Shown: one piece after another, positions 1-64,000 of the stretch
How the letters are laid out: each line of letters begins with the position of its first letter
How positions within the stretch are numbered: position 1 is the stretch's first letter
Assembly (NCBI GenBank): GCA_045651865.1
Contig: JAZRTC010000021.1
Location: 2,065 to 66,064, forward strand
Reading direction: 5' to 3'
Origin: Acutalibacteraceae bacterium
GTDB lineage: Bacteria > Bacillota > Clostridia > Oscillospirales > Acutalibacteraceae
Length of the DNA: 64,000 bases
Program-made: the position numbers and the translations under genes
Notes under the pieces: generated by a model
What the model saw: the letters and a program-made list of their open reading frames with translations, nothing else
What the model was told of the DNA's origin: nothing
Database searches by the model: none

Positions 1-2
1 AC

Positions 3-1781
3 TTTGACAGCACCAAGCTGGAACTGGTGGCCGTCAATGATGATGCTGCCAACCCCTATGTCAGCGATGTCGATTACAGCTTCTTCAACGGTCTTATCAG
101 CTCGAAGATCATGAATGACGGCACACTCCGCGTCGGCTTTGCAACGGGCTACAAAGGCAAGAGCGTTGGTGCGCAGTTCTTCACGCTGACCTTCAGGGTG
201 ATCGCGGAGGACGCGGGCGAAGCAACAATCGGCCTGACGGTCAAAGAGGCTTATGCCGACAAGGGTGACGGTGAGTATGAGCCGCTCGTAGAGGCGGTTG
301 ACGGTGCAATCGTCTACACCAAACCGACCACCACGACGACGACTACCACCACTACTACCACTACCACTACTACTACAACCACCACGACCACGACTATCAC
401 CACAACAACCGTTACCGAGCCGACTGCTTCCACCACGATGCCGTCGGTCAACGGTACCGAAATGATCTTCTCTGTCGTGTCTGCTGAAGATGTTATCTAC
501 ACCGACGATGTGTTTGCGGTTGAGATTCTGATGAACAGCAATGTCGGCACGACCAACTTCGGTATGACGGTCAGCTTTGACAGCAAGGTGCTGACTCCTG
601 TGGCGGTTGACGGCGAATGGGCTTCCTGGAACCACGAGGTTCTCGGTGCGGCATCGCCCAGCCGTATGTTTGCTGCTAACTACAACGGCGGCGACGAAAT
701 CTATCTTGCCTATGTCTCGGCAGCAGGCAATTCCGACACCAAGGGTGTTATTGCGACAGTGTACTTTAAGCTGAACACTGATTGCCTTGAAAACGCGGCT
801 TCTGCAACCTCCACCATCTCGGTATTCACCGACGATGTTTGCTACGAGGATAAGGTCAACGGCGATCGTCATGACATCGCCTATCCGTCCAATGTCACCT
901 TCGTTGACGACACGGTGACGGCGTACCATTCCGTGACGGTGGAATATGTCACGAACGACGGTGTGATCCACAAGGTTACTGTGCCGAATACGGGCGCTGA
1001 GTTGGAAATTCCGAATCCTCCCGAGGATCCCAGAGAGTTCAACTACTCGTTCATTGGCTGGGAGACCGCCTATGTGGATCCGAACACGGTTCAGAAGACA
1101 GCGATCTTCGGTTATGTGATTGAAGTCAATGGCGGCGTAATCGACGACGCTTCTGTGGCGGATGAAGACCACTGGCTTGAGAAGTACACCAAGGCTTACT
1201 TCAACACCAAGAGCGCGTATCACCCCGAGCAGATTCTCGGCTACGACGCTTATGCAACGATTGTGGCAAACGAAGCTCCCGAGGGTATGGTCTTTGCTTA
1301 CTGGCAGGATCAGCACGGCAACATCGTGTCCTATGAGTCGACCTACAACTTCTTCGTCCCCGGCAATCTCACATTGACGGCTGTCTACGCAGACAAAGCA
1401 CCCGAGCATAAGCCGAGCGTTTCGATGCAGATTGTCCGCGGTGTCTACAATGCCGATGCGGATAACGGTGCGATTACTTGGGTTGCGGCGCTTAACCGTG
1501 GCAACACCGAGAAGTATGAAGTGGTCGATTGCGGTATCGTTTACGGCCCGAATGCGGATTACGATCTGCTTGTCAGCGAGGATGCTACCTGGACTCGCCG
1601 CATCAAAGCATCGGCGGTGTCGGCAGGCTCGGCGCAGTATTCGATCAAGGTCACGGAGATTGCAAACGGCAAGAGCCGCTCGGCAATTGCCTACGCAGTT
1701 TACAAAGATCTTGAGACGGGTGAGAGATTCACCATCTACAGCTCGTCGATGTTGACGCTGACAATGTCAGAAACACTTTGA
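3..1781 (+). CDS. Cell-surface protein with cohesin-like modules and poly-Thr linker (5' end outside window)
   Basis: Frame is open from the window edge (track ORF 27..1781). It shows the end of a cohesin-like module (TLTFRVIAEDAGEATIGLTV), a 28-residue Thr linker, then a second cohesin-like module (VFAVEILMNSNVGTTNFGMTVSFDSKVLTPVAV). Confidence 0.6.
   Translation, partial: FDSTKLELVAVNDDAANPYVSDVDYSFFNGLISSKIMNDGTLRVGFATGYKGKSVGAQFFTLTFRVIAEDAGEATIGLTVKEAYADKGDGEYEPLVEAVDGAIVYTKPTTTTTTTTTTTTTTTTTTTTTTTITTTTVTEPTASTTMPSVNGTEMIFSVVSAEDVIYTDDVFAVEILMNSNVGTTNFGMTVSFDSKVLTPVAVDGEWASWNHEVLGAASPSRMFAANYNGGDEIYLAYVSAAGNSDTKGVIATVYFKLNTDCLENAASATSTISVFTDDVCYEDKVNGDRHDIAYPSNVTFVDDTVTAYHSVTVEYVTNDGVIHKVTVPNTGAELEIPNPPEDPREFNYSFIGWETAYVDPNTVQKTAIFGYVIEVNGGVIDDASVADEDHWLEKYTKAYFNTKSAYHPEQILGYDAYATIVANEAPEGMVFAYWQDQHGNIVSYESTYNFFVPGNLTLTAVYADKAPEHKPSVSMQIVRGVYNADADNGAITWVAALNRGNTEKYEVVDCGIVYGPNADYDLLVSEDATWTRRIKASAVSAGSAQYSIKVTEIANGKSRSAIAYAVYKDLETGERFTIYSSSMLTLTMSETL
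327..410 (+). repeat. ACN-codon low-complexity tract encoding the poly-Thr linker
   Basis: Residues 101-128 of the track ORF are T23-I-T4, encoded by mixed ACC/ACG/ACT/ACA codons. Confidence 0.9.
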
Positions 1782-1800
1782 AAAAGGGAGGTAATGCAAA

Positions 1801-1938
1801 ATGAAACAGATTTATGAAGCTCCCGAAATGGAGATCCGCTGGTTTGAATCGGAAAATATCTGTGCTATCAGTAATCAGGAGGACGGTACAGATTACATCC
1901 CCGAGACTAACGGTGGCAAAGATGTTTTCGGCTGGTAA
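1801..1938 (+). CDS. Small ORF (45 aa), unknown function
   Basis: ATG at 1801 is preceded by AAGGGAGG at about 8 nt. It translates to MKQIYEAPEMEIRWFESENICAISNQEDGTDYIPETNGGKDVFGW, stops at 1936-1938 and is followed directly by a terminator. It is below the ORF-track size cutoff. Confidence 0.4.
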   Translation: MKQIYEAPEMEIRWFESENICAISNQEDGTDYIPETNGGKDVFGW

Positions 1939-1951
1939 TTGACACAACAAA

Positions 1952-1987
1952 AGAGCCGTTCCACATTTTGTGGAACGGCTCTTTTTC
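1952..1987. terminator. Bidirectional rho-independent terminator
   Basis: Perfect 14-bp stem AGAGCCGTTCCACA / TGTGGAACGGCTCT with a T-run on the + side and an A-run on the other. It lies between convergent genes. Confidence 0.8.
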
Positions 1988-1993
1988 TGTTTA

Positions 1994-2890
1994 TTACACC
2001 TTGCGCGGGGCATATTGCCAGTCGGTGATGCGGTCGCCGTCCGTGAAATAGCGAAGCGGTGCCGGTTTGCCGACAGGATCGTGCGTGTCAATGATGATCA
2101 GTTTGATCTTCATTTTACCGGGCAGAATGCTCTTGATAAACACGCCTGCCGTTTGCCCGACCCGTGCACCCTCAAACGGTTCGGCAAGTCCTGCGAGGTT
2201 GGGAGTGAGCTCCACAAATATGCCGTATGGCTCAATGGAGCGGATGGTGCCGAGTACCGTTTCACCCTGCGAAAACAAGGCGGCATTTTCCTCCCAGGTC
2301 CCCAAAAGCTCTCTGAGCGATAAACAGATGCGTCCTTCCTCAAGGGAAGTCACCATGCAGTGAAGCAAATCGCCGACGGACACGCGGTCACGCGGGTGAG
2401 AGATGCGGCTGACCGACATACACGCAATGGGCAACAGCGCCACCGACCCGCAGCCGATATCGCAAAATGCGCCGAAACTTTCCAGCCGTGTGACCCGTGC
2501 AGGGATGACATCGCCGATGGCAAGCTGAGACAAAAAGCGTTCTTTGCAAAGCTGTTGTGCGCGTCGACGGGAGAGCAGGGCGCGCGTGTGCCCGTCAGGC
2601 ATCGTTTCAACATCGGATACGACAAAACTGACGGGTTTGCCGACGCGTGACAGCAGGGCAATATCGCGCACGGTGCCTTCGGCAATGCCGATAGCGCCCT
2701 CGTTGTGCGGGATGATCCCTTCCATACAGGGGAGTTCCACGCGCAAGTTGTGTTCGCTGTCACACATCACCGCGCGCGCCTCCAATATATCTTCGTGCTC
2801 CTTGGCGGCAAGCAGTCGGGTCATATCGCTCACAGCCGCACGGTTTTTCGGAGTATCCATCAGGATTCCTTCGGGAACATAACTTCTCAT
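1994..2890 (-). CDS. S1 RNA-binding domain protein
   Basis: 298-aa ORF with two S1-like segments (GDVIPARVTRLESFGAFCDIG; GETVLGTIRSIEPYGIFVELTPN). It lies downstream of yqfC-yqfD on the same strand. Confidence 0.7.
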   Translation of the reverse strand: MRSYVPEGILMDTPKNRAAVSDMTRLLAAKEHEDILEARAVMCDSEHNLRVELPCMEGIIPHNEGAIGIAEGTVRDIALLSRVGKPVSFVVSDVETMPDGHTRALLSRRRAQQLCKERFLSQLAIGDVIPARVTRLESFGAFCDIGCGSVALLPIACMSVSRISHPRDRVSVGDLLHCMVTSLEEGRICLSLRELLGTWEENAALFSQGETVLGTIRSIEPYGIFVELTPNLAGLAEPFEGARVGQTAGVFIKSILPGKMKIKLIIIDTHDPVGKPAPLRYFTDGDRITDWQYAPRKV

Positions 2891-2921
2891 AATCTCTTCG
2901 GTCCTTTCTGTCGGTTTGTAA

Positions 2922-4103
2922 TCAGTTGCCCGTCAGGATTAAGGGCACTTCTTTGGCAATGTCTTGTGTGCATTGATACTCTGCACGAAGGCGATAGATA
3001 TCGCCTTCCCAGCATCCTTCCAACCTCACATCGCGGATCTGTGCATCGGCAAGCTGTGCCTGCGCACGCGTTTCGAGCCGTGTTTTTGCGATCTGTTCGG
3101 CTTGCTCGCGGGTGTAAGTCGTCTCGGTCATAACGCGCTCTGTGTACAGTTCGCTTTCAATGCCTACGGGCAGTGTAGTGCCAAACAGCGAGAGAAAACG
3201 CTTGTGCGAGGTAACGGTCCACTCCTCATCGAAAGCCGCTCTGCTGTAAAGCGGCACGCGCCACGAGAGGATGCAGAGTGACGGTTGTTCAATGCGTCGA
3301 CCGTCACGCGAAACCAGCTCGGTCAGGCGTACGGTTTCCTCAAAGCAATGTGTTGTTTCGGCAAGAACGACCGCGCTTGCGTGGCGAAGCAGGGTGCCTT
3401 TTTCGGTCTCCACCGCACCGCACACCAGTAAATCTCCTTTGATCACAGCTTCGCCTGCCATCACAAGTGGTGTACCGACGGTGGCACGCATCGTGATAAC
3501 GCGTCCGTCGGCGGCGGCAACGATGTTGGCGGGAGATTTATCGGGCGGAACGGCACTGGTCTTTTGTAATTGTACATCAACACGGGCGATACTTCCGTCG
3601 AAATAAAGGGACAGCTGATTGATTTCTTTGATTTCGCCGATGGCGTGCATTCTCACCGACGGCACATCGACATTGTTCATCCGTGTTCCGATTGCAACGC
3701 CATCTTGTGCAAGCTGTGCTTCAATGCGGGCGGCAAGCACGGGGTCCTCCACGCCGATATCCATAATCCAGATCCGACTGCCTAAAACCATATACAGCGC
3801 CACCGCAAGTGCCGCGCCGACAAATAACCCGGGACGCCTTACAAGCGGTCTTGCCGCAAACGGCAGCCCGCGTTTTTGCTGTGCGCGTACCCGTGTGCCC
3901 GTGCGCCGTGCGGGTACGCGCAAGCGGGGATAATCCTCCGCGCGACAGCAAAGCGTAATCGCACCGTCGCCGCGGCGGATGTTCCATACATTCAGCGGCG
4001 GATCCAGTTCTCCGAGCAGACTCAGAAAGCGCTCGCACAAACCGCCTTCGGCGCGGAGTGTGACTGTGCCGCGCACCCAGCGCCACGCATTCCAGACCAG
4101 CAT
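2922..4103 (-). CDS. yqfD: Sporulation protein YqfD
   Basis: Start moved to M12 (MLVWNAWRWVRGTVTLRAEGGLCERFLSLL), 4 nt after the yqfC stop. It has a central TM segment, and the YqfD-type N-terminus plus position after yqfC support the call. Confidence 0.7.
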   Translation of the reverse strand: MLVWNAWRWVRGTVTLRAEGGLCERFLSLLGELDPPLNVWNIRRGDGAITLCCRAEDYPRLRVPARRTGTRVRAQQKRGLPFAARPLVRRPGLFVGAALAVALYMVLGSRIWIMDIGVEDPVLAARIEAQLAQDGVAIGTRMNNVDVPSVRMHAIGEIKEINQLSLYFDGSIARVDVQLQKTSAVPPDKSPANIVAAADGRVITMRATVGTPLVMAGEAVIKGDLLVCGAVETEKGTLLRHASAVVLAETTHCFEETVRLTELVSRDGRRIEQPSLCILSWRVPLYSRAAFDEEWTVTSHKRFLSLFGTTLPVGIESELYTERVMTETTYTREQAEQIAKTRLETRAQAQLADAQIRDVRLEGCWEGDIYRLRAEYQCTQDIAKEVPLILTGN

Positions 4104-4107
4104 TCTC

Positions 4108-4368
4108 TCACCCCAGTTCCACCGATAATACAGCACCGCTTACCGCGATGCTGTTGCTGTGAAGATCGTCCAGCACCAGACGGTCGCCGCGGATGCGCAC
4201 CTCCCCCGAACGCGTATGCAACCGCACCAGCATCGGTTCATATTCGCGGATCTCACAGGTTCCTGTCACGATCACCTGCCGCGTCCCGTCAATTTCAATT
4301 CTCGCTTCGCCCGATAAGGCACCCGAAGGCAGTTCCAGCAGATGCTCGGCGCGTTGAGTCAGTCCCAT
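4108..4368 (-). CDS. yqfC: Sporulation protein YqfC
   Basis: Start moved to M31 (MGLTQRAEHLLELPSGALSGEARIEIDG...) with an AGAGGTG RBS. Small YqfC-like protein directly upstream of yqfD. Confidence 0.7.
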   Translation of the reverse strand: MGLTQRAEHLLELPSGALSGEARIEIDGTRQVIVTGTCEIREYEPMLVRLHTRSGEVRIRGDRLVLDDLHSNSIAVSGAVLSVELG

Positions 4369-4476
4369 AGGCAACACCTCTTTGCAAATGTATGTGACGA
4401 CCCGAGGAATAATGCCAACGGACAAGGCGTATATATGTGGTGCGGCGACCCAAACCATCTGAGGAGGTGTGACCCG

Positions 4477-5571
4477 ATGCGTATAAAACGGTGGCTGTTG
4501 CTGATCGGGTGTATCGTGGCGGCGGTGTTGTTGCTGATGTTTCCGCAGGCGGTGCAGACAGGTGTACGCCGTGGATTAGCCATCTGCGGGAACATCCTCA
4601 TTCCATCGTTATTTCCGTTTCTGGTACTGTCGGGATTCTGGATCCGCAGTGGACTGGCAAGCGGTGTCGGACGACGGATGACCCCGTTGATGCGGCATTT
4701 GTTCGGTTTTTCGGGCAGTGCCGCCGCGGCAATGGTGATCGCACTGATCGGCGGCTATCCTGCAGGAGCGAATGCGGTCGCACAACTGTGTGAGCAGGGC
4801 GAACTGGAGCAAGCCGAGGCAAAACGCCTGCTTCGATGCTGTGTCTGTGCAGGCCCCGCTTTTATCATCGGGGGCATTGGGGTCGGGATGCTCGGCTCGG
4901 TTGAGGCGGGTGTGCGGTTGCTTGTCGCACATTGGCTGGCATTTTTGCTGGTAGCGCTGACCGAACGAAGCCATAGCACACCTTGCAAAGTGCGCGGCAC
5001 AGTGGCAGAGTCGGTCGGTGCCGCCGTGGCACAAAGTGTCCACGGAGCGGCACAGTCCTTGCTGTCTATGTGCGGGTTTGTCCTGCTCGCGTCGGGGATA
5101 TTATCGCTGGCAGATGCACTGGGCGGCATGTCGTTGCCGCCTGTATGGCGATGTATCTTCGCGTGCGTAGCAGAGGTCAGTACAGGGTGTGTGGAAGCAG
5201 CGGAAATGGGGCGGACAATGCCGTTTTTTCTCGGTGCGGCGCTCGGGTTTGGCGGCTTATCTGTACACGGTCAGATTGCGGCGCGCACGGCGACGCTCGG
5301 GTTGATGGGTCGCGGCTTTTTTCGCACCCGCCTGCTTCATGCGTTGTTCGGTGGATGTCTGTCGGTACTTGCCTTTTGGAAATGGATGCCGACGGGTGTG
5401 CCGTCTTTGGTGGCGCTGTCGGCGTATGCCCCTGAAAATTCTGCGGTCGGCATGAGCGGGCTGGCGGCAATGATGGTGATGTGCGCATTGTTTTTGTATA
5501 CCTTACCTCGTCATACTACAACATGTAGTAGCGTGCGCGGAGGAAAAAATGACAAACAGGAAAAACTATGA
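4477..5571 (+). CDS. ylbJ: Sporulation integral membrane protein YlbJ-like (nucleoside-recognition/Gate type)
   Basis: ATG at 4477 lies behind a GAGGAGG RBS. Polytopic membrane protein (MRIKRWLLLIGCIVAAVLLLMFPQAVQTGVRRGLAICGNILIPSLFPFLVL). Confidence 0.6.
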   Translation: MRIKRWLLLIGCIVAAVLLLMFPQAVQTGVRRGLAICGNILIPSLFPFLVLSGFWIRSGLASGVGRRMTPLMRHLFGFSGSAAAAMVIALIGGYPAGANAVAQLCEQGELEQAEAKRLLRCCVCAGPAFIIGGIGVGMLGSVEAGVRLLVAHWLAFLLVALTERSHSTPCKVRGTVAESVGAAVAQSVHGAAQSLLSMCGFVLLASGILSLADALGGMSLPPVWRCIFACVAEVSTGCVEAAEMGRTMPFFLGAALGFGGLSVHGQIAARTATLGLMGRGFFRTRLLHALFGGCLSVLAFWKWMPTGVPSLVALSAYAPENSAVGMSGLAAMMVMCALFLYTLPRHTTTCSSVRGGKNDKQEKL

Positions 5572-5682
5572 AAATTTCGAAATATTTTTAAAAAAGACTG
5601 GATTTTTTGGGCATTGTGTGCTATTCTTAATCTGTATGGGAGGCAAATTCCCGCACTATATATTTCTAAGGAGGAAAAAACC

Positions 5683-7137
5683 ATGAAGAAAACTCTTCTC
5701 AGCATCGTGCTGTGCGTAGCGCTGCTTGCTTCGTTTGCTTGCGTCGCTGTTTCCGCAGAGTCGAAGCCGACTCCTGTCGACGGCACGATGGACTTCTCTC
5801 TGTTGCCCGGCGCGGCAGCAGACTTCACCACCCAGGATGGCGGCGAAGGCAAGGTTACTGTTTCCAAGAACGATAACGGCAGCTTCACCTTCAAGGCTGA
5901 CAAGGGTTGGCCCTGCGCATACAACACCGGCGCGGTCACCGAGTCCGACAAGTGGGCAAATGTCGACTTCACGAAGGATGTGTACCTGAACTTTGATTTC
6001 CAGGTCAAGTCCGGTGCGGCTAAGCTTGTTGTCTATTTCTGCGGCCAGAACCCGCAGGATATGGCGGCAGTCGGCAACTATTTCGATGTGAACGCTGCAA
6101 TCCTCAAGAATTATCAGCTGGCATACGGCGGCACGCAGGACGATGTGGGTGTCGGCATGTACCAGGGTTCGGTCAACCTGAAAGATCTGTATGTCGATGT
6201 CGACATGACGAAGGAAGCCTACATCAACCCCGATCTGGTTGTTGAAGGCAAAAACGGCGATATGTACTCCTATGTCTCCGGCTTCAAAGTGTTTGCTGTC
6301 GGCGGCGAGGTCATCCTGAACGATGTTTCTATCGGTAAGGCGAAGTACGGCGAGCCCAAGATGGTCTATAAAACGCTCAACCTTCTCACCAACGGTTCGT
6401 CCAACGGCACCGACGGCGAGTCCGAAGTGACCTTTGCTGACGGCACCTACACCGTCAAGGTTAACAAGGGCTTCGACGGCACCAACGCTTACGGTATGCA
6501 AGTGATGGCAGGCCTGAAGGACTTCAACCTCGGCGATACCACCAACCTGCATTTCGCGATCGAGTCCGACACCCCGTGGCGTCTGACCCTCCGCGATGCT
6601 GAGATCGACAAGTGGTTCGGTTTCGGTGCAAACTTCGCAACGGTTGTGGATAAGAGCGGTGCTGAGAAGTCCCCCGAGTCTGACACCGGTTTCTATCCCG
6701 CAGGCACCTATGAGCTCTGCGTGGATTACGGCAGCATCTACACTTGGAATGCCAACAACGGCGCTCCCGAGTTTGATGTGACCAGCGCAAGCCTTGACGG
6801 CATTTTCATTGAGGCGAAGAACCCCGGCACCATGAACATCAGCACCCTGAAGCTCAGCGGCGAGAATAAGTTCTCTGCAACTGCCGGTACCTTCACCGAT
6901 AAGGGCGCCAGCAACGATGATGTCGTGGAGCAAGACGGTCAGACCGGCGAGACCATCCCCGCTGGCCAGCAGGGCGCAAGCGGCAACACCACCACCAAGA
7001 ACAACGGCGGCGCTGCCGGCGGCAACTCTGCCAACACCGGCGATGTGAGCGATGCTGCTCTGTTCATCGTTGTGGCGGCTGCAGCTGCTGCGGTTGTGAC
7101 TCTGTCTGCTGTTTCCAAGAAGGCAAAGTCCCGCTAA
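5683..7137 (+). CDS. Secreted protein with C-terminal membrane anchor, unknown function
   Basis: AAGGAGG RBS, a signal peptide (MKKTLLSIVLCVALLASFACVAVSAES), and a C-terminal TM plus basic tail (AALFIVVAAAAAAVVTLSAVSKKAKSR). Confidence 0.7.
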   Translation: MKKTLLSIVLCVALLASFACVAVSAESKPTPVDGTMDFSLLPGAAADFTTQDGGEGKVTVSKNDNGSFTFKADKGWPCAYNTGAVTESDKWANVDFTKDVYLNFDFQVKSGAAKLVVYFCGQNPQDMAAVGNYFDVNAAILKNYQLAYGGTQDDVGVGMYQGSVNLKDLYVDVDMTKEAYINPDLVVEGKNGDMYSYVSGFKVFAVGGEVILNDVSIGKAKYGEPKMVYKTLNLLTNGSSNGTDGESEVTFADGTYTVKVNKGFDGTNAYGMQVMAGLKDFNLGDTTNLHFAIESDTPWRLTLRDAEIDKWFGFGANFATVVDKSGAEKSPESDTGFYPAGTYELCVDYGSIYTWNANNGAPEFDVTSASLDGIFIEAKNPGTMNISTLKLSGENKFSATAGTFTDKGASNDDVVEQDGQTGETIPAGQQGASGNTTTKNNGGAAGGNSANTGDVSDAALFIVVAAAAAAVVTLSAVSKKAKSR

Positions 7138-7157
7138 TCGAATCTTTCGATAATCCA

Positions 7158-7196
7158 AAGACCGTAGGGTAAACCCCTACGGTCTTTTCTTTTTTG
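7158..7196 (+). terminator. Rho-independent terminator
   Basis: Stem AAGACCGTAGGG / CCCTACGGTCTT followed by a T-run. Confidence 0.8.
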
Positions 7197-7367
7197 CGTT
7201 TCACCTGTGGGCGGCAGGCTGATCCCACGATGGAAATTCCACTAACCCATCGCAGGGATCGGCGTCCTCGACGCTCCGCAGATTTGCGATAAGGTTGTCG
7301 CATATAAATACAACAACAGCCGTTGTTCATTCCTGAACAACGGCTGTTGCGTTTTGTCTTATGGGTT

Positions 7368-7658
7368 TCAATCGTGCGGAGTGGCATCCATATCAAACGA
7401 TATAATGTTACCGGTCTTCACATCAATTTCGTATTCGTATTCGGTGCCGTCTTTGAAAAAGCTGACATCGTAATGCAGCTTGCCGTCCTCACGGTCTGGA
7501 CGAACGCTCAGGTATTGTACGGCTTCGGCGGTGGTATTGGCTTCTTGCAGTGCAATATCCTGCGCCTGCTGGGCAGAGATCTTCGCCACAGCATTACAAG
7601 ACGGTAACAGTACGGCCGCAACCGCCGCCAGAGCAATCATTTGCAAACGCCTTTTCAT
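7368..7658 (-). CDS. PepSY domain lipoprotein
   Basis: Start at M12 with an AAAGGAG RBS. Signal/lipobox (LLPSC), then a PepSY-like segment (KISAQQAQDIALQEAN...YEYEIDVKTGNIISFD). Confidence 0.65.
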   Translation of the reverse strand: MKRRLQMIALAAVAAVLLPSCNAVAKISAQQAQDIALQEANTTAEAVQYLSVRPDREDGKLHYDVSFFKDGTEYEYEIDVKTGNIISFDMDATPHD

Positions 7659-7776
7659 CGTGTCATCTCCTTTCGTACGGTTAAAGCGCAAAGGCGCGGA
7701 AAGCAGACTTTCCGCGCCTTTATCATCTTACCCAAAAAGTCTGTACAATAAACAGCTTTTTATTATTTCACAAAAC

Positions 7777-8364
7777 TTACTTGAAGTAACGCTCCAGCAG
7801 ACCCTTCAGCGCCTTGCCGTGGCGAGCTTCATCGCGAGCCATCTCATGCACGGTGTCGTGGATAGCATCCAGACCGTTCTTCTTCGCGCAGAGAGCGAGA
7901 TCCGTCTTGCCCTGCGTTGCGCCGAACTCACAGTCAACACGCCATGCGAGGTTCGCTTTGGTGGAAGCGCTCATGTTGGGCTCCAGCGTCGAACCGAGAA
8001 GCTCCGCAAACTTTGCCGCGTGCTCCGCCTCTTCGTAAGCCGCCTTTTCCCAGTACAGACCGATCTCGGGATAACCCTCGCGGTGCGCGATGCGTGCCAT
8101 GCAGAGGTACATACCGACCTCAGAGCATTCGCCGTTGAAGTTTGCCATCAACTGCTCAAGGATATAGGCTTTATCTTCCGCGCTGATGTCGGGGTTGTTC
8201 GCCACGGTCTTCTCGTAGATACCAAACTCGTGCTCAGCGGCAAGCTTCGCATCTTCCGCCATCTCATTGAACTTCGACGCGGGAACACCGCAGGTGGGGC
8301 ACTTCGCGGGTGCTTCGTCACCCGTGTGAACATAACCGCAAACAGAGCATACAAACTTTTTCAT
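7777..8364 (-). CDS. rbr: Rubrerythrin, reverse type (N-terminal rubredoxin-like CxxC..CxxC plus ferritin-like domain)
   Basis: [32 protein letters not shown] followed by a four-helix diiron-type region ([10 protein letters not shown]...DEARHGKAL). GGGAGGAAA RBS. Confidence 0.85.
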
Positions 8365-8426
8365 AAATCATTTCCTCCCAGAAATTTATTGTTGATGATA
8401 TATTCTTGATCGGCGTCTTGCCGTTT

Positions 8427-8840
8427 TCAAGCATTGGATTGGCAGGTTTTGCAAAGACCTGTGAAGAACACATCCTGCCGTGTGACGGAAAATCCGTCGG
8501 GGATGAACTGTGCGACATCCTTCGCAGGGAAGGTGAAGTCAAAGAGCTGACCGCAGTTTTCACAGCGGCAGTGACCGTGGTCGGCGGCGTCGCCGTCAAA
8601 ATGTTGTTCCATCGGATCGATGGTGACCACGCGGATCAGCCCCGCCTGCATCAGTGCTTTGAGCGAGTTGTAAATCGTGGTGCGGGAAAAGCTGGGGTAT
8701 TGCGGCAGCAACGCTTCATAGATCGCGTCTGCCGAAGGGTGCGTGCGGTGGGTGAGCAGATATTCATACACTGCCAGTCGCTGTGCCGTCGGGCGTACGC
8801 CGTGATCCTGCAACAGCTTCATATAATCCGGGTGGCTCAT
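8427..8840 (-). CDS. perR: Fur-family peroxide regulator (PerR-like)
   Basis: Fur-type wHTH (RPTAQRLAVYEYLLTHRTHPSADAIYEAL) and C-terminal CxxC pairs (HCRCENCGQ; GLCKTCQ). It lies immediately upstream of rubrerythrin. Confidence 0.8.
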   Translation of the reverse strand: MSHPDYMKLLQDHGVRPTAQRLAVYEYLLTHRTHPSADAIYEALLPQYPSFSRTTIYNSLKALMQAGLIRVVTIDPMEQHFDGDAADHGHCRCENCGQLFDFTFPAKDVAQFIPDGFSVTRQDVFFTGLCKTCQSNA

Positions 8841-8872
8841 ACCGCTCGCCTCCTTTTTGTATCGCTTACAAC

Positions 8873-8889
8873 TTTGTATTAATTACAAA
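8873..8889. promoter_or_regulatory. Candidate Fur/PerR-type operator
   Basis: Inverted repeat TTTGTA-ttaat-TACAAA, 33 nt upstream of the perR start in the perR/proC divergent region. Confidence 0.35.
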
Positions 8890-9043
8890 CATAATATAAC
8901 ACAACCAATGCGGGATGTCAATAGGAAAAAGTAAGAAAAATGGAAAATTTTTGAATTTTTTTATTCCCACGCAAAAAGGGGTGGTAATCGCAGACGGTGC
9001 GTGGTATAATGGTATATATGTATATAATAAAGGAGCGAAAAAT

Positions 9044-9844
9044 ATGAAGATCGGATTTCTGGGTGCGGGCAATATGGCATCCGCCATCATCCGCGGTATG
9101 GTCGCAAGCGGTATTGCCGCCTCGTCGATCGTGTGCTTTGATGTCGATCAGCAAAAGACCTTTGCTCTCAAGGAGGAGCTGGGAGTCGGTGTGTGCTACA
9201 CCGCGGAGCAGCTCTGCGAGGAAGCGCAGACGGTGGTGCTTGCAATCAAACCGCAGGTGTTTTCTGTGGCGCTCCCGCCGCTTCACACGCTGTTGCAGGT
9301 GCAAAAGCCGCTGGTGATCTCCATTGCGGCAGGCAAGACGCTGCAAAGCATCGCCGATCTGATCGGCGATGTGCCGATGGTGCGTGTGATGCCCAACATC
9401 GCCGCCCGCGTTGGCGAAGCTGTCACCGCGTATTGCTCCAATGCGCTGGTGACACAAAGTCATGTGGAAACGGTGTACGATATTTTTGAGTCGGTCGGCA
9501 CGGTCGTGCCGCTGGCGGAGGAACAGTTCGGCATCTTCTCGGTGCTGGCAGGTTGTTCTCCGGCATATACCTTATTATATATGGACGCACTGGCAACAGC
9601 AGGTGTGCGCGGCGGCATCCCCAAGGAAACCGCACTTCAGATTGTGACGCAGGCGGTACTCGGCACTGCAAAACTTCTGCAGGAAGCGGGCGAGCATCCG
9701 CGTGAGCTGATGGACAGCGTGTGTTCTCCTGCGGGCACGACCATTGAGGGTGTGTGCGCTTTGCAGAGCAACGGATTTGAAAAATCCGTGCAGGAAGCGG
9801 CGAAAGCCAGCCTGGAGCGCGATAAAAAATTACAAAATGCTTGA
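9044..9844 (+). CDS. proC: Pyrroline-5-carboxylate reductase
   Basis: ATG at 9044 after an AAAGGAG RBS. Starts MKIGFLGAGNMASAIIRGM (Rossmann GxGxxA) and carries the P5CR C-terminal signature (SPAGTTIEG). Confidence 0.9.
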   Translation: MKIGFLGAGNMASAIIRGMVASGIAASSIVCFDVDQQKTFALKEELGVGVCYTAEQLCEEAQTVVLAIKPQVFSVALPPLHTLLQVQKPLVISIAAGKTLQSIADLIGDVPMVRVMPNIAARVGEAVTAYCSNALVTQSHVETVYDIFESVGTVVPLAEEQFGIFSVLAGCSPAYTLLYMDALATAGVRGGIPKETALQIVTQAVLGTAKLLQEAGEHPRELMDSVCSPAGTTIEGVCALQSNGFEKSVQEAAKASLERDKKLQNA

Positions 9845-9869
9845 CAGCCGCACAAAAAAATGGGATAAT
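9841..9869 (+). promoter_or_regulatory. Sigma-70-type promoter for rsmD-coaD
   Basis: TTGACA, 17-nt spacer, then TGgGATAAT (extended -10). It overlaps the proC stop. Confidence 0.5.
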
Positions 9870-9889
9870 AGCGAAAGGTGTGAGTGTGT

Positions 9890-10459
9890 ATGATGCGCAT
9901 TATCACGGGAAAGGCTCGCGGCTACCGCCTGCAGACGCTTCCCGGAGAGGACACGACCCGTCCCACTACCGAACGCGTGAAGGAATCGATCTTCAGCGCG
10001 CTGCAGTTTGAGATTGAGGGCCGCACGGTGCTGGATCTGTTTGCAGGCTCGGGACAGATGGGACTTGAGGCGCTCAGTCGCGGCGCGGCATTCGCCGTGT
10101 TTGTCGACAGCAGTAAGGACGCCTGCGAGGTCGTGAAGCAAAATGCCCGCGGCGCAAAGCTCGACGGCAATATGCGCATCGCGAACACAGACGCCCACGC
10201 GTTTTGTCAACGCACCTCCGAACGCTTTGATCTGGCGTTCCTTGACCCGCCTTATCGTGCGGGATTGCTCCCCTTACTGTTGCCGCAGGTCGCGGCTCTG
10301 ATGAAAGAGGGCGGCGCTGTGGTGTGTGAGACCGATGCCGACACGACCCTTCCCGAGCGGATCGACGGCAAGGGTTTGTTGCTTGTGCTGGAAAAGGACA
10401 AGCGCTACGGCAAGACGCAAGTATGGATCTATCGGTGTAAAAAGGAAGCGATAGAATGA
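9890..10459 (+). CDS. rsmD: 16S rRNA (guanine966-N2)-methyltransferase RsmD
   Basis: RIITGKARGYRLQTLPGEDTRPTTERVKESIF, the SAM motif LDLFAGSGQMGLEALSRGA, and DPPY. Confidence 0.85.
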   Translation: MMRIITGKARGYRLQTLPGEDTTRPTTERVKESIFSALQFEIEGRTVLDLFAGSGQMGLEALSRGAAFAVFVDSSKDACEVVKQNARGAKLDGNMRIANTDAHAFCQRTSERFDLAFLDPPYRAGLLPLLLPQVAALMKEGGAVVCETDADTTLPERIDGKGLLLVLEKDKRYGKTQVWIYRCKKEAIE

Positions 10460-10941
10460 AAACGGTGGTTTGCCCCGGCAGCTTTGATCCCGTGACCAAC
10501 GGTCATCTGGATATTATTGAGCGCGCCGCGGCTTTGTTTGACAAGGTGATCGTTGTCGTGATGGTCAATGCGGCAAAGACGCCCTTGTTTACCACGGAAC
10601 AGCGGGTGGATATGCTCCGCCGTTCCACAGCGCATCTTGATAATGTGGTCGTGGACAGTCACGACGGCCTGCTTGCGGCGTATGCCCGTTCGCAGGGTGC
10701 GACCGTAATCGTGAAGGGCCTGCGGGCTTTGTCCGATTTCGAGTATGAGTTTCAGATGGCGCTGACCAACCGACAGCTCAACGAAGAGCTGGAAACGGTG
10801 TTTCTCACGGCGACCGATGACAAGATGTATCTGTCATCGAGTCTTGTCAAGCAGGTGGCGGCTTACGGCGAGGATGTTTCCAAGTTTGTGCCTGCTTGTA
10901 TTCTTCAGGATATTACTGAGAAATTTGGAAAGGACGGTTAA
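10456..10941 (+). CDS. coaD: Phosphopantetheine adenylyltransferase
   Basis: CPGSFDPVTNGHLDII (HxGH-type) and conserved KGLRALSDFEYE. It overlaps the rsmD stop by 4 nt. Confidence 0.9.
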   Translation: MKTVVCPGSFDPVTNGHLDIIERAAALFDKVIVVVMVNAAKTPLFTTEQRVDMLRRSTAHLDNVVVDSHDGLLAAYARSQGATVIVKGLRALSDFEYEFQMALTNRQLNEELETVFLTATDDKMYLSSSLVKQVAAYGEDVSKFVPACILQDITEKFGKDG

Positions 10942-10945
10942 AACT

Positions 10946-11428
10946 ATGAGCGTAGAAGAATTGTTGGGTCAGATCGACGATATGGTCGATAAGGCATGGG
11001 ATGTGCCGCTGTCGGGCGGTAAATGTATGATTGAGGCAGATCGCCTGCGTGATATCATTGACGATATCCGTGCGAATCTGCCCGCTGAGATCCGTCAGGC
11101 GCAGACGGTCGTTGCTGACCGTGCTGAGATCGTGGCAGGCGCAAAGCGCGAAGCCGAGGCGATCGTGCGCAAAGCGGAGGAGCGTGCACAGGCGATGATC
11201 ACCCAGGAGGAGATCTTCCGTCAGGCACAGCAGCGCGCTGAGGAAATGCTCACCCGTGCACAGCAGAAGTCCCGCGAGATGTGCAAAGGTGCCAGCGACT
11301 TTGCGGACGATGTGATGCGTCGTTCCGAGGAAGCGCTTGTCGGCCGTCTGTCGGAGATCCGTCAGGCTCGTCAGATGCTTCGCACCAATGCGCCTAAGAA
11401 GGCCGCTGTCGAGACCGAAGAGAACTAA
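10946..11428 (+). CDS. Coiled-coil protein, unknown function
   Basis: ATG at 10946. 160 aa, rich in A/E/R/Q heptads ([35 protein letters not shown]). Confidence 0.6.
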
Positions 11429-11441
11429 AAAACCGAAAAAG

Positions 11442-11510
11442 ATTGCACAACGCGACCCTGCCTCCTCTGACAAAGGGGAGGCAAGGGAGATTGTGCATTT
11501 TTTATTTTGG
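11442..11510 (+). terminator. Long hairpin terminator
   Basis: Outer arms TGCACAA/TTGTGCA and inner arms TGCCTCCTCT/AGGGGAGGCA (one mismatch), then TTTTTTATTTT. Confidence 0.6.
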
Positions 11511-11522
11511 AGGGATTATCGT

Positions 11523-12674
11523 ATGACCGAGTTTGTAACCGCGATCCTTGTAGCGGCGGGCAGCTCCACACGGATGGGACGACCGAAACTGCTCATTCCG
11601 CTATGCGGCAAGCCTGTGCTGGAGCATACACTTGCGGCGTTTGACCGATCCTCGGTCAATGCCATTGTGGTTGTGACGCGTGAGCAGGACATCCCGCTGT
11701 TTGAGCCACTCGGTAAAACGCTCTCCAAACCGTGCGTATTTGTCACGGGCGGTGATACGCGCCAGCAGTCGGTTGCAAACGGCATTGCTGTTGTCCCGCC
11801 TGAAACCACGGTGGTGGCGATTGCGGACGGTGCGCGTCCGTTGATCACCCCTGCGGAAATTGATCGCGTAATCGATACCGCACGGGATGGCGGTGCTGCA
11901 ACCGCCGCCGTGCGCGCCAAGGACACCATCAAACAGGCGGATGAAAACGGCATCATCACGGCAACACCCGACCGCGCGACGCTGTGGCAGGTGCAGACAC
12001 CGCAGGTGTTTTCGCTGGCGCTGTATAAAGAGGCGATGGCGGCAGTTGCCGCGGCGGGACTTGATCTGACGGATGACTGTCAGTTGGTGGAATATATCGG
12101 CGCAAAGGTGAAACTTTGCGAGACCTCGTATGAGAATATTAAAATCACAACACCCGAGGATATCGCCGTGGCAACGGCGTTTTTGCGAAAGAGAGGAGTG
12201 GGCGGTATGCGCATCGGACATGGGTATGATGTTCACCGGCTGGTGGAAGGTCGCGCGTGCATCATCGGCGGTGTGAACATCCCGTTTGAGCTGGGGCTTC
12301 TCGGTCATTCGGATGCAGATGTGCTGACTCACGCGATTATGGATGCACTTCTCGGTGCGGCGGCGATGGGCGATATCGGCAAGCTGTTCCCCGACACGGA
12401 TGACCGTTTCAAGGGTGCGGACAGCATTGCGCTTCTCCGTGAAGTGATTGCCCGTATCAAGGAAGTCGGTTACACCGTCGGCAATATTGATGCGACGGTG
12501 CTCGCGCAAAAGCCGAAGCTTCGTCCGCATATCGACACGATGCGGCAGGTGATTGCCGACGCATGCGAGATCGACATCGCGCGCGTCAATCTGAAAGCTA
12601 CGACCGAGGAAGGTCTCGGCTTCACAGGTGCTATGGAAGGTATCGCCGCCCACGCTGTGTGTGTGCTGGAGTGA
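11523..12674 (+). CDS. ispDF: Bifunctional IspD/IspF (MEP cytidylyltransferase / MEcPP synthase)
   Basis: The N-terminus [12 protein letters not shown] is IspD-type. The C-terminal half, [11 protein letters not shown]...[19 protein letters not shown], is IspF-type. Confidence 0.9.
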
Positions 12675-12715
12675 TTTGGTAGAATTGCAAAAAATAATGA
12701 GTTGAGGAAGAAACT

Positions 12716-13783
12716 ATGTTGAGCTACAAAATAATGGATCTCTTCGCGGGAGTGGGCGGACTTAGCTATGGCTTTGCGGAACTACCGGAATTTGAGATCG
12801 TTGCTGCAAATGAAATAGAGGGAGAGATTGCAAAGGCGTATATGCTCAACCATCCAAGTGTAACGATGTTGAACAGTGATATTCAGAATTTGACAGAAGA
12901 AATTCTTCGGGAGGCGTTGAAGGGGGAGAAAATTGACATCGTTGTCGGAGGTCCTCCTTGTCAGTCCTACTCTACTTTGGGAAAGCGGAGGATGGATGAC
13001 CGTGCGAATCTTTTTATGGAATATAAGCGTGTATTAAATATTTTGAAGCCTCGCGCGTTCGTGTTTGAAAATGTGGTTGGTATTTTAAGTATGGACAAAG
13101 GACGCTTGTTTGCACAGGTTCAAAAAGAGTTTGAAGAGCTTGGATATACGCTGAAGTACAAGGTGTTGAATGCTGTCGAATATGGTGTGCCGCAGCAGAG
13201 AGAACGCGTAATTTTGGTTGGATTTAAAGGGGAGAACACCTTTGAATATCCTGCACCAACACACGGTGAAGGTTTGAAACCGTTCGTCACCCTCCGACAG
13301 GCGATTGGTGATTTGCCGATTTTGAAGAGCGGTCAGGCGAGTGATCGGTATGCTTATGAACCCGACAATGATTTTTTGCGGTTTGTTAGAAAATCTAATG
13401 GCGAGTTGACGGAGCATTGTGCTCCGAAGAATGGCGAGCATCTTATTACCATTATGGAAACTCTAAAGGACGGCCAGTCTAAGGACGATCTTCCTGAGGA
13501 TATTCGTCCAAAGAGTGGGTACGGTAATACATATGCGAAACTTTGGTGGGATCGCCCATCCACCACGATTACGCGAAATTTTGCCTGCCCGTCTTCCTCG
13601 CGGTGTATTCACCCGAGAGATTCCAGAGCGATGACTATTCGCGAAGGTGCAAGATTGCAAAGCTTTCCCGATGATTACCGGTTTTATGGATCAGATGGAA
13701 TGAAGCGACTGGAGATTGGAAACGCTGTTCCACCGTTGTTATCGATGGCAATCGCCAAACAAATGGCAAAAGCACTAAAGTAA
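12716..13783 (+). CDS. DNA (cytosine-5)-methyltransferase
   Basis: C5-MTase motifs in order: I DLFAGVGG, IV GGPPCQSYS, VI ENV, VIII QQRERV, X GNAVPP. Confidence 0.9.
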   Translation: MLSYKIMDLFAGVGGLSYGFAELPEFEIVAANEIEGEIAKAYMLNHPSVTMLNSDIQNLTEEILREALKGEKIDIVVGGPPCQSYSTLGKRRMDDRANLFMEYKRVLNILKPRAFVFENVVGILSMDKGRLFAQVQKEFEELGYTLKYKVLNAVEYGVPQQRERVILVGFKGENTFEYPAPTHGEGLKPFVTLRQAIGDLPILKSGQASDRYAYEPDNDFLRFVRKSNGELTEHCAPKNGEHLITIMETLKDGQSKDDLPEDIRPKSGYGNTYAKLWWDRPSTTITRNFACPSSSRCIHPRDSRAMTIREGARLQSFPDDYRFYGSDGMKRLEIGNAVPPLLSMAIAKQMAKALK

Positions 13784-13789
13784 ATAAAT

Positions 13790-13817
13790 AAAGCCGCCCG
13801 TTGTGACGGGCGGCTTT
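13790..13817. terminator. Bidirectional terminator between the convergent M and R genes
   Basis: Stem AAAGCCGCCCG / CGGGCGGCTTT. Confidence 0.75.
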
Positions 13818-13891
13818 GCTATTAGAATAGGATATCCAAATAATCGGGCGTTTTGATTGTAAAAACCTAACGGTTATCATAAGTTCTGCTG

Positions 13892-14755
13892 TTAGATAAC
13901 GAGAGTACACCGCTGTTGTTTGAGCAACTCACACAATTTATCATAACTGTGATGAAATTGCAGTTGGCCTTGGTGCCATTGAACGAAACCGAACGGAAGT
14001 CGTATCGTAGTTCCGCCATATGAAGAACCGTAATAGGTTTCTTTGTGCGCAACAGTTTGTGCTGCTTTGCAAACATCCTCAATATAGAAAAGATCATCTA
14101 TGTCATTTTCTCCGAGAAGATTAATATACCAAACATAATCGGACCATTCGCTGCTGTCGCGCACAGCACCCATTGAAAAAGATAGTTTCGCCAGTTGATA
14201 GGCATTGTCGACAAACCACTGTAGCAGCTCTTTGTAAAGATGCTCGTTATATGCCTTAAGTGTAGTGGCATTTAAGCTTTTGTGTCGGATTTGCAAAGTG
14301 TAATTTCTAGTGTTGCTGCGATCACCGTATTTTTCAATAATGTCAACAGCATCCTCGGCGGCAGCCCAAAACAATCGGATTGCTCGTTGTACAGTGGGTG
14401 GGATCGGAGTGCCGAACTGTTTTTCAAATGTATCAATAAACAGACCGGCTCGAACGAAGTAAACTTGTCCGCCAAGACTTTTCTTGATGGATACATTGAT
14501 CACATCACCTGTATTGAGATACACCTTCAAATCTGTTTTGGATTTTGTTTTTCGTCCGTTTACGCTGGGGACATTTTTTTCGTGCAAACCACCAATACTG
14601 GTTTTGGTGATTTTAGAAGAAGCAGCATTGATTTTTGACAGAAAACGAGACTGAACATGTGCATCCGTATCAAGACAATGTTTTACCAAATCCTCATTTT
14701 CGTGTCCGGAAAGCTTAGCGTGTTGCCAGCCGGTGGCTCTATCTCTTTGTTGCAT
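13892..14755 (-). CDS. Putative type II restriction endonuclease
   Basis: Start at M12 with a GGAGGA RBS, lying 17 nt inside the 3' end of the C gene. Position in a C-R operon convergent with a C5-MTase supports the call. A possible PD-(D/E)xK-like segment is present (KTDLKVYL...NVSIKKS). Confidence 0.55.
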   Translation of the reverse strand: MQQRDRATGWQHAKLSGHENEDLVKHCLDTDAHVQSRFLSKINAASSKITKTSIGGLHEKNVPSVNGRKTKSKTDLKVYLNTGDVINVSIKKSLGGQVYFVRAGLFIDTFEKQFGTPIPPTVQRAIRLFWAAAEDAVDIIEKYGDRSNTRNYTLQIRHKSLNATTLKAYNEHLYKELLQWFVDNAYQLAKLSFSMGAVRDSSEWSDYVWYINLLGENDIDDLFYIEDVCKAAQTVAHKETYYGSSYGGTTIRLPFGFVQWHQGQLQFHHSYDKLCELLKQQRCTLVI

Positions 14756-14969
14756 AATGTAGATCCTCCAAAAACAGTTTATACACATCGATTTCTAATG
14801 CGTCTGCAATTCTCTGAATGTTTTCGAGAGAAATGCTTCTACGGTGACATTCCACAGCGCTGATATAAGTGCGGTGCAATCCACATTTTTCAGCAAAAGC
14901 CTCTTGAGAAAGTCCAAGTTGAACACGATATTTTTTTAGATTTGTGCCAAACACTTTTACAATATCCAT
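14739..14969 (-). CDS. Controller (C) protein, XRE-family HTH
   Basis: 76-aa HTH (LKKYRVQLGLSQEAFAEKCGLHRTYISAVECHRRSISLENIQRIADAL) overlapping the start of the R gene. GGAGGG RBS. Confidence 0.8.
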   Translation of the reverse strand: MDIVKVFGTNLKKYRVQLGLSQEAFAEKCGLHRTYISAVECHRRSISLENIQRIADALEIDVYKLFLEDLHYATKR

Positions 14970-14985
14970 ACCGTTCCCTCCAATA

Positions 14986-15025
14986 ACAATTTTATTGTAT
15001 TGAACACAATAAATCTACATACAAT
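14986..15025 (-). promoter_or_regulatory. Candidate C-box operator
   Basis: ACAAT(14986)-ttt-ATTGT(14994)-attgaac-ACAAT(15006), with a further ACAAT at 15021. It lies 17-56 nt upstream of the C start. Confidence 0.45.
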
Positions 15026-15103
15026 AAGTATCATAACCAATCCCGAACATGTAAAAATTGCGTGCCTTGAAAACAATGCACAAATTATATTTTCAAATAC
15101 AAC

Positions 15104-15140
15104 ACCCCGCTATTGTGAATACAATAGCGGGGTTCGTTTT
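15104..15140. terminator. Hairpin terminator downstream of the carboxypeptidase gene
   Basis: Stem ACCCCGCTATTGT / ACAATAGCGGGGT. Confidence 0.6.
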
Positions 15141-15146
15141 ATTCAT

Positions 15147-16532
15147 TTAAATATTCTCCACATCAAAGGGGTTGCGGTTTGCTTGTTCCATACGGCGGCG
15201 GCGCGCTTCCTCGCGACGCTTACGGCGGCGACGGTTGCGGGCACGGCACCAGAAACAATACGCGATAAACAGGGCGAACAGCAACACAAGGATGCCGATG
15301 AGCCACAGGATAACTTTCACAACCGTGAGTGAGAAGAAATTGTGAAGCGCGGCTTTGACGACTTTCCAGTTGTCTTTTTCAATATCCTGCGATGCGACCA
15401 CATCCACAGTACCAAGCTCTTTGCCGTCCAGATGGATTGTGGCAGTACCGAGCTTTTGCCCCTTCACGATGGGCGCTTCCACGATCTCGGCATCAAAGGT
15501 CACCTGCACCTGCGCCTGATCGGTGGTGTAGGATTTTTCAACAATACTCTCAAGTGTGCCGTTCAGGTTGACAGCGACCTGCTCGGTGTCCTTACCGAAC
15601 TGTACCGCCTGATAGCCGACCGTGCTTGTCGTATCGTTGACGGCGCGGTATTCCAGCGTGTTGAATGCCCACTCGTACAGCCCTTTGGATACACCGAATT
15701 CCTCGCGGACATAGTAGCCGTCTGCATCCTCAACGGGACATTTGAGCAGTACGCAAAGGTAGGTGGTGCCGTCTTTTTCGGCAGTGGATACCAGGCAACG
15801 GCCCGCAGGGTCGGTGTAGCCGGTTTTCACACCCTTGGCGTATTCGTAATAATAATCGACCTCGTCGGGATCCTGCAGATACACGGTCGTTTCCACGACC
15901 TGTTCCCAGTGCACATTGGTTTCGGGGGTTTCATAATACAGCGAAGTCACGATGTCGCGAAACATTGTCTTTTCCATCGCGTGCTTGGTCAGCACATACA
16001 GGTCGCGGGCAGTCGTGTAATGGTCACTGTCGTGCAGACCGTGTGCATTGACATAATGCGTGTTCGTCAGACCCAGTGCGGCGGCTTTCTGGTTCATCTT
16101 TTCAATGAACGCGTCCAGATCGTTACCGCCGAAATGGTAGGCAAGCACATTGGCAGCGTCGTTTGCCGACTGAATCATCATCAGCGCCAGAAGGTCATAC
16201 GCCGTCATCACTTCGCCGATTTCCAGACCGAAGATGGAGGAGTCTGTACCGTAGAGCGGGTCAAGTGCCTCAAAGCTCGCTTCGATCGACACGGAGGCGG
16301 GGTCGGCACATTCATCCATTACGACGACCGCCGTCATGATTTTGGTCAGCGACGCGGGATACATTCTCGCATCGGCGTTTTTCTCAAACACCACGGTGTC
16401 GCGGCCAAGATCGGCGAGTAACGCCGCCTCTGCCGAAACCGGTACATTCGTCGGGGTGAATGCCGATACGGAAAGCACACTGCTGATGAGCAACGCCAGT
16501 ATCAGCACAAGGGAGATAGCTGTCTTTTTCAT
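15147..16532 (-). CDS. D-alanyl-D-alanine carboxypeptidase (PBP5/DacB type) with C-terminal TM
   Basis: Signal peptide, the SxxK motif (ASLTKIMT), an SxN-like segment (SANDAA), a KTG motif (KTGYT), and a C-terminal TM plus Arg-rich tail. Confidence 0.85.
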   Translation of the reverse strand: MKKTAISLVLILALLISSVLSVSAFTPTNVPVSAEAALLADLGRDTVVFEKNADARMYPASLTKIMTAVVVMDECADPASVSIEASFEALDPLYGTDSSIFGLEIGEVMTAYDLLALMMIQSANDAANVLAYHFGGNDLDAFIEKMNQKAAALGLTNTHYVNAHGLHDSDHYTTARDLYVLTKHAMEKTMFRDIVTSLYYETPETNVHWEQVVETTVYLQDPDEVDYYYEYAKGVKTGYTDPAGRCLVSTAEKDGTTYLCVLLKCPVEDADGYYVREEFGVSKGLYEWAFNTLEYRAVNDTTSTVGYQAVQFGKDTEQVAVNLNGTLESIVEKSYTTDQAQVQVTFDAEIVEAPIVKGQKLGTATIHLDGKELGTVDVVASQDIEKDNWKVVKAALHNFFSLTVVKVILWLIGILVLLFALFIAYCFWCRARNRRRRKRREEARRRRMEQANRNPFDVENI

Positions 16533-16555
16533 AAATCAAGGTCTCCTGTCAGTTT

Positions 16556-17842
16556 TTACAGCATTGCGTCAAGGCAGATGCCGCCGTAGGGACGGATGCT
16601 CAGCACATGGCAATGACCCTTGCCGAACACGGTTTCCATCGTAGCGATGAAATCGTCGAGCTTGTCAGCGGGAACGAAGTTCTGCGTGGTGCCGCCAAAG
16701 CCGCCGCCGTGTACACGCCACGCACCGCAACCGTCCAGCAGATGCTGGGCAAGCGACAGCGCGACCGACATGCTTTGCTCTTTTACATCGCACACCGCGT
16801 ACACATTCTGCAGGTATTCGTAGGACGAGTGACCCGACTCAATGATCAGTTGCTTAAACTCTTCAAAATCGCCGGCTTTGAGTGCCGCGACCTGCGCCGT
16901 CACACGGTCGTTTTCCTTGATGAAGTGGAATGCACGAAGCACCGCGCGATCGCCGTGCTTTTTACGCAGGGTGGGCATGGCGGCGATCAATTGCTCCATA
17001 TACGCACCGCGCAGGACGGGACGACCGAGGTCAGCCGCCATCGCCTTCATCTCGGCAGGCACGGCGGCGTATTCGTGCGTCAGATCGGCGTGGTCGCCGC
17101 CGACATCGACGATGCACAGCTTGTAGCCGCATGCCGCAAAATCAAACGGCACTGCCTCGATGACGGGGTTGTCGGTGTCGGCAAAATCAATGGTGACGAT
17201 GCCGCCGACCGAGCTTGCCATCTGATCCATCAGACCGCTGGGCTTGCCGAAGAATTGGTTTTCGGCAAATTGCGCGATCTGCGCGATCTCCACAGCGGAC
17301 ACCGCCGCGTCGGCGTACAGGTGATTGAGAATTGTGCCGATGAGCACCTCGAACGCCGCCGAGGAGGACAGACCCGAGCCTTTGAGCACATTGGAGGTGG
17401 TGTAGGCGTCAAAACCGCCGATACCGTAGCCGCGCTGTGCAAAGCGGGCGACCGTACCGCGGATGAGAGAGGCAGATTTGTTGATTTCACCCTCGCGCGC
17501 GTCAAGCTCTGTGATGTTGATGACATCCATCGGATAACCCGCCGATTTCACCTGCACGGTGGTATCGTCACGCGGAGCAACAACGGCGATAACATCCAGA
17601 TTGACACTGCCTGCGAGCACGCGGCCGTGGTTGTGGTCGGTGTGGTTGCCGCCGATCTCGGTGCGACCGGGTGCGGAGAACAGGCGCAGTCCCTCACGGT
17701 CGCCGAAGGTTTCGACAAAGCCGTCGATCGCCTCGGCATAGCGGGCTTTCTGCGCATCAAGCTGTTCCTCACCGTACAGGGTAACGAGCAGACGGTCATA
17801 AGTGCCGTTTGCCACAGCAGTTTTCAAAGCGGTTGCGTTCAT
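16556..17842 (-). CDS. galK: Galactokinase
   Basis: Galactokinase signature GRTEIGGNHTDHNHGRVL and the GHMP motif GSGLSSSAA. Confidence 0.9.
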   Translation of the reverse strand: MNATALKTAVANGTYDRLLVTLYGEEQLDAQKARYAEAIDGFVETFGDREGLRLFSAPGRTEIGGNHTDHNHGRVLAGSVNLDVIAVVAPRDDTTVQVKSAGYPMDVINITELDAREGEINKSASLIRGTVARFAQRGYGIGGFDAYTTSNVLKGSGLSSSAAFEVLIGTILNHLYADAAVSAVEIAQIAQFAENQFFGKPSGLMDQMASSVGGIVTIDFADTDNPVIEAVPFDFAACGYKLCIVDVGGDHADLTHEYAAVPAEMKAMAADLGRPVLRGAYMEQLIAAMPTLRKKHGDRAVLRAFHFIKENDRVTAQVAALKAGDFEEFKQLIIESGHSSYEYLQNVYAVCDVKEQSMSVALSLAQHLLDGCGAWRVHGGGFGGTTQNFVPADKLDDFIATMETVFGKGHCHVLSIRPYGGICLDAML

Positions 17843-18064
17843 AAAAAAGTGCCACCTTTCAAGTGCGGGATCGCCGCACGAATTTTGTCTATATCTTACA
17901 TATTATACTATATATATCCGTGCAATGGCAAGAGGAAAATCCGCCTTTTGTGAAATTACACAAAATTGGTGTTTGCTCTTGCAAAATCGGAGTTGGCATA
18001 GTATACTAATATCGTATAACTATACTTATGCTCAAAAGGTATGTGTACAAGGGAGGAAATAAAC

Positions 18065-21000
18065 ATGAAGATGAACAAGCTTGTGGCATTGCTCGCGGCG
18101 CTGTGCATTCTGTGCGGTGCGTTGCCTGTGATGGCTTCGGCGGCAGACATCACGCTGACCGATTCGTATGAGGCTCACAAGTACATCGTGGGTGACGCCA
18201 TTACGGGCGTCAACAATAACCGCGGTGAAAACACCCTCATCAAATTTGAGAGCGGGTTTGACTTGCGCAACTCTGATGCCAGCTGGCTGTATGGCTATGA
18301 ATGGTGCAAAAAGCTGTACGATCAGTACGGCAAGGGTTACACCTGCACCAATGCTTACGGCTACGAAGTGGCGGTCAACCAATACGGTATGGTCACCGAA
18401 GTGTCGGCGGCGGGTAATATGAAAATCCCCGAGGGCGGCTATGTGTTGTCGGGTTTTGATGCGTATCATCAGAACCTCAAGAACAATGTTGCTGTCGGTG
18501 ACTACATCATCCTCAGAGACAATGTGTACTATGTGTACCGCACCACCGCTGACTCCAAATTCAGCGGCGACGGTCACAGCAACACGCTCAACATTCCGCG
18601 TTCTTCGGCGATGAAAATCACCGAGGGCGGTAAAGGCGTGCACACCGGCACCAACGAGTGGAACAACGATGTGCTCATCAAAGCAACGGGCACAGGTGCG
18701 GACGGTGTTGCGAACCACGCGGGCTATGTCGTGAAGTTCGGCGGCAACAACATCGAAGTTCCCGAAGGCTATTTTGCGATCAGCTTTGCGGGCCAGACGA
18801 TGCACGATACCGGTGTGTATTCTTACAACGGCTCGTATCTGTTCCAGCAGTATGCTGCCCCGGGCACCATTGTCAACCTCGGCAGCAACGAGATCTATTT
18901 CCGTCATGATGTTGATGCGGCAAAGCGTGCCGCACTCTTGATGGCGGGCAAGACCGATGCGACTGTGACCGAAACCTATGCGTATTCGGCGAATGCGATC
19001 GTGTCTGATGCTTTGACCAACTACGAGCTTGTCGACACCGACCGTATGCAAGAGCTTGCCGATAATATGGCGGCAATTTCTGACGCTGTGCAGTCGATGA
19101 CCACGGTGGAAGAGATGGAGCCGTATATGGCGACTCTCTATCAGAACTATGAAGAGCTTTGTGTTCTTGAGTTTGAGAAGCGCCCCGTGGAAATGCGTGC
19201 GGTGTGGATCCGTCCGCTTCCCAACGACGGCAAAGAGCGCACGGTGGAAGAGCTGGACAAGCTCCTTGAGGATGCGATCCTTGAGCAAAAGGCTCTCGGC
19301 TACAACCAGATTTTCGTCGAGGCGTTCTACAACTCCTGTACGATCTTCCCCGTACCCGAAACGGCGGGCCACAAGGGTCTGTACTACAGCCAGAACCCCT
19401 ATCTTGTTCCGACGAATATGACCTGCGGTTCGGCAGGCCTTTACGGCAAAAACAGCAACCTCACCGAACCCTACGATATGCTGCAGCGTTTTATCGACAT
19501 CTGCCGTGAAAACGGTGTCGAGCCGCACATCTGGTGGGAAGTGTTCTATGTCGGTTACACCCGTACCGACCCCAATGTGAAAGATGCGTTGTTTGAGTAT
19601 TCTGTTGCCAAGCAGATTATAGATTCGCTTAATAATGGTGAGTCGACCTACAACAACTGGATCAATCAGGCGCACACAGGCTCTTATTATTACGGCGCAG
19701 AAACGGACGGCGCTCACCAGTATTTCCTCAGCCCCGCCAGCGACAATGTGCGCACCTTCCTTCTGAATACATTTGCACATATCTTTAAAACCTATGACGC
19801 AGAGAGTTTCCAGCTCGACTACATCCGCTACCCGCACACCACTGCCGAAAAGTGCTTCGGTTACGATGCGGGCACACTGTGGAAGTTCGAGCAGTCCGAT
19901 CTGTATGATCCGAATAAGCACACGGATGCTTACCTCAAGACCTACGAAGGCTTCTACGATGAGGCGTGGGTGCAGTTCCGTGCGAACTTCGTCACCACCT
20001 TCATTGAGCAGGTGCGCGAGAAGATTGCCGAGGTAAATCCGTCTTACTATCTCACCTCGTCGCCCGGCGCCGATCCTGCCGATTCCAAGAAGAACCTGAT
20101 GCAGGATGTGGCATACTGGCTGGAGAATGACCTCATCGATATTCTCTATCCGATGGCATACGGCGAAAATGTCCCCGGCATGGTTGCTCCCGGTCTGGTG
20201 GCAAATAACCCCGATCACTTCGTGTGTGTCGGTGCTTCGGCGGGCTACAACAGCGATGCGTACGAGCAGCGCTGGCTCAAGGAAGTGCGTGACGCGGGCG
20301 CAGACGGCATTGCGAGCTTCGGCACCATCGACAGCTGGAAATCCTACGCATGGAGCGAGGATGCCATCACCCCGACGGGTAATGCTACTAAGGCGGCAAT
20401 GGTCTATTTCAACGATGTGCTTCTGGCGCGTGCCGCACAGATGCTCAAACTCGGCGATATCGACGAGGCGGCTTACAACACTGTCAAAGCGGCAGTGGAA
20501 GATGCCGTGTTTGCGATTCGCGTCTATGGCGTGGAATCCGACGAGGCGCTTGAAGCGATCAACGCCGTGCAGGCGGTTGCTGATACTTTCAGCGGCAATG
20601 TGAACGCGGCGCTGACGAAGGATGTCCACTATATCCTCAAAATCCGCGAAAACTCGCACGATGTGGCGAAGCAGACGAACAAGCTTACATCCTCGGCGGC
20701 GACCCTGACCGTCAACGGTAATAATGTCATCGATGGCGGCGACGGTTTCTCCTATGTGGCGGCAACCGAAACGCTGTATGTGACCGCCAATAACGCGGTG
20801 ATCAGCGGTGATATGCCCGAGACTATCACACTGGTCTTTGCCGATGATGTGACCGAGGCGGAATTCAACGGCGTGACCTTTGCTTCGAGTGGTGCGGCGA
20901 TTGATGCGGCGAATGACCTGACGGTTTACCTCAGCGGCGTTACAAAGCTGAGCGGTGATAAACTGCCGTACATCACCTACATCGGTACCGGCGAGCTGTA

Positions 21001-21208
21001 CAACGGCGATACGCTGGTGATGTGCAAGGGCGATGTGTCGGGTAGCGGCGAACTCGATTCCGACGACCTGCGCAGCCTGCTTAAGTACAATGTCAAGGCG
21101 GAAGATTTCACCGACGAGCAGATTCTCATTGGTGACGCCAACGGCGACGGCAAGGTCAACACGATCGATACCCGTATCTTCCTGGATAAGCTGGTCAATC
21201 AGCTGTAA
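18065..21208 (+). CDS. Secreted GHL10/COG1649-like glycoside-hydrolase-like protein with C-terminal dockerin
   Basis: GGGAGG RBS, a signal peptide, the hallmark MRAVWIRP with a TIM-barrel-like region, and C-terminal duplicated Ca-binding dockerin loops (GDVSGSGELDSDD...GDANGDGKVNTID). Confidence 0.75.
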   Translation: MKMNKLVALLAALCILCGALPVMASAADITLTDSYEAHKYIVGDAITGVNNNRGENTLIKFESGFDLRNSDASWLYGYEWCKKLYDQYGKGYTCTNAYGYEVAVNQYGMVTEVSAAGNMKIPEGGYVLSGFDAYHQNLKNNVAVGDYIILRDNVYYVYRTTADSKFSGDGHSNTLNIPRSSAMKITEGGKGVHTGTNEWNNDVLIKATGTGADGVANHAGYVVKFGGNNIEVPEGYFAISFAGQTMHDTGVYSYNGSYLFQQYAAPGTIVNLGSNEIYFRHDVDAAKRAALLMAGKTDATVTETYAYSANAIVSDALTNYELVDTDRMQELADNMAAISDAVQSMTTVEEMEPYMATLYQNYEELCVLEFEKRPVEMRAVWIRPLPNDGKERTVEELDKLLEDAILEQKALGYNQIFVEAFYNSCTIFPVPETAGHKGLYYSQNPYLVPTNMTCGSAGLYGKNSNLTEPYDMLQRFIDICRENGVEPHIWWEVFYVGYTRTDPNVKDALFEYSVAKQIIDSLNNGESTYNNWINQAHTGSYYYGAETDGAHQYFLSPASDNVRTFLLNTFAHIFKTYDAESFQLDYIRYPHTTAEKCFGYDAGTLWKFEQSDLYDPNKHTDAYLKTYEGFYDEAWVQFRANFVTTFIEQVREKIAEVNPSYYLTSSPGADPADSKKNLMQDVAYWLENDLIDILYPMAYGENVPGMVAPGLVANNPDHFVCVGASAGYNSDAYEQRWLKEVRDAGADGIASFGTIDSWKSYAWSEDAITPTGNATKAAMVYFNDVLLARAAQMLKLGDIDEAAYNTVKAAVEDAVFAIRVYGVESDEALEAINAVQAVADTFSGNVNAALTKDVHYILKIRENSHDVAKQTNKLTSSAATLTVNGNNVIDGGDGFSYVAATETLYVTANNAVISGDMPETITLVFADDVTEAEFNGVTFASSGAAIDAANDLTVYLSGVTKLSGDKLPYITYIGTGELYNGDTLVMCKGDVSGSGELDSDDLRSLLKYNVKAEDFTDEQILIGDANGDGKVNTIDTRIFLDKLVNQL

Positions 21209-21220
21209 TTCTCAATAATA

Positions 21221-21258
21221 AAAGCGGTGTGATTCCTTGCGAATCACACCGCTTTTTA
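21221..21258. terminator. Bidirectional rho-independent terminator
   Basis: Stem AAGCGGTGTGATTC / GAATCACACCGCTT followed by TTTTT. Confidence 0.8.
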
Positions 21259-21260
21259 TA

Positions 21261-21434
21261 TTATTGTTTGCGTGCAATGGCGTATTCATCACCGTTGCGG
21301 TAGTAAGGACACTCTTTGGTGTGACCGCTTAAGAATCGCACCATCTCATCTTCGTCCAGATCCATCTCGCATACATACCAGTCCTCATATTCATCGTAGG
21401 TATAATATGCACAATAGTCACATTGCGATGCCAC
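21261..21434 (-). CDS. Small Cys-containing acidic protein, unknown function
   Basis: Likely GTG start at 21434 after GGAAGGAG. Translates to VASQCDYCAYYTYDEYEDWYVCEMDLDEDEMVRFLSGHTKECPYYRNGDEY. Confidence 0.45.
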   Translation of the reverse strand: MASQCDYCAYYTYDEYEDWYVCEMDLDEDEMVRFLSGHTKECPYYRNGDEYAIARKQ

Positions 21435-21439
21435 GGCGC

Positions 21440-21922
21440 TCACTCCTTCCTTAAAAACATACGGTAAGTGTCGATCTCGGCAGTTTCTTCTTCCAGAAAC
21501 GCACGGCATTCGGGATCGTTTGCAAGGAGCTTACCGACTCGCTTGACCGCTTTGAAAAACCGTTTGTCAAAGACGATCTCGTCGCTGTGGGTGAGAAGCG
21601 GACAAAGACGGTATGCGCGGTCATCCGTCTCCACAAAGATGCGACCGTTGTCGTTGATCGTGGGGAAGAACGGGAAGATCCGACAGCTGAGTGGTCGGGT
21701 TTCGCGGTCGCAACTGCCGTTGCATACAGCCAGTCGCACACCGTTTTCTTCGATAACGGGCAGAACACTTTGCTCATGCGGGAAAAGCCGCATCCCCGTG
21801 CGTTCATCGCCTTTACAGCATGCACCGCCGCACAGCACCCCGCAATCCACGCGAAGCGGCGTGAGGGTTTTCATAATAGCGTTGATTTTTTGATACAGCG
21901 CAGTGTAGTCCGTTTGTTGCAT
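21440..21922 (-). CDS. YkgJ-family Cys-cluster (CxxCxxCC) protein
   Basis: Start at M4 after an AGAGGTGA RBS. Motif VDCGVLCGGACCKGD plus downstream conserved Cys (CRIFPFFP). Confidence 0.65.
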   Translation of the reverse strand: MQQTDYTALYQKINAIMKTLTPLRVDCGVLCGGACCKGDERTGMRLFPHEQSVLPVIEENGVRLAVCNGSCDRETRPLSCRIFPFFPTINDNGRIFVETDDRAYRLCPLLTHSDEIVFDKRFFKAVKRVGKLLANDPECRAFLEEETAEIDTYRMFLRKE

Positions 21923-22096
21923 CCCACTCACCTCTTGTGAGTAGTATACACCATATATTACTCGGCTGTCAAATGCAAAAGAGGTTATGAATACGCACCA
22001 ACTTAGCGAAGGGGGCGGCGATCTCGACGCTTCACGGGAGCAGCCAAAATCGGCGCACCGGCATATACTGATAAAAGCAACTTGTAAGGAGTGAGG

Positions 22097-22579
22097 GTGT
22101 TGTATAAACGAACAAAATCACCGCGGTTGCCCGATGCGGTCGCGGTGTTGAACGGAGCGGGGGCAAACAGTGCCGTTCACGGTGTGGTGCGGTTCTTTCA
22201 AAGAAACAACGGTGTTTTGGTGGAGGTGACTTTTGAGGGATTGCCGCGAAAGGCAGGGCAATGCGATCAACCGATTTTCGGTTTCCACATTCATGGCGGC
22301 ACATCCTGCACAGGTAACACATCGGATATGTTCGCTGATGCGGGTACGCATTATAACCCGTATATGTGCGAGCATCCGTATCACGCAGGTGATCTGCCGC
22401 CAATTTTCGGTGTCAATGGAAAAGCGTATATGTCATTCCTGACTGACCGTTTCACCGTGCGGGATGTGCTCGGCAAAACGATCATCCTGCACGACAAACC
22501 CGACGATTTCACCACCCAGCCGAGCGGCAACGCCGGCAACAAAATCGCCTGCGGCATCATCGGCCCTGTCAGACGATAA
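22097..22579 (+). CDS. sodC: Cu/Zn superoxide dismutase family protein with no signal peptide (copy 1)
   Basis: Metal-ligand pattern FGFHIHGG, THYNP, HPYHAGDLP, ILHDKPDD, plus NAGNKIACGII. Likely GTG start 5 nt after GGAG. Confidence 0.8.
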   Translation: MLYKRTKSPRLPDAVAVLNGAGANSAVHGVVRFFQRNNGVLVEVTFEGLPRKAGQCDQPIFGFHIHGGTSCTGNTSDMFADAGTHYNPYMCEHPYHAGDLPPIFGVNGKAYMSFLTDRFTVRDVLGKTIILHDKPDDFTTQPSGNAGNKIACGIIGPVRR

Positions 22580-22584
22580 TACAG

Positions 22585-22619
22585 AAAACAGCCGTGGGAT
22601 TGTTCCCACGGCTGTTTTA
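22585..22619. terminator. Terminator shared by sodC-1 and the convergent gene
   Basis: Stem ACAGCCGTGGGA / TCCCACGGCTGT followed by TTTT. Confidence 0.8.
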
Positions 22620-23405
22620 TCATAGTCGTTGTTCGATATAACTGTCGGTGTGTAGACCTTGCTTACAGGCAGTTGTATACAACTCGCGCGCTCGCTTCAC
22701 ATCGCCACTGTCGATCAAGGCATTGATGGCATTGTTGATGCCGATCTGCGCTTGCGTTCGGCGTGAGCGATGACAGTTTATTGCATCCCATTCTCCAAGG
22801 GCATAGATCGGTTCTTCATCGCGAGAACTAAGATCGGCAAAAAACGGTTTACAGCAAGTGAACAGATCCTGCTCCGCTTCGCCGAAATGCTTCACGCAAA
22901 GTGCTGTGTAGATCAAACGGTAAAATGCTGTCGATGGAGAGTGGTGTGCCTGTTCGAGAAAAGATGAAAAACGATCCTTCACCCATATTGCGCGGTCAGG
23001 ATCATACGGCATTTTCGAGCTTTTATAAAACGCCGCACGGTGTACTTCAAATAACGCCGCTTCACACGCAAGGTTATAGTTTGCGGTCGCCTCTTCATAA
23101 ATGTCCCACCAAAAGTCGTCATAACCACCGACTTCCAGGGTGAGTCGCTGTGTGCTGTCGCACACAAGCCATAAGCGGTACATCGGCGGCATTGTTTGCA
23201 GATGTGCTTCAAAGCGGCGGTGATTTTTATAAAGCATATCCGCCTCTCGCCGAATAGCATACACATCCGACAGATTCCATAGGAGACATCCCCGAACGAA
23301 CGCATCTTCCTCGCGGAGCAACAGTTCCCGACAATACATTTTAAGCGACGGAAGATCCCCGCCTTGTTGCAATGTGCGTATTTGGTGGCGTATGGCATTT
23401 GTCAT
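22620..23405 (-). CDS. Hypothetical helical protein
   Basis: 261-aa ORF with no motif I recognise. Confidence 0.5.
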   Translation of the reverse strand: MTNAIRHQIRTLQQGGDLPSLKMYCRELLLREEDAFVRGCLLWNLSDVYAIRREADMLYKNHRRFEAHLQTMPPMYRLWLVCDSTQRLTLEVGGYDDFWWDIYEEATANYNLACEAALFEVHRAAFYKSSKMPYDPDRAIWVKDRFSSFLEQAHHSPSTAFYRLIYTALCVKHFGEAEQDLFTCCKPFFADLSSRDEEPIYALGEWDAINCHRSRRTQAQIGINNAINALIDSGDVKRARELYTTACKQGLHTDSYIEQRL

Positions 23406-23437
23406 ATTTTTACCCTTTCTTACTCGTCATTGTTATA

Positions 23438-24352
23438 TCACAACTTTTGACACTCTACCACATACCATTTTTCAAACGGTACATAATCGATTTTTACGAA
23501 TCCTCTTTCGGTGACAAGCGTGTTCAACTGCTCAAAATCGGTATACAATCGAGCGTTGCGCATCAGCGCGACAGCTTCCTGCTCGTCAATATCGTATTTC
23601 TCAAAGATGGCGTGACGGCGAAACCATGCGTTATGCCGAGCAACCAAAACGAACTTGCCGCCTCTTTTCAAAACGCGTGCGGCTTCATCGAGGATAGTCG
23701 GGATTTCACGGCATTCATCCAACCCAAAATGCGAACATACCACATCGAACATTCCGTCAGCAAACGGCAAATGCCAAAGGGAAGCACCTATACCAAGTAC
23801 ATGCTTATTGTAATAACGACCGATGACATCGGCATTTTTCGCGCAGATGAAATCAATATCCACGCCGACATAATACATATCCTCTGTCATGGAACGCACA
23901 ACGGCATTGGTTCCCACACCTGCTCCAACGGTCATTTCCATAATATAATGCGGTTTAGCAGTAACAGCACACACTTTTTCGGCGTAATGCGGCAGATGCT
24001 GTGATGCCCAACCGAGCCTTGCTTTTTCTGCCGCAGACACCCGCTCCACACCGTTTTCATCCGATGCAAAGCGGTATGATTGCAATAAGTCTTCTTCCGT
24101 CAATTCATTGATCAGCTTATGATGACCGTTAACCCAATGCGGTTTGCCGAGAAGCGCATACCGCTCAAACCGCCTAACAAAATCTTCTTTTGTTGGGATG
24201 GTACGGCGATAAAACGCATCCCGCTCTTGACACCATTGTTCATACTCCAAAGGATTTTTACAATCATATTTTCGATCAAGGTCACAAATAAATTGTGCAA
24301 ATGGTTCATAATCCTCCCAATACAAAACATCATCCCATTCATTGCCAACCAT
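23438..24352 (-). CDS. Class I SAM-dependent methyltransferase with N-terminal extension
   Basis: Start taken at M18. Motif I-like EMTVGAGVGTN, with post-I VGVDID and RGGKFVLV. Confidence 0.6.
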   Translation of the reverse strand: MVGNEWDDVLYWEDYEPFAQFICDLDRKYDCKNPLEYEQWCQERDAFYRRTIPTKEDFVRRFERYALLGKPHWVNGHHKLINELTEEDLLQSYRFASDENGVERVSAAEKARLGWASQHLPHYAEKVCAVTAKPHYIMEMTVGAGVGTNAVVRSMTEDMYYVGVDIDFICAKNADVIGRYYNKHVLGIGASLWHLPFADGMFDVVCSHFGLDECREIPTILDEAARVLKRGGKFVLVARHNAWFRRHAIFEKYDIDEQEAVALMRNARLYTDFEQLNTLVTERGFVKIDYVPFEKWYVVECQKL

Positions 24353-24505
24353 ACACCACACCTCCAATGTAATACTTTCAACCAAAGCATAGCAAACACA
24401 CACGGAAAGAACAAGTCTTGTTCTTTTGGGCGAGATATGGTATAATAGATACAGAGAGAACCCGCCGTGGGAGCAATCCCATGGCGGGTTTTCTGCAGAG
24501 TTGTC

Positions 24506-24907
24506 TCAATCGGCTGTCAAATGCAACAAATGCGCGATGCCGGGGATGCTCTCGCCTTGCTTGGAGGAGGTGGTGGACATCAGGGCTCCTGTTGCCATAA
24601 ACAACACATTTTTCAGTTCGCCGCGTTCCAGTGCGGGCAGGACATACCCGCACAGTACGGATGCCGCACAGCCGCAACCCGAGCCGCCTGCGTGTACATC
24701 CTGCTTCTCGCGGTCAAAGATCATCAAACCGCAATCGTTGTAGTTGTCCCCCAGGACAATGCCCTTGCGCGCAAGCAGATCGTGAAGCATCCGTGACCCG
24801 CATACCGCCAGATCTCCCGTCAGAATGAGATCATAGTCCGACGGTTTGGTGTCGGTGTCATCCAGAAACCGCTCCAGAGTATCCGCCGCAGCAGGTGTAG
24901 ATGTCAA
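24506..24907 (-). pseudogene. spoVAD: C-terminal remnant of stage V sporulation protein AD
   Basis: The 133 aa match only the SpoVAD C-terminus (DYDLILTGDL, NDCGLMIF, AGGSGCGCAASV, ATGALMS...ESIPGIAH). There is no ATG; the frame opens at a TTG exactly where composition switches to AT-rich DNA. Confidence 0.75.
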
Positions 24908-24947
24908 GTAAACACCATAAAAAATTTTTTAATGAAATAAATGCGGT

Positions 24948-25832
24948 TTAACTTTCGGGCACAACGACATCTTCAGATGTGGAAAGGAAATCGAAAAAGG
25001 ATGAATTATATTCCGAACGCATTTGCTGAATATAGCTTTCAAAATCATCAGTTAAACAAAGTTCGTTCAATGTTTTCTTTTCTTCTGTTGTCAATAGCCT
25101 ATACATTCTTTTTCTCAAATCAAGGTAATCTTTAATCGTTCTCGCAGTATATAAGCGTGCGATAAAGAGTGAAATTGTCAGAAGATGAATAACATTAATA
25201 AAAGTATTATACATAAAATTATTATTAACAGAATTATTCCCTAACCCCATGGAATATCCGTGCGTGCTGTTGGATAACAAATTAAATATGGCCGATTCAG
25301 TGTTCTTATCTAGTATGTTTGGGGATTGCATGCGAAATGCTGGTTTGCGGCCGGATTGTATTTGTGCTTGCTCGTTAGTTGAAAGATTTACAAAAGCAGG
25401 AAGAGAATACAAGTCTCTTTCTGAACCTACTCTAGAGACGCATAACAAGTGGGATCGATCACAATCGTTGGAAAAATTTAGCTTTTGCACAATGTCAACG
25501 ATGTTGTGATTTCCGTTAATATAAAGTGTAAGATAGCGCAGTTTCTTTTCATCCTCGCTTAAGCCATGTTCAGCAATATGGAAATACAGATTTGTAATAT
25601 CTATGATGTTTCGAGCAGCGCTTGCGATTAAAGAAACATCTAATTCTTTGATGCGGTTTCGATTTCCTTCCATTAAAACCATTATCGAGCGAAGATGTAA
25701 TACTGCTTTTTCTACCATTTTTTCTAGCAATGCGGTTCGTTCATTCTTAGCAAAAGGAATACCATCAATCAAAGTGAGTTTTTTGGCTATATTATATAGT
25801 GTGACAAGTTGCTGATATGCCGTCCGTGTCAT
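24948..25832 (-). CDS. Hypothetical protein (AT-rich orphan)
   Basis: 294-aa ORF, markedly AT-richer than its flanks, with no recognisable motif. Confidence 0.55.
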   Translation of the reverse strand: MTRTAYQQLVTLYNIAKKLTLIDGIPFAKNERTALLEKMVEKAVLHLRSIMVLMEGNRNRIKELDVSLIASAARNIIDITNLYFHIAEHGLSEDEKKLRYLTLYINGNHNIVDIVQKLNFSNDCDRSHLLCVSRVGSERDLYSLPAFVNLSTNEQAQIQSGRKPAFRMQSPNILDKNTESAIFNLLSNSTHGYSMGLGNNSVNNNFMYNTFINVIHLLTISLFIARLYTARTIKDYLDLRKRMYRLLTTEEKKTLNELCLTDDFESYIQQMRSEYNSSFFDFLSTSEDVVVPES

Positions 25833-25900
25833 GATTTTCTCCTATATATTTTGATAGTTGCACTAGTGTAAATATTCAATCGTATTCATAAACAGCATCT

Positions 25901-26473
25901 CTATTTTATAACGATCACTTCATCATCAGATAGCACATATACAGGGTGACTGCTTTTGCTTTTCAACTTTGTATATAGTTCTTCCCGCTCGGAAATGTAA
26001 TGACAGATCAACACACCGTCGAACAAACCAAGCCCGCTGTAATCTGTCATACCGTTAGGCACATCATCATACGCCGTGACATGAGCAATATCTTTGGATG
26101 CGATGTGCGCACCGGCACTACCGCCGATATAGGTAACACCATTTCGAATATAGCGGATAATATCTTTATCAAACGCGGCATCTCGCAATTTTTGCAGGGT
26201 GGCAAATGTGTTGCCGCCGCTGATATAGATCAGATCAATATCGAGGTCGCGAAACTCATCGGGGCAGGTGTGGTCAAACACCGTCACGGTGTCCGCACAA
26301 AATCCGAATTCTTCCAACCGCCGATGATATTTGCCGCTGACAATACTTTCGTGCGTTGCTTTTTCATTGGGAATAAACAGCACACGGCAATCGCCGATGG
26401 CTTTCGGTAAGTTTTCAATGATAATACGTTTTGCATTGTCGTTGCGAAAATCGCATGATGAGAGGATGAGCAT
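25901..26473 (-). CDS. Peptidase S51 (dipeptidase E-like)
   Basis: Start at M35 (MLILSS...). LIYISGGNTFATLQKL and YIGGSAGAHI fit the S51 nucleophile region. Confidence 0.65.
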   Translation of the reverse strand: MLILSSCDFRNDNAKRIIIENLPKAIGDCRVLFIPNEKATHESIVSGKYHRRLEEFGFCADTVTVFDHTCPDEFRDLDIDLIYISGGNTFATLQKLRDAAFDKDIIRYIRNGVTYIGGSAGAHIASKDIAHVTAYDDVPNGMTDYSGLGLFDGVLICHYISEREELYTKLKSKSSHPVYVLSDDEVIVIK

Positions 26474-26477
26474 AAAA

Positions 26478-26945
26478 TCACTTCGCTTTGTATGTATAGT
26501 ACCATATATCGCCATCGGGGTGGGTGTGGTCGAAACGGAATCCCGCTTTTTCAAACGCTTTTTGCGAGGGCACATTGCTCGGGTAAATACACGCTTCGGC
26601 GCGGTTGATGGTGCAACCGAGAATGTCCTTGCCGTTTTCGATCAGTTCGTGAATCACCGCCGTGCCGATCCCTTGTCCGCGTTTTGCGGGATCGATCAGC
26701 AGTTCGGCAAAACAGAACACATCCTCCGCAAAACTCAAGACCACAACACCGACGGGGCAATCCTTCTCACAGATGATTTTCACCCAATAATTTTCACTGA
26801 GAACCGTATCGGGCTCATGTGTCCAGTAATCATAAAACGACGCAAAACCATCTTCAAATCCGGTAAAGTAGGCGCCGTCGTCATCCAGCCACGAGTCGAT
26901 CACCGTTTCCATTTCGGGCGTATAGTCCATATAGCGATAGATCAT
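26478..26945 (-). CDS. GNAT family N-acetyltransferase
   Basis: Acetyl-CoA motif A (RGQGIGTAVIHELIENG). Start at M14. Confidence 0.7.
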   Translation of the reverse strand: MIYRYMDYTPEMETVIDSWLDDDGAYFTGFEDGFASFYDYWTHEPDTVLSENYWVKIICEKDCPVGVVVLSFAEDVFCFAELLIDPAKRGQGIGTAVIHELIENGKDILGCTINRAEACIYPSNVPSQKAFEKAGFRFDHTHPDGDIWYYTYKAK

Positions 26946-26961
26946 AGTTTTTAAAGTTCCT

Positions 26962-27270
26962 TTACTTGTTTTGTTCGAACTCAATTCCTGTGTTATATTT
27001 CGCGTTGTTGATTGCTTCTTTATCCTTGATCACGGCTTCAAGGTCGATGTCGTAACAGTTAGCCAAAGCAATCGCGTAATAGATCACATCCCACAGTTCT
27101 TCGTCGATCGTACCTTTGAGCGGTGCACCGTCCGTACGCACATGATGTTTACGCAAAGCCTCTGCAAGCTCGCCGACTTCTTCGGACAGCTTGAGGAAAT
27201 ACTCCTTAGCTTGCTCGGGGTGATGATCCTTGGAGCGAATATAGGATTGTAAATACTGAATACTGGTCAT
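26962..27270 (-). CDS. MazG-like nucleotide pyrophosphohydrolase
   Basis: LKLSEEVGELAEAL ... EELWDVIYYAIALA (EExxE/D MazG helices). Start at M23. Confidence 0.7.
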   Translation of the reverse strand: MTSIQYLQSYIRSKDHHPEQAKEYFLKLSEEVGELAEALRKHHVRTDGAPLKGTIDEELWDVIYYAIALANCYDIDLEAVIKDKEAINNAKYNTGIEFEQNK

Positions 27271-27280
27271 TAGTGATACC

Positions 27281-27646
27281 TCATTCTTCTGTAACAACAT
27301 AACTATCGTAATACTGCTCTTGAAAACGCACCGCATCGGTGATCTCTTCTTGTGTGAAATTCATTCCGGCGGGAGCGGCAACAAGCTTATCTTCCACATC
27401 ATTACTCCGATACACAATGCCAATGATGCGAGCAGTATATGTTTCTTGTGGCGTATCTACACCAAGCAAATACACATCCAATTCTTCGTCGTCACCGCCG
27501 AGCACACCGGGAATATAGCCGTAATTGATCGGGTAAATTAAATCGGGATGCTTCGGATGCACTGTCCCGATCGGACGGTCAATTTCGATGGTGACGAGTT
27601 TGCCTAAATACGATGTTACCAACTTGTTGCGTTCTTCTTGCGTCAT
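27281..27646 (-). CDS. Inorganic pyrophosphatase-family protein
   Basis: YPINYGYIPGVLGGDDEELDVYLL matches the PPase core motif. Confidence 0.6.
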   Translation of the reverse strand: MTQEERNKLVTSYLGKLVTIEIDRPIGTVHPKHPDLIYPINYGYIPGVLGGDDEELDVYLLGVDTPQETYTARIIGIVYRSNDVEDKLVAAPAGMNFTQEEITDAVRFQEQYYDSYVVTEE

Positions 27647-27650
27647 AGTG

Positions 27651-28151
27651 TCACCTCAATGATGCGTATTCCATGAGTGCGGTGTGTTCTCTCAAATACA
27701 TACCACGTCGCTGTTCGTTAATTTCTACCCAATCGTTATGGTGGGCAAATACAGCGAGGATGTCTTCGAGCTCCATCCATTTCGGTACAAGACCTCGTTC
27801 AATCTCAGATGTGGTTGGTTGCCGCTGTGTCGTACCGACCACTTCACACAGGTAATATTGATGGATGAGCAAAAAGTTTCCGTAGTATTCGTGTATGGTT
27901 AAGAAATGCTTTGTCGGTTTGACGGCATATCCCGTTTCCTCGCCGATCTCCCGCACACAACAATCTTCGAATGTTTCACCATCTTCCAAACTCCCACCAG
28001 GGATGGAATAACAATTCACATTTTCTTCGTGAGATATTAAAATCTTCGTACCATCACGTACAATCCCGCGACAGGTAGGGAGATAGATCGTATCGGTTAC
28101 GGGTGCTTGATTTGCACCGTGGATTTCGATTACTTTTACAGAGGCAGACAT
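27651..28151 (-). CDS. NUDIX hydrolase
   Basis: Nudix box GGSLEDGETFEDCCVREIGEETG. Confidence 0.85.
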   Translation of the reverse strand: MSASVKVIEIHGANQAPVTDTIYLPTCRGIVRDGTKILISHEENVNCYSIPGGSLEDGETFEDCCVREIGEETGYAVKPTKHFLTIHEYYGNFLLIHQYYLCEVVGTTQRQPTTSEIERGLVPKWMELEDILAVFAHHNDWVEINEQRRGMYLREHTALMEYASLR

Positions 28152-28168
28152 TTCTTATCTCCTATATA

Positions 28169-28603
28169 TCACAATATCTTTCTAAAACAAATAATACGGT
28201 TAGCTTCTTCAAAGCCAACGTTCAAATGGAATTGCAGACTGTCGGTGTTGAGGAATTCGCAATCGCTGGCAAATTCCGCACAGCCTTGCTCCTTTGCCCA
28301 TGTCTCACAAGCGGAAAGCAATTGCTTGGCGTAACCGTTTTTGCGATAAGGCGGATCCACATAAACACCTTCTAAATATCCGACGGGACTGGTGCTTGTC
28401 CCTTCGACATAATCGTGTCGTAGTCCACATTGTGCAAAGCCGATGGTGTAATCATCTGCCGATAACAAAAATACCGCTACATCTTGCTTTTGGAGTGTTT
28501 CCTCAAAATCAGCAGTCATTTCCGCTACAGTATGATGCGGCCACAATTTGGCGGCAAGTGCCGCTACAAGCGGTGCATCCTCTAAAGTTGCCTTGTGGAT
28601 CAT
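28169..28603 (-). CDS. aac(6'): Aminoglycoside 6'-N-acetyltransferase, AAC(6')-I-like
   Basis: IGFAQCGLRHDYVEGTSTSPVGYLEGVYVDPPYRKNGYAKQL...GCAEFASDCEFLN..S..FH..VGFEE..RIICFRK closely follows the pattern I recall for AAC(6')-Iy/Ib-type enzymes. Confidence 0.7.
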   Translation of the reverse strand: MIHKATLEDAPLVAALAAKLWPHHTVAEMTADFEETLQKQDVAVFLLSADDYTIGFAQCGLRHDYVEGTSTSPVGYLEGVYVDPPYRKNGYAKQLLSACETWAKEQGCAEFASDCEFLNTDSLQFHLNVGFEEANRIICFRKIL

Positions 28604-28606
28604 AGT

Positions 28607-29158
28607 TCAGCACTCCTTTATCCGTGCTATAATCGTTTCTGCCGCCTCTTCGAGTCCGTGCAAGGAATCGATCACGATATCCGCATTTGCCTTGGTTGGT
28701 TCAACATATTGCTCGTGACGATAACGCACCAGATCGACATACACATCGATGACGTCATTGGCAGAAAGCCCCCATGAGAGATTGCGCTTGATGCGACGGG
28801 CAAACCGCACATCGGCAGGGCAATCGACAAAAATGCGTATGTCCGCTTCGCAACATACCGCGGCTTCGTCAAGCACCAAAAGTCCTTCGACGATTACAAT
28901 GTCGTGTTCCGCTTTTGCCGTCGCGATCGCCTCGTGCATTCGCACAAGATTGAACGACATGGGTGCATTGTAGTCGCGATAGGTTTTGCCGTTCGCTGTG
29001 GTGACAAGCGGCAGATCGGCTTCGGGTTTATAGAACGAGTCCATGGCAATCACCACCATGCGATGATCCGCTGATAACCGCTCAGCAAGGAGTGCCGCCA
29101 GTGTGCTTTTGCCACTCGCACTGCCACCGGCAATCAATATAGTTCGCATAATGCTCAC
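28607..29158 (-). CDS. Uridine kinase-like P-loop kinase
   Basis: ILIAGGSASGKSTLA and VIAMDSFYK. Confidence 0.65.
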   Translation of the reverse strand: MSIMRTILIAGGSASGKSTLAALLAERLSADHRMVVIAMDSFYKPEADLPLVTTANGKTYRDYNAPMSFNLVRMHEAIATAKAEHDIVIVEGLLVLDEAAVCCEADIRIFVDCPADVRFARRIKRNLSWGLSANDVIDVYVDLVRYRHEQYVEPTKANADIVIDSLHGLEEAAETIIARIKEC

Positions 29159-29943
29159 CTCGGTTCAAATGTATACACCGCTTTAGGAGGCAGAAGTTGT
29201 TCAAATCTCATAGATGCAGCAAGCGCGGCAGAAGCGACTGTTTTCGCTTCACCGTAATACGGCATTTTGCCATTTGCAATGGATATACCGTTCAATGCAG
29301 CCACAAGTGCTTTTCCGACTCCAAGACCGCGTTTGCTCGGGTGTGTCATAACATTGACGATGTCATTATAATTCGCGTAAGAAGACGCATACACCAAATA
29401 ACCGACAAATTCGTCGTCTTTCTCGGCAAGGAGAATTTGATCAAGGTTGCGAGAGAAGCGGATCACAACCGGCAGATTGCCCCATTCGGAAACAGGAAGG
29501 GTTTGAATATAAGCTGCATCCTCGGCGGTTGCTCTGCGAACGATGATGTCGGCTTGGGTGAAAACGGAGCATTCTTTGCAAGCACCAAACACACCTTCAT
29601 GTGACCATTCGCGATTATCCACTTTGCAAAGAGCGAATCGCTCCGAAAGGGATGTTGCCATCTGCTTGTCAAGCCGCAAAAATGACGGTTGCTCTTTGGT
29701 TTTGACATAAGCGATGGCTTCTTCCAATGCCGATGAGTCGCCCTCAACTTCCAACACGACAACATCTTCCGTAACCGTAACCGATACCCATTGTCCCGCT
29801 GAAAATGCGGCTTCGTCTGCGGCGAAATATACCTGCTCGCTGTCGTCGTATTGTTCGCGCGACAACAAGTCACTGTACTGCACATAATAGCGGTCGATGT
29901 GTTGCTCAAAAAATGCAAGAGCCGCTATGTTAGAGATTTGCAT
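29155..29943 (-). CDS. GNAT family acetyltransferase (two-domain)
   Basis: Start at M34. The C-terminal half has RGLGVGKALVAALNG (motif A). Confidence 0.6.
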   Translation of the reverse strand: MQISNIAALAFFEQHIDRYYVQYSDLLSREQYDDSEQVYFAADEAAFSAGQWVSVTVTEDVVVLEVEGDSSALEEAIAYVKTKEQPSFLRLDKQMATSLSERFALCKVDNREWSHEGVFGACKECSVFTQADIIVRRATAEDAAYIQTLPVSEWGNLPVVIRFSRNLDQILLAEKDDEFVGYLVYASSYANYNDIVNVMTHPSKRGLGVGKALVAALNGISIANGKMPYYGEAKTVASAALAASMRFEQLLPPKAVYTFEPR

Positions 29944-29966
29944 TGTAATCTTCCTTTTCTCTTGTA

Positions 29967-30767
29967 TTACTTCTTTTGAGGTGCGCCTATTTCTTCTAGG
30001 TGTAAATCGCACCCATATGATCCGCCTTTTTCTTTGTCGCAACTCATATGATAGTGAACTGTGAATTTTAATTCTTGGTTAAACGCATTACCTAACAAAT
30101 CATTATAAGACAATTGTATTGTTATGTTATATCCATCCGGGATTGGATACTTAATATGGTCACAATATGCAAACCCGTGTTCATTCCATGTGAGTTCATC
30201 TTTAGAAGGGGCAATACGATTATTTGTGATTATGAAAGATATGGTCGATTCTTCACTTGGTTGAATTGAATTTGATGTTACCTTCATGTTTTGGTTTGTA
30301 AACTTTGCATTATATTTCACCTTAATGTTTTCAACAGAAACAGTAACATTAATATTCGTAGCCGGACCATTTCCAACATTTTTCAAGTATAAAAGTCCTC
30401 TGTGAGCATCGTTGAAATCAGCATCATTTTCGTCAAACTCATTAATCATCACATATCCAAGCCATAACACTTCTTTTTTTAGTTTTTCAAATAGTTGGAC
30501 ATATCTAATGTCAAGGTATGGACGGATTTGTAATTCGCGGTCCGCTCTGTTTTGTTCGCGTGTAAATTTTATCGTCCATAAAATACCAACAAGCGAAATT
30601 ATGCAGCCTAAAATTGAACCTACATAACCACCTAAAAAGCCCACCCAATCTGAATTGGTTATGTTGCTTGGAAAATCGTTGCCGATGATAAGCCAATCAA
30701 TTGCTATCGGCAAAACAATTATCACAAACAAAGAACAAATTATTATACACCATATCTTTTTGGACAT
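29967..30767 (-). CDS. Membrane protein (2 N-terminal TM plus soluble domain), AT-rich orphan
   Basis: MSKKIWCIIICSLFVIIVLPIAIDWLII and FLGGYVGSILGCIISLVGILW, then about 190 aa with no recognisable motif. Confidence 0.55.
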   Translation of the reverse strand: MSKKIWCIIICSLFVIIVLPIAIDWLIIGNDFPSNITNSDWVGFLGGYVGSILGCIISLVGILWTIKFTREQNRADRELQIRPYLDIRYVQLFEKLKKEVLWLGYVMINEFDENDADFNDAHRGLLYLKNVGNGPATNINVTVSVENIKVKYNAKFTNQNMKVTSNSIQPSEESTISFIITNNRIAPSKDELTWNEHGFAYCDHIKYPIPDGYNITIQLSYNDLLGNAFNQELKFTVHYHMSCDKEKGGSYGCDLHLEEIGAPQKK

Positions 30768-30872
30768 TTAAAGTCACCACACTAATAAAGGTTATATTTT
30801 AACAATTTTTTCACTGCATCCTCATTATACCACCGCATAACACCTCCCGTCAATCAACAGATAGTTGCTACG

Positions 30873-31433
30873 GGCATATACTGGTAAAAGCAACTTGTAA
30901 GGAGTGAGGGTGTTGTATAAACGAGCGAAATCACAACGATTGCCCGATGCGGTCGCGGTGTTGAACGGAGCGGGGGCAAACAGTGCCGTTCACGGCGTGG
31001 TGCGGTTCTTTCAGCGACCAAACGGTGTGCTTGTAGAGGTGATGTTTGACGGTCTTCCGCAAACGGCAAGACAATGCGAGCAACCGATTTTCGGCTTTCA
31101 TATTCACGGCGGCCCGTCCTGCACAGGAAATGCTACGGATGCGTTTACCGATGCAGGCACACATTATAATCCTCACATGTGTCCGCATCCGTATCACGCG
31201 GGCGATCTGCCGCCGATCTTTGGTGTGAACGGTAAGGCATATATGGCGTTCCTGACTGACCGTTTCACCGTGCGCGATGTGATCGGCAAAACGATCATCC
31301 TGCACGACAAACCCGACGATTTCACCACCCAGCCGAGCGGCAACGCCGGCAACAAAATCGCCTGCGGCATCATCGGCCCTGTCAGACGATAATACAGAAA
31401 ACAGCCGTGGGATTGCTCCCACGGCTGTTTTGT
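30873..31433 (+). repeat. sodC cassette, copy 2 (direct repeat of 22060..22619)
   Basis: See copy 1. An identical run covers 31284-31415 (copy 1: 22471-22602). Confidence 0.85.
30910..31392 (+). CDS. sodC: Cu/Zn superoxide dismutase family protein (copy 2)
   Basis: Same ligand motifs as copy 1. I count 18 aa differences out of 162 by manual alignment. Confidence 0.8.
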   Translation: MLYKRAKSQRLPDAVAVLNGAGANSAVHGVVRFFQRPNGVLVEVMFDGLPQTARQCEQPIFGFHIHGGPSCTGNATDAFTDAGTHYNPHMCPHPYHAGDLPPIFGVNGKAYMAFLTDRFTVRDVIGKTIILHDKPDDFTTQPSGNAGNKIACGIIGPVRR

Positions 31434-31438
31434 TATCA

Positions 31439-33124
31439 TTATGCGGTTTTTTTCGGGTGGATAATATCCTTATTAAGCTCGATATATTCGAGAGCTTCCT
31501 TGTAAGCATCCTTGAATTTGAACACAATCTCAATATCGCCGCCTTCGTGGACATAGATCACATCCACAAGCTCCGTCAGGAGCGGGCGGGTGAGACGATC
31601 GACATTGCCGCGTCGCTTGAAATGCGCGACAAAATCGTTTTCCTCCGAGAAGCCACATAAAAAATCCGCAATGGACTTTTCAAGCGAGGAGATGTGCTTG
31701 TCATGTTCTTCGAGTCTTACGGACAATTCGGCTTTAAGCCGCGTATATTCCTCTTTGGTGATGTCGCCGTTCTTCCAGTCGGGGTACAGTTCTGTCATCA
31801 GCCGCATCGTTTTCTCACGGGCTTGCCGCCTAGTGCGAAGCGCCGACTCCAGATGTGACGACTGGGTGCGCCGCTGATCGTTTTGCCGAAGCTGTGCCAG
31901 TACCTCATCAAACTCGATCGCCACGGCAATCAGATTCTGAATGGTTTTCAGCACCGCCGTTTCCAATTTGTCGATGCGAATGGTGTGGTTGGTGCAGGCA
32001 GTCGTGCTCATTTTGCGTCGGGTGGCACAGCGATAGTAATGATAGGTGCCGTAATCGTGGGTGTTGGTTTTCTTGTTCATACCGCGTCCGCAGTCGGCAC
32101 ACCGCACCAGCCCCGAAAACAAATCGACTTGCTTTGTCTTCGGTGAGCGGCGGATGCCGCTGTTTAAGAGCGCCTGTACTTTCGCAAAATCCTCCCGCGA
32201 GATGATGGGCTCGTGCGTGTTTTCGACGATGATCCAATCCTCTTTCGGCATATCCTTGATCTGCTTGATTTTATACGAAATTTTTTCCCGCTTGCCTTGC
32301 ACCATATCCCCGCAGTACATTTGATTTTCCAGAATGCGGCGGATGGAACGGTCGCTCCACAGCGCCTTGCCGTCAGGGTTGCTCGGCTGACGGTATTTCT
32401 GTCCCTGTAGCGCTTTGTAGACGGACGGGCAGGGGATACCGTTGCCGTTGAGACTTTTTGCGATGGCGATGATCGCCTTACCGCCGAGGTATTCCTCGAA
32501 GATGCGTCGCACAATGGGCGCCGCACCCTCGTCAATAATCAGCTTGTGATGATCGTTCGGATCCTTCAGATACCCATAGGAGGCATGCGAGCCGATAAAT
32601 AATCCTTGTTGGCGATTGAGATTAAGCGTGCCGCGAATATTCACGGATGTTGTCGCAGAGATACTCTCGTTGATGACATTTGTCACACCCAGCATAATGC
32701 AGTTGGTCATTGCATTGCCGTTTTGCGACATGCTGTCGTGATTATTGTTTATGGCTATAAAGCGCACGCCGTGTCGCGGAAAGAAATCGTCAATATATTG
32801 TCCTGCCAGCGAGGCGTTTCTGCCGAAGCGGGACAAATCTTTCACGATGACACAGTTGATGATCCCACATCGGATATCCTCAATCATGCGTTCAAACGAT
32901 GCGCGCACGAAGTTCGTGCCCGACCAGCCGTCATCGATGTAAAAATCGACGATCTCCATATCGGGATGATCTTTCACATAAGCTTTGATGATCTCGCGCT
33001 GACTCGCGACCGAGTCGGATTCTGCCTTATCGCCATCCTCTTTTGATAAGCGAATGTAAGCGGCCGCATGCCATTTCACTTCCACAGGCTCACTCGGCAG
33101 AAAGTCGGTATATTTACTTTTCAT
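31439..33124 (-). mobile_element. Large serine recombinase (resolvase domain, recombinase domain, DUF4368-like C-terminus)
   Basis: AAYIRLSKEDGDKAESDSVASQREII (catalytic Ser region), the Zn-ribbon-like CADCGRGM...YYRCATRR, a coiled coil, and a C-terminal LLTELVDVIYVHEGGDIEIVFKF. GGAGG RBS at M10. Confidence 0.85.
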
Positions 33125-33212
33125 AGTGTGTACCTCCGTAAACGGCGGCACACAAATCCTTCGAATTCATCTTAACATAACCACCGCCTTTCTGTCGAGT
33201 GGTAAATTTTTG

Positions 33213-33488
33213 TCAGCTTGCGTTTAACGCATTCACAAGCACATCCTGAAACGGCTTCTCGCCGCTAAAGGATATCGTTACCGCTGTACCATCTACTTGA
33301 AATTGGTACGGGTTGTTTCCTTTCAAAAACCGCAACATACGCTCAGTCGGTACTGCTTGATTTGCACTATGATTCTCCGCCCCCATAGCCCCACACTCCG
33401 TTTCAAAAGGAGTGTGGGCAGAGGAGATGGAATTTAATCCAACCGCGTTATTCATCGTCATTGTCAAGAATCGGTGTTTCTTTAACAT
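33213..33488 (-). CDS. Small element-associated protein, unknown function
   Basis: 91 aa with a GGAGGA RBS. It is adjacent to the recombinase, as small accessory ORFs often are in such elements. Confidence 0.45.
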   Translation of the reverse strand: MLKKHRFLTMTMNNAVGLNSISSAHTPFETECGAMGAENHSANQAVPTERMLRFLKGNNPYQFQVDGTAVTISFSGEKPFQDVLVNALNAS

Positions 33489-33551
33489 CGATGTAATATC
33501 CTCCGTTAAATGCGAAAATATTGTCGACCAGTTTGATGAAACCGACCTCGT

Positions 33552-33854
33552 TCAAGTACAAAAATATTGGTCGAACTCTTCATCGTTGCATCCTACGGTA
33601 TCTTGAACGAACATGAGACATTCCTCGTGGAGGTATTGCTCGCCGTAGATGCTTGTGATGCGGTATGGGTTGTCCGACATCATCAGCACGTGTCGCACCT
33701 CGGAAACTGAGAAGTGAATGAAGGCCTGTCCGTTCTCGCCACGGAATTTCGGGTTGTTTACCGAAAGCAACAGGCGGCTGTACATGAGTGCGTACAGAAC
33801 AACACACTCGGGATGGTATTTGCCGATCATCTCGGCAGGGGCTTTGAAAAACAC
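33552..33854 (-). CDS. RepA_N-like (replication-initiator N-terminal-like) short protein
   Basis: GTG start with an AAGGAGG RBS. FFKAPAEMIGKYHPECVVLYALMYSRLLLSVNN...FIHFSVSEV resembles the Firmicute RepA_N pattern, but the protein is only 100 aa. Confidence 0.35.
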   Translation of the reverse strand: MFFKAPAEMIGKYHPECVVLYALMYSRLLLSVNNPKFRGENGQAFIHFSVSEVRHVLMMSDNPYRITSIYGEQYLHEECLMFVQDTVGCNDEEFDQYFCT

Positions 33855-34008
33855 AGCCTGTTCCTCCTTAAAATTGTTTTATATATGTAAATCGGTTTAC
33901 ACCGAATTGTTGTCGAACCAGGTTGGTTTCCAACAGAAGGTACGCCGTTTTGCGCCGGTTGCCCTACGCGGCTTTTCGATAAAAACCACGATGATAATCT
34001 GCGACTAT

Positions 34009-34087
34009 ATAGATAGATCACATAGATGGATGATAGATAGATCGTCATCTAAGGGGAGGAGGAGAAATAACCCCCTCTACTATCTAT
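34009..34087. repeat. Iteron-like short repeats
   Basis: ATAGATAGATC at 34009 and 34033, ATAGATGGA at 34022, and an inverted ATAGATAG at 34080-34087. Confidence 0.5.
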
Positions 34088-34161
34088 TGGACATAAAAGT
34101 ACCATTTGTTCGAGTTTTTGAGAAAATAATTATAATTATTTGAAAACGGGAGCAAAAGCAG

Positions 34162-34197
34162 GCATCCCTGCCGTCAAAAAGATGACGGCAGGGATGC
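34162..34197 (-). terminator. Hairpin terminator
   Basis: Perfect 15-bp stem GCATCCCTGCCGTCA / TGACGGCAGGGATGC. Confidence 0.65.
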
Positions 34198-34222
34198 TGA
34201 TAGCGGATCTTTTCAAAGAGTG

Positions 34223-34525
34223 TTAAAAGCCGAGCAAGCAGAGCTTTTGAAGCAATCGAGCGATACGGTCAGAGTATGTGCTTTTGGGGATGTTGAGCGA
34301 ATCGGCAATCTCACGAACAGACTTGCCGTCAGAGAGCATTTCTGCGATATAAAGCCCGTTAGGGTCAATCGCTTGGATAGCTTCCACAAGTTCTTGGTGA
34401 CACATATTGCTAAGCACAATGTCAGCCGGATTGCAATTATCTTGTGCGATATCCCAACCGATGTTTTCCATCAGTTCTTCGATCGAGCTGATATCGCCTT
34501 CGATGTGATGGAGCATGTGCCGCAA
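34223..34525 (-). CDS. Sigma-70 region-4-like HTH protein, possibly the 3' part of a frameshifted gene
   Basis: LYIAEMLSDGKSVREIADSLNIPKSTYSDRIARLLQKL. An upstream 26-codon ORF with an RBS (ATG at 34676, MNNIVLIDRTPIEVTEDVYRVYYHPT) sits in another frame. Confidence 0.45.
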   Translation of the reverse strand: MRHMLHHIEGDISSIEELMENIGWDIAQDNCNPADIVLSNMCHQELVEAIQAIDPNGLYIAEMLSDGKSVREIADSLNIPKSTYSDRIARLLQKLCLLGF

Positions 34526-35590
34526 TCGCCTTTACAGGTGCGCCAATTGGAATTGGAGCAACGACCGTGACGAAGGGCATATGTATGGGTGGTTCAGGTG
34601 GGATGGTAGTACACGCGATAGACATCTTCGGTCACTTCGATGGGAGTTCGGTCGATGAGAACAATGTTGTTCATAAATCAGTACCACCTAAGGTTCAACA
34701 AGGTGTATGGGTGGATGTGTCAGCGGAGCAGCTCGCTCGGCTGACGATGTTTAATACTGCATGGGACTCACCTTCTTTCTGGACAAAAAAGACCCGCTGA
34801 CAGCCATCGCGTGCGACTTACGCAATGACTCTCAGTGGCCTTTTTGTTTGTGTATTCAATTTGAGGATGGGACGAATGTCGCATAGATGCTGCACTTAAA
34901 TGGCGAGAATGTACCATTTAAGTAATAGATTAGTTAATGCAGCATCAAGATAATATCCTCATAATATATTATAAAGAAAAATAAATTTCATGTCGCAAGT
35001 AGAGTAGAAAAATTATCAAGGGGATGCAATCCCAGCCGCTTTACATAATTATTTCACCGTCAGGAGTACATCATATTTACATAAATTCGATTTTGGTTTA
35101 TGCGTTTGATGGGGCGTGAGTGTATGCGTGGCTTACATCACGCACAGCATCGCTACGCGAATGATGAAAAGAAAATGACTTTGACATATACCCGTAAAAA
35201 ACAAAAAGCCGCTCTGTTTTCAACCGAAAACAGTTCTGCTTTGTCTCGATTTAAGCATTTTTGCTACAAGAGAGGGATGTTTTGCAAACAGAAGGGTGGA
35301 GGAAAAAGTACATACTTACGGGACAAAAAGGACGATTTTAGTTTATTACTAAAGTGGTTTATAAGAGGATATAGGGATGATTCAAGTGTACCTCCTAGAT
35401 TGTTTTCAACAGGATATGTTCTTGTTTTCAATGTGTTGTTGAATTGTTTTCATCGATGTCTTCGATAGATTTCGATGTAGGTGAAAAAGAAACTGTGAAT
35501 AATTGTTGATGCTAAAAAGATGCTGGAGATGAACTGGATATACAAAGGAATCGGCAGATTATGTCTTCTATTGTAAATATTATGATGTTC

Positions 35591-35619
35591 TTGTTTTTCG
35601 TGAAAGAAAAATGTATAAT
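35591..35619 (+). promoter_or_regulatory. Sigma-70-type promoter of the TIR operon
   Basis: TTGTTT, 17-nt spacer, TATAAT. It lies 41 nt upstream of the ATG at 35660. Confidence 0.45.
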
Positions 35620-35659
35620 ATATATCAATAGTACAGTATGGAGTGGAGGTAAAGTGTTA

Positions 35660-37228
35660 ATGAAAGAGAAAAATATATTTATATCATATAAAAATGATGG
35701 TGAAGGTAGTAATTTTGCCGCAAGAATATGTTCGGATTTAGAGAGAATGGGACATAATGTGTATTTTAATCCTAATGAGCAACGCGCAGGGAATTTTCCT
35801 GATAGATTAAAAAATGCGGTTGAAGCATGTAAGGATTTCTTGTTAATAGTAACCCAATCATGCCTCGACCAGTTAATCAAGCATGATAAAATTGATTGGG
35901 TAAGAGAGGAATTACTTACTGCATATAGAAACGACAAAAATATAATTCCTCTTCTTATGCCAGGAGTTTCTATGCCTAAGGATAAGGAAGATATGCCTGA
36001 AGATTTAAGGTTTTTGCCGGATACGGATGCAGTAAGCATATTTGAACCATATGACAAGTCTCCATTTGAAGTTATTCTAAAATGGATGAAATCTATTCCT
36101 TCTAATGGTGAATTGTATAGAACGACATACCAAAGTAACCCTGATTATAGTATCGAAAAAGATTTTGAAGATGCGCAAAAACGGGCCAAAAGTGGAGATT
36201 ACGAAGCGATGTATGAGATTGCCACTTTTTATATGTATGGATTTGGAGCACCTAGAGCAAGTGAAGCAAGTTTTTGGTATCGTGAAATAGTGAAGTGTGA
36301 TAATGTGCAATTAAGATCATTAGCATTAAACCGTTTGGCAGGAATGTATTTTTCGGGGGAGCTTCCTGGAGAATCCCAATCGTTTGAAAAAGCTTTTGAA
36401 TTGAGGGAAGAAGCGGCAAAATATGATAAAAGTGCAGCAATGTTAAATGCGGCAATGAGGCGTATTGGATCAGGATGCAAGTTTGATTATCAATCGATAG
36501 ATCAGGGCTTTAAATCTCTAACTGTTGCGGATAGTATTGCGATAAAAGAGCAGGCGGAATTCTATGTAGCTTATGGAAAATTTCAAGATGCAATTGATTT
36601 ATTGAAAAAAATACAGGGAAAGATGCCTGCTGCAGCGTATCAGCTAGGAATGTTATATAAATTAGGTGTTCAAACACAGCCGCCAATGCCGGATTGTTAT
36701 AGGGCGGAAAGTTGCTTTCGGCGAGCGGTCAACAAGGGACATGTATTGGCTGCATATGAATTAGGAATGCTTTACTACAATCCTCCGCTGGGTGATTTTG
36801 AAAAGGATTTTGAACAAGCTGTGCAGTATTTTAAAATTGCTGCAGATGCGGGAATTCCTGAAGCACAATATAAACTTGGTTGGATGTATCGATTTGGACT
36901 TGGATGTGAAATCAATTATGAAAAAAGTATAAAATACGAACTGATGGCAGCCAATCAAGGTCATATAGGTGGTTATGGACAGCTTGCATATTTGTATCAA
37001 ATTGAAGGGTTTATCAATTATCAAAAAGCATTTAAATACGCAAAATCAGCAGCAGATGCTGGTCATGCGCACGGAGCCTTTCTATGTGGGAATTTTTTGT
37101 TTTTTGGAAGAGGATGTGAAGCGAATGAAACTGAAGCATTACGGTATTATCATTACGCGTATCAACACGGTTCTTATGAAGCAAAAATTATGATAGATAA
37201 GATCGAACGGAGGCGAAATAATGGGTAA
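35660..37228 (+). CDS. TIR domain - Sel1-like repeat protein (paralogue 1)
   Basis: GGAGTGGAGG RBS. N-terminal TIR (IFISYKNDGEG...DFLLIVTQ...IDWVREELLTAY). The C-terminal roughly 350 aa are Sel1 repeats (AVQYFKIAADAGIPEAQYKLGWMYRFGLGCEINYEKSIKY...). Confidence 0.8.
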   Translation: MKEKNIFISYKNDGEGSNFAARICSDLERMGHNVYFNPNEQRAGNFPDRLKNAVEACKDFLLIVTQSCLDQLIKHDKIDWVREELLTAYRNDKNIIPLLMPGVSMPKDKEDMPEDLRFLPDTDAVSIFEPYDKSPFEVILKWMKSIPSNGELYRTTYQSNPDYSIEKDFEDAQKRAKSGDYEAMYEIATFYMYGFGAPRASEASFWYREIVKCDNVQLRSLALNRLAGMYFSGELPGESQSFEKAFELREEAAKYDKSAAMLNAAMRRIGSGCKFDYQSIDQGFKSLTVADSIAIKEQAEFYVAYGKFQDAIDLLKKIQGKMPAAAYQLGMLYKLGVQTQPPMPDCYRAESCFRRAVNKGHVLAAYELGMLYYNPPLGDFEKDFEQAVQYFKIAADAGIPEAQYKLGWMYRFGLGCEINYEKSIKYELMAANQGHIGGYGQLAYLYQIEGFINYQKAFKYAKSAADAGHAHGAFLCGNFLFFGRGCEANETEALRYYHYAYQHGSYEAKIMIDKIERRRNNG

Positions 37229-38834
37229 GGATATTTTTATATCATATAAAAACGACGGTGAAGGAAACAACTTCGCTGCAAGAATATGTTCTGATTTAGA
37301 AAAGCTGGGATACGAAGTATATTACAATCCGAATGAACAGCATGCAGGTAGTTTCCCCGAAAGATTAAAAAATGCAGTGGAATCCTGCAAAGATTTTTTG
37401 CTAATTGTCACACAGCCTTGTCTTGAACAGCTAATGAGACATGACAAAATCGATTGGGTTAGAGAAGAACTACTTACAGCATATAGAAGTAAAAAAAACA
37501 TAATACCTCTTATTATGCCAGGAGTTTCTATACCTAAAGACAAAGATGATATGCCTGAAGATCTAAGTTTCTTACCAGACAAAGACGCTGTATGTGTATT
37601 TGAACCTTATGATAAATCTCCGTTTGAGAATATATTAAGTTGGATGAAGTCATTACCGGTTAACATGGAAAAATACAAAGATATTTTTCAGAGTAACAGC
37701 GACTATGATGTCAACGATGATTTTGCCACCACATTAAAGCGTGCTGAGTCTGGTGATGAAAAGGCTATGTATGAAATCGCCAATATGTATTTCTATGGAT
37801 ATACCAATGGAGACGGACAATCCAAAAGAGATTTTTCAAAAGCATATTCGTGGTTTACAAGATTATCTAATAGTGATAGTCCTTATGGCGTTTTTGCTAC
37901 CTCTATGTTAGGAAAAATGCACTATCGTGGTGTTGTTCCAAAAGAGAAGCAATCCTTTGTAAAATCATTTGAGTGTCACAAGAAAGCGGCACAAGGTGGT
38001 AGTGAATATTCAAAACAACAGTATGCATTTATGTTGTCAATGGGTATGGGCTGTGACTTTGATTATGATGCCGCAGAGCAACAGTACCTATCTGCAATGG
38101 AACACGGTGATAATGTTTCAATAAGTGGACTGGCGAAGTTCTACATTCAGTATGGCGAATTCAAAAAAGCAGAAAATTTATATAAAAACATTGTTGATAC
38201 ATACCCTATGGCAGCCTATGAATTAGGGTGTCTATATATGAAGGGATTATTGAGCGAAGATAAGAAACCCGATTGTTTTAAGGCGGCTTTCTATTTTCAA
38301 CACGCAATTAACACAGGCAAAGGTGATATGGATGCGCGTTATCAATTGGGTCTTCTGTATTTCAGAGGTACCAACGGTTTTATAAATGATTATAAAATTG
38401 CACAAGAAAACTTTGAGATTGCAGCAGATAGCGGTCATGTTGCCTCGGCGTACATGATTGGTTATATGTATGAACACGGACATGTTGAGTTGAATTTGGA
38501 GAAAGCTATACATTATCATGCGTTGGCGGCGGATCATGGTCATGTGTTGTCACCAACTCATTTAGCAATTCTCTATCAGTTGCCTGAACATCAAAACTAT
38601 CATAAGGCGATAAGGTATGCAAAACTTGCTGCGAGCTATGGCGAAAAAGAGGGTGAATTTGTATACGGTAATCTTCTTTTCTTTGGCAGAGGATGCAAAC
38701 CGGATAATAACGAAGCTTATAAAATGTACAAGCGCGCTCTTGAACACGGGTGTGATCAAGCCGCATTTATGATTGAGCGAATTGAATCAAGACAATTGGC
38801 CGATGATATGGGAAATCACAAAATTGGTTATTGA
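37221..38834 (+). CDS. TIR domain - Sel1-like repeat protein (paralogue 2)
   Basis: Overlaps paralogue 1 by 8 nt. Its TIR region is about three-quarters identical to paralogue 1 by eye, and it has Sel1 repeats (AIHYHALAADHGHVLSPTHLAILY...). Confidence 0.8.
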   Translation: MGKDIFISYKNDGEGNNFAARICSDLEKLGYEVYYNPNEQHAGSFPERLKNAVESCKDFLLIVTQPCLEQLMRHDKIDWVREELLTAYRSKKNIIPLIMPGVSIPKDKDDMPEDLSFLPDKDAVCVFEPYDKSPFENILSWMKSLPVNMEKYKDIFQSNSDYDVNDDFATTLKRAESGDEKAMYEIANMYFYGYTNGDGQSKRDFSKAYSWFTRLSNSDSPYGVFATSMLGKMHYRGVVPKEKQSFVKSFECHKKAAQGGSEYSKQQYAFMLSMGMGCDFDYDAAEQQYLSAMEHGDNVSISGLAKFYIQYGEFKKAENLYKNIVDTYPMAAYELGCLYMKGLLSEDKKPDCFKAAFYFQHAINTGKGDMDARYQLGLLYFRGTNGFINDYKIAQENFEIAADSGHVASAYMIGYMYEHGHVELNLEKAIHYHALAADHGHVLSPTHLAILYQLPEHQNYHKAIRYAKLAASYGEKEGEFVYGNLLFFGRGCKPDNNEAYKMYKRALEHGCDQAAFMIERIESRQLADDMGNHKIGY

Positions 38835-39270
38835 TTTGTCATCCCCCCTTTTGTTATTCTTCGCAAAACCAAGATGTTGTGGATATGCTTGTTACCATTG
38901 CAATTAGCAATGGTATTAATTGTTGGATCGCATCATCGAGCATTGAAGCCGGTTCATATGCAAAACAAATTGTTCAAGGTGTTAAAGAAGCTCGTGCTTT
39001 TGTCGTGATTGTAAGCGAAAGCTCAATTTTATCTCCATACATAAAAACGAACTTGATATTGCTACGAGCAGAATCAAGGTCGGTTTGATAATTATGCCAT
39101 TCAAGATAGACGGCGCTGAACTCGATGATGAGTGCAGATACTATTTGGGCAGACAAGAATTCTTCATGGGTGAAAAGCCTCCTATTGATGAGCGAATTGC
39201 GCAGTTTGTCAATAGTATAAAAAAGTTTTGGAGTATTAGACAAAATAAGGACCACAATGAAAGGAGTTAG
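38831..39270 (+). pseudogene. TIR-only gene interrupted by a 1-nt frameshift in an A5 tract
   Basis: Track ORFs 38831..39088 and 39085..39270 join into one TIR (FCYSSQNQDVVDMLV..NGINCWIA...FVVIVSESSILSPYIK|NELDIATS..IIMPFKIDGAELDDE) if the A-run at 39043-39047 were A6. Confidence 0.7.
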
Positions 39271-39273
39271 TTT

Positions 39274-40437
39274 ATGAGTAATGATAATCAGGAACTACTC
39301 GAACTTTTTAAAAAATACCGCACTGGCGAAATATCTGAAAAAGATTTAACAGAAGAACAGTGCTTGCTTATCGGACAGATGTACGATAAACAGATACGCG
39401 AATTGAAAGCGAGTAATCGAAGCCGTCATTCTGCCGTTGAAGCCTGGGTTGAAACGCAAAGTGAAAACGATGAAACATTAATTGAAATCAAAAATATGTT
39501 GTCATCACTCGCCAAAACAACAGCAGGAAAAACTATAGATAAGTTCTATTTGAAGGAAAACAAGGCGGGTGTAGGTCTTGATTTGTATGATGGTGTAAAT
39601 TATCTCGCGACATATTTATCTTATGAGGACTGCATATGCGACATGGCGTTTCACTGGTCAATTGTTGATTTTGATACGATAGTTAATATGTTTATGCGTA
39701 AAAATATTTCAGTACAGCCGCCATACAAATACAGAGCAGTTGTTTCGGAGTTGTATTGTATAACAGAATCGGTACATAGATATGTGTTTTATGGGAACTC
39801 TTTGACTGCACTCTTAGAAAGAATAGAAACTGTAGAAAAAAGAAGCATTTCGTTTCCCGATAAGTTTATTTTTGGCGTACAAGGGGTTGCCATTTATTTA
39901 TTTGATGAAAATGAGTTAAAATACCAGTTTTGGCTCGGCGGAAGTGCGTTTCATAGCATAGCAGATGTAATAAAGGCAGCTCATGATAAAAATAAGTTTA
40001 TACCCAATGCAATTTTGCAAGAGTTTTCGGAGCTAAATAATGTAGATGTTTTTATTTCTCATAAAAGTCAAGATTTCTTACAAGCGAAAAAAGTGTACGA
40101 TCATTTGATTTCTCAAGGAATAGCAACATTTCTTTCTGAAATGTCCTTGCCGGCTATATCAAATGCTGATTATTCTGCCGAGATCGATAAAGCATTAGAT
40201 GCAACAAAAAACATAATTATCATTGCGACAAATCGAGAAAATGTTCTTTCTGGGTGGGTTCAATATGAGTGGACAGCTTTTGCCAACGAAAAACGCTCTG
40301 GAAGAAAGGACGGCAATATAATTACGCTCATTGATGAAAACATGCCTATTACAGAATTGCCAATTTTGTTAAGGCAATTCGAAGTAATACCAATGAATGA
40401 GTTTGAATCTGTCAAAAAATTTTTAAAATTATCCTAA
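39274..40437 (+). CDS. Unknown N-terminal domain fused to a C-terminal TIR domain
   Basis: AAAGGAG RBS. C-terminal TIR (VDVFISHKSQDF...NIIIIATNRENVLSGWVQYEWTAF). The N-terminal roughly 255 aa have no motif I recognise. Confidence 0.75.
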   Translation: MSNDNQELLELFKKYRTGEISEKDLTEEQCLLIGQMYDKQIRELKASNRSRHSAVEAWVETQSENDETLIEIKNMLSSLAKTTAGKTIDKFYLKENKAGVGLDLYDGVNYLATYLSYEDCICDMAFHWSIVDFDTIVNMFMRKNISVQPPYKYRAVVSELYCITESVHRYVFYGNSLTALLERIETVEKRSISFPDKFIFGVQGVAIYLFDENELKYQFWLGGSAFHSIADVIKAAHDKNKFIPNAILQEFSELNNVDVFISHKSQDFLQAKKVYDHLISQGIATFLSEMSLPAISNADYSAEIDKALDATKNIIIIATNRENVLSGWVQYEWTAFANEKRSGRKDGNIITLIDENMPITELPILLRQFEVIPMNEFESVKKFLKLS

Positions 40438-40451
40438 TAAGAACTACACTC

Positions 40452-40487
40452 AAAAAGATCAGACTGATTGCAGTCTGGTCTTTTTTT
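40452..40487 (+). terminator. Rho-independent terminator ending the TIR operon
   Basis: Stem GATCAGACTG / CAGTCTGGTC (one G-U pair) followed by T7. Confidence 0.8.
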
Positions 40488-40650
40488 GTTCCCCCCTTCG
40501 TTTTTCAAATTTTAAATGAAATATAATGTCATTGTCAGAAACACAAGGAAAAACACAAAACACCACCCCCTACAAATGTGGAATTTGATATGTGCTAATA
40601 TGTTCCTGTAAGCTAAAAAGAAAATTCGAAATTCAAAGGAGAATACAGAA

Positions 40651-40947
40651 ATGAAAAACAGAGTAATTGTAACGAAGGCAGTCAAAGAAGTAAAGGAAAA
40701 CGATAGACTTGTTCAGAAGGAGTTCCTTGAATTTCATCTGAAAAATAAAGAAGGAACCTTTTGGCTATTTACGCAGCCGTTTTCAAAAGGCGTATACGAG
40801 TGGTTTAAGGATGGTCGTGCAGAGGGCGAAATTTTAAGTTTTGCGAAGTGGGATCGCAACAAGCGTCTTAACGATACGATTAACCGTATTCCTCGTGAAA
40901 TCCGCTATGTACAGAAGTATGTTATGGAGGTGGAACGTGCGGCTTAA
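40651..40947 (+). CDS. Hypothetical protein (98 aa)
   Basis: AAAGGAG RBS and no recognisable motif. Confidence 0.55.
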   Translation: MKNRVIVTKAVKEVKENDRLVQKEFLEFHLKNKEGTFWLFTQPFSKGVYEWFKDGRAEGEILSFAKWDRNKRLNDTINRIPREIRYVQKYVMEVERAA

Positions 40948-41108
40948 TTGGAATGGCCACCCCCTGACTCTCTACAAATAAATATGGGCTTATAATAGAA
41001 GACACAGTAGTGAAAGGAGTACACTTCTATGAACCAAACACGTGATAAGCCTACCCACAAAAAGTAAAAAATTTATTTATCAATCAAAGAAATAAGGAGT
41101 AAATCATC

Positions 41109-41573
41109 ATGGCAAAAAGCAAAATTTTTATTAAAGTAATGTCTCTCGTCCTTGTCATCGTGACGATGTTTAGCATCACTGCTGTTTCGGCATCGGCTGC
41201 AACTTGGCGAACGGGCAACATCCCTTCGAACAATAGAGATACCGGCTACACTACGGTACGGCTAGACAGCACGAAAAAGGACGCTAAAATCAAGATTCAC
41301 ACCTATTACATTAATCCTTTGACACGCAAATCCAAAGAAGGTAACTCGCGTTTGTATGTAACAATGCGAGATACTAGAGGTCGTTGGATTTGGGGTGGAA
41401 ATATTGATACCGGTAGTAGAGGAAAAACTATGACTCTAGGCAGAGATCATTCGGCCTATCGAATTTATCTTAGAGAAGTTCAGTGTCCTGGCATCTGGTA
41501 TTACAGAACGTTTAACACATATCACTATCCTGACTATTGGGGTATTGAATGCACAAAGAATTGTCACATCTAA
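41109..41573 (+). CDS. Small secreted protein, unknown function
   Basis: AAGGAG RBS and a signal peptide (VMSLVLVIVTMFSITAVSASA). Confidence 0.6.
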   Translation: MAKSKIFIKVMSLVLVIVTMFSITAVSASAATWRTGNIPSNNRDTGYTTVRLDSTKKDAKIKIHTYYINPLTRKSKEGNSRLYVTMRDTRGRWIWGGNIDTGSRGKTMTLGRDHSAYRIYLREVQCPGIWYYRTFNTYHYPDYWGIECTKNCHI

Positions 41574-41621
41574 ATTAATGTGGCGGGACAGATATTCTGT
41601 CCCGCCAGAAAGGAATACATT

Positions 41622-42362
41622 ATGAAACGAATAGGAGCTTTAATATTACTATGTTGCATATTGGTGTGTGGTGTTTGCGGATGCACTAACTCTGAAGCGA
41701 ACAAGACCGCACTTGATTATGTTGATCTTTGCGATTATAAGTCCTTAGAAGTTCCCGCAGATGAATACATGGTATCAGATACAGATCTTTCTACTGCAAT
41801 TCAAATGCACATGAGTTCTTTGAATATTGAAGCTTCTGAACTTTCTGACAGCATTGCAGTTGAATATTTCAACTGTAAAAATGCAAACGATGTCAGAGAA
41901 ATGATTAAAAAAGAAATCATTGAAAATCGCTTTTATGAAGCAGCGCGTGATATGATTCTTGAATCCTCTTTAATTATCGGCTTTCCGGAAGAAAGTAAAA
42001 CATATGTAAACAATATGGTTTCTGCGCAAAAGGCATTCGCTGAAGCCGAAGGGATTAGTTTAAGTGAATATCTTGATAGTTATTACGAAATGACTGAGGA
42101 AGAATTCCGAGAAGCTGCTCTTTGTGGATACGGCGACATAATGATTCTCAAAGCAATCGCTGAAAAAGAAAAATACGAAATCAACTCAGAAGAGCGCCGT
42201 TCTCTAATTGAATCGACTGCAGAGCATATAGGAATGTCTACGGAGGAAACTCTTAACATATATGGCGAAGAGTATTTTGATTGTCTTTTATATGAAGAAT
42301 TTTTGAAAGAACTAATTCTTGACATTTATTCTGATGAAGTTCTCGCAAAAGTCAAAAGTTGA
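41622..42362 (+). CDS. Lipoprotein with trigger-factor C-terminal/SurA-like chaperone region
   Basis: Start at M15 and a lipobox (VCGC). The helical region resembles the trigger-factor C-domain (EIIENRFYEAARDMILES...ILKAIAEKEKYEI). Confidence 0.5.
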   Translation: MKRIGALILLCCILVCGVCGCTNSEANKTALDYVDLCDYKSLEVPADEYMVSDTDLSTAIQMHMSSLNIEASELSDSIAVEYFNCKNANDVREMIKKEIIENRFYEAARDMILESSLIIGFPEESKTYVNNMVSAQKAFAEAEGISLSEYLDSYYEMTEEEFREAALCGYGDIMILKAIAEKEKYEINSEERRSLIESTAEHIGMSTEETLNIYGEEYFDCLLYEEFLKELILDIYSDEVLAKVKS

Positions 42363-42507
42363 GAGTAATATTTAATTTGAAATTGTGATACATGATTTAT
42401 AAAGAGGCCATCTTAGCACAATGCATTAGCACAATGCTTAGATGACCTCTTTTTTATACTTATAATGTCGTTATATCGCACTTTTTTGTGCAATGCCGCA
42501 ATTAATA

Positions 42508-42536
42508 TTGTTTTTTCGACATGACTGTGGTATAAT
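42508..42536 (+). promoter_or_regulatory. Sigma-70-type promoter of the HTH/kinase-nuclease locus
   Basis: TTGTTT, 17-nt spacer, TGgTATAAT (extended -10). Confidence 0.5.
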
Positions 42537-42548
42537 ACATCTTGTCAA

Positions 42549-42567
42549 ATAATAATTACATTATTAT
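42549..42567. promoter_or_regulatory. Candidate operator palindrome
   Basis: Perfect palindrome ATAATAAT-tac-ATTATTAT between the -10 and the RBS of the HTH gene. Confidence 0.45.
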
Positions 42568-42586
42568 ACAGAAAGGAAACATATTT

Positions 42587-42802
42587 ATGGCTGTATCTTA
42601 CAACAAATTATGGCACCTGCTACTTGACAAAAAAATGAAGAAGAAAGATTTCCAAGAAGCAGCAAAGTTAACGCAACATGCTATGAGAAAACTGAGCAAA
42701 GATGAAGCTGTAACTACTGATACACTTGCGAAAATATGCAGGTATCTAGATTGCTCGGTTGACGATATTATGGAAGTGTTACCAGAGGAAAAAGAAAAAT
42801 AA
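42587..42802 (+). CDS. XRE/Cro-type HTH transcriptional regulator (71 aa)
   Basis: Start at M16 after GAAAGGAAAC. MAVSYNKLWHLLLDKKMKKKDFQEAAKLTQHAMRKLSKDEAVTTDTLAKICRYLDCSVDDIMEV. Confidence 0.75.
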   Translation: MAVSYNKLWHLLLDKKMKKKDFQEAAKLTQHAMRKLSKDEAVTTDTLAKICRYLDCSVDDIMEVLPEEKEK

Positions 42803-42837
42803 GCAATTAAATCACCAAAAGAAAAGAGGTAATAAAA

Positions 42838-45408
42838 ATGGGTGGAATTACACAAGCCATTAAAATAGCGAAAAGAGATTTCAGCAAAAAACTATATTTT
42901 AAAGAAGATATAGAAAAATTGATTTTTGACCTAGAAAATTGCATTAAAGACAAAAAAACAGATACTGAACAAACTGTGAGAATGAAAATCCTCAGAATGT
43001 TTGCTTCTTATGGCATTGAACTCGAAAAGAACTTAACTCCAGAACAATATCGCGAGCAATTGGAGCTGCATTACATTCAACCTATAAAAAATTTTCCTGA
43101 AATGTGTTGGAACGAAATGATGAAGTTCAACTTGGCGTACAAGACACCTAAGGAATACATGGAACGACTTGTTAATGAATTGGTATCTCCAGAATACAAT
43201 TTGCCTGATTCTCCAATTCGTTTAAAAATTCTTAAGCAAATTCTCGGTAAATTAGACTGTTTAAGAGGTACGAGTTTTCAAAGCAAAAAGTTAATCAATA
43301 TTATCGAAAATGATTACGATGGTATTGTTAGCAATATTGGCGATGAAATATTTAAAAATTATTTGACACCAATTCAGCCTAGCAAATATTTACGAGTGTT
43401 GCTTGATGTGTATGGTAACATTCTTTACCGCAATGACGAAAAAGATGATGATTTAACATTACTAGTTTCCAAGCATAATAATTCAGTTAAAGAGCAAACC
43501 GCAAGACAATTATTGCAAATTATCCATCCTAATAACCCACAAGCAAAAATAGACACTAATGGTAAAGCGATTGGATCTTTTAGCATAGAAGATTTTGATA
43601 GATCTTTGGTTGAACAAATTAAAAGTTACTTAGATGGAGTTAGAATCGCCTTTAAGGAAAAATATGATGAAGAACTGAAAAACATCGAACTTCTTGAGCA
43701 AGAAAAACATATCCGGCAGTTTCCAATAGTGATGCAATTTGTTGTCGAACACAAGTTATGTGAACATCTCAAGACAAAACGATTTGTTGCTCTTGTGAAA
43801 TCACATATGGGAATCGATGTAGATGAAGATAATGTGGATTGTAGTTTGATAGAAAGTATAATGAATTACTCGCTTTCCGCAGACTCAAAAGAAAAATTCA
43901 ATAATTATTTAATCAAACAAATCGCAAAGCTATTTGAAAAGGCAGACGATAAATCGAAAGAAGAATATAGTTCATTTGTATCAGCATTAAAAGAAATCGA
44001 AATTAGTTGTAATCGAGTTCAGTACAAAGCGATAGAGTTCTTTATTCAAAAAAAGGGTCTGCATGAGCAATTACTAACGAGTGAAATTAAAGACATAGTA
44101 GAGAGTCAACTAGAAAAAAAGCAAGAGGTTGAACTTTCGAATCATGAATTGATGGATCATCTGGCATTGGTAGCAAATGAGAATCCTGATGTTTTGAAAA
44201 AAGTTATCCCATTGTTAATTAAAAGAATAAAAGAGTTTAGGACGGAAACAAATCAAAGTTTTGCTAAAGGTTTAGATAATGTAAGCGATAGAGCGTCTAT
44301 CCCAGAGATCTTGAAAATTTCAAATGATTTAGCCGAAGGTAAATATAAGAGAGGTTCTGAAATGAAAGAAATCTTATATTTGTTTGCGTTCGCCTTTGAT
44401 ATGTCTATAAGCTTTGAAAATAATGAGACAAATACTTTAAGAGATGTCAAAAAAAATCTGTTCGAAGATTTTTATTGCGACAATATAATTCGTTATATCA
44501 ACGATTACCAGTTGAATGGTGTTTATGAAGAGCCATCAGGTATAACGATACAGTTTAAGAATTTTGTAGAAATTATTTATTTGTATTGGTTAAATAAAGA
44601 CAGCAGAACATATTCTCCAGCAGAAAAATATCTTTCTGCGAATGCAATGATCAAGAAAATAGTTTCTAAGATTAAATCTGCCGAGAAGGAAATAGACAAA
44701 TCAACTTCCCAATTAGGGAAAAAATATTTTGAAGCAAAAATGCTTACTGATAAAAAAGCCTTAGGTACCGAAGTCTATAGAAACTTTATAAGAACAGATA
44801 GTCAGGACGACGGCAATAAGCATTTGAAAATTGACAACTACTTGGGGCTATCAGAAGAAGAGTTTTTAGAAATTATTCTTCAGAACTATGATATTGATAC
44901 GACAATAAAATATACAACATCTGCTGCATTTGAAAATGAAAACTATCAAGAATCCGCTGAGTCTAATTTTGGGAAGTTGATAGATGAACTCAAAATGGAA
45001 ACAGATGGCACTGGATTTATTCCAAATTGTTATTCATTAGAGTTTTATGAAACTGTTTTTGATGAACTATTTGCCAAGAAAGAATATGACGTCAAATTAC
45101 ACACCCAACTTTCTACTTTGGTAAAAAAACTTAATGAACAAATGAAGCAGGTTTTAAGTGAGGCAGAGGTTGAAGGTTATAATCTCTTTACTCGAACAAG
45201 ATTTATGTACTTGTTTTATAATCACTTTGTACTGAGTCGTATCGGCGAGAAATACAACGAGACTTTTGATGATTTTTATGATGAGTATTGTGAGTCATTA
45301 AATAGGAAATTAGAAGATTGCTCATATCAACTTTTTTCTGAGAAGAACCTTATCGATATGATGTTGCTTTACTCTGCATTTATAACATTAAGGACAGAAG
45401 ACAATTAA
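42838..45408 (+). CDS. Large (856 aa) K/E-rich helical protein, no recognisable domain
   Basis: AAAGAGGT RBS and an uninterrupted ORF. I found no P-loop, nuclease or TM motif. Confidence 0.7.
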   Translation: MGGITQAIKIAKRDFSKKLYFKEDIEKLIFDLENCIKDKKTDTEQTVRMKILRMFASYGIELEKNLTPEQYREQLELHYIQPIKNFPEMCWNEMMKFNLAYKTPKEYMERLVNELVSPEYNLPDSPIRLKILKQILGKLDCLRGTSFQSKKLINIIENDYDGIVSNIGDEIFKNYLTPIQPSKYLRVLLDVYGNILYRNDEKDDDLTLLVSKHNNSVKEQTARQLLQIIHPNNPQAKIDTNGKAIGSFSIEDFDRSLVEQIKSYLDGVRIAFKEKYDEELKNIELLEQEKHIRQFPIVMQFVVEHKLCEHLKTKRFVALVKSHMGIDVDEDNVDCSLIESIMNYSLSADSKEKFNNYLIKQIAKLFEKADDKSKEEYSSFVSALKEIEISCNRVQYKAIEFFIQKKGLHEQLLTSEIKDIVESQLEKKQEVELSNHELMDHLALVANENPDVLKKVIPLLIKRIKEFRTETNQSFAKGLDNVSDRASIPEILKISNDLAEGKYKRGSEMKEILYLFAFAFDMSISFENNETNTLRDVKKNLFEDFYCDNIIRYINDYQLNGVYEEPSGITIQFKNFVEIIYLYWLNKDSRTYSPAEKYLSANAMIKKIVSKIKSAEKEIDKSTSQLGKKYFEAKMLTDKKALGTEVYRNFIRTDSQDDGNKHLKIDNYLGLSEEEFLEIILQNYDIDTTIKYTTSAAFENENYQESAESNFGKLIDELKMETDGTGFIPNCYSLEFYETVFDELFAKKEYDVKLHTQLSTLVKKLNEQMKQVLSEAEVEGYNLFTRTRFMYLFYNHFVLSRIGEKYNETFDDFYDEYCESLNRKLEDCSYQLFSEKNLIDMMLLYSAFITLRTEDN

Positions 45409-45415
45409 CCCCCCT

Positions 45416-45459
45416 CTTGTTTGCATTTTTATAAATGATATTATTGTTATGCAAACAAG
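45416..45459 (+). other. Intergenic hairpin between the 856-aa and 1401-aa genes
   Basis: 11-bp perfect stem CTTGTTTGCAT / ATGCAAACAAG with a 22-nt AT loop. It follows a C6 tract and has no T-run. Confidence 0.5.
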
Positions 45460-45494
45460 AACTGTCGTAAAAATGAAAGGAGAATTATTCAACG

Positions 45495-48400
45495 ATGGAT
45501 TCCAGAGCTTTTATGAGAAAAGGCGAAAAAATAACACTATGTGAAGAAATTTCAGGAAATAAAAAAACATTTTCAATTATATCTAAAGACGGGGCAGGTT
45601 CATCATCTGTATCCTATATTGCAACTTGTGGAAGAAAAACGGGGCGACTGAAGGAGTTTTATCCTTGCGATCACAACAATGGCGAATTATTCGCAATTAT
45701 CCGTAAAAAAGACAACCAACTTTTTTGTTCCAATCAAAACGAAGAGGCAACCAAAACTTACGCTGCTATGATGGATGAATACATAGAATCCTATCATATT
45801 CTTGAAGATGCAAAAAAAGAAGCTGAAAAAGGAAACAATTCGTTTAGTACATTTATTCCAAGTTTTGAGATTTTCAGAGGTTGTGACGAAAATGGCAATG
45901 CAGGTGGAAGTGCGTATATTTGGACTATTGATAATACCGGAGATTTTGAAACGTTCGATAAGTATTTAGAAAAGGTCCACAAACACCCTTCTCGCAACCC
46001 AGCCAAGGCTCTTTTTGTAATTCTTAAAACTTTATATAACTTAACAGAGTGCGTAAAAACACTGCATACAGCCGGATTGATTCATAGTGACATTAAACCT
46101 GAAAACTTTGGATTTTCAATCAGAGATGGACGTCATTTGACTGAACAGGTTCAACTTTTCGATGTAAATTCCATTTATTCTGTTTATACAAACTTCCCCA
46201 CCTTTACAGGGACTGCAGGATTTTGTGCACCGGAAGTATTCAAAGGGAAAATCACCAATCAGTCTGATTTGTACTCAATTGGTGCAGTATTGTTTAATGC
46301 AGTTGCATTAGACGATGATATTAAAGATAGTTTGTATTCAGATGAATTTTACGCAAATATTGATGAAATCGTTGCGAATTCTAAATTGCTTAACGCAAGT
46401 CCTATTACAGCAAGTGTAAGATTCCAGGCTAAAATATCCGGAATTCTAAAAAAGTGCTTAGCTAAAGAACTGAGAAAAAGAATTGACAATTGTGACGAAC
46501 TCAAAAAAGATTTGCAGAGTGCATGTGCGTTGCTTATTCCGGCCCAATATAACGATATTCTTGATCTTGGAAGCGAGCTAAAAATAATTGATAAAGAATT
46601 GGAACAATTTAATGAAGCTGATTCGACATTTGCTTTCCAAAGTTTGATTTTTAACCATCCTCTTTACGAAAACGCAGACGATACCATCAAAATTCTTATT
46701 GCGGGCTTTGGTGTATATGGACAGCAGTTCCTGGATATTTGTTTGCAGGCAGGACAAATCAAGGGAAAAAAATTAGAGATTGCAGTTATAACACAAGATA
46801 AGGTGGCTTACAAAAAAGAATATTTGGATCAACGACCTGCCCTTATCGATTTCTTCGAGATAGATGGTGAAGGAGACACAAGTAGTACTAATTATGGAAA
46901 AATCACCTTTATCACGCCAGAAGAAGTTTTTGATGATCCGGAAACATCTGCAAGGTTCGCAAACGGATTTAGTAGAGGCACCAGCAGAGCTGATTTGCAG
47001 TACAACAAGGCACTCGCTCAAGAATTAATGCTTACTAAATGTGAATCAAGCTATGTATTCGTAGCTTTAGGCGAAGATCAATTGAACTTATCAGTAGCTA
47101 AGGCTTGTGCTAAAGTGGTATCTAGCTTTGCTGAATTAAAATGTACGGTAGCATGTGTTTGTAATGACAATAAAAATCACAAAGGAATTTTAACAGTTAA
47201 TGTAACAGCTAAGGCAAGTGAAAACAAAAGCTACGAGGAGATTGAGCGAATGGCATTTAATGCCCACCTCTCTTGGAATAGCCCGTTAAAGTTAAACATC
47301 AATCTGAGAAAAGCTAAGCGCGAGTTTTCGGATAAATATAATCACGATGCATCAGTTGCGTGTGTTCTGGCAATAAAAAATTCTCTATATTCGTGCGGAA
47401 TTGCATTAGATGATTTGTCGGAAGAGTCGATCGCAAAAGCAGCGAGTGAATATAGTGGTTTTATCAAAAGCAACAAGGATATCTTTGCCGAATTAGTTTA
47501 TGTAGAGCACAAACGGTGGGTTGTTGATAAAATCACAAACGGTTGGACATTTAGAAGCAATCTTACCGACTGTTTGTATGGTCCTATCAACGATAAGAAG
47601 AAAAAGCAGCATCCTTGTATTGTGAAAAGCAAAGTTGATTTCAATTTGGAAAAGTATTATAAGAATGCCTCAACTGGTAAGTGGTATAAGTCCAAGTGGA
47701 ATGAACGTTGTGATGATGATGGATTACTAGATGAATTAGACACAATATCTATTAAACTTCATAGGTTGTTCTTTGAAGCCGCAAAGGAAGTAAAAAGCAC
47801 CTTTTCTCTTAATGGAGAAGAAGTCAATAGAATTCAGTGGTTAATCAATGAGCATAAAGATTCTGTAATTGCCTTTAATGAGTGGATGCTGTGTTTAAAA
47901 CGTATTTGGGATATGGATGAAGCTCAGGCAAAATTCTATGATGGATATAGAGATGCCTTTTTGGAAACGATCTCCTCACTTTCAAAGCCAGAGCGAGAAG
48001 ATGTCATTAGGTATGTGAAAATTATTGATTCCAAAGTCACTCCAATTATTTTCGCATATAGAATGAGAGATTATAAGGCATCCGATAAAGATTTAATAAA
48101 TGCAATTCCGTTTATACTCACCAATCGAGAAAACAGAAGAGTATTTATTCCTTTGATGAATGGTGACAATACAGAGAGATTCAATAATGTAGCCTCAGCG
48201 ACATTGATTAATCCGGATACGATTACATATGGTGTTTACCTGAGAACTCATGATAATACAAAAGAATTTCTTGAAATAACAAATCATATTCTATCTTATA
48301 TGGATAAAAAGGATATCAAATCCAAATTAAAGTTTGCTTTGATTTATAGTGATAACGATAAGAAGATTAAGCAATCTATTGCTGAATTGATTGAGAAGCT

Positions 48401-49700
48401 AAGAAAGATGGATCCGCGAATCAAACAAATTTTTAACCTTCCTGTGTTAAATGAGGCCGATATCGCAACTACACTGTCCTCTCAAATAGTCGCTGATGCA
48501 TATGAAAATAATTCAGCTTACTTGTCTGCATTATTGGTTGGAGCTGGATTTTTCGCAAATAAGCCCACGTATAGTTTTGACTCATTTGATAAAAAGTTTG
48601 TTGTCTCAAATGGTTGCGAATGGCTCAACTATATAAGAAGTGGTCAATTTATCACCATTCCGGATATGTTATCTTTTAAGAGCTCTACAGGTGTCATGGA
48701 AGCATTACCTGAGTATGCTGAATATAAAGAACTCTGGAAGCTTTATAAAGGTACTAGCTACGCTTGGAAAGATATGTGCAAAGTACTTGAGAAGTTTGCA
48801 GACAGTAATGATTTGATTTCTAGTTTTAATATTCAAACCGACTTCACTAATGCAAAGACATTGGAATTTGTAATTCCAAATGAGCTGAGAGATAGTTATA
48901 ACCACATAATTTCTTATCTTAGGGATATTGCTCTTGCAATCGGCGAATCGTCACGCGTGGAGTATAAATCAATCGAATCGTGCAAAGTAACGATTGTTGT
49001 TGGTCAAAACAACATTGATGCAGCCAAGAAACTGTTTGCAAATCCTTATATGCTTATGAACCGTAGAAACATATCGATACGAACAAAGCCTAAAAAGGCG
49101 GAGATATTACTGAATAGTCTCGTTGTTAATGAGCTGAAGATGGATGATTATCCTGAATATTCAGATAAAAAGAAAAAAATTGGAGAGATTTTCCTAACAC
49201 TTCAAAAAGAAGGATATATCTACAATTTAAGAAATGTGGATAATCAAGTATTTTCTTTTGTTTATTCCACGAGACAAGCAAAGCAGTTAATGACAAGTGC
49301 AGGTAGAATTTTAGAAATATATGTTTATCACAAACTCCAAGAGTCTGGCTTTGATGATGTGGTAAGTGGGTATGAAATCAATTGGGGAGATACAGATGTA
49401 AAATCAGAATTTGACTGCATTGTTACCTCTGGTTTCAAATGTGCAATGATAGAATGTAAAGCACAGGATAAAATTTCCCAAGATTACTACTACAAGCATT
49501 CTTGCTTAGCAAAGCAATTTGGCATTAATGCAATACCTGTCTTAATTGCGGATACTCATGAAAGAGAGGATTGGGATAATAGTACAAACGAAATGCAGCG
49601 CGAACGCGGAAAAATGATGGGCGTTGTTACAGTATACGATCGTGACGATATCAGTAATATTGATATGACGCTTAGACGAATATTAAACGGCAAATACTAA
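45495..49700 (+). CDS. 1401-aa fusion: Hanks-type Ser/Thr kinase, Rossmann-like region, RyR-like region, unknown middle, C-terminal PD-(D/E)xK (DUF1887/Card1-like) nuclease
   Basis: Kinase: GRLKEF Lys, catalytic loop HSDIKPEN (res 197-204), LFDV, GTAGFCAPE, SDLYSIGAVLF. Rossmann-like: KILIAGFGVYGQQ (res ~399-412). RyR-like: VYVEHKRWVVDKITNGWTF...KKQHPCIV (res ~668-710). Nuclease: LEIYVYHKL...SEFDCIV...MIECKAQ (D1307, E1320, K1322). Confidence 0.75.
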   Translation: MDSRAFMRKGEKITLCEEISGNKKTFSIISKDGAGSSSVSYIATCGRKTGRLKEFYPCDHNNGELFAIIRKKDNQLFCSNQNEEATKTYAAMMDEYIESYHILEDAKKEAEKGNNSFSTFIPSFEIFRGCDENGNAGGSAYIWTIDNTGDFETFDKYLEKVHKHPSRNPAKALFVILKTLYNLTECVKTLHTAGLIHSDIKPENFGFSIRDGRHLTEQVQLFDVNSIYSVYTNFPTFTGTAGFCAPEVFKGKITNQSDLYSIGAVLFNAVALDDDIKDSLYSDEFYANIDEIVANSKLLNASPITASVRFQAKISGILKKCLAKELRKRIDNCDELKKDLQSACALLIPAQYNDILDLGSELKIIDKELEQFNEADSTFAFQSLIFNHPLYENADDTIKILIAGFGVYGQQFLDICLQAGQIKGKKLEIAVITQDKVAYKKEYLDQRPALIDFFEIDGEGDTSSTNYGKITFITPEEVFDDPETSARFANGFSRGTSRADLQYNKALAQELMLTKCESSYVFVALGEDQLNLSVAKACAKVVSSFAELKCTVACVCNDNKNHKGILTVNVTAKASENKSYEEIERMAFNAHLSWNSPLKLNINLRKAKREFSDKYNHDASVACVLAIKNSLYSCGIALDDLSEESIAKAASEYSGFIKSNKDIFAELVYVEHKRWVVDKITNGWTFRSNLTDCLYGPINDKKKKQHPCIVKSKVDFNLEKYYKNASTGKWYKSKWNERCDDDGLLDELDTISIKLHRLFFEAAKEVKSTFSLNGEEVNRIQWLINEHKDSVIAFNEWMLCLKRIWDMDEAQAKFYDGYRDAFLETISSLSKPEREDVIRYVKIIDSKVTPIIFAYRMRDYKASDKDLINAIPFILTNRENRRVFIPLMNGDNTERFNNVASATLINPDTITYGVYLRTHDNTKEFLEITNHILSYMDKKDIKSKLKFALIYSDNDKKIKQSIAELIEKLRKMDPRIKQIFNLPVLNEADIATTLSSQIVADAYENNSAYLSALLVGAGFFANKPTYSFDSFDKKFVVSNGCEWLNYIRSGQFITIPDMLSFKSSTGVMEALPEYAEYKELWKLYKGTSYAWKDMCKVLEKFADSNDLISSFNIQTDFTNAKTLEFVIPNELRDSYNHIISYLRDIALAIGESSRVEYKSIESCKVTIVVGQNNIDAAKKLFANPYMLMNRRNISIRTKPKKAEILLNSLVVNELKMDDYPEYSDKKKKIGEIFLTLQKEGYIYNLRNVDNQVFSFVYSTRQAKQLMTSAGRILEIYVYHKLQESGFDDVVSGYEINWGDTDVKSEFDCIVTSGFKCAMIECKAQDKISQDYYYKHSCLAKQFGINAIPVLIADTHEREDWDNSTNEMQRERGKMMGVVTVYDRDDISNIDMTLRRILNGKY

Positions 49701-49711
49701 TTCAAAACTCA

Positions 49712-49743
49712 TCCGACCATTCAATATTGTCTGGATGGTCGGA
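49712..49743 (+). other. Hairpin after the kinase-nuclease gene
   Basis: 9-bp stem TCCGACCAT / ATGGTCGGA with a weak T-run. Confidence 0.4.
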
Positions 49744-49778
49744 CGAAAACAATATATTTATTTTGAAAGGATACATGT

Positions 49779-50063
49779 ATGTATACACCAAAACCGATTG
49801 ATACAAAAAACATTGCACTTCCGGAAGAACTTCTCGCTCTGACTGAAAAAATCGCTGAGAATGTTCATGATGTATGGGCACAGGGCCGAATTTCTGAGGG
49901 TTGGACGTATGGCGAAACTAAGGATCCCGAGAAGAAAACCACACCGCTCCTTGTCCCATATGAAGAATTGGCCGACAGTGAGAAAGATTATGACCGTAAT
50001 ACTGCGTTAGAAACACTGAAGCTGATTGTTAAACTGGGTTATTCAATCAAAAAAGTAGAATAA
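49779..50063 (+). CDS. Stand-alone RyR (ryanodine-receptor repeat) domain protein
   Basis: LPEELLALTEKIAENVHDVWAQGRISEGWTYGETKDPEKKTTPLLVPYEELADSEKDYDRNTALETLKLIVKLGYSI fits the bacterial RyR-domain pattern. Confidence 0.75.
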   Translation: MYTPKPIDTKNIALPEELLALTEKIAENVHDVWAQGRISEGWTYGETKDPEKKTTPLLVPYEELADSEKDYDRNTALETLKLIVKLGYSIKKVE

Positions 50064-50136
50064 CCCCACCCCCTTCCCATTATGCACTAAATCATATGGT
50101 ATACTTCAATCATCGAAAACGAAAGAGGTATACCAT

Positions 50137-50370
50137 ATGAAAAAATGCAAAATTTTACACATCAATGATGGCACAGCAAAAGTGATAACCAATGGCGACA
50201 AACATTTTGCTGAAGAACATTCGTGGGCTGAGAATTTGATTGAAGGATATCTTAACCAAGGATATGAAGTTAAGCAAATGATTCCAAATTATACCCCTAA
50301 CATGCAAAAGACTGGTGAGTATTCATTCTTTATAGGCGGGTTTACTATCTATATGGAAAAGGAGGTATAA
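50137..50370 (+). CDS. Hypothetical protein (77 aa)
   Basis: AAAGAGG RBS. Its stop lies 1 nt before the next start. Confidence 0.5.
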   Translation: MKKCKILHINDGTAKVITNGDKHFAEEHSWAENLIEGYLNQGYEVKQMIPNYTPNMQKTGEYSFFIGGFTIYMEKEV

Positions 50371-50371
50371 T

Positions 50372-51187
50372 ATGTTTTCTGAAATTCTCCGATGCTATGA
50401 TGAGCTTATTGGCAAATTAAACTTATATAGTGTTCAAGAATGTGTGGACGCTTTTTTAACGATCAATCACAGTAGGATAGAAAAGAAAAAGGAATTATCG
50501 TCTAAAAATGAATTTGAGGTATACAAATATGCACAGCAATTAGTGAAGGAGTTTTTGGCTTCAGATGATGATTATGACTTTTTTGCCAAGATTGAAAAGA
50601 TTAGAAACAGAACGCTTGTTGAATACGCAGAACGCATTGAGAATAAATGCAAACAATGGGATGCGATTCTTGACATGAAGGAAGAACAATTTACATTGTT
50701 ACTCAAGGAACGGTTAGCTAAGAAACCAATTGGTTTTGGAAGTTCTGGTGACAAGAAATTAGAATGGTTCGTTATCGGTGTGGATCCCTTTCAATCTGCG
50801 GTTAAACTGTTCTTAACAGAGCCACAGTACCAAACTGTATTCAAGGACAACGGATATACAGATATAGACGATGATGAAATGTGTCCGGAATTAGCTTGTA
50901 GTTGGATGGGTTCAGATATTCGAAGGTGTCTAAATACAAAGGGATACAACAATGCGTTTTCTGATGTAGAGAAGCAGTTCGTTTTAAAAACTCGAAGACA
51001 TATCAATAAGAATGACTTTGTTATACAAAATGATATATCTGAGGATTATGTGTTTTTATTGGATTTAGATGAGTTTCTTATGCTTCCAGCCGAAATTCAG
51101 AATTGTGAAACAACTGTTGGAGGCGAATTTTACTGGTTGGCAGAACAAAAATCCCGTGGTTGGGACGATACCTGTGAGCTTCCGTAA
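50372..51187 (+). CDS. Hypothetical protein with DUF6273-like C-terminal region
   Basis: KLEWFVIGVD...WMGSDIRRCLNTKGYNNAFSDVEKQFV...DYVFLLDLDEF resembles the DUF6273 pattern. Confidence 0.45.
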   Translation: MFSEILRCYDELIGKLNLYSVQECVDAFLTINHSRIEKKKELSSKNEFEVYKYAQQLVKEFLASDDDYDFFAKIEKIRNRTLVEYAERIENKCKQWDAILDMKEEQFTLLLKERLAKKPIGFGSSGDKKLEWFVIGVDPFQSAVKLFLTEPQYQTVFKDNGYTDIDDDEMCPELACSWMGSDIRRCLNTKGYNNAFSDVEKQFVLKTRRHINKNDFVIQNDISEDYVFLLDLDEFLMLPAEIQNCETTVGGEFYWLAEQKSRGWDDTCELP

Positions 51188-51323
51188 ATATATGTAGTGG
51201 AGTGTAATACAGGGAAACTAAGCAATAGACCTGGTAATAATAGAGGATTGGTTAGACCTGGTATTATGATTTCATTAGATTATTTTACAAAGAATATTTA
51301 AAACGAAAGAAGAGGGTTTAATT

Positions 51324-51686
51324 ATGGGTAAAAATAATGATAAGTTTATTGATGAGTTAAAAACCAATTTTGACGGTCTTTTCGAAGATGAAGAGTTAAA
51401 AGAATTGAGTGAGGATCTCGATAATAGAATTATTTTAAACGACGAGTCCGGCAATGAGGTTGAATTCCAATTTTTAGATCTCATTGAATATCGTGGAGAG
51501 GAGTTCGTTGTGCTTCTACCTTGTGATGAAGCTGACGAAGCTGGCGAGGTTGTAATTTTAAAACTTGAAGACACCGATGATGAAGATACGGAATCGTATG
51601 CCAGTGTTGATGATGAATCCGTTCTAAACGCTGTCTTTGAAATTTTTAAAGATAAATTTAAGGATGAATTCAATTTTGTAGATTAA
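51324..51686 (+). CDS. DUF1292 family protein
   Basis: DESGNEVEFQFLDLIEYRGEEFVVLLP...VVILKLED...ESYASVDDESVLNAVFEIFKDKF. Confidence 0.65.
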   Translation: MGKNNDKFIDELKTNFDGLFEDEELKELSEDLDNRIILNDESGNEVEFQFLDLIEYRGEEFVVLLPCDEADEAGEVVILKLEDTDDEDTESYASVDDESVLNAVFEIFKDKFKDEFNFVD

Positions 51687-51704
51687 TAAGGGTGGGCAAA
51701 TGCA

Positions 51705-52067
51705 ATGGTCATAAATAAAAAATTGCGAACAGACCTGATTAAAGAAATGGAGAAAAAATATCCGAATGCGGCGATTTTATACCAAGATATATGGTTGCAT
51801 GCCGCATAGCTCTTTATGGATGATACTGACGAGCCTCCAATAAATAATGAGGAGGTTGAATTTTTGGAATATGCATATTCAGTAATAAAGGATAGAGGAG
51901 AACAACTGGATTCGTATTTTGAACACGAACTTTTACAAGTTCATGGAATGTTGGTAAGTTCAATTCATTGGAATAGAGCTGATTTGATTGAAAAAGCGGG
52001 ACTTTCAAAAGATTTTGCCGCTAAGATTGAAACCGAATTAGAAAGATTAGGACATTCCTTCATGTAG
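51705..52067 (+). pseudogene. ORF interrupted by a single in-frame TAG (51807-51809)
   Basis: A 34-codon ORF starting at ATG 51705 is in frame with track ORF 51816..52067, separated only by TAG-CTC-TTT. Confidence 0.45.
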
Positions 52068-52096
52068 CATCTAATGTATTTAGGGGAGCATTTTTA

Positions 52097-52798
52097 GTGA
52101 GTATTTATGTAACATCAGATTTACACGGTTATCCGTTGAAAAAACTTCAAAATAAACTTGAAGAAATCGAGTTTGGCTTCAATGATCATTTGTACATCTT
52201 AGGCGATTGTATCGACCGTGGTACGGATGGACTGCAACTCATTCGATGGATAATGGCGCAGCCAAATGTAACGTTGTTGCTCGGAAATCATGAAGCAATG
52301 CTTCTCGACAATAGGTTCCTTTTTGATGGTGATTCTATCCCTTCCGTTTTAGATCTTAAAGGAGAGCAACGTAATACTTACTGTGTTTGGACATCAAATG
52401 GCGGATACGAAACAATTGATTTGATGAGACAGTTTTCCGATGCGCAGATTAAACACATTTTTAGATTTCTTGAAAAAGCACCACTTTACAAGGAAATTGC
52501 AGTAAATGGAAAACAATATATTTTAACACATAGTGGACTAGGATCTTTTGCCGAAGATAAACTTCTTTCTGAGTATTCACGATTTGATTTAGTTTGGACT
52601 AGACCTTCGCTAAATACAAGATATTATGAGGATGGCAGAAAAGTAATTTTGGGACACACACCTACCGTTCTTTTAGGACCAGAACACAAAGGTAAACCGA
52701 TTTTTACCGATACATGGATTGGTATCGATGTAGGTGCCGGCATTGGAATGAACCCCGTTCTTCTTCGATTAGATGACTTGAAAGTGTTTTATTTTTGA
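52097..52798 (+). CDS. PPP-family metallophosphoesterase (Ser/Thr phosphatase 1 / lambda-PPase-like)
   Basis: SDLHGY, GDCIDRG, GNHE and LGHTP motifs. GTG start after GGGGAG. Confidence 0.8.
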   Translation: MSIYVTSDLHGYPLKKLQNKLEEIEFGFNDHLYILGDCIDRGTDGLQLIRWIMAQPNVTLLLGNHEAMLLDNRFLFDGDSIPSVLDLKGEQRNTYCVWTSNGGYETIDLMRQFSDAQIKHIFRFLEKAPLYKEIAVNGKQYILTHSGLGSFAEDKLLSEYSRFDLVWTRPSLNTRYYEDGRKVILGHTPTVLLGPEHKGKPIFTDTWIGIDVGAGIGMNPVLLRLDDLKVFYF

Positions 52799-52841
52799 AA
52801 ATCAATATATTTCAAATATCTACAATTTAATAATTTTATGT

Positions 52842-52877
52842 AAGCGAACTGGATTTTGACTCCGGTTCGCTTTTTTT
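52842..52877 (+). terminator. Rho-independent terminator
   Basis: Stem AAGCGAACTGG / CCGGTTCGCTT (one G-U pair) followed by T7. Confidence 0.75.
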
Positions 52878-52956
52878 ATATCCCCCTTAAAGCGGTCTTA
52901 TTAAATCGTGGTATATATAATATATCGATTACAAGAACTTCGCTGGAGGATGTAGT

Positions 52957-54108
52957 ATGGCTGAAATCACCGAGTTTATGAAATCTTATAAAGAAACAAG
53001 AATGGCTCCCTCAGCAATGAGTACGATATACTCGTCGGACCGAGCTGCCGTTAACTGCGTTGCTCTTATTACGAAGCAATCCTGGGAAGATGTGGTAAAA
53101 AGCTTGATTGAGCAAGCTCATTATCGTGGGAATATGCCATCGTATAAAACCTGCATTACTGACTTGTTTCGGAAAAGTGGTTTTACACCTATTCGATATA
53201 GCGGAAGAGTAAGCAAGTTGCTCGATGAATGCAATAATGTTTTTTCCTTGGCGCAAAAGTACATCATAAAGACGCATTACGGATATTTCGCGGTTGTTCC
53301 GGACAATGAATCGAAGAGATATTTTTTTGAGGGCTTGTGGCCGTCTACACGGCCTATTCGAGATAGTTGGGTTGACGAACTGTGGCTATATGTACCTGGG
53401 ATAGATAACCGTACCGGAATTAAACATGCTGTAAAAGAACGATCTGCACCCAAAGAAATTTTCAGTTTGGAATTCAAAAATATGAATCCGGAGAATAAAA
53501 GCACCGGTGATTGTAGTGTGCGAGGATTGTCGGCGGCATATGGATGTACTTGGCATGAGGCAATTGACCATATTGCAAAAACAATAAGATTCTCAGATCC
53601 AAGCCTCAATACTCGACCTAATATCAATATCACATTAAGTAAGCTTGGATTCGAACGACACAACCCAATCAAACGAGGAAACAAACTCCTTAATGGCAAA
53701 CAATTTTGCGAGCTGATGGACCATACATATCATGACGGAGAAAGAATCTTCGCTTATGTTGGTAGAAGTCACTGCGCAGCAATTCTTCCTATTAAACAAG
53801 AAGACGGTAGCGTCAAATATAAGATTCAGGATACTTGGGACAGTACTACAAGGTATATTGGAGAGTGGTTCGCTTATAAAGAACTGGCACCTGTTGTAGT
53901 ACCGGTCACACAATCCCAAAACTCGGTCTTTGAATGTAGCAAAACCGTTTATCATCCTCAGTTTGGCGAAGGGATAATTATATCAGCAACAGGTTTTGGA
54001 GACACAAGAATACTTGAAATTGAATTCAAGAAAGTCGGAATCAAAAAAATATCCGAAGCATGGTTAAGAAAGGTGGATAAAGAAAATGAAAAAATGTGTA
54101 TCATATGA
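52957..54108 (+). CDS. Hypothetical protein with two related Cys-containing modules and a C-terminal PcrA/UvrD-tudor-like tail
   Basis: Modules AAVNCVALITKQSWEDVV and TGDCSVRGLSAAYGCTWHEAI. Tail HPQFGEGIIISATGFGDTRILEIEFKKVGIKKI. Confidence 0.5.
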   Translation: MAEITEFMKSYKETRMAPSAMSTIYSSDRAAVNCVALITKQSWEDVVKSLIEQAHYRGNMPSYKTCITDLFRKSGFTPIRYSGRVSKLLDECNNVFSLAQKYIIKTHYGYFAVVPDNESKRYFFEGLWPSTRPIRDSWVDELWLYVPGIDNRTGIKHAVKERSAPKEIFSLEFKNMNPENKSTGDCSVRGLSAAYGCTWHEAIDHIAKTIRFSDPSLNTRPNINITLSKLGFERHNPIKRGNKLLNGKQFCELMDHTYHDGERIFAYVGRSHCAAILPIKQEDGSVKYKIQDTWDSTTRYIGEWFAYKELAPVVVPVTQSQNSVFECSKTVYHPQFGEGIIISATGFGDTRILEIEFKKVGIKKISEAWLRKVDKENEKMCII

Positions 54109-54262
54109 CAAATTATCAAAGAAAGCAAAAAAGCAGGTTAATGCAAAAGTAAGAACAATGTTCAACGATTTTGGGTGTCTATCCCCTGTTACGAAGATTG
54201 TCCCAGATAAGAAAAAGGAGAAACTGCGTAGATACTGTAGAGAGAAACAGATTAATATCTAA
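54086..54262 (+). CDS. Small Lys-rich protein (58 aa)
   Basis: AAGGTGG RBS. MKKCVSYDKLSKKAKKQVNAKVRTMFNDFGCLSPVTKIVPDKKKEKLRRYCREKQINI. It overlaps the end of the preceding gene in another frame. Confidence 0.4.
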   Translation: MKKCVSYDKLSKKAKKQVNAKVRTMFNDFGCLSPVTKIVPDKKKEKLRRYCREKQINI

Positions 54263-54523
54263 AGTTTGCTTATGAAAGTAGTATCATTCACAAAAAACGC
54301 AAAAATTTTATAAGGAAAAGCAAGTATTTAGCCCCCTCCCTCCTTAGGCTTTTTAAAAGTATGATATAACAATAAACAAGGTTACAGAAATATGGTCGTT
54401 ATATTTGATGTTTCAGTAACCGGCATAAATATTAAGACACAACGGAGGACACTTCTATGAGAAAATTGAAAGTTGGTCTTATTTCAGCAAACCCGACAGT
54501 ACAGACGAAAGGAGTTTATAAAA

Positions 54524-55285
54524 ATGAAGAATAAAACATTAAAAGACATTCGTGTTTCTAGTCTGAAAAAAGGAAAAGTTAAGGGGGTTGGCTTTTTTGA
54601 AAGCATTCCTTTAAAGATCGCTGGTCGTATTGACGGTCGCAGAGGACTCCCTCGTGAGAACGATAACGGTCAATGGGTATCCCCTCATATTGAGAAAGAG
54701 GTGCGTTCTTACGATGAGTTTTCTTCTCGTATGTGGGGTCAGCTCCAGATTGAAGAAGAGGCTGCGTTTGCTCGTCTCGGCGAACTTATGGATTCTGTAG
54801 TTCATATCAAATCACAGTTGGACACTGCCAAATCAGAATTGGACGAAGCTTCTGCCGGCGAAGGTATGGTTAACAATTCTCGTAAGCACGGAGAAGGCAA
54901 ACTCACTGATGCGCAGGTTGCAGCTCGCAGAGCGAATGAACATACCAAAAGGCTTTCGCCGATTAGAAGTCGAGTATCTTCTCTTCAGGCAAAGCTTACT
55001 TCTGAAATTGACGAATTTTCTGCAGTGCGCGCAAAAATCGTTGAGGATAACAATTCAACGAGAATGGTTTGCAATCGTGTAAGAGACCATCTATATCAGC
55101 GCCTTGCAGTTTACTGGAACTCTGCTTTACGTAAGCATACAGAACGCAGTAAAATGCCGGCGGTTCCTTGTGTAGATGTTATCTTCAATTCAGAAGAAGT
55201 TTATATGAAACCTCATATCGAATTGATGCAAAAAGCCGAACTGTTGAGCGAGACAATTAAAAAAGAGTCCGAGGAGGTGGCATAA
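54524..55285 (+). CDS. Coiled-coil protein, unknown function
   Basis: Start at M18 after AAAGGAG. 253 aa. Confidence 0.6.
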   Translation: MKNKTLKDIRVSSLKKGKVKGVGFFESIPLKIAGRIDGRRGLPRENDNGQWVSPHIEKEVRSYDEFSSRMWGQLQIEEEAAFARLGELMDSVVHIKSQLDTAKSELDEASAGEGMVNNSRKHGEGKLTDAQVAARRANEHTKRLSPIRSRVSSLQAKLTSEIDEFSAVRAKIVEDNNSTRMVCNRVRDHLYQRLAVYWNSALRKHTERSKMPAVPCVDVIFNSEEVYMKPHIELMQKAELLSETIKKESEEVA

Positions 55286-55728
55286 TGTTCGGAAAGAAAA
55301 AACAACAGGCATTATTCAATTCAGCTGATGATAGTAGATCAGAGGCATATTTCTGCCTTCGCAGTAGTCATGGTTATGGCGATGAAGCATTTAGAACGGT
55401 AGAATATCGCCTTTATTCAAAGCTTGAAGAGGGTGAAATGATTCCTCGTCTAGACGAACATTTGAATAAATTGTTTGCAGGCGAAGTTGATGATGCGAAT
55501 GGTGATATGTTGGATGCCATCATTTTTGGCGCAGCCAGAGAGGCACTACCGGATCTTAGTCGTCAGCATTATGACCATATGGATATGTTGAGAAGATTTA
55601 TCGTTAAGCGGCAAGCTGATCGTGGTGACATCCAAAGAATAAAGGAAGACCGTGAGAGGGAACGAGATAATATACAAGGGGAATATGATAATATTTGTCA
55701 TTTACTCTCCAAATGTGAGGAGGTCTAA
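55285..55728 (+). CDS. Hypothetical protein (147 aa)
   Basis: Its start overlaps the preceding stop (ATAATG), suggesting translational coupling. Confidence 0.6.
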   Translation: MFGKKKQQALFNSADDSRSEAYFCLRSSHGYGDEAFRTVEYRLYSKLEEGEMIPRLDEHLNKLFAGEVDDANGDMLDAIIFGAAREALPDLSRQHYDHMDMLRRFIVKRQADRGDIQRIKEDRERERDNIQGEYDNICHLLSKCEEV

Positions 55729-55730
55729 TT

Positions 55731-56678
55731 ATGAATCGTAACAATGTTCTTGTAACGAAAAACCGCACTGGTGAATTCATCTATCCGGGACTTAATTCCC
55801 ATATGAGTAAGAAATACAAAGCGGACAATCCGTTGGATAATGCTATAGTGCCATACATTATTATGATTATCTGTGCCGCTATTGATTTAACTGTTTTCTA
55901 TAGCTTATTTAAAATGATATCTTACGATAGCCAGTGGATGCTGATTGTTCAGGTTGCCGGAATGCTGTTCGCTTTCGATATGGTTCCAATTTATTTGGGT
56001 ATTCAGCTCCGCCGAATGAAACAAGGGTTAACTAAAGAAAAGATGGTTCTTTATATGGCTCTGGGTGTTTGCGCTGTCGCATTCATCATAAATGTCATTC
56101 TAAATATTATGACGATTGAACTTATGAACCCTGACCTTTCTTCAGCTACCACTAACTACTTTGGAACAGCAGTTGAGCAAACGGCTACAGAAGGTATCGA
56201 TCCTTCTACGATTGCATTGACCATTTTCCGTATCGGCTGTCCGGTACTTACTTCTGTAGGCTCCTTCTTTATCTCTTACTTGACCTATAATCCGCTTAAA
56301 ACAAGAAAGCGTAATGCGGAAGAGGTCCTCGCAGAGAAGAATGATGAGGTTCGCCGTCTAGAAGCGGTTTTGCATGAGTATGATGCAGATAGTGAATTTG
56401 CTGAAAATCTTCGTGCTGACGACGAAGGAAAATATGAAGAGATGAAAAAGATGCACCGTGCCCTAGTAATTAACTATTGCGAGTACGTAAGGCAACGTCT
56501 TAAAGAGCATCTTGCCGATCCGACAGCCACCAATGCGCTATCCGAGGAGACTTGTATTGCCATCTTGGAACGCCTTGATCGTGAGCTTGCAGCTATAGAT
56601 AATTGTGGTGTTCCTCCAATGTTTAACGGGAATAATCCCAAAGATAAAATGCTTATCTCAAACAATGTAGCAGCTTAA
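55731..56678 (+). CDS. Four-TM membrane protein with cytoplasmic coiled-coil tail
   Basis: TM segments IVPYIIMIICAAIDLTVFYSLF, LIVQVAGMLFAFDMVPIYLGI, VLYMALGVCAVAFIINVILNI and IALTIFRIGCPVLTSVGSFFISYL. Confidence 0.65.
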   Translation: MNRNNVLVTKNRTGEFIYPGLNSHMSKKYKADNPLDNAIVPYIIMIICAAIDLTVFYSLFKMISYDSQWMLIVQVAGMLFAFDMVPIYLGIQLRRMKQGLTKEKMVLYMALGVCAVAFIINVILNIMTIELMNPDLSSATTNYFGTAVEQTATEGIDPSTIALTIFRIGCPVLTSVGSFFISYLTYNPLKTRKRNAEEVLAEKNDEVRRLEAVLHEYDADSEFAENLRADDEGKYEEMKKMHRALVINYCEYVRQRLKEHLADPTATNALSEETCIAILERLDRELAAIDNCGVPPMFNGNNPKDKMLISNNVAA

Positions 56679-56693
56679 AAGGAGAAAAGAATT

Positions 56694-57932
56694 ATGAAGA
56701 AAACGATTGCTTTGATTTTAACGATTGTGCTTGCTCTTGGCCTTGTAGGAAGTCTTACAGGTTGCTCCTCGAATAATGAGGCATCAACCGAAAAAGTTGC
56801 TGTATGCTATGTTATCGCCAACACTGCAAACTCTAAAGGCCTTAATTTGCAGAGCCCGTTGGTTCAGGATACCATTTATTCAACGATCCTTAATTACGGA
56901 TATATTTCTGTTGTAAATGCCGATGGTTCTCCTGAAGTGGTGCTTGCAAGTAGTTTTGACATTGATGAAAAGTATAAAAGTGCCTCTAAAGATAAACTGG
57001 CAATGGACGCTCGTTCAAAAGCAACTAATCTAATTAGTGGTATGCAGACCGTGATTGCTGATGACCCTGAAATTGATTATCTTGAGGCTTTGCGTCTTGC
57101 AGTTCGAAGTTTGGCTTCCTTAGAAGGTTACGATTCCAAACAAATCATTGTTCTCGGAACAGGACTTAGTACAACCGGTGTTCTCGATTTTAAAAACAAT
57201 CTTATTTCTGCCGAACCTGATGTCATCGTTGAACTGCTTAACGAGAAATCCGAAATTCCGAACTTCTCTGATATCACTGTTTACTGGCAGCAGCTTGGTG
57301 ATGTTGCGGCTCCGCAGGAAACTTTGACAAGTGCACAAAAAAATAAGCTCCAGAAAATCTATGGTTCGCTTGTCGAAACCGGCGGAGGCACTTTCGTATA
57401 CAATGATATTATGGCTAATCCCGTTGACGAGAGCGTAGAATACCCTTCCGTTACACCCGTCGATCTTCCCGATGATACTCCTATCGCTTTTGAAGCAGAT
57501 GATCTTGATGCAGAAGATGATAAGGCTTTTGAAGAGCCTCAGGTGCTTAGTGAAAGCCAGGTTGAGTTTATCGGAGACCAAGCAAACTATTTGTATCCTG
57601 ACAAAGCGGTAGAAAACATTCGTCCTATTGCGGAATATCTGCTTAAACACGATGATGTAAATATTGTGCTCATTGGTTCCACGGCTGGCGATAGCACAAA
57701 TGCTTCTACATTGAAGTTGTCACAAGAACGTGCTGATGCAGTCAAGAAAACCTTGATTGATCTCGGTGTGAATGCAGATAGAATCACGACCATTGGCATG
57801 GGAGCAAGTGATCCTTGGCATATCCCTAATGCCGGCTATGACGGTGCAGCTGCTTCTGCAAATAGAAAGGTAGTTCTTCTTGATGCACGTAGCGCAACAG
57901 CTCAAACTATTCTTGAACAAGTGAATTCTTAA
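56694..57932 (+). CDS. Lipoprotein with vWA-like region and C-terminal OmpA-family peptidoglycan-binding domain
   Basis: Lipobox LTGC. C-terminus IVLIGSTAGDS...LSQERADAVKKTLIDLGVNADRITTIGMGASDP...NRKVVLL. Confidence 0.7.
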   Translation: MKKTIALILTIVLALGLVGSLTGCSSNNEASTEKVAVCYVIANTANSKGLNLQSPLVQDTIYSTILNYGYISVVNADGSPEVVLASSFDIDEKYKSASKDKLAMDARSKATNLISGMQTVIADDPEIDYLEALRLAVRSLASLEGYDSKQIIVLGTGLSTTGVLDFKNNLISAEPDVIVELLNEKSEIPNFSDITVYWQQLGDVAAPQETLTSAQKNKLQKIYGSLVETGGGTFVYNDIMANPVDESVEYPSVTPVDLPDDTPIAFEADDLDAEDDKAFEEPQVLSESQVEFIGDQANYLYPDKAVENIRPIAEYLLKHDDVNIVLIGSTAGDSTNASTLKLSQERADAVKKTLIDLGVNADRITTIGMGASDPWHIPNAGYDGAAASANRKVVLLDARSATAQTILEQVNS

Positions 57933-57968
57933 TTAAACAAATACTTACGATATAAGGGGTGATAAATC

Positions 57969-58217
57969 ATGTTCCGTGCCGTCCTGTTAATCTTATATTT
58001 GCTAATTTTAATACCATCGTTAACTCATTTGATTCGATATCGTGATGTTCCTGGTTCAAGACGCTGGAGTGTTGGATTGGGCATTGCTGGTGTATTGTTG
58101 GTACCAACGTTTGCTGCTTTTTTGTGCGAACTCCTCACCTCTATTTTTAGCATAGGTTTGTTTATTCTCATTTTTTTCGGTGGCATAGGCATGATTTTCA
58201 AATCGTTGTTTCGATAG
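57969..58217 (+). CDS. Small polytopic membrane protein (82 aa)
   Basis: Three hydrophobic segments. Confidence 0.55.
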   Translation: MFRAVLLILYLLILIPSLTHLIRYRDVPGSRRWSVGLGIAGVLLVPTFAAFLCELLTSIFSIGLFILIFFGGIGMIFKSLFR

Positions 58218-58226
58218 GAGATACTT

Positions 58227-58529
58227 ATGGATACATTAAACGTACTGTCTTATGGAGGCATCATCACCTTAATTGTTCTTTTAATTATCTTTGAGGTAAA
58301 AGACAGGCAAGGGGCCAGTTACAATAATAACAGTGGATATATCTATTACACTTATAACAATATTGCGGTAAGAATTCGTCATATAGCTGCATCTAGATAC
58401 AAGGTGTATGTTAACGATTTTTGTCCTGTTCAAACAAAAAAAGATCGCTATGGTACATATTTTAATTTGAGAGCACGCTCCGCCTCAGAAGCTGAATATC
58501 AGATTGATGAGTTGTTCAGAAACTGTTAA
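58227..58529 (+). CDS. Small single-TM protein (100 aa)
   Basis: N-terminal TM GGIITLIVLLIIFEV. Confidence 0.55.
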   Translation: MDTLNVLSYGGIITLIVLLIIFEVKDRQGASYNNNSGYIYYTYNNIAVRIRHIAASRYKVYVNDFCPVQTKKDRYGTYFNLRARSASEAEYQIDELFRNC

Positions 58530-58541
58530 GAGGTGTTTGGT

Positions 58542-59207
58542 ATGAGTAAAGACCATATACCGAGTGACTTTGGGCGCCCAAGTGGATATAAATCCGATTT
58601 GGAAATCGCTGAAACAGGCTCAAAAGTTAAGTCTATAAACACATCTTTCGGAAGTAAAAACCACAATGCATATATTATGCGGACAGACAAAACTCATGAA
58701 CATTTCTACTATAATCCGCAAACACAAAAGAGTGGATGGCACGGACACAATTATGAAACACGTAATAATCATCCACAACTCAACATAGAACACGTTGATA
58801 AAAAGGGAGAAACAACAATGGAAAAATCCAATTCATTTATTGAAAGCTTAAAGGTAGACCAAGCAACGATTGATCGTTGTAATGAGGTCTCGAAGAACGC
58901 GGCACAAAAAGCTAATACACCGACATCGCGAAGTCAGAACGTGGATGGTGGCCGAGAACGTGGTGATAGTGGTCCAGGTAGTCTTGGTAGAGAGTCCGGT
59001 TATAAAAGTGGTGAAAGCAACTCCGGACATGAGGGTAACAGTGCTGCGCATTCTTCAAGTAGCAACGGAGCATCGGGACATAGTTCCAGTGGGGAGGGTT
59101 CTTCCGGTGGCCACGGGAACGGCGGTGAAGGTTCCGGAGGACAGGGCTCCGGTGGTCAAGGATCTGGCGGAGGTCATGGATCAGGAGGTTCAGGAGGAGG
59201 TCACTGA
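58542..59207 (+). CDS. Protein with Gly/Ser/His-rich low-complexity C-terminus
   Basis: ATG at 58542 after AAGAGGTG. Tail SGHEGNSAAHSSSSNGASGHSSSGEGSSGGHGNGGEGSGGQGSGGQGSGGGHGSGGSGGGH. Confidence 0.6.
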   Translation: MSKDHIPSDFGRPSGYKSDLEIAETGSKVKSINTSFGSKNHNAYIMRTDKTHEHFYYNPQTQKSGWHGHNYETRNNHPQLNIEHVDKKGETTMEKSNSFIESLKVDQATIDRCNEVSKNAAQKANTPTSRSQNVDGGRERGDSGPGSLGRESGYKSGESNSGHEGNSAAHSSSSNGASGHSSSGEGSSGGHGNGGEGSGGQGSGGQGSGGGHGSGGSGGGH

Positions 59208-59208
59208 T

Positions 59209-60498
59209 ATGATCAAAACAACACTAGAGGGATTGTCTATTCTTCCTAATCCTCCGGCAATGGAAGGAATGGCTATTGCTCCTATTGTAAGACTGAAAAA
59301 CGGTCTTACACTTCACGATGGGGTTTTTGAAGCTCCTACTTTGCTACTTGGTTCAGTCGGTTCCGGTAAGACGTACCTCTTGAATGAAATTATGGATCCT
59401 ATTCTTCATCATGCAGAAGCGAATAATGAGAATGTGATCATTTTTGCAGCCAAACCGGATGTCTTAGAGAAGAAAAGGCCTAACGATATAGTAATCTCTC
59501 TAGATGGCAAAGAACCTAATGGATGTTGGAATCTATTCAAGGAACTTAGTGCCAGTAGCAATCCTGAACTAACGGCAAGAGATATCGCAAAATCGCTGAC
59601 TCAGGATCAACGCTCGGAAGCGCAACCATTCTTCGAAAATGCAGCTAACGATCTTCTTTTTAATTCGATTATGTGTATGTATGAAGATGGAATGGAGAAA
59701 GGTGTCGTATATACAAACTGGCATCTTGTTGATTTTTTAAATAAGACAGCAGTCAATAGCGGAGAGTTGACTTGGAAAGAGCTGGCTAAGTTGCGCCCAA
59801 AACGTTTTGCGCATATCAATGATTATTTAGGTGACAACCTGGGCCAAGGATACGGTATTGTATCGGAATTAAGAACTTTGGTTCACGATTGCTTCTGGGG
59901 CTCATTTTGCTCTGATAATGGCACATTTTCGGCAATTGAGTCGCTGAAAACCGGCGGAAAACGTATTTTTCTATACTACGATTATGCAAACGCAAGTGAG
60001 GCAAGCATTAAGATTTTCCGTACAATTCTCAACTTACTTATTAAGCATTCGGTCGATAAACAAAACGGTCGAAGAACGTGGTTCTTCTTGGACGAGGCAA
60101 GTCTATTACCGAAGACTTGTATCGCAGATGCAATGTCACTTGGGCGAGCGCAGGGCTTCAGATTATTTATGTGCCTGCAGTCTGCACAACTTATGACGAG
60201 ACATTACAAGGAAGACGAGGCGAAGACCCTATTGAGTTTGTTCCCTAATATTATCTGTATGAAAGTACAGGATAGCCTGAGTCGTTCGATTTTGGCAGAT
60301 AGGTACGGAGATTGTTTGTGTACATATAGTTTCAATGCTCCCATGCAAAAAATTGCTCAGCACGCAGAGCATAGACCAGTTGTAGCAGACTTTGATTTTT
60401 CTCAACTTCAGAGGAAAGGAGATGCAATCTGTAGTATACCTAACCTAAGTTCGTCACCGTTCTTTTATAGAGGCTATAGAAAGGAGCTGGATGTGTAA
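59209..60498 (+). CDS. Soluble VirD4/TraG/TrwB-like (T4CP-like) P-loop ATPase
   Basis: Start at M114 of the track ORF, 1 nt after the preceding stop. Walker A LLLGSVGSGKTY, Walker B RRTWFFLDEASLL. No N-terminal TM. Confidence 0.65.
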   Translation: MIKTTLEGLSILPNPPAMEGMAIAPIVRLKNGLTLHDGVFEAPTLLLGSVGSGKTYLLNEIMDPILHHAEANNENVIIFAAKPDVLEKKRPNDIVISLDGKEPNGCWNLFKELSASSNPELTARDIAKSLTQDQRSEAQPFFENAANDLLFNSIMCMYEDGMEKGVVYTNWHLVDFLNKTAVNSGELTWKELAKLRPKRFAHINDYLGDNLGQGYGIVSELRTLVHDCFWGSFCSDNGTFSAIESLKTGGKRIFLYYDYANASEASIKIFRTILNLLIKHSVDKQNGRRTWFFLDEASLLPKTCIADAMSLGRAQGFRLFMCLQSAQLMTRHYKEDEAKTLLSLFPNIICMKVQDSLSRSILADRYGDCLCTYSFNAPMQKIAQHAEHRPVVADFDFSQLQRKGDAICSIPNLSSSPFFYRGYRKELDV

Positions 60499-61364
60499 TG
60501 AACAACCGATATAGACCCACAGACATTCGGGCACTTAGCGGGCCGGTTACTTCAAGGAATTCACGCAATGCCAGCAATCACCCTGCAACTTATTTGGGTA
60601 ACTGTACCCCTTCTCAGATTTTCAACCACATTCGACTTGGTAATAATTACACGGCTTGTGTTGTTGGTAATCCAGCACGAGGTATAGGAATCGCAAAAGC
60701 GTTAATCCGCCAATCAGGAAAACCTTTTTTATTCATTGGTCCAAAGAAAGACGAGAACTCACAGTTTGCCGCTCTGCAACCTGATTGGACAATGAATTCA
60801 GTGCAATCGACCTTCCCTACAGGAAATGGTGCAGTCTTTCTTTCGAGGCCAACAGCTGCGTACTTAGAACTTTGTGAATTCTTTGAAGAATGGTGCCAGG
60901 AATATTTTGTGGTTTTACATTTGAGTGGAGGTTTTCAAATCGGACCGGAGCTGCTTAATTTGTTAAGCGGAGCGGAGCAATGCTTAATATTCAGTGATTC
61001 CGTACCGTCAAGTCTTCGCAGCAATGAAACCCGTACACTTACTCCAAAAGAATTTTTCACTCAAATGAGCCACCTATTCGTGTTTTCTGCTGGGGTTGAA
61101 ACAAGAGACTTAATTGAGATTCTTCCTACATACCAGTATGAAAAAGTATCGAATTCAATGAACTTCAATCATTTCAAAAGTCGTTCAATTTTTCATCCTT
61201 TTCGTTCACATGCCGGAAACGGTATGTCGTGGGGTCAAACAAGAACTATGGAGTATAAAAAGAGTTTGTTTGAGATGGACGAATTAAAAAGGATTTTCGA
61301 TGACGGAACATCGCTTCTGTATGATGCAAAGGCAAATGCGGTTTTTCTTGCACACATCATATAA
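60498..61364 (+). CDS. Hypothetical protein with degenerate P-loop-like segment
   Basis: VVGNPARGIGIAKAL lacks the Walker Lys. Its start overlaps the preceding stop (GTAATG). Confidence 0.5.
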   Translation: MNNRYRPTDIRALSGPVTSRNSRNASNHPATYLGNCTPSQIFNHIRLGNNYTACVVGNPARGIGIAKALIRQSGKPFLFIGPKKDENSQFAALQPDWTMNSVQSTFPTGNGAVFLSRPTAAYLELCEFFEEWCQEYFVVLHLSGGFQIGPELLNLLSGAEQCLIFSDSVPSSLRSNETRTLTPKEFFTQMSHLFVFSAGVETRDLIEILPTYQYEKVSNSMNFNHFKSRSIFHPFRSHAGNGMSWGQTRTMEYKKSLFEMDELKRIFDDGTSLLYDAKANAVFLAHII

Positions 61365-61412
61365 CACAACGATAATTTTATAAACACATAATAAACGGAG
61401 GATCTCCCTTAT

Positions 61413-61991
61413 ATGAATACAATTGTTAAGAGTAGCCATGGAATCACACTAGTTCCGGTAACAAGCAAATTGCTTGCGGAGCGTAAAATTTTTATTGAAG
61501 ACGAAATCACGCTGGTATCAGCATGCGACACCGTTAGAGCCCTTATGCTTCTTGTGAAAGAAGATCCTAACAAGCCGATTGATATTTATATTAATTCGAC
61601 TGGTGGACGAGTTGATGCGGGCTTGATGATTTATGATACATTAAAAGGCATGAAGACGGAAGTCAATTTGCACTGCATTGGAATGGCTGCATCTATGGCA
61701 GCTGTTATTCTTGCCGGAGGAAAAAAGGGTCATCGCTTTATTTTGCCGCACAGTAAAACCATGATACATGAGCCGTTAATTTCATGTGGCGTTGGAGGTA
61801 GTGCAACAACGATTAAACATACAGCTGAGTCGATTTTGGAAACAAAACAACTTACAGTGGAGTTGCTTGCGAAAGATACAGGAAGAACAATCGAAGAGAT
61901 AGAACAAGCCATTGCGTTTGATAATTACATGAACGCGAAGGAATCTATCGCTTTTGGCCTTTGTGATTATATAGAAGAAGCGATTGTTTAA
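61413..61991 (+). CDS. ClpP-family serine protease homologue
   Basis: IDIYINSTGGRVDAGLMIYD, GMAASMAAVILAGG (Ser), TMIHEPL (His), AFDNYMNAKESIAFGLCD (Asp). The triad appears intact. Confidence 0.8.
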   Translation: MNTIVKSSHGITLVPVTSKLLAERKIFIEDEITLVSACDTVRALMLLVKEDPNKPIDIYINSTGGRVDAGLMIYDTLKGMKTEVNLHCIGMAASMAAVILAGGKKGHRFILPHSKTMIHEPLISCGVGGSATTIKHTAESILETKQLTVELLAKDTGRTIEEIEQAIAFDNYMNAKESIAFGLCDYIEEAIV

Positions 61992-62005
61992 AGGAGGAAG
62001 CTGCT

Positions 62006-63304
62006 ATGGATAAAGTTATTCTTGCTAAAAATGTTGTGCTTGAAGGTGGACTTGGGACAAGCAGGCCGAACGATAATCAAATTGTGTTCGGAGGGACCGG
62101 AAGTGGAAAATCTATGAGTATTGAGTTGCCGACATTGTGCCATACACGAAAAAGCAGTTTCTTCGGTACTTTCGCTAAACGAAGTGTGGTTAAAAAAGCT
62201 GCGCCTTATTTTCAGGCTCTTGGTTATAAAACCCATGTATGGAATATTACCGATCCTGCTGATGGTGATATGCTTCCTGACCCGCTTTTATATGTTGCAT
62301 CCGACGATGATGTACAAGAACTTGCTCGCCAAGTAGCACGGGGGAATCCGGAATACGATCGAGCTTCAAAATTTGATCCTTATTGGCGCGAAGCGAGTGA
62401 GTCGTTAATGACAGGATTGATTTATTATGTGCTTATGACCGAAGATCAGCCCAGTATGAAAAAAGTGATTGATCTTTTCTATAAGCTTCAGATTAAAGAA
62501 GATGGAAAAGGGATCAGCACTTCGCTCGATAGCCAATTTGATTGGCTGAAGCGGAAAGCACCTGAGTCGATCGCAACAAGAAAACTTTGCTCTTTCGCTC
62601 AATTACCGTATGCTACGGCCGGCTGTGTACGAGATGATTTGGAAAAAGCCATTCAAAACATGTTTCCGGTATCCGTTCAGGAGGCAATGGGTGCGAAAGC
62701 TACAGTTAATTTTGAGGCATTTGCGACAGATCTTACCGCTATCTTTATTGTCACCAGTCCGGTTAGAACGGCACCATATGCATTTGCCAATCTCTTATTC
62801 TCTATTGCAATTCGGCAATTGATGGAATTTGCCGAAAAGCAAGATAACAATCGCCTTCCCAGAGATGTAAAATTGTTCTTTGATGATTTCAGTTGTGGAT
62901 TTCCGGTCCTTAATTTCGAAAAGACTATTTCTACATTTCGTGCGGCAGGCATCAGTGCGATGATGCTTTGTCAATCGCTTGATCAACTTGATGCTACATA
63001 TGGACCGTATAATAGTACGGTGATTCTCGATAATTGTTCTACTCTTGTGTATCTACCGGGAGGAATGAACAAAAAAACATGTTCTCTTATTAGTGAGATG
63101 GTGAATCTTCCGCTGGAGGATGTGATGTTTATGGAAATGGGAAAAGTGATTGTGTTTCAATCCGGGAAAAAACCTATTATTGCATCGCGCTATGAGACGC
63201 TTTCCGACCCCGCGTATCGCAAAATGATGAATATGGATGAACAGAAATCTTCGGAAGACAATGAAGATCGAAAATCATCGGCAACCTTGAAAGTAACCCG
63301 TTAA
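62006..63304 (+). CDS. Soluble TraG/VirD4-like (T4CP-like) P-loop ATPase
   Basis: Walker A VFGGTGSGKSMS, DPYWREASESL, Walker B-like KLFFDDFS, MLCQSLDQLDATYG. No TM. Confidence 0.7.
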   Translation: MDKVILAKNVVLEGGLGTSRPNDNQIVFGGTGSGKSMSIELPTLCHTRKSSFFGTFAKRSVVKKAAPYFQALGYKTHVWNITDPADGDMLPDPLLYVASDDDVQELARQVARGNPEYDRASKFDPYWREASESLMTGLIYYVLMTEDQPSMKKVIDLFYKLQIKEDGKGISTSLDSQFDWLKRKAPESIATRKLCSFAQLPYATAGCVRDDLEKAIQNMFPVSVQEAMGAKATVNFEAFATDLTAIFIVTSPVRTAPYAFANLLFSIAIRQLMEFAEKQDNNRLPRDVKLFFDDFSCGFPVLNFEKTISTFRAAGISAMMLCQSLDQLDATYGPYNSTVILDNCSTLVYLPGGMNKKTCSLISEMVNLPLEDVMFMEMGKVIVFQSGKKPIIASRYETLSDPAYRKMMNMDEQKSSEDNEDRKSSATLKVTR

Positions 63305-63316
63305 AGGAGGAGAAAT

Positions 63317-63505
63317 ATGAAGAAAACTCCGCATCAACGGTTTGTCGAAAAGATAAAGAGGTCGGTTGGTACATATAAGACATCGAATTGCCGTCTAGCG
63401 TCTAAAAAAGAAGGAGGTGAGGTGGATGGGTTAGATGAAGATTTGTTGCGCGAATTAGAGGTACGATTTGAGGAGATTTTTGGGTCAAACTCAGATAATG
63501 ATTGA
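63317..63505 (+). CDS. Small acidic protein (62 aa)
   Basis: GGAGGAG RBS. Confidence 0.45.
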   Translation: MKKTPHQRFVEKIKRSVGTYKTSNCRLASKKEGGEVDGLDEDLLRELEVRFEEIFGSNSDND

Positions 63506-63567
63506 AGGGAGAACGCCCCGATCCGATTTAACGGGTCGGGCAGATTCTCTTTTGAAAGGACTTGTGT

Positions 63568-64000
63568 ATGATGAAAAGGTGTATATTAGCGGTATTGGCT
63601 TGTATTTTGATTACGGCACTTTCTGTTCCTGCAGCGGCGGCTACGGCTGATATAACACAATTAGGCGCTTGTGATGAGCAAAGTGGAGAGATTGAGCAGC
63701 AGAATGCTGTAACGGACGATGCAGCTGTATATGAGGGGGAGTGCCTTATAAAAGCAGATCCGTCGTTGATCGGTGAGGAATACACGGTTTGCGAAGGAAC
63801 ACGCTCGATTAAAGCGGAAGCATTTGAAGACTGCGTGAAGTTAAAGTGCATAGTGATCCCGGATACAGTGGAACATATCGGGAGGGATGCGTTTTCTGAA
63901 ACAGCATTATATCAAGATGAGGATAACTGGGAAGACGGGATGTTGATCGTTGAGGATGAGTATCTTCTCAAAGTGAAAGAGGACATCACGGAATGTCATA
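63568..64000 (+). CDS. Secreted BspA-type leucine-rich-repeat protein (3' end outside window)
   Basis: GAAAGGA RBS, a signal peptide (MMKRCILAVLACILITALSVPAAAA), and a first LRR_5-like unit (AFEDCVKLKCIVIPDTVEHIGRDAFSET). The frame stays open to the window end. Confidence 0.55.
   Translation, partial: MMKRCILAVLACILITALSVPAAAATADITQLGACDEQSGEIEQQNAVTDDAAVYEGECLIKADPSLIGEEYTVCEGTRSIKAEAFEDCVKLKCIVIPDTVEHIGRDAFSETALYQDEDNWEDGMLIVEDEYLLKVKEDITECH

What the first reader, a model, noticed from the sequence alone, without database searches (positions are those of the whole stretch)
35591..40487. Tight operon of four TIR-domain genes, two fused to Sel1-like repeats, with no recognisable Thoeris effector
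One promoter and one terminator bracket four genes. The junctions are an 8-nt overlap, a 4-nt overlap and a 3-nt gap.
- Two genes are paralogous TIR-SLR proteins (555/537-aa track ORFs). Their TIR parts are about three-quarters identical by eye, and their repeat arrays have diverged.
- One is a short TIR-only gene.
- One is a 387-aa protein with an unknown N-terminal domain and a C-terminal TIR.

All four keep the W/S-x-x-E-type glutamate context associated with NAD-cleaving bacterial TIRs (WVREEL, KNELD, WVQYEW). I see no SIR2, Macro, SLOG, STING or SAVED partner in the operon.

TIR-SLR is not an architecture I can assign to a described system. The repeat arrays could act as sensors that drive TIR oligomerisation.
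Basis: partly seen in the sequence, partly recalled or inferred. Interest (0 to 1): 0.8.

Follow-up and report, generated by a model that had tools for sequence, protein, structure and literature searches.

The report
Tandem TIR immune genes on ICE
Three intact genes and one broken relic encoding SARM1-like, probably NAD-cleaving TIR domains sit in a row on a conjugative element of a gut Clostridia bacterium; they look like independent phage-sensing suicide enzymes left over from a larger, fast-changing array, not a fixed four-gene system.

Summary
The cluster is real, but it is three intact TIR genes plus one relic, not four genes. g1 (35660-37228) and g2 (37221-38834) are TIR + Sel1-like-repeat (SLR) proteins. 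g4 (39274-40437) has an unknown N-terminal domain and a TIR. "g3" is a 5'-truncated, frameshifted remnant left by an 8.9-kb deletion relative to a sibling element.

The TIR of the TIR-SLR family is SARM1-type. Its catalytic Glu (g2 E83) is invariant in 116 homologues.

No Thoeris-type effector is recognisable. In 50 species-representative loci, TIR-SLR has no conserved neighbour and is the only TIR gene in 42.

Sibling ICEs carry arrays of at least five to eight TIR genes with different content. These include TIR-FtsK, TIR-LRR and TIR-TIR.

Within an element lineage the TIR domains are homogenised (79-95% identity). SLR modules instead form types shared across lineages, with a sharp switch near residue 150.

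Best reading: these are autonomous, ICE-borne abortive-infection NADase sensors that work like SpbK or DSR2. It is a new variant of a known kind. I found no literature or PADLOC entry for TIR-SLR. Function is inferred, not shown.

The parts
35591..35619 (+). Putative sigma-70-type promoter: TTGTTT, 17-nt spacer, TATAAT, 40 nt upstream of the g1 ATG
   Evidence: Read directly from the sequence. The consensus scan did not list it because the -35 hexamer matches only 3 of 6. Inferred, not tested.
35660..37228 (+). g1: TIR-SLR protein, 522 aa (SLR type 1). N-terminal SARM1-type TIR and C-terminal Sel1-like repeat solenoid.
   Evidence: Pfam TIR_2 1.5e-11 and Sel1 2.5e-29. The start is set by GGAGG and by alignment with homologues. 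Orthologues lie in L161 and L163.
37221..38834 (+). g2: TIR-SLR protein, 537 aa (SLR type 2). Overlaps g1 by 8 nt, suggesting translational coupling.
   Evidence: Pfam TIR_2 and Sel1. AF2 pLDDT 93.2, with TIR at 1-141 and helical solenoid at 164-532. SARM1 TIR matches by sequence at 8e-15 to 2e-16 and by fold at TM 0.87. E83 aligns with SARM1 E642 and is invariant in 116 sequences. The same overlap junction occurs in L161 and L163.
38854..38858 (.). Deletion or recombination junction. Relative to sibling ICE locus L080, 8.9 kb is missing here: five genes plus the 5' two-thirds of a 365-aa N-domain+TIR gene.
   Evidence: By blastn, window 38214-38854 matches L080 1-640 and window 38855-42317 matches L080 9582-13034. 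Alignment A5.
38855..39270 (+). g3 relic (pseudogene): the C-terminal TIR of a 365-aa gene. It lacks its own start, RBS and intact beta-A strand. It has a 1-nt deletion at 39042/39043 and a second A-run length difference near 39215.
   Evidence: Split ORFs, three-frame translation, 88.8% identity to L080 9582-9953, DNA alignment.
39274..40437 (+). g4: 387-aa protein. N-terminal helices (1-85), a conserved alpha/beta domain of unknown fold (about 95-250), and a C-terminal TIR (257-387) with the invariant SGWVxYEW motif (E332).
   Evidence: Pfam TIR_2 9.1e-11. Family of 54 clusters. Alignment A3. AF2 pLDDT 80. Foldseek matches only the TIR part. No PDB sequence hit. Own RBS AAAGGAG.
40452..40487 (+). 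Intrinsic terminator: 15-bp stem with a 4-nt loop, then a U-run. It also reads as a terminator on the minus strand.
   Evidence: RNA fold -20.8 kcal/mol, z = -5.04, 0 of 200 shuffles as stable. Listed for the minus strand.
40651..42362 (+). Conserved ICE backbone directly downstream of the array: a 98-aa protein, a 154-aa secreted protein and a 260-aa lipoprotein with a trigger-factor-C-like domain. Not part of the TIR system, but it marks the array's insertion site.
   Evidence: 99%, 95% and 77% identical to L080 genes in the same order. The same module follows the arrays in L080 and L162.
31439..33151 (-). Large serine recombinase. Together with the T4SS coupling proteins at 58870-60498 and 62006-63304, it marks the carrier as an integrative conjugative element.
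   Evidence: Pfam Resolvase, Recombinase and Zn_ribbon_recom. TrwB_AAD_bind and T4SS-DNA_transf. GC drops from about 0.5 to about 0.35 at 35 kb.

Best explanation
The locus is a small, recently eroded version of a hypervariable array of TIR-domain immune genes. The array is cargo on an integrative conjugative element of a gut Oscillospirales (Clostridia) bacterium. Each intact gene (g1, g2, g4) most likely encodes an autonomous sensor-effector.

Proposed mechanism (inferred):
1. A non-catalytic domain binds a phage- or MGE-derived protein. In g1 and g2 this is the roughly 370-residue Sel1-like repeat solenoid. In g4 it is the unknown N-terminal alpha/beta domain.
2. Binding clusters the SARM1-type TIR domains into head-to-tail assemblies and completes their NADase active site (Glu83 in g2, Glu332 in g4).
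3. NAD+ is depleted and the infected cell dies or arrests (abortive infection).

No separate effector is needed. g1 and g2 form a translationally coupled pair with different SLR 'specificities' on near-identical TIRs.

Shown:
- the domain architecture
- the SARM1-type TIR with conserved catalytic residues
- ICE carriage
- the lack of a conserved partner
- array turnover
- TIR homogenisation within element lineages

Inferred: NADase activity, the trigger, and the abortive-infection outcome.
For: 1. The TIR is catalytic-type.
   - A profile of 116 TIR-SLR proteins hits SARM1/TIR-1 TIR at about 1e-26. g2 alone hits at 2e-16 to 8e-15, and no other PDB TIR reaches 0.01.
   - g2 WVREE83 aligns with SARM1 WVHKE642. 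g2 'AGSF45' aligns with the SARM1 BB-loop 'AGKF603' (SARM1 residue numbers and the BB-loop label are from my own knowledge of SARM1, not from the tool output).
   - F45, R81 and E83 are invariant.
   - The AF2 TIR superposes on SARM1 TIR with TM 0.87 and rmsd 2.8.
   - g4 keeps an invariant W328/E332.
2. The genes look autonomous.
   - In 50 species-representative loci the best non-TIR-SLR neighbour cluster occurs in only 8 loci.
   - TIR-SLR is the sole TIR ORF in 42 of 50.
   - g4 homologues occur alone.
3. The neighbourhood is immune-like.
   - The top neighbour families are TIR_2, NB-ARC and AAA_16, with AbiEii-type AAA_21 also present.
   - TIR-NB-ARC-TPR STAND genes lie directly beside TIR-SLR in L008, L015, L025 and L045.
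   - mad3, AbiEi and PD-T4-6-like kinase hits also occur.
4. The genes are modular.
   - Sibling ICEs differ by whole TIR genes.
5. There is a functional precedent.
   - SpbK on ICEBs1 is a single TIR NADase activated when a phage portal protein clusters its TIRs (PMC12847820).
6. The proteins start directly at the TIR beta-A strand with no signal peptide (sequence).
Against: - No biochemical or phage data exist for any family member.
- The SLR region is fairly conserved family-wide: 46% mean pairwise identity against 57% for the TIR. It is not hypervariable, as might be expected of a fast-evolving phage sensor.
- Strong PADLOC hits among immediate neighbours are few.
- Tight co-transcription and TIR homogenisation among co-resident paralogues could mean the proteins work together rather than autonomously.
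- PADLOC 2023 and Pfam predate the newer Thoeris effector types. An unrecognised effector therefore cannot be excluded.
Confidence: 0.55

Rival explanations
1. The locus is a Thoeris-like signalling system. The several TIR proteins act as ThsB-type sensors that make a cADPR-isomer or related signal. That signal activates an effector that is either unrecognised or encoded elsewhere, on the ICE backbone or in the chromosome.
For: - Several diverse TIR genes side by side are typical of Thoeris. Five papers in the searched library mention 'multiple ThsB'.
- Weak ThsB-model hits for g1 and g4.
- About 29 effector types are now proposed, many of them unknown domains (10.64898/2025.12.03.692087). Absence from Pfam or PADLOC is therefore not decisive.
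- SARM1 and SpbK make cADPR as well as ADPR.
Against: - No SIR2, SLOG, Macro, TM-effector or other PADLOC hit in the operon or in the ORFs of 150 aa or more (plus one 94-aa ORF) between 41 and 57 kb that were scanned.
- No non-TIR gene is conserved next to TIR-SLR in 50 species loci. 42 of 50 loci have no second TIR gene either.
- Array composition changes between near-identical ICEs without any constant non-TIR member. The TPR_12 700-aa and TIR-FtsK genes of the siblings are absent here.
Confidence: 0.17
2. The array serves the ICE itself. It could act in inter-MGE competition or anti-defence. For example, TIR-fold enzymes might destroy the recipient's TIR-derived signals, deplete NAD+ in competitors, or act as an addiction or exclusion module.
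For: - The arrays sit at a fixed site of a conjugative element, next to the recombinase end and conserved backbone genes.
- TIR-fold proteins can be cADPR hydrolases (title and abstract of PMC13455253).
- An SprT-like gene follows the array in L074.
Against: - Family members also lie in loci with no recognised recombinase or transfer gene nearby, and g4 homologues lie next to uvrB.
- Co-location with STAND/NLR-like and Abi genes points to host defence.
- The catalytic motif is that of NAD+-cleaving SARM1.
Confidence: 0.1
3. These are eukaryote-directed Tcp-like effectors. TIR plus Sel1-like repeats, both 'eukaryote-like' interaction modules, would be used by a gut commensal to interfere with host TLR/MyD88 signalling or host NAD+.
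For: - SLR proteins such as LpnE and LceB (Legionella) and HcpC (Helicobacter) are the closest structural matches of the repeat part.
- The family appears confined to animal-gut and rumen Clostridia.
- The TIR is closest to an animal protein, SARM1.
Against: - There is no signal peptide. The proteins start at the TIR beta-A strand.
- No dedicated secretion system is linked to the family.
- The genes travel with bacterial immune-type genes.
- SARM1's TIR is itself held to be of bacterial origin (PMC13142454), so the similarity does not imply host mimicry.
Confidence: 0.06
4. The locus is decaying cargo. The window's cluster is a non-functional remnant of a larger array and no longer does anything.
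For: - An 8.9-kb deletion and a frameshifted relic lie in the middle of the cluster.
Against: - g1, g2 and g4 are full-length.
- They keep all family-invariant residues.
- They keep their RBSs and the g1/g2 overlap.
Confidence: 0.05

Closest known systems
SpbK (YddK) of Bacillus subtilis ICEBs1
   Same: - It is a single TIR-domain protein carried by an integrative conjugative element.
- It is an NADase whose activity needs head-to-tail TIR assembly.
- It is switched on when a phage protein (portal YonE) clusters the TIRs, giving abortive infection (PMC12847820; PMC11984713).
- g4 likewise has its TIR at the C-terminus after a non-TIR region. I did not check SpbK's own domain order.
   Different: - No detectable sequence relationship. 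g4 has no PDB hit at E <= 1, and g2's only PDB TIR hits are SARM1/TIR-1.
- The sensor domains differ: an SLR solenoid, or an unknown alpha/beta domain.
- Here several TIR genes lie in tandem.
SARM1 / TIR-1 (animal NAD+ hydrolase)
   Same: - The TIR domain is homologous at sequence level (E 1e-26 with the profile) and at fold level (TM 0.87).
- The catalytic Glu and the BB-loop Gly-x-Phe are conserved.
- As I recall from the SARM1 literature, SARM1 also couples the TIR to an alpha-helical repeat domain (ARM).
   Different: - There is no SAM domain. The repeat domain is SLR and lies C-terminal, not ARM and N-terminal.
- The host is bacterial and the gene is ICE-borne.
- Regulation by the NMN/NAD+ ratio is not implied.
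DSR2 (SIR2 NADase fused to a helical-repeat sensor; my own knowledge, not checked here)
   Same: Same logic: one polypeptide with an N-terminal NADase and a large C-terminal alpha-helical repeat domain that binds a phage structural protein to release NADase activity.
   Different: The catalytic domain is SIR2, not TIR. There is no homology, and DSR2 is much larger.
Thoeris (types I-XI)
   Same: TIR-domain genes, often several diverse copies side by side. Weak ThsB model hits.
   Different: No ThsA-type or other effector gene in the operon, and no conserved non-TIR neighbour. The systematic Thoeris survey explicitly discarded standalone TIR proteins.
Bacterial TIR-STAND / TIR-NLR (Avs-like) proteins
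   Same: N-terminal TIR plus a C-terminal repeat sensor (TPR or WD40). Such genes lie directly next to TIR-SLR in L008, L015, L025, L045 and L074.
   Different: g1, g2 and g4 have no NB-ARC, NACHT or other NTPase module between the TIR and the repeats (AF2 model).
BcTir/BcTpr two-gene system (bioRxiv 10.1101/2023.05.26.542521)
   Same: It combines a TIR and a TPR-class repeat in anti-phage NAD+ metabolism.
   Different: There the TPR protein carries a non-TIR N-terminal glycosidase domain. The separate TIR protein lacks the catalytic Glu. Here an apparently catalytic TIR and the SLR are fused.

Membership tests
TIR-domain NADases (catalytic TIRs) | TIR fold | tested here: met
   Pfam TIR_2 above cut-off for g1, g2, the g3 fragment and g4. 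The AF2 models match SARM1, AbTir and SPARTA TIRs.
TIR-domain NADases (catalytic TIRs) | Conserved catalytic glutamate equivalent to SARM1 E642 | tested here: met
   g2 E83 aligns with SARM1 E642 and is invariant in 116 sequences. g4 E332 is invariant in 36 sequences.
TIR-domain NADases (catalytic TIRs) | NAD+ cleavage activity dependent on TIR self-association | not testable with these tools
   Needs an enzyme assay or cryo-EM.
Sel1-like repeat (SLR) proteins | Tandem Sel1 repeats forming an alpha-solenoid | tested here: met
   Pfam Sel1 at 101-112 bits against a cut-off of 30.7. About 22 helices at 164-532 in the AF2 model. Top Foldseek hits are c5321, LceB, LpnE and HcpC.
Thoeris | TIR (ThsB) gene or genes | tested here: met
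   The hits to ThsB models are only weak (E 1e-5 to 1e-6).
Thoeris | Adjacent effector gene (ThsA SIR2-SLOG, Macro-TM, or one of the other described effectors) conserved with the TIR gene | tested here: not met
   No such Pfam or PADLOC hit in the operon or the flanking ORFs scanned. No conserved non-TIR neighbour in 50 loci. Caveat: the libraries predate Thoeris types V-XI.
Thoeris | TIR product acts as a second messenger | not testable with these tools
   Needs LC-MS and effector activation assays.
STAND / NLR-like TIR proteins (Avs, bNACHT, TIR-NB-ARC) | Central STAND NTPase domain | tested here: not met
   No NB-ARC, NACHT or AAA hit in g1, g2 or g4. Neighbouring genes in other loci do have one.
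SpbK-type ICE-borne single-gene TIR defence | Carried on an ICE | tested here: met
   Serine recombinase, T4SS coupling proteins and a GC shift.
SpbK-type ICE-borne single-gene TIR defence | Sequence homology to SpbK | tested here: not met
   phmmer of g2's TIR and of g4 against all PDB chains returned only SARM1/TIR-1, or nothing. SpbK structures were published in 2025, but I did not verify that they are in the PDB copy.
SpbK-type ICE-borne single-gene TIR defence | Single gene sufficient; activated by a phage protein | not testable with these tools
   Genomic autonomy is consistent with this but is not a test.
SARM1 family | ARM-SAM-SAM-TIR architecture | tested here: not met
   Only the TIR is shared.

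The most novel reading that the evidence does not exclude
Co-resident TIR-sensor proteins of one array are kept compatible on purpose. Their TIR domains are homogenised within an element lineage, while sensor modules (several SLR types, and perhaps LRR, FtsK and others) are swapped as cassettes at a fixed junction near residue 150. Receptors with different specificities could then co-assemble into one shared TIR hetero-filament. This would be a bacterial multi-receptor 'TIR signalosome' built on the bacterial clade to which animal SARM1's TIR belongs.
Probability: 0.2. Interest if true: 0.8.

Novelty: new variant of a known kind. Interest (0 to 1): 0.55.

Why it matters
- The searches available to me (full-text literature, PADLOC, NCBIfam) contain no TIR + Sel1-like-repeat architecture. 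Yet the family has at least 258 clusters at 90% identity in animal-gut Clostridia.
- Its TIR is the SARM1 type. It therefore offers a bacterial, genetically tractable relative of a human drug target, with a different helical-repeat regulator.
- Standalone TIR proteins were deliberately left out of the latest systematic TIR survey. This class is therefore a blind spot.
- The arrays turn over quickly: five to at least eight TIR genes in sibling ICEs, against three plus a relic here.
- TIR and sensor modules have opposite evolutionary patterns. Together these give a natural experiment on how immune receptor repertoires diversify in bacteria, reminiscent of plant NLR clusters.

Tried and rejected
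- **Conserved four-gene system.** Rejected by tblastn and clustering of 50 species loci and by the TIR HMM scan.
- **g3 as a gene.** Rejected.
- **Thoeris effector hunt.** Pfam, PADLOC and NCBIfam on the flanking ORFs found none. The Metallophos gene at 52097 is 12 kb away and not linked to the family elsewhere.
- **g4 N-terminal and middle domain.** No Pfam, PADLOC, PDB-sequence, PDB-fold or BFVD match beyond the TIR. It remains unknown.
- **Plasmid and phage databases.** No TIR-SLR, only generic Sel1 hits.
- **BcTir/Tpr preprint.** Different architecture.
- **Source organism.** Exact look-ups gave only 'NCBI, 74,452-bp contig', with no name. Taxonomy is inferred from homologue-bearing MAGs.
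- **Search with the TIR domain alone**. It returned only 33 candidates, all short TIR-only proteins or fragments. It was uninformative about alternative fusions.
- **Hypervariable SLR idea.** Family-wide, the SLR is only moderately less conserved than the TIR.
Full report
**1. What is in the sequence**

On the + strand between 35.5 and 40.5 kb there are three intact ORFs.
- g1 is 35561/35660-37228.
- g2 is 37221-38834.
- g4 is 39274-40437.

Between g2 and g4 lie two short ORFs in different frames, 38831-39088 and 39085-39270.

Pfam gives TIR_2 + Sel1 for g1 and g2. It gives TIR_2 for the first short ORF and for residues 259-375 of g4.

g1 most likely starts at 35660, giving 522 aa.
- A GGAGG lies just upstream of that ATG.
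- All homologues begin a few residues before 'DIFISYKNDGEG'.

g1 and g2 overlap by 8 nt, with GGAGG upstream of the g2 ATG. The same junction is conserved in two sibling loci.

A 15-bp hairpin plus U-run follows g4 (-20.8 kcal/mol, z = -5).

A TTGTTT-17-TATAAT promoter-like site precedes g1. I read it by eye, and the scan did not list it.

**2. The 'short TIR-only gene' is a relic**

Sibling locus L080 (GCA_965352355.1) carries a g2 orthologue 94.7% identical over the part held in the locus. Its g4 orthologue (P0121) is 91% identical.

Window 38214-38854 aligns to L080 1-640. Window 38855-42317 aligns to L080 9582-13034.

The window therefore lacks 8.9 kb. In L080 that stretch holds:
- a TPR_12 protein
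- TIR (305 aa)
- TIR-FtsK (484 aa)
- TIR-LRR (798 aa)
- TIR (354 aa)
- the first two-thirds of a 365-aa 'N-domain + TIR' gene

The window's g3 is the 3' third of that last gene.
- Its apparent TTG start and first eight codons are g2's downstream spacer.
- It has lost a base between 39042 and 39043.
- It differs by another A-run indel near its end.

The cluster is three genes plus a pseudogene.

**3. Carrier and host**

GC falls from about 0.5 to about 0.35 at 35 kb and stays low to the end of the window.

A large serine recombinase lies at 31439-33151. Two T4SS coupling proteins, OmpA and ClpP lie at 56-63 kb.

Sibling loci show the same 98/154/246-260-aa module right after the array. They also carry T4SS or Mob genes nearby. 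The carrier is therefore an ICE.

Family members come almost only from animal-gut or rumen MAGs of Acutalibacteraceae, Faecousia, Oscillospiraceae and other Clostridia. Nothing comparable is in PLSDB plasmids or GenBank phages.

**4. The TIR-SLR family**

g2 finds 258 clusters at 90% identity. The 120 best listed are mostly 520-540 aa with TIR_2 + Sel1, down to about 44% identity.

The AF2 model (pLDDT 93) shows a TIR at 1-141, a linker, and an all-helical solenoid at 164-532. The solenoid matches SLR proteins such as c5321, LceB, LpnE and HcpC. The TIR matches SARM1 with TM 0.87.

At sequence level the TIR is specifically SARM1/TIR-1-like.
- The profile gives E about 1e-26.
- The single sequence gives 2e-16 to 8e-15.
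- No bacterial TIR structure reaches 0.01.
- g2 W79-V-R-E-E83 aligns with SARM1 W638-V-H-K-E642. The SARM1 numbering is from my own knowledge.
- E83, R81 and F45 (aligned with the BB-loop Phe of SARM1) are invariant in 116 sequences.

SARM1's TIR is regarded as bacterial in origin (PMC13142454).

PADLOC gives only weak generic TIR hits. NCBIfam gives nothing specific. The full-text library has no paper with 'TIR-SLR'. It has no paper that links TIR with Sel1 in this sense.

**5. g4**

There are 54 clusters, with long forms (about 385-390 aa) and short forms (about 300 aa) that lack the N-terminal helices.

The TIR keeps an invariant SGWVxYEW motif (E332). The domain at about 95-250 is conserved but matches nothing by sequence or fold.

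Homologues occur alone between an HTH gene and uvrB (L076/L077). They also occur inside other TIR arrays (L078, L080, L162).

**6. Is it a conserved system?**

It is not.
- In 50 species-representative loci the best non-TIR-SLR neighbour cluster occurs in 8 loci.
- g4's N-domain is absent from all of them.
- TIR-SLR is the only TIR ORF in 42 of 50.

Neighbours are enriched for immune-type families: TIR_2 7/150, NB-ARC 5, AAA_16 3, AbiEii-AAA_21 2.

The large genes abutting TIR-SLR in L008, L015 (two copies), L025 and L045 are TIR-NB-ARC-TPR STAND proteins.

Strong PADLOC hits among neighbours are few: mad3, AbiEi and a PD-T4-6-like kinase.

**7. Arrays in close relatives**

The closest relatives carry long same-strand arrays of diverse TIR genes.

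| Locus | Array content |
|---|---|
| L161 | g1-like, g2-like, TIR 327, TIR-Sel1 332, TIR-FtsK 484, TIR-TIR 256, TIR 650 (weak hit), TIR 367, TPR 704 |
| L163 | VWA-TIR, TGase-kinase, g1-like, g2-like, TPR 700, TIR 305, TIR-FtsK, TIR 461, two TIR-Sel1 of about 800 aa |
| L162 | TIR 344, TIR-SLR, TIR 305, TIR-FtsK, TIR-TIR, fragments, g4-like |
| L073 | TIR-TIR, three TIR-SLR, DUF218, TIR 465 |
| L074 | Sel1, TIR-NACHT-WD40, two TIR-SLR, TIR 154 |

Multi-TIR runs are also frequent in Prevotellaceae and human-gut metagenome loci pulled in by the TIR motifs, for example L060, L115 and L145 with five each.

The window holds the smallest version seen.

**8. Opposite evolutionary patterns of the two domains**

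Among tandem and orthologous TIR-SLR genes, the SLR parts fall into types shared across elements.

| SLR type | Members | Identity within type |
|---|---|---|
| 1 | g1, L161_1, L163_1 | 71-85% |
| 2 | g2, L161_2, L163_2, L073_b, L074_a | 87-97% |
| 3 | L162_1, L073_c, L074_b | 64-79% |

Identity between SLR types is about 40%.

The TIR parts instead group by element lineage.
- Identity is 79-95% among all window-lineage genes, whatever the SLR type.
- Identity is 90-95% among L073_b, L073_c, L074_a and L074_b. L073_a's TIR is 69-73% identical to these.
- Identity is about 60% between the two lineages.

Codon-level profiles show the switch at residue about 150.

This pattern fits either repeated gene conversion of the 5' TIR segment among tandem paralogues or cassette exchange of SLR modules. 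Whether it reflects selection for compatible TIR interfaces is open.

**9. Mechanism**

The most economical reading is that g1, g2 and g4 are autonomous sensor-NADases.
- A binding domain recognises an invader protein.
- TIRs cluster.
- NAD+ is destroyed.
- The infection aborts.

The closest functional precedent is SpbK of ICEBs1, a single TIR NADase activated by the phage portal through TIR clustering (PMC12847820). DSR2, from my own knowledge, is the closest architectural analogue: an NADase with a helical-repeat sensor.

A Thoeris-type signalling role with an unrecognised effector is the main rival. The recent survey that expanded Thoeris to about 29 types explicitly excluded standalone TIR proteins, so this class has not been examined.

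ICE-selfish (anti-defence or competition) and host-directed (Tcp-like) roles are less likely, for the reasons listed under the rival explanations.

**10. Verdict**

- Right: TIR-SLR is an undescribed fusion with a catalytic-type TIR and no Thoeris effector.
- Wrong: it is not a conserved four-gene operon.

It is best filed as a new variant of the known class of single-protein TIR NADase defences. It sits in a rapidly rearranging ICE-borne TIR array. All functional statements are inferences from sequence, structure prediction and context.

Noticed in passing
window 45495-49700 (+), with 42542-42802 (HTH_26) and 42838-45408 (856 aa, no hits): A 1401-aa protein has a PD-T4-6/MADS6-like Ser/Thr kinase domain (residues about 175-345) and a C-terminal PD-(D/E)xK nuclease like that of CARF_PDDEXK effectors (about 1226-1398). 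It is preceded by an HTH gene and an 856-aa protein with no hits. Homologues of the kinase lie within 10 kb of TIR-SLR in L035 and L045. It is probably another defence gene on the same ICE.
   Followed up: partly
window 38854/38855 versus L080 641-9581: There is an 8.9-kb indel between two ICEs that are 86-91% identical in the flanking DNA. It removes five genes (four of them TIR genes) and truncates a sixth. The window reads through L080's post-g2 spacer to about ...CCCTTTTG and then switches into the 365-aa gene. The exact breakpoint was not resolved more finely than about 38854-38858.
   Followed up: yes
L073, L074, L161, L162, L163 versus window g1/g2: TIR domains group by element lineage (about 80-95% identity) whatever the SLR type. 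SLR domains group by type across elements. The switch is sharp, at residue about 150. This suggests gene conversion or cassette shuffling at the domain boundary.
   Followed up: yes
L080 3790-5244, L161 15344-16798, L162 12654-14105, L163 11779-13233: A recurrent 484-aa TIR + FtsK_SpoIIIE ATPase fusion, and a 256-aa double-TIR protein, occur in the sibling arrays. Neither is present in the window. I know of no description of this TIR-FtsK architecture.
   Followed up: no
L060 (Prevotella sp. MAG), L062, L115, L125, L145, L153 (human-gut and other metagenome contigs): Runs of four to five different TIR-domain ORFs on one strand are common in Bacteroidales and other gut-metagenome contigs pulled in by the TIR motif search. 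Whether they have an effector gene was not examined.
   Followed up: no
window 40651-42362: A conserved three-gene module lies immediately downstream of the TIR array in the window, L080 and L162. It comprises a 98-aa protein, a 154-aa protein with an N-terminal signal/TM segment, and a 260-aa lipoprotein with a trigger-factor C-like domain. It looks like ICE backbone that marks a cargo hot-spot.
   Followed up: partly
window 23000-35000: A stretch of intermediate GC (0.46-0.48, with dips to 0.35-0.37 at 25-26 kb and 30-31 kb) lies between the ~0.5-0.59 GC sequence upstream (below ~23 kb) and the ICE. It holds NUDIX, uridine-kinase-like, GNAT and peptidase S51 genes, then the serine recombinase, a RepA_N fragment and a small HTH/sigma-like gene. 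It may be a second integrated element or the ICE's own end. The boundaries were not mapped.
   Followed up: no
window 52097-52798 and 52957-54108: A calcineurin-like phosphoesterase and a protein with a PcrA/UvrD tudor domain lie in the ICE cargo region. There is no evident link to the TIR genes.
   Followed up: no
L073 7296-7919: A DUF218 gene is inserted between TIR-SLR paralogues. DUF218 also appears twice among TIR-SLR neighbours in the species set. Its significance is unknown.
   Followed up: no

Follow-up and report, generated by a model that had tools for sequence, protein, structure and literature searches.

Introduction

Nucleases of the Can2/Card1 type (CARF4, DUF1887) combine a CARF domain with a PD-(D/E)xK nuclease; Can2, Card1 and Cdn1 are activated by cA4, whereas VC1899 of Vibrio cholerae is an orphan that cA4 does not activate. 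Kinase-based defence is represented by the single-gene Ser/Thr kinases PD-T4-6 and Stk2, by Mad6 of MADS and by PglW of BREX, while the TerY-P triad consists of a vWA protein, a PP2C phosphatase and a Ser/Thr kinase. RyR repeats are found in eukaryotic ryanodine receptors and in bacterial proteins, and they function as pairs (Repeat1-2 and Repeat3-4 of RyR, the 3NRT homodimer).

The locus considered here lies in a window of 64,000 nucleotides (the whole stretch of DNA that was analysed) and had been singled out in the original prediction as an HTH-gated candidate conflict locus built around a 1401-aa kinase–nuclease fusion, all of whose listed sequence elements were found at their coordinates. 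The cassette to which it belongs is real and conserved, so far has no name, and is hosted by gut and rumen bacteria. We consider it rather probable that the cassette is an undescribed, horizontally mobile conflict system, most likely anti-phage or anti-plasmid, with a phosphorylation-gated, orphan Can2-like nuclease as effector, the window locus being one instance of it; the defence role we infer from composition and context. No entry covering the system was found in PADLOC-DB 2.0, NCBIfam 20 (June 2026), Pfam or PHROGs, and no description of it was found in the literature by full-text searching and in individual papers, which bears out the claim that the part list is unlike that of any named system.

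Composition and distribution of the cassette

The obligate core of the cassette is a co-evolving pair of genes, encoding a helical partner protein and the 1401-aa protein, hereafter KCN:

42838..45408, + strand: 856-aa partner, the core component directly upstream of KCN, entirely helical and belonging to an uncharacterised family
45495..49700, + strand: KCN, whole gene, 1401 aa

There were 67 full-length or near full-length KCN homologues and about 50 species-level loci, in Clostridia, Lachnospiraceae, Oscillospiraceae, Selenomonadaceae, Synergistaceae and Sphaerochaetaceae. Among 185,579 species representatives, about 50 have the cassette, in a patchy pattern that extends over several phyla. 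The partner gene was directly upstream of KCN wherever upstream DNA was available (about 50 of 58 loci), and on the same strand in every locus except L006, where the two are divergent; the two large genes are strict neighbours in some 50 other genomes. Besides this core, a locus may contain a PP2C phosphatase, a small RyR protein, TIR-plus-repeat proteins or an HTH regulator. The phosphatase gene, which the original prediction overlooked, lies between partner and KCN in 27 of the 58 loci and is missing in the window.

Comparison of the window with locus L054 revealed partner and KCN sequences that were only 25% and 36% identical, placed between flanks that were 82–94% identical, with breakpoints at the HTH stop codon and the RyR ribosome-binding site. 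Partner and KCN have thus been exchanged as a unit between these flanks.

Domain architecture of KCN

Five domains were recognised in KCN, two of which (the Rossmann-like one and the RyR-like repeat inside the protein) had been missed in the original prediction:

45567..46529, + strand: Ser/Thr protein kinase domain, residues ~25–345 (Pkinase, E = 1.9e-15)
46683..47204, + strand: Rossmann-like domain, residues ~397–570, with GxGxxG (G404-F-G406-V-Y-G409)
47496..47774, + strand: divergent RyR-type repeat, residues ~668–760 (partial match to RyR of Pfam, E = 0.008)
48132..48704, + strand: CARF-like Rossmann domain of Can2/Card1 type, residues ~880–1070 (Foldseek)
49212..49697, + strand: PD-(D/E)xK nuclease (Card1_endonuc), residues ~1240–1401 (PADLOC CARF4--CARF_PDDEXK, 7.7e-13)

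Both domains of the proposed kinase–nuclease fusion were matched. The kinase domain scored against PD-T4-6 kinase models with E-values down to 1e-17 and conserved K53, D199, N204, D223, the APE motif (245–247), D258 and R329, and the nuclease additionally matched PF09002 (1.5e-6); D199 and the nuclease residues D1307, E1320 and K1322, which had been picked out beforehand, are nearly invariant in 46 homologues. In the Rossmann domain, the AF2 model showed a beta-alpha-beta pattern (pLDDT ~90), and weak matches were obtained to NAD(P)-binding Pfam families and, with Foldseek, to dehydrogenases; G404 is invariant and G406 nearly so. Across the family, conservation is highest in the RyR-type repeat (EHKRWvvDKitnGW...HPCIV...LDELD), which is located within the helical region 580–870 and has E671, R674, W675 and H706 invariant.

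The AF2 model of residues 351–1401 had a pLDDT of 89.6 and a pTM of 0.83. Its last ~520 residues matched whole chains of Can2, Card1, VC1899 and Cdn1 (Foldseek E-values from 8e-10 to 1e-6); the best ten matches all belonged to these proteins with a probability of 1.00, and TMt was 0.47–0.66 for nine of them and 0.36 for the tenth (Cdn1-cA3, 8z4i). The motif NVAxAT..P...Y of the CARF domain aligns to Can2 residues 24–41, and no conservation across the family was found in its beta4-alpha4 region. The domain is probably an orphan CARF; such a VC1899-type domain would be a dimerisation and allosteric platform, or would bind a ligand other than cA4.

The partner protein

As had been stated, the 856-aa protein is helical and has no recognised motif: no match was found in Pfam, PADLOC, NCBIfam, PHROGs or PDB, and its AF2 model consisted entirely of helices (pLDDT 66.7), with no Foldseek match. 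The family forms 469 clusters at 50% identity, and its conserved core comprises residues 490–585 together with the C-terminus (785–852); the model was weakest within this core (residues 504–572, pLDDT < 50). The partner diverges faster than KCN, the KCN/partner identities in pairs from the same contigs being 87/75, 72/67 and 67/51%, and in L001 KCN is 63% and the partner about 33% identical. Such a fast-diverging protein would bind KCN and act as a specificity or sensor subunit, in keeping with the sensor or scaffold role suggested originally. Since the protein has no recognisable domain and its model is weakest in the conserved core, the sensor role is a guess, and that of an inhibitor, a substrate or an enzyme is equally possible.

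Upstream region and HTH regulator

The cassette head in the window contains the following elements:

42404..42455, + strand: intrinsic terminator of the upstream gene, GAGGCCATCT...AGATGACCTC followed by T6
42508..42536, + strand: promoter, TTGTTT (42508–42513), 17 nt and extended -10 TGgTATAAT (42528–42536)
42549..42567, no strand assigned: AT-rich dyad, a perfect 8-3-8 palindrome, ATAATAAT-TAC-ATTATTAT, between the -10 element and the ribosome-binding site
42587..42802, + strand: 71-aa XRE/Cro-type HTH regulator, ATG at 42587 (HTH_26, PF13443, E = 2e-18)

The terminator bounds the conserved cassette head on the left and is itself conserved, with compensatory changes in its stem, in L087 and L054, which are related loci and both have the HTH gene. 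TTGTT and the extended -10 element TGnTATAAT are kept in both of them; the promoter was not listed by the consensus scan because its -35 element is weak and fits the consensus at three of six positions. The perfect palindrome was likewise present, and the dyad is a candidate operator of the HTH protein. It should be noted that palindromes with 8-bp arms are frequent in the 30-kb AT-rich island (15 observed, 5.6 expected), so that the dyad alone is not significant, and that it would form no stable RNA hairpin (z = -0.46); L087 and L054 retain a dyad in this position, in the imperfect form TAATnAC(G/A)TnATTA (TAATnACGTnATTA).

The HTH protein is VanU-like (E = 1.7e-20, although below the cut-off). 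Its gene was found in one sub-lineage only (window, L087 and L054-type) and is missing from L088, whose KCN is 87% identical, and from most other loci, while the same HTH cluster (at least 90%) heads the divergent L054-type cassette in six of six places. Thus, the protein is a lineage-specific accessory part, and the description of the locus as HTH-gated is true of the window lineage but not of the core system. In that lineage the small protein would repress the operon from the dyad downstream of the extended -10 promoter.

Hairpins, small RyR protein and downstream genes

The remaining elements of the cassette and its downstream region in the window are as follows:

45415..45460, + strand: hairpin with a 12-bp stem in the 86-nt partner–KCN spacer (dG -18.3, z -4.3; no T-tract after it)
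49712..49743, + strand: hairpin with a 12-bp stem between KCN and the RyR gene (z -3.2)
49779..50063, + strand: 94-aa RyR-domain protein (PF02026, E = 7e-37)
50137..51187, + strand: two small genes, one of 77 aa (85% identity with its L054 counterpart) and one of 271 aa (82%)
52097-52798: PPP-type Metallophos gene

The hairpin in the 86-nt spacer was present as proposed, except that its stem is 12 bp rather than 11 bp; it is retained in L088 and, with a compensatory change from CTTG/CAAG to CATG/CATG, in L087. In the second hairpin, the stems are kept and the loops vary in L087 and L088, and it is missing in L054, in which the cassette breakpoint lies there. The two small genes, for which no family match was found, travel with the cassette in this lineage.

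The 94-aa protein was confirmed as an RyR-domain protein. Small RyR ORFs were found in 24 distinct loci (about half), in 18 of them directly after KCN, and the proteins cluster with KCN. Fusions of the domain with TIR (in L018), with TIR-STAND (in L044) and with short forms of the kinase also occur, because of which RyR looks like an adaptor; the small protein is a frequent accessory part and probably has that role. Since RyR repeats work in pairs, we propose that it would dock on the single internal RyR-like repeat of KCN, a contact that would couple KCN to accessory proteins, notably those with TIR domains.

Genomic context and alternative explanations

The window locus lies in an AT-rich serine-recombinase island, as had been recognised, and the TIR genes upstream are outside the region delimited by the original prediction:

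31439-33151, - strand: large serine recombinase
35561..40437, + strand: three TIR-domain genes (TIR_2 and Sel1), namely TIR-Sel1 (35561-37228, + strand), TIR-Sel1 (37221-38834, + strand) and X-TIR (39274-40437, + strand)
58870-60498: T4SS coupling protein

Whereas the first 23 kb of the window have a GC content of ~54%, that of the island is 33–42%, the drop being from 54% to 35%. The contexts of other loci are mobile-element or defence-like, with conjugation genes, STAND ATPases, GmrSD, Mrr and TIR genes nearby. In L004, a true TerY-P triad adjoins the cassette. Some loci are flanked by housekeeping genes (gyrase, PBP, FtsW).

The three TIR genes lie 2.1–7 kb upstream of the cassette, in agreement with the TIR operon noted 2 kb from it. 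TIR-plus-repeat proteins were found within 10 kb of 23 of the 58 KCN loci and of none of the 27 control loci (p = 4e-5), the controls being from other phyla, and in several loci the TIR genes abut or overlap the partner gene or directly follow KCN or RyR. Because such proteins and the RyR fusions recur, both of which had been overlooked, the TIR operon is probably linked to the cassette rather than a mere neighbour. The same neighbours could be read as the sensing arm of a Thoeris-like pathway, in which TIR-repeat proteins detect infection and make an NAD-derived signal that is read by the Rossmann domain or orphan CARF of KCN as effector: RyR-TIR and TIR-STAND-RyR fusions are known among the loci, three TIR genes stand in a row in the window as in multi-ThsB Thoeris, with ThsB-like PADLOC and Pfam matches, and KCN offers two Rossmann-type candidates for ligand binding. 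We regard this reading as unlikely. There is no TIR gene within 10 kb in 60% of the loci, three unrelated genes and a strong terminator separate the TIR genes of the window from the cassette, the TIR–RyR fusion suggests protein–protein coupling instead of a diffusible signal, and the systematic survey of TIR signalling systems published in 2025 makes no mention of kinase, CARF or RyR effectors in its text. Moreover, TIR-STAND and TIR-repeat proteins are usually self-contained NADase effectors, which also counts against it.

The AT-rich element around the locus carries a serine recombinase together with a T4SS coupling protein, which raises the question whether the cassette is a module that serves an integrative conjugative element for addiction, stabilisation or competition with other elements; the kinase–nuclease would then be toxic, and the partner, the phosphatase or both would be its antidote. 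Coupling protein and Clp protease genes recur beside other loci, the two genes co-evolve tightly and are swapped as a cassette, and the operon has a small autoregulator-like HTH; even so, typical toxin–antitoxin pairs are far smaller and less modular than these proteins, many loci lie outside recognisable conjugative elements, no homologue was found on 72,556 sequenced plasmids or among 50,697 phages, and the TIR, STAND and other defence neighbours better fit immunity. The chances of such a module therefore appear small.

It is quite improbable that KCN is an ancillary effector of type III CRISPR acting in trans, with cA4 or another cOA made by Cas10 binding the CARF domain and activating the nuclease, and with kinase and partner as add-on outputs or regulators. 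The C-terminal module does match cA4-activated Can2, Card1 and Cdn1 over their whole length and is assigned by PADLOC to CARF4--CARF_PDDEXK, and in L088 the cassette lies 2.5–9 kb from a Csm6-like gene, cas1, cas2 and RT. However, the best structural match is the orphan VC1899; no CRISPR array or cas gene was found within the 64-kb window, cas families are missing among the most frequent flanking families of ~50 loci, and neither a cyclase nor Cas10 was found as a conserved neighbour of KCN, strict linkage being to the partner and PP2C and not to Cas10. The cA4-contact positions look unconserved, judging from a weak sequence alignment with Can2 and from conservation within the family, and the equivalents of Can2 T42, K99 and Y118 are unconserved in the KCN family. 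The statement that the locus is not a type III CRISPR accessory therefore stood as regards CRISPR association, but it missed the fact that the C-terminal ~520 aa form a complete Can2/Card1-like CARF and PD-(D/E)xK module.

A housekeeping role outside conflict, in which the kinase of these gut anaerobes would act in signalling or DNA metabolism, is very improbable in spite of the housekeeping flanks of some loci and of the fact that Firmicutes commonly use pairs of a Ser/Thr kinase and PP2C in their physiology, given the patchy distribution, the GC-deviant island with cassette swapping, the defence-family nuclease and the enrichment of TIR neighbours.

For the preferred reading, a conflict system with a phosphorylation-gated nuclease, we infer the following order of activation. 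An infection cue would relieve inhibition of the KCN kinase or otherwise activate it; phosphorylation would switch on the Can2-like nuclease, and PP2C, where encoded, would reset it; the active nuclease would nick or degrade DNA or RNA, so that the infected cell would no longer support the invader. As the window version has no PP2C, the phosphatase reset cannot hold here unless the PPP-type Metallophos gene substitutes.

Comparison with known systems

The closest likeness is to Can2/Card1 and especially to VC1899: the last ~520 residues of KCN comprise the whole fold including the extra nuclease sub-domain, with conserved D...ExK catalytic residues and an N-terminal CARF motif that can be aligned, and, as for VC1899, there is no link to a type III CRISPR locus. 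In contrast to these proteins, the 1401-aa KCN carries the module as its C-terminal third, preceded by the kinase, Rossmann domain and RyR-like repeat, and it has an obligate partner gene, cA4-contact positions that appear unconserved, and no linked cyclase. The KCN kinase, which retains all catalytic motifs, scores best against PD-T4-6 (1e-17), Stk2, Mad6 (1e-10) and PglW; however, these matches are limited to the kinase domain and lie far below the equivalog cut-offs, and those systems have no fused nuclease, CARF, RyR or partner family. With the TerY-P triad, the cassette shares the pairing of a kinase with PP2C in a conflict-system context, but it has no vWA protein, its kinase architecture is unrelated, and its PP2C is optional. 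As regards Thoeris and other TIR-based systems, ThsB-like TIR genes recur as neighbours and KCN has Rossmann-type sensor candidates, whereas the TIR genes of the cassette are facultative, mostly fused to repeats or STAND and linked via RyR fusions; the cassette has no SLOG or Macro effector, and it has no counterpart among the 29 effector types in the text of the 2025 survey. Finally, the 94-aa protein consists of one canonical RyR repeat like those of the B. thetaiotaomicron protein 3NRT and of eukaryotic ryanodine receptors, but in this case the repeat forms part of a conflict system, is fused in some loci to TIR and STAND proteins, and would pair with the divergent internal repeat of a kinase–nuclease.

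Organization and conservation of the locus

The computational data suggest that the locus represents a mobile system of defence or conflict that is so far undescribed; moderate confidence attaches to this class assignment and less to the details of its working. Its core consists of KCN, the 1401-aa protein of the window (the name also covers its homologues), and of the partner, an all-helical 856-aa protein encoded directly 5' of it, to which facultative parts are added in the cassette. The ORFs had been predicted correctly in length and order:

42587–42802, HTH gene, 71 aa (HTH_26, PF13443, E-value = 2 × 10−18)
42838–45408, partner ORF, 856 aa
45495–49700, KCN ORF, 1401 aa
49779–50063, RyR gene, 94 aa (PF02026, E-value = 6.7 × 10−37, 126 bits vs. 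a cut-off of 27.4)

One genome per species was scanned and all ORFs of the loci were searched with HMMs, which gave about 50 loci with full-length KCN relatives in gut and rumen Clostridia, Lachnospiraceae, Oscillospiraceae, Ruminococcus, Selenomonadaceae, Synergistaceae and Sphaerochaetaceae. The pairing of the two large genes, on which the original prediction depended, was recovered: the partner lies directly upstream of KCN wherever upstream DNA exists, and on the same strand in all loci except L006, where the genes are divergent (L-numbers designate loci with KCN relatives, 58 in the counts below). In 27 of the 58 loci, which do not include the window, the partner and KCN genes are separated by a gene for a PP2C phosphatase of ~230 aa. 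Small RyR ORFs were found in 24 distinct loci (directly 3' of KCN in 18 of them), and every other gene family occurred in nine loci at most. It should be noted that L013 and L052 share the 38-kb contig CAMOGQ010000017.1, which carries two complete partner–PP2C–KCN systems ~20 kb apart; in L052, KCN is followed directly by the gene of a 1109-aa paralogue that lacks the kinase and consists of Rossmann, RyR-like, CARF and nuclease parts.

Domain architecture of KCN

Sequence searches of KCN returned two domains only, namely, a Ser/Thr kinase (residues 175–331) and a C-terminal Card1/Can2-type nuclease. The kinase exceeded the gathering score of Pkinase PF00069 (E-value = 1.9 × 10−15), was closest to PD-T4-6-type defence kinases, and contained all core motifs, that is, the beta3 Lys, HxDxKxxN, the Mg-binding Asp, APE, the alphaF Asp and the alphaH-I Arg. 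In an alignment of 46 homologues, the predicted kinase residue D199 was nearly invariant together with K53, N204, D223, APE (P246–E247), D258 and R329, as were the predicted nuclease residues D1307, E1320 and K1322 along with D1287 and D1288. The nuclease was matched by PF09002 and by the PADLOC model CARF_PDDEXK. The AlphaFold2 model of residues 351–1401, built from the 46-homologue alignment (pLDDT = 89.6, pTM = 0.83), had as its ten best PDB matches in Foldseek exclusively VC1899, Can2, Cdn1 or Card1 (probability 1.00), aligned over the whole length with E-values from 8 × 10−10 to 1 × 10−6 and a TMt of 0.47–0.66 for nine of the ten. The following parts were distinguished:

residues ~25–345, kinase
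residues ~397–570, GxGxxG Rossmann domain (weak NAD(P)-binding-type matches)
residues ~668–760, divergent RyR-type repeat within a helical region, the part with the highest conservation in the family
residues ~880–1070, CARF domain
between the CARF domain and the nuclease, inserted sub-domain
residues ~1240–1401, PD-(D/E)xK nuclease

The internal RyR-type repeat matched the RyR profile below threshold only (E-value = 0.008). KCN length was conserved across the family at about 1300–1500 aa; short forms comprised the kinase, the Rossmann domain and the RyR-like region without CARF and nuclease, with the partner still present, and some of them had a canonical RyR domain fused C-terminally. An alignment that included full-length short forms wrongly placed this C-terminal RyR domain over the beginning of CARF, and its PDB matches are evidence for the short forms only.

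The partner family and exchange of the core genes

The partner had no match in Pfam, PADLOC, NCBIfam, PHROGs or the PDB, searched by sequence either singly or as a 50-sequence profile. Its AlphaFold2 model was all-helical, of moderate to low confidence, and had no structural neighbour according to Foldseek. The family comprises 469 clusters at 50% identity with a typical length of 520–650 aa; the protein of the window carries a long helical insertion at residues of about 250–480. Conservation was concentrated in a core (residues 490–585, with nearly invariant positions including D536, R552, P566, G568 and E578) and in the C-terminus (785–852, with the nearly invariant motif T785–R786).

Comparison of the window with L054, a locus with an additional PP2C gene, revealed identities of 93% for the HTH protein, 94% for RyR, 85% and 82% for the products of a 77-aa and a 271-aa gene, respectively, and 93% for Metallophos, whereas the partner and KCN were only 25% and 36% identical. 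DNA similarity ends just past the HTH stop codon and restarts at the RyR ribosome-binding site. Near-identical flanks with a divergent pair between these breakpoints show that partner and KCN were exchanged as one unit, which provides a natural experiment on specificity. The partner also diverges faster than KCN when closer relatives are compared: same-contig KCN and partner identities were 87 and 75%, 72 and 67%, and 67 and 51%, respectively, and in L001, they were 63% and about 33%. Diversifying immune loci typically show such exchange and rapid divergence, which suggests that partner and KCN co-evolve and probably bind each other.

Regulatory DNA

The promoter TTGTTT-17-TGgTATAAT (42508–42536) and the perfect 8-3-8 palindrome (42549–42567) could both be read off the sequence as predicted; a consensus scan missed the promoter because its −35 element is weak. 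The extended −10 element (TGnTATAAT) and an imperfect dyad in the matching place were kept in both related loci bearing the HTH gene. The palindrome was rejected as stand-alone evidence, since palindromes with 8-bp arms are common in AT-rich DNA here (15 per 30 kb observed vs. 5.6 expected) and not significant alone; the candidate operator of the HTH protein, which is of XRE/Cro type by its HTH_26 match, is the positionally conserved dyad. As a member of the predicted part list, the HTH gene is present in the window, but otherwise only in L087 (a 96% relative) and the L054-type lineage, being absent from the 87% relative L088. The ≥90% cluster to which the HTH protein of the window belongs heads the partner–PP2C–KCN cassette in six of six places in the L054-type lineage, and the possibility of a generic regulator of varied cargo was rejected on this basis.

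Both predicted intergenic hairpins are real (12-bp stems, z = −4.3 and −3.2) and are kept in close relatives, one with a compensatory change and the other with conserved stems and variable loops. Neither is followed by a T-tract, and a role in mRNA processing or stability seems more likely than one in termination. A third strong hairpin (50096–50136, 12-bp stem, z = −4.4) sequesters the ribosome-binding site and ATG of the 77-aa gene 3' of the RyR gene. Upstream of the cassette, the loop of a terminator contains, at 42412–42441, a 13-nt tandem duplication (CTTAGCACAATG × 2.4) that is absent in L087 and L054.

RyR and TIR proteins

Four forms of the RyR domain were found in the loci: a stand-alone protein; a TIR fusion replacing the small RyR gene (L018); the C-terminus of a TIR-STAND protein encoded directly upstream of the partner (L044), of which L008 and L057 have a RyR-less homologue encoded 3' of their small RyR gene; and a C-terminal fusion to short kinase forms. 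RyR repeats are known to work pairwise (RyR Repeat1-2, Repeat3-4 and the bacterial 3NRT dimer), and in animals the domain is a kinase-targeted regulatory module. The simplest reading is that RyR would serve as a homotypic adaptor docking accessory proteins onto the single divergent repeat of KCN; if true, this would give the RyR domain a bacterial function. The small bacterial repeats (25 ORFs, 24 distinct loci) retain almost the whole eukaryotic consensus AENVHdvWA..R..EGWtYG...K.TP.LVPY..L..sEK.YDRNTA, with the His of the eukaryotic KKHPCLVPY motif replaced by a conserved Thr-Pro, a possible phospho-acceptor for the linked kinase.

In the 149 ORFs that flank about 50 loci most closely, TIR_2 was the commonest Pfam family, followed by conjugation and Clp genes. 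According to TIR HMMs, 23 of the 58 KCN loci encode one or more TIR proteins no farther than 10 kb away, whereas none of 27 control loci recovered via the kinase domain alone does (Fisher p = 4 × 10−5), an enrichment that is indicative only because the controls come from other phyla. The TIR proteins near KCN carry repeats (beta-propeller, ankyrin, LRR, Sel1/TPR) or a STAND module, and the two TIR-Sel1 genes of the window are of the same type as the TIR-repeat proteins elsewhere; these tandem paralogues are 78% identical over 300 nt (35673–35972 vs. 37231–37530), and the genes overlap by 8 nt (37221–37228). In L024, L048, L051, L057 and L059, TIR genes adjoin the 5' end of the partner gene or overlap it, and in L013, L023, L045 and L047, they lie directly 3' of KCN or RyR; those of the window lie 2.1 kb upstream of the cassette, beyond a terminator. 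Thoeris-like signalling from TIR proteins to KCN was considered rather unlikely. In Thoeris, the TIR protein (ThsB) and a signal-sensing effector (ThsA and others) share one operon; KCN has no known Thoeris effector domain.

Genomic island and mobile context

The predicted serine-recombinase island was borne out: the locus lies in DNA of 33–42% GC, compared with ~54% in the adjoining host DNA, and this island includes:

31439–33151, minus strand, large serine recombinase
35561–40437, three TIR genes
58870–60498, T4SS coupling protein

Given the recombinase and the coupling protein in low-GC DNA, the island is probably an integrative conjugative or mobilisable element. That the cassette is an addiction or competition module of such an element is a reading of the same setting that is likewise rather improbable. 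The GC profile passes from ~54% (1–23 kb) through ~45% (24–34 kb) to 33–42% (34–64 kb), and the intermediate segment, which ends at the recombinase gene, may be a second, older insertion. Sequenced plasmids and phages contained no homologues except at the level of the kinase domain, and a viral structure library gave no significant match.

A 233-aa PPP-type metallophosphatase (GDxHG, GDxxDRG and GNHE motifs) is encoded on the same strand 2 kb downstream of the cassette (52097–52798). Its gene recurs 3' of the cassette in L007, L054, L087, L088 and L089, four of these five without PP2C, and the product may be a stand-in phosphatase or an ApaH-like nucleotide hydrolase. In L004 (1–6139), the partner is immediately preceded by a true TerY-P-like set that comprises two vWA genes, two kinases and PP2C, and GmrSD, Mrr and Schlafen/AlbA genes lie downstream; thus, this locus is a dense defence island.

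Relation to CRISPR-linked CARF nucleases

The original prediction that the locus is not a type III CRISPR accessory stands insofar as the 64-kb window contains no CRISPR array or cas genes, but it requires qualification, since the effector half of KCN is a Can2-like CARF nuclease. Across about 50 KCN loci, there was no conserved cyclase or Cas10 neighbour and no frequent cas family. The cA4-contact residues common to Can1 and Can2 are S19, T42, K99 and Y118 (PMC7969007). In a weak, and hence tentative, HMM alignment to Can2, the equivalents of at least three of these four fell at positions without conservation in the KCN family, namely, that of T42 and the beta4–alpha4 region expected to hold K99 and Y118. 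Because of these three observations, VC1899, an orphan, appears to be a closer counterpart of KCN than the enzymes activated by cA4. A cyclic-oligoadenylate (cOA)-activated CRISPR ancillary effector acting in trans is accordingly improbable, the one observation in its favour being L088, the only KCN locus near Csm6, Cas1 and Cas2. In this locus (KCN 87% identical), a Csm6-like CARF gene, cas1, cas2 and a 951-aa RT/AEP-TOTE gene (1–4832) lie 2.5–9 kb upstream of the partner–KCN–RyR cassette; this block could be a cOA source for the CARF domain or a case of mere defence-island co-location.

Proposed working and significance

In a mobile defence or conflict system of this kind, the partner would be the specificity subunit, the kinase the switch, opposed by PP2C where its gene is present, and the orphan Can2-like nuclease the effector; RyR and TIR proteins would be optional couplings, and the HTH protein a lineage-specific repressor. 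A housekeeping role is highly improbable. We put forward only tentatively a new immune signalling logic, in which a CRISPR-type CARF nuclease freed from cyclic-oligoadenylate control would be gated by a kinase/PP2C phospho-switch and a rapidly diversifying helical sensor of a new kind, with RyR homotypic adaptors to TIR, STAND and repeat proteins. As a variant, the orphan CARF or Rossmann domain may read a TIR-derived nucleotide.

If confirmed, the cassette would be an additional defence system, multi-gene and unnamed, with a wide distribution among anaerobes of the gut and rumen. It would mean that Can2/Card1-type nucleases can be controlled by protein phosphorylation without cyclic oligoadenylates, and this would account for orphan CARF nucleases, VC1899 for example. 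The 469-cluster partner family would gain a first function, and so would bacterial RyR domains, as adaptors that link immune modules, TIR proteins among them.

Comparison with known systems

The original prediction that no named defence system corresponds to the locus was upheld in PADLOC-DB 2.0 and NCBIfam 20, which contain no model for the partner or the whole system: partner and RyR had no PADLOC match, the partner had no NCBIfam match, and KCN matched only domain-level kinase and CARF_PDDEXK models. The full-text literature yielded no description of such a system, and the text of a 2025 survey of TIR signalling nowhere mentions kinase, CARF, RyR or PP2C. CoCoNuT and TerY-P were rejected as candidates, their vWA, McrBC and helicase parts being absent here, and so were the NTP-dependent conflict systems (Kaur et al. 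2020), which have no RyR and no matching architecture.

KCN shares with Can2/Card1 (CARF4/DUF1887) the overall fold, a CARF Rossmann domain followed by a PD-(D/E)xK nuclease, and the conserved catalytic residues. However, Can2/Card1 are stand-alone proteins of ~350–450 aa associated with type III CRISPR-Cas (Cas10), whereas in KCN the corresponding region forms the C-terminus of a 1401-aa fusion outside this genomic association. PD-T4-6 and Stk2 are self-contained single-gene kinases matched by the kinase domain only, whereas here an obligate partner and fused nuclease modules are involved. The TerY-P triad combines vWA (TerY), PP2C and a Ser/Thr kinase, whereas the cassette has no vWA and the window no PP2C. 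The building blocks are of known kinds (defence kinase, Can2-like nuclease, PP2C, TIR and XRE regulator), and one core family, the partner, is wholly uncharacterised. Control of an orphan CARF nuclease by phosphorylation, with RyR domains as adaptors, would be a new regulatory logic if it is confirmed.

Follow-up and report, generated by a model that had tools for sequence, protein, structure and literature searches.

The gene under study lies at positions 45495..49700 on the forward strand of the window, the whole 64,000-nucleotide stretch of DNA that was analysed. It starts with ATG and runs in a single frame with zero internal stops, encoding one uninterrupted polypeptide of 1401 residues, as claimed in a preliminary description whose quoted motifs were all located in the translation where it had placed them. 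The gene is real and the four-module fusion is confirmed: one chain combines a Hanks kinase with intact catalytic residues, a Rossmann domain of GxGxxG type, a helical part bearing an RyR-repeat motif and a whole Can2/Card1-like CARF-nuclease. Profile searches and structure prediction for each segment matched the kinase, the CARF domain and the nuclease, left the Rossmann domain below threshold and gave no fold match for the helical domain; overall, the earlier interpretation of the domains is supported.

The Hanks-type Ser/Thr kinase domain spans residues 1-345 (45495..46529, +). Its Gly-rich loop, GAGSSSVSY (33-41), is followed by K53 inside GRLKEF, and ~50 additional residues separate K53 from the catalytic loop, HSDIKPEN (H197-N204). 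Beyond it lie LFDVNS (221-226), which holds D223 and had been noted earlier as 'FDV', and GTAGFCAPE (239-247), with APE at 245-247. The kinase assignment was borne out by Pfam Pkinase (E=1.9e-15; 57.4 bits, cut-off 31.7), by a profile search of the PDB, which returned PknB-type kinases (E~1e-13), and by the PADLOC PD-T4-6 models, which were the best-scoring (E=1.3e-17). The catalytic residues K53, D199, N204 and D223 are present here and all intact in 37 of 41 species-level sequences.

A Rossmann-type α/β domain follows at residues 397-570 (46683..47204, +), with the motif KILIAGFGVYG (399-409; G404-x-G406-x-x-G409) and an acidic D435 after strand 2. Its model (pLDDT ~90) displays a β-α-β pattern, and the glycines are conserved (G404 in 41/41 sequences, G406 in 39/41). 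These features uphold the Rossmann-like call, but the database matches stay sub-threshold: Pfam Sacchrp_dh_NADP reaches at best E=2.3e-4 on this domain of homologues, Foldseek finds dehydrogenases weakly (E 0.2-0.5), and a PDB sequence search returned no match.

Residues 580-876 (47232..48122, +) form an all-helical domain. A separate model of residues 572-878 (pLDDT 93.2, pTM 0.87) found no fold match in the PDB with Foldseek (best E=1.5), and RyR structures were not matched as a fold. Within this domain lies the RyR-repeat-like motif, residues ~659-723 (47469..47663, +), which reads EH672xxW675 ... G683-W684 ... H706-P-C-I-V (EHKRW at 671-675, NGW at 682-684, QHPCIV at 705-710). Pfam RyR scores the segment below threshold (E=0.031; 15 bits, cut-off 27.4). 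We nevertheless uphold its RyR-likeness because its family profile aligns in hhalign with the neighbouring RyR proteins of the RyR94 family (93%, E=3e-7, 56 columns) and, in a PDB search, picks up Repeat12 of RyR1/RyR3 (E=0.004-0.006), where its counterpart reads 'IHELW..GW..QHPCLV'. H672 (40/41), W675 (41/41) and H706 (40/41) are the best-conserved positions of the entire protein, above the kinase lysine, when counted per residue over the 41 species-level sequences. In the alignment they fall on the H, W and H through which phage RyDEP and RyR Tad contact their ligand (PMC13232231; 10.64898/2026.06.04.730250), while the fourth ligand residue of RyDEP has no alignable counterpart in the motif by hhalign. 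What stands of the earlier RyR-like assignment is a repeat motif of ~50-60 residues; the larger helical domain around it lacks a PDB fold match.

Finally, residues ~882-1397 form the complete Can2/Card1 unit, in which an insert separates a CARF domain from a D..ExK nuclease. In Foldseek, residues ~880-1401 match entire Can2/Card1/VC1899/Cdn1 chains (E 4e-10 to 2.8e-7; TM 0.55-0.65 on the target, 507-580 columns), and the Can2/Card1/Cdn1 targets include cA4-bound structures. In the model that contains the CARF region (pLDDT 90.4), RRVFIPLM...GVY (881-915) forms β1-α1-β2 of the CARF-like Rossmannoid domain (882-1020; 48138..48554, +). A CARF-like sensor had been guessed here, flagged as inference, and both the model and the whole-chain matches now bear it out. 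An HMM alignment places α1-β2 in register with Can2 7bdv, non-significantly, and the loop residues are moderately conserved (N892 29/41, N898 34/41, N1006 21/41). The 'GGTK'-type motif of Card1 appears to be absent. The mixed α/β insert (~1025-1215; 48567..49139, +), delimited by Foldseek and secondary structure, exceeds the corresponding Can2/Card1 linker, the alignments covering 507-580 columns against targets of 342-436 residues. The PD-(D/E)xK nuclease domain (~1220-1397; 49152..49685, +) carries E1274, D1307 within SEFDCIV (1304-1310) and E1320-C-K1322 within IECKAQ (1319-1324). Its Card1/Can2 type, as proposed earlier, follows from the whole-chain matches together with the PADLOC CARF_PDDEXK model PDLC01880 (E=7.7e-13, residues 1226-1398), Pfam Card1_endonuc, above cut-off in homologues, and the PDB profile match to Can2 7bdv (E=0.0013, D..ECK aligned). 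The nuclease D/E/K is intact in 32 of the 41 sequences.

The fusion did not arise from misassembly: we found 67 full-length homologues (28-96% identity) and 40 full-length ORFs in GTDB species representatives, and 516 clusters at 50% identity match the middle module. The large protein is distributed patchily across phyla. Kinase-less forms (P0121, P0126) retain the Rossmann/RyR-like/Can2 core, and the C-terminal module can be swapped: a true RyR domain replaces Card1 in P0064-67, and P0209 is a kinase-module-TIR fusion with a TIR domain in place of Card1. Swappable modules of this kind are the pattern of sensor-effector immune proteins.

The conserved operon order is an HTH regulator, a helical protein of ~560-860 residues, a PP2C phosphatase, the 1401-residue-type protein and a 94-residue RyR protein. 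In the window, the HTH regulator, the helical partner, the kinase-nuclease and RyR94 stand in this order and are predicted to be co-transcribed. The downstream RyR gene, the upstream partner, the missing PP2C and the recurrent TIR neighbours had been overlooked in the preliminary description. The first gene encodes a small XRE/HTH_26-type regulator, assigned by homology (42587..42802, +); the mechanical ORF begins at TTG 42542, and homologues point to ATG 42587. It is nearly identical to a 70-residue protein encoded at the head of operons L081-L083 and L088-L090 (Pfam HTH_26), and L044 has an 89% identical copy. Upstream of it are a terminator-like hairpin (42401-42452) and a TGnTATAAT box.

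The partner protein, 856 residues long and helix-rich by composition (42838..45408, +), had no match in Pfam, NCBIfam, PADLOC or PDB sequences, yet 44 of 49 related loci have a counterpart of its C-terminal ~360 residues (24-40% identity) encoded upstream in the same direction. It is found with kinase-bearing forms (L081, L084, L085, L086, L091); the kinase-less operon L088 lacks it. In the subclade of the window the partner is ~300 residues longer and the PP2C gene is missing. An 87-nt spacer (45409..45494, no strand assigned) with a perfect 12-bp inverted repeat (45415-45426 / 45449-45460) separates the partner from the kinase-nuclease gene. At this position, directly upstream of the kinase gene, 27 of the 49 related loci have the PP2C gene (PP2C_2, E~1e-19), which shares 4 nt with the start of the kinase gene in the loci with mapped ORFs; no PP2C match was found anywhere in the 64-kb window.

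The last operon gene encodes the stand-alone RyR-domain protein RyR94 (94 residues; 49779..50063, +), which matches Pfam RyR (PF02026) over its full length (E=6.7e-37, 1-91/91). In 23 related loci a homologue (50-94% identical) is encoded within 10 kb: it is the next gene downstream in 16 and nearby in the other 7; the large protein of these loci is just 28-37% identical. The partner evolves fast and RyR94 slowly. H30, W33 and D72 of RyR94 are invariant in the 23 homologues, and a Thr stands where phage RyR proteins carry a phosphate-binding His. Counterparts of RyR94 are found in 231 phage records. The RyR-domain proteins of phages, which form dimers through helices α1 and α4, use H, W, H and D residues to bind or hydrolyse 2'/3'-cADPR (PMC13232231; 10.64898/2026.06.04.730250).

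Three TIR genes lie 2.1 kb upstream of the operon, separated from it by three small genes and the terminator-like hairpin. Two encode TIR-Sel1 repeat proteins and overlap by 8 nt: a candidate sensor or signal generator of 555 residues (35561..37228, +; Pfam TIR_2 E=1.5e-11, Sel1 E=2.5e-29) and its 51% identical paralogue of 537 residues (37221..38834, +). The third (387 residues; 39274..40437, +) has a C-terminal TIR domain (Pfam TIR_2 E=9.1e-11) and shares 65% identity along its whole length with one of five TIR proteins encoded in L088. The closest operons, L084 and L085, likewise have TIR-Sel1/TPR proteins encoded beside them. TIR-type ORFs were found within 10 kb in at least 17 of 49 GTDB species-level loci against 0 of 30 loci of unrelated kinases, controls that were taxonomically unmatched, so that general defence-gene clustering could account for part of the association; 10 of 10 ORFs checked by Pfam were confirmed. 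In ten loci (L009, L014, L027, L035, L037, L041, L047, L084, L085, L088) the TIR genes directly abut the operon on the same strand, and RyR-TIR (L009) and TIR-NACHT-TPR-RyR (L035) fusions adjoin it. The kinase-less operon L088 reads HTH / TIR / effector / RyR / TIR x4, and the number of TIR genes per locus is three in the window, five in L088 and L047 and six in L038.

Around the operon, GC falls from ~55% to 33-39%, and a large serine recombinase lies at the edge of this low-GC region. L044, L081 and L086 carry divergent cassettes at one shared chromosomal site with flanks 80-98% identical; despite these flanks, the L044 large protein is just 36% identical. The downstream flank is conserved and ordinary-looking, with DUF1292, a metallophosphatase and a PcrA/UvrD-tudor protein.

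Can2/Card1 (CARF4, DUF1887; VC1899, Cdn1) are cA4-activated CRISPR ancillary nucleases that degrade DNA and/or RNA. Residues ~880-1401 share their arrangement, with CARF at the N-terminus and PD-(D/E)xK with D..ExK at the C-terminus, and sequence profiles match the nuclease half. However, the unit is here the C-terminal third of a larger protein, with ~150-190 extra residues between CARF and nuclease, weakly conserved CARF loops and no adjoining type III CRISPR locus in the window or most relatives. Thoeris, by comparison, has several ThsB TIR sensors and one ThsA effector reading a cADPR-type signal. The locus resembles it in placing several diverse TIR genes round one effector gene with nucleotide-sensor-like modules and in including RyR, a domain family that binds Thoeris signals, in the operon. 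It differs in having neither a SLOG or Macro sensor nor a SIR2 or transmembrane effector: the candidate sensor is the RyR-like pocket and the predicted output a Can2-like nuclease, the kinase/PP2C/helical-partner layer has no Thoeris counterpart, and TIR genes occur in only ~1/3 of loci. Phage RyDEP and RyR Tad are RyR/Repeat12-domain proteins acting as glycosidase or sponge for 2'/3'-cADPR (PMC13232231; 10.64898/2026.06.04.730250). RyR94 resembles them as a full-length PF02026 protein with the HxxW and D positions, and the internal motif keeps H, W and H in register. Unlike them, both copies belong to a defence operon of the cell or a mobile island, RyR94 has the Thr replacement, and the internal copy is a partial repeat within a 300-residue helical domain. 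Defence switches of STK and PP2C (the TerY-P triad of vWA, PP2C and STK; PD-T4-6; Stk2) are also comparable, as most relatives here have a Hanks kinase, an adjacent antagonistic PP2C and a third partner. However, that partner is helical and not vWA, the kinase shares its chain with sensor and nuclease modules, and the window has no PP2C gene.

The domain fusion, the conserved RyR operon and the adjacent TIR sensors together make it probable that the 1401-residue protein serves as the killing arm of a signalling system, not described before, that protects bacteria from viruses. That it is the effector of a multigene, abortive-infection type anti-phage system in a low-GC defence island has, in our estimate, a slightly better than even chance of being correct. 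As the RyR domains of phages act on TIR-made cyclic ADP-ribose signals by binding or cleaving them (2026 preprints; PMC13232231; 10.64898/2026.06.04.730250), we infer a Thoeris-like, phosphorylation-tuned nuclease effector. The toxic output would be the C-terminal nuclease, degrading DNA and/or RNA and held off without infection. Release would come from a nucleotide signal. The likeliest candidate is an ADP-ribose derivative made by the nearby TIR sensors, which the RyR-like pocket would recognise, perhaps jointly with the Rossmann or CARF domain. RyR94 may bind or destroy stray signal and so set a threshold, a role that ring nucleases play in type III CRISPR. The kinase could be a phosphorylation switch or a second input, acting with the helical partner and opposed by PP2C in most relatives. 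Against this reading stand the distance and intervening genes and hairpin between the TIR genes and the operon of the window, the helical domain being unlike the RyR fold, the unaligned fourth RyDEP residue, the Thr for His in RyR94, the only moderate conservation of the CARF loops and the apparent lack of the Card1 'GGTK'-type motif.

About two thirds of related loci have no TIR gene within 10 kb, which also counts against the Thoeris-like reading and favours a possible, though rather doubtful, phosphorylation-switched effector independent of TIR. There, the helical partner would sense a phage component and activate the kinase, and auto- or trans-phosphorylation would free the nuclease, or the kinase itself would poison the cell, as the Stk2 kinase does; PP2C would reset the switch. 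The TIR genes would then be unrelated island systems, and the Rossmann, RyR-like and CARF modules would bind a housekeeping nucleotide or be structural. The partner gene, PP2C and the kinase domain do travel together, the top-scoring models for the kinase are those of PD-T4-6, a defence kinase that acts as a single gene, the fast evolution of the partner is what a phage sensor would show, and the set resembles the TerY-P triad of vWA, PP2C and STK, which has been linked to defence (PMC11090510). However, the Rossmann/RyR-like/Can2 core and the RyR gene persist in kinase-less forms, which sit in TIR operons, P0022 and P0026 pair a degenerate kinase with an intact nuclease, RyR-TIR fusions adjoin the operon, and the RyR-like H/W/H exceeds the kinase lysine in conservation.

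It is improbable that the protein is an ancillary nuclease of type III CRISPR that has gained further regulatory domains and is activated like Can2/Card1 by cyclic oligoadenylate on its CARF domain. The whole-chain matches, cA4-bound structures included, would fit, as would L086, whose large protein is 87% identical and which has a Csm6, Cas1, Cas2 and RT-fusion cluster ending ~2.5 kb upstream of the partner and ~5 kb upstream of the kinase-nuclease gene. Yet the window contains no CRISPR array and no cas genes among the ORFs scanned, annotated relatives other than L086 have no cas genes either, the CARF loop residues are weakly conserved, and such a model leaves the RyR, PP2C and partner genes unaccounted for. 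Still less probable is a guard against phage anti-Thoeris proteins, in which the internal half-RyR pairs with RyR94 and a phage RyR sponge or glycosidase displaces RyR94 or binds the internal domain so that the nuclease fires. The dimerisation of phage RyR proteins through α1 and α4 (PMC13232231), the frequency of RyR homologues in phages and the true RyR domain in cis in short members, which implies that the module and RyR94 interact, are consistent with it; but the idea is purely conjectural, the invariant residues are ligand contacts and not an interface, and the TIR fusions favour small-molecule signalling. Least credible of all is a housekeeping signalling or DNA-repair protein outside immunity, or an assembly artefact joining separate genes. 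The conserved, ordinary downstream flank could be read that way, but the gene sits in a low-GC island at a cassette-swap site among close relatives, its family is patchy across phyla and swaps domains, and full-length copies occur in dozens of independent assemblies.

The large gene (45495-49700, forward strand) is a single uninterrupted open reading frame of 1401 codons with an ATG start. Each of the motifs quoted from it in the preliminary description was found where it had been placed: HSDIKPEN (residues 197-204), F-D223-V, GTAGFCAPE (239-247) and KILIAGFGVYG (399-409) in the N-terminal half, followed by EHKRW (671-675), QHPCIV (705-710), the stretch beginning RRVFIPLM (881-915), SEFDCIV (1304-1310) and IECKAQ (1319-1324). 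The claim of a single polypeptide thus stands, and an artificial fusion through sequencing or assembly is excluded by the relatives. There are 67 of them among 5.8 billion proteins searched, mostly 1376-1504 aa long and aligned end to end at 28-96% identity; of the 49 family loci seen when a single genome per species was scanned, 40 carry full-length reading frames; and an exhaustive HMMER search using just residues 390-760 returned 516 clusters at 50% identity (E<=1e-3; E<=1e-30 in 190). The 49 loci belong to gut and rumen MAGs of Clostridia, Lachnospiraceae, Oscillospiraceae, Ruminococcus, Selenomonadaceae, Synergistaceae and Sphaerochaetaceae. The family is large and so far restricted to uncultured gut and rumen bacteria.

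Residues 345-1401 gave no match by tblastn in plasmid and phage collections, and the model of the same residues gave no significant Foldseek match among viral structures (best E=0.028). PADLOC-DB 2.0 recognises the separate domains only, the family as such being absent. The architecture is described in no paper found by our literature search, which did not reach the 2020 CARF classification (Makarova et al. 2020).

The N-terminal domain (residues 1 to ~345) matched the Pfam Pkinase profile (PF00069) with E=1.9e-15 and 57.4 bits against a cut-off of 31.7, over profile positions 99-253 only; the homologue P0023 aligned over positions 9-247, and the family profile matched PknB-type kinases in the PDB at ~1e-13. 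The ATP-binding elements comprise a Gly-rich loop, GAGSSSVSY (33-41), and K53 in β3, which is a lysine in 37 of the 41 species-level sequences used for residue conservation and Arg or His in the remainder. The catalytic loop reads H197-S-D199-I-K201-P-E-N204, the APE motif corresponds to A245-P-E247, and F-D223-V stands for DFG with the metal-binding Asp kept. D199, N204 and D223 are present in all 41 sequences and the complete K53/D199/N204/D223 set in 37. Judged by its sequence, the domain is a bona fide Hanks-type Ser/Thr kinase, for which phosphotransfer is predicted. With Pkinase above its cut-off and the catalytic residues present, the kinase call of the preliminary description holds, and the domain has no look of a pseudokinase. 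Kinase motifs are lost and the nuclease kept in the relatives P0022 and P0026, while nuclease motifs are lost and the kinase kept in P0059 and P0061, so either activity can be dispensable.

The rest of the chain (345-1401) was modelled with AlphaFold from a 59-sequence alignment (mean pLDDT 90.4, pTM 0.84). Residues 397-570 form a β-α-β sheet domain, in which G404 is invariant and G406 nearly invariant among the 41 species-level sequences. The model and the conserved GxG agree with the earlier Rossmann-like assignment, but the database matches are weak or sub-threshold: Pfam matches to the saccharopine-dehydrogenase NADP-binding domain stayed below threshold (best E=2.3e-4, in the homologue P0127), Foldseek retrieved dehydrogenases at E 0.2-0.5, and the family profile found nothing meaningful among PDB sequences. 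A second CARF at this position, in a Can1-like pseudo-dimer, was rejected at the sequence level (hhalign probability 6%).

Next follows a helical domain (580-876), of which a separate model (572-878) reached a pLDDT of 93.2. Foldseek of this model against the PDB gave a best E of 1.5 and retrieved no RyR structure, and therefore the domain cannot be classed as an RyR fold. Its segment 659-723 matched Pfam RyR (PF02026) with E=0.031 and 15 bits, below the threshold of 27.4, over profile positions 27-61 only. The motif itself aligned by hhalign with a profile of the neighbouring RyR proteins over 56 columns (positions 19-74 of 94; 93%, E=3e-7), and the family profile matched PDB structures of isolated RyR3 and RyR1 Repeat12 domains over ~50 residues (E=0.004-0.006), the alignment falling on 'IHELW..GW..RQHPCLV'. 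What was previously termed RyR-like thus stands as a repeat motif of ~50-60 residues and not as a domain of RyR fold; because the Pfam threshold and the fold test both failed, the segment should be called an RyR-repeat-like motif. A second RyR half-repeat C-terminal to H706 was not supported.

H672, W675, G683, H706, D746 and D749 are each kept in 40-41 of the 41 sequences and are the best-conserved positions of the whole protein. Phage RyR proteins rely on an H-x-x-W pair plus another His and an Asp (PMC13232231; 10.64898/2026.06.04.730250). H672, W675 and H706 align with ligand contacts of the phage RyR-domain glycosidase RyDEP and sponge RyR Tad, which act on 2'/3'-cADPR; the Asp contact is unalignable, with D746 and D749 as candidates only. 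A profile of residues 580-877 also gave an unexpected match to PDB 1x7f (annotated 'outer surface protein', 385 aa; E=5e-4), covering the segment after the RyR motif (profile positions 152-256, around LDELDRMSVELHR).

Finally, a Can2/Card1 unit (~882-1397) closes the chain. Foldseek of the 345-1401 model against the PDB returned nine significant matches, all from the Can2/Card1 family: VC1899 (1xmx, E=4e-10), Cdn1 with cA4, Can2 from three organisms and Card1. The alignments extend over 507-580 columns, with TM scores of 0.46-0.65 normalised to targets of 342-436 residues, and at such a span both the CARF and the nuclease halves are matched. The nuclease half is also recognised by sequence, through the PADLOC model CARF_PDDEXK (PDLC01880, E=7.7e-13), Pfam Card1_endonuc above cut-off in homologues, and a profile match to Can2 (7bdv, E=0.0013) in which the D..ECK motif is aligned. 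D1307, E1320 and K1322 are intact in 32 of 41 species-level sequences. These matches bear out the Card1/Can2-type PD-(D/E)xK nuclease that had been proposed for the C-terminus.

The CARF half had no significant match by sequence, either to PADLOC models or in PDB profile comparison. In the secondary structure of the model, the RRVFIPLM stretch makes up β1-α1-β2 of a CARF domain; together with the whole-chain matches to Can2, Card1 and VC1899 (TM 0.55-0.65, normalised to the target), this predicted structure indicates that the stretch had rightly been guessed to be CARF-like. Between CARF and nuclease, ~150-190 residues of mixed α/β structure sit as an insert. The loops after β1 and β5 are the best-conserved parts of the CARF, yet their conservation is moderate (N898 in 34, N892 in 29 and N1006 in 21 of 41), and the 'GGTK'-type loop of Card1 appears to have no counterpart in it.

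Regarding a type III CRISPR context, the window contains no array, and no cas gene was found among its ORFs scanned. Genes of cas type lie near one of the nine distinct annotated neighbourhoods inspected, namely L086, a locus whose large protein is 87% identical. There, a cluster of Csm6 (CARF_Card1/6H), Cas1, Cas2 and an RT-AEP fusion (L086:1-4832) represents the sole CRISPR link seen; it ends ~2.5 kb upstream of the partner gene and ~5 kb upstream of the large gene.

The domains of the family are exchanged between its members. Short relatives (926 aa) carry a true RyR domain at the C-terminus instead of the Can2 unit, and this fusion in cis points to cooperation between the N-terminal module and the stand-alone RyR protein. 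In P0209 (1869 aa), a TIR domain occupies the position of the Can2 unit, in an operon of partner, PP2C and kinase-...-TIR genes with an RyR gene nearby. The kinase is absent in ~15% of the top 150 relatives, one of which, P0121, is complete and begins at the Rossmann domain. The preliminary description had asked which domains always co-occur: the Rossmann and RyR-like core is conserved, while the kinase can be missing and the Can2 unit is replaced in some members. From these swaps and kinase-less forms, the conserved core consists of Rossmann, RyR-like and effector domains, together with the RyR protein; kinase, PP2C and partner are an add-on layer. The island of one short kinase-...-RyR relative, P0066, also encodes a TIR-β-propeller protein, a ThiF/JAB (E1-like) protein, an AAA ATPase and an additional, stand-alone kinase (L080:1-7662).

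In the window, the large gene is preceded by the genes of a 70-aa HTH_26-type regulator (42587-42802) and of the 856-aa partner (42838-45408), and followed immediately by that of the 94-aa RyR protein, RyR94 (49779-50063). The partner gene lies upstream on the same strand in 44 of 49 related loci. No family was found for the partner in Pfam, NCBIfam, PADLOC or the PDB, and a homologue search returned 17 relatives, all close. RyR94 matched Pfam RyR over its full length (profile 1-91 of 91; E=6.7e-37, 126.1 bits against 27.4), and homologues with 50-94% identity are encoded immediately downstream in 16 of 49 loci and elsewhere within 10 kb in seven; others occur in 231 phage records. In RyR94, H30, W33 and D72 are invariant and a Thr takes the position of the second His, while both His and the Trp are kept in the internal motif of the large protein. 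In loci where RyR94 shows 50-94% identity, the large protein reaches 28-37% and the partner ~25%, a contrast of rates that fits tight constraint on a small, putatively ligand-binding module next to sensor and effector genes that evolve fast. In L084 and L085, a conserved protein of 161-163 aa is encoded directly after the large gene, in place of RyR (L084:11329-11820, L085:11368-11853); the two copies are 60% identical and do not match the RyR profile.

A gene for a ~236-aa PP2C lies between the partner and kinase genes in 27 of 49 loci, and overlaps the start of the kinase gene by 4 nt in all nine PP2C loci with mapped ORFs. It is missing from the window and from its whole subclade (L084-L087, 54-87% identical), in which the partner is ~200-300 residues longer. 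In the window, the exact site of the PP2C gene is taken by a spacer (45409-45494, 87 nt) with a perfect 12-bp inverted repeat (45415-45426 and 45449-45460, 22-nt loop), which may have been left by a deletion or may act as a regulatory hairpin. A terminator-like 18-bp hairpin follows the gene before the operon (42401-42452); its loop region (42412-42441) contains a 13-nt direct repeat, CTTAGCACAATG in 2.4 copies. This repeat, shortly before a TGnTATAAT box and the HTH gene, could be an operator for the regulator. An imperfect 15-bp hairpin (49709-49746), immediately behind the stop codon of the large gene and ahead of the RyR94 gene, could form a partial terminator setting the ratio of RyR to effector. 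A consensus scan for promoters and terminators gave no useful signal, shuffled sequences holding more promoter-like sites.

Three TIR genes lie on the same strand 2-7 kb upstream of the operon, encoding a pair of TIR-Sel1 paralogues and a third protein whose TIR is C-terminal. The paralogues are arranged in tandem (35561-38834), are 51% identical and overlap by 8 nt (37221-37228), which suggests that a sensor gene was recently duplicated. In the closest annotated operons, L084 and L085, TIR-Sel1/TPR genes come after the operon. A kinase-less operon has the order HTH, TIR, effector, RyR and four TIR genes, with gaps of 0-140 nt, and one of its TIR proteins is 65% identical to the third of the window. 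Across the family, TIR-type ORFs were found at 17 of 49 GTDB loci versus none of 30 unrelated-kinase loci, a control that is not taxon-matched; they are operonic in about 10 loci, and none lies within 10 kb in the loci beyond these 17. All ten TIR-type ORFs checked by Pfam were TIR proteins, and the sensor types include TIR-NACHT-TPR, TIR-LRR, TIR-ankyrin, TIR-WD40 and TIR-vWA. Two of them are fused with RyR, namely an RyR-TIR protein directly after the large gene (L009) and a TIR-NACHT-TPR-RyR protein directly before the operon (L035).

Sequence, predicted structure and gene context together lead us to lean towards a Can2-like effector gated by a TIR-made signal, with RyR94 as a buffer and a kinase/PP2C layer. 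The Can2-like nuclease would be the toxic output of an abortive-infection system, gated by a small molecule, most plausibly an ADPR derivative from the adjacent TIR sensors. This signal would be read by the RyR-like pocket, with the Rossmann and CARF domains as other possible nucleotide sites, and RyR94 would buffer or destroy stray signal. Host ring nucleases and their viral AcrIII-1 copies are a precedent for such a buffer. The kinase and the helical partner, usually with PP2C, may add another input or a switch based on phosphorylation.

In Thoeris, too, several TIR sensors are laid out around a single effector. TIR genes occur near the effector in part of the family loci (17/49) and are operonic in about 10; a ThsA-type SLOG or Macro signal-binding domain was not found in the large protein by Pfam, PADLOC or fold searches. 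The main rival, in which the kinase alone drives the switch and the TIR genes are bystanders, we consider unlikely. It would recall the TerY-P triad of vWA, PP2C and STK; the operon has no vWA gene, the partner no vWA match and the window no PP2C, which 27 of 49 relatives have. A cOA-driven role as a CRISPR accessory is highly improbable: by structure, the last third of the protein belongs to Can2/Card1, but the genomic hallmark of type III CRISPR is missing, with no array in the window and the only cas genes seen in one relative. The system resembles Thoeris/type III signalling and STK/PP2C switches and is a member of neither.

If the TIR-gated effector is correct, it would be a new effector class with the RyR-like domain as a new sensor in nucleotide-signalling immunity, a Can2 nuclease of CRISPR type would be re-used outside CRISPR, and second-messenger control and Ser/Thr phosphorylation would be joined in one polypeptide. 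A cellular setting for the RyR domain would also make the origin of the nucleotide pocket of animal RyR Repeat12 testable. Should the architecture alone hold, it would still offer an unusually clear case of modular effector swapping (Card1 nuclease, TIR or RyR) on a conserved sensor chassis. The microbial roles demonstrated for RyR domains so far are phage anti-Thoeris tools only (PMC13232231; 10.64898/2026.06.04.730250; 2026 preprints). A wider reading, which taken as a whole we regard as possible though doubtful, would give gut and rumen anaerobes a new Thoeris-like pathway in which cells use RyR-repeat domains to receive and regulate the ADP-ribose signals made by TIR proteins. In this pathway, many repeat-domain TIR sensors would feed one giant effector whose RyR-like pocket opens a Can2-type nuclease, the fused kinase would tune the nuclease with PP2C, and the host RyR protein would buffer the signal. 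By analogy with AcrIII-1 and ring nucleases, the recently found RyR sponges and glycosidases of phages would represent a host off-switch captured by phages, and the pocket of animal RyR Repeat12 would derive from bacterial immune signalling.

The large gene lies within a region of 33-39% GC from ~34 to 56 kb, while the first 24 kb (~53-57%) hold ordinary Firmicute genes (a YqfD sporulation protein, IspDF, galactokinase and a PBP5-type carboxypeptidase). A large serine recombinase with Resolvase, Recombinase and Zn-ribbon domains (31439-33148, reverse strand) is encoded just before the drop in GC, and the low-GC island may be an integrated element. L044, L081 and L086 share the chromosomal site of the window, with downstream DUF1292, metallophosphatase and PcrA-tudor genes 80-98% identical; the cassettes at this common site differ, which fits the expectation for a defence hot spot. 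Between the TIR genes and the operon, a 260-aa protein (41580-42362) has the trigger factor C-terminal domain as its sole match (Pfam E=4.6e-5; NCBIfam tig E=8.3e-10), a chaperone-like module with no counterpart found in related GTDB loci. In the first part of the window, a C-5 cytosine DNA methylase (12716-13783) and, on the opposite strand, a 298-aa ORF (13892-14788) coincide with a local GC dip to 46-49% (12-16 kb), and this patch may be a separate restriction-modification system. A run of accessory genes of nucleotide-metabolism type on the reverse strand (26962-29158) comprises a MazG-like pyrophosphohydrolase, a NUDIX hydrolase, a GNAT protein and a uridine-kinase/zeta-toxin-like P-loop kinase.
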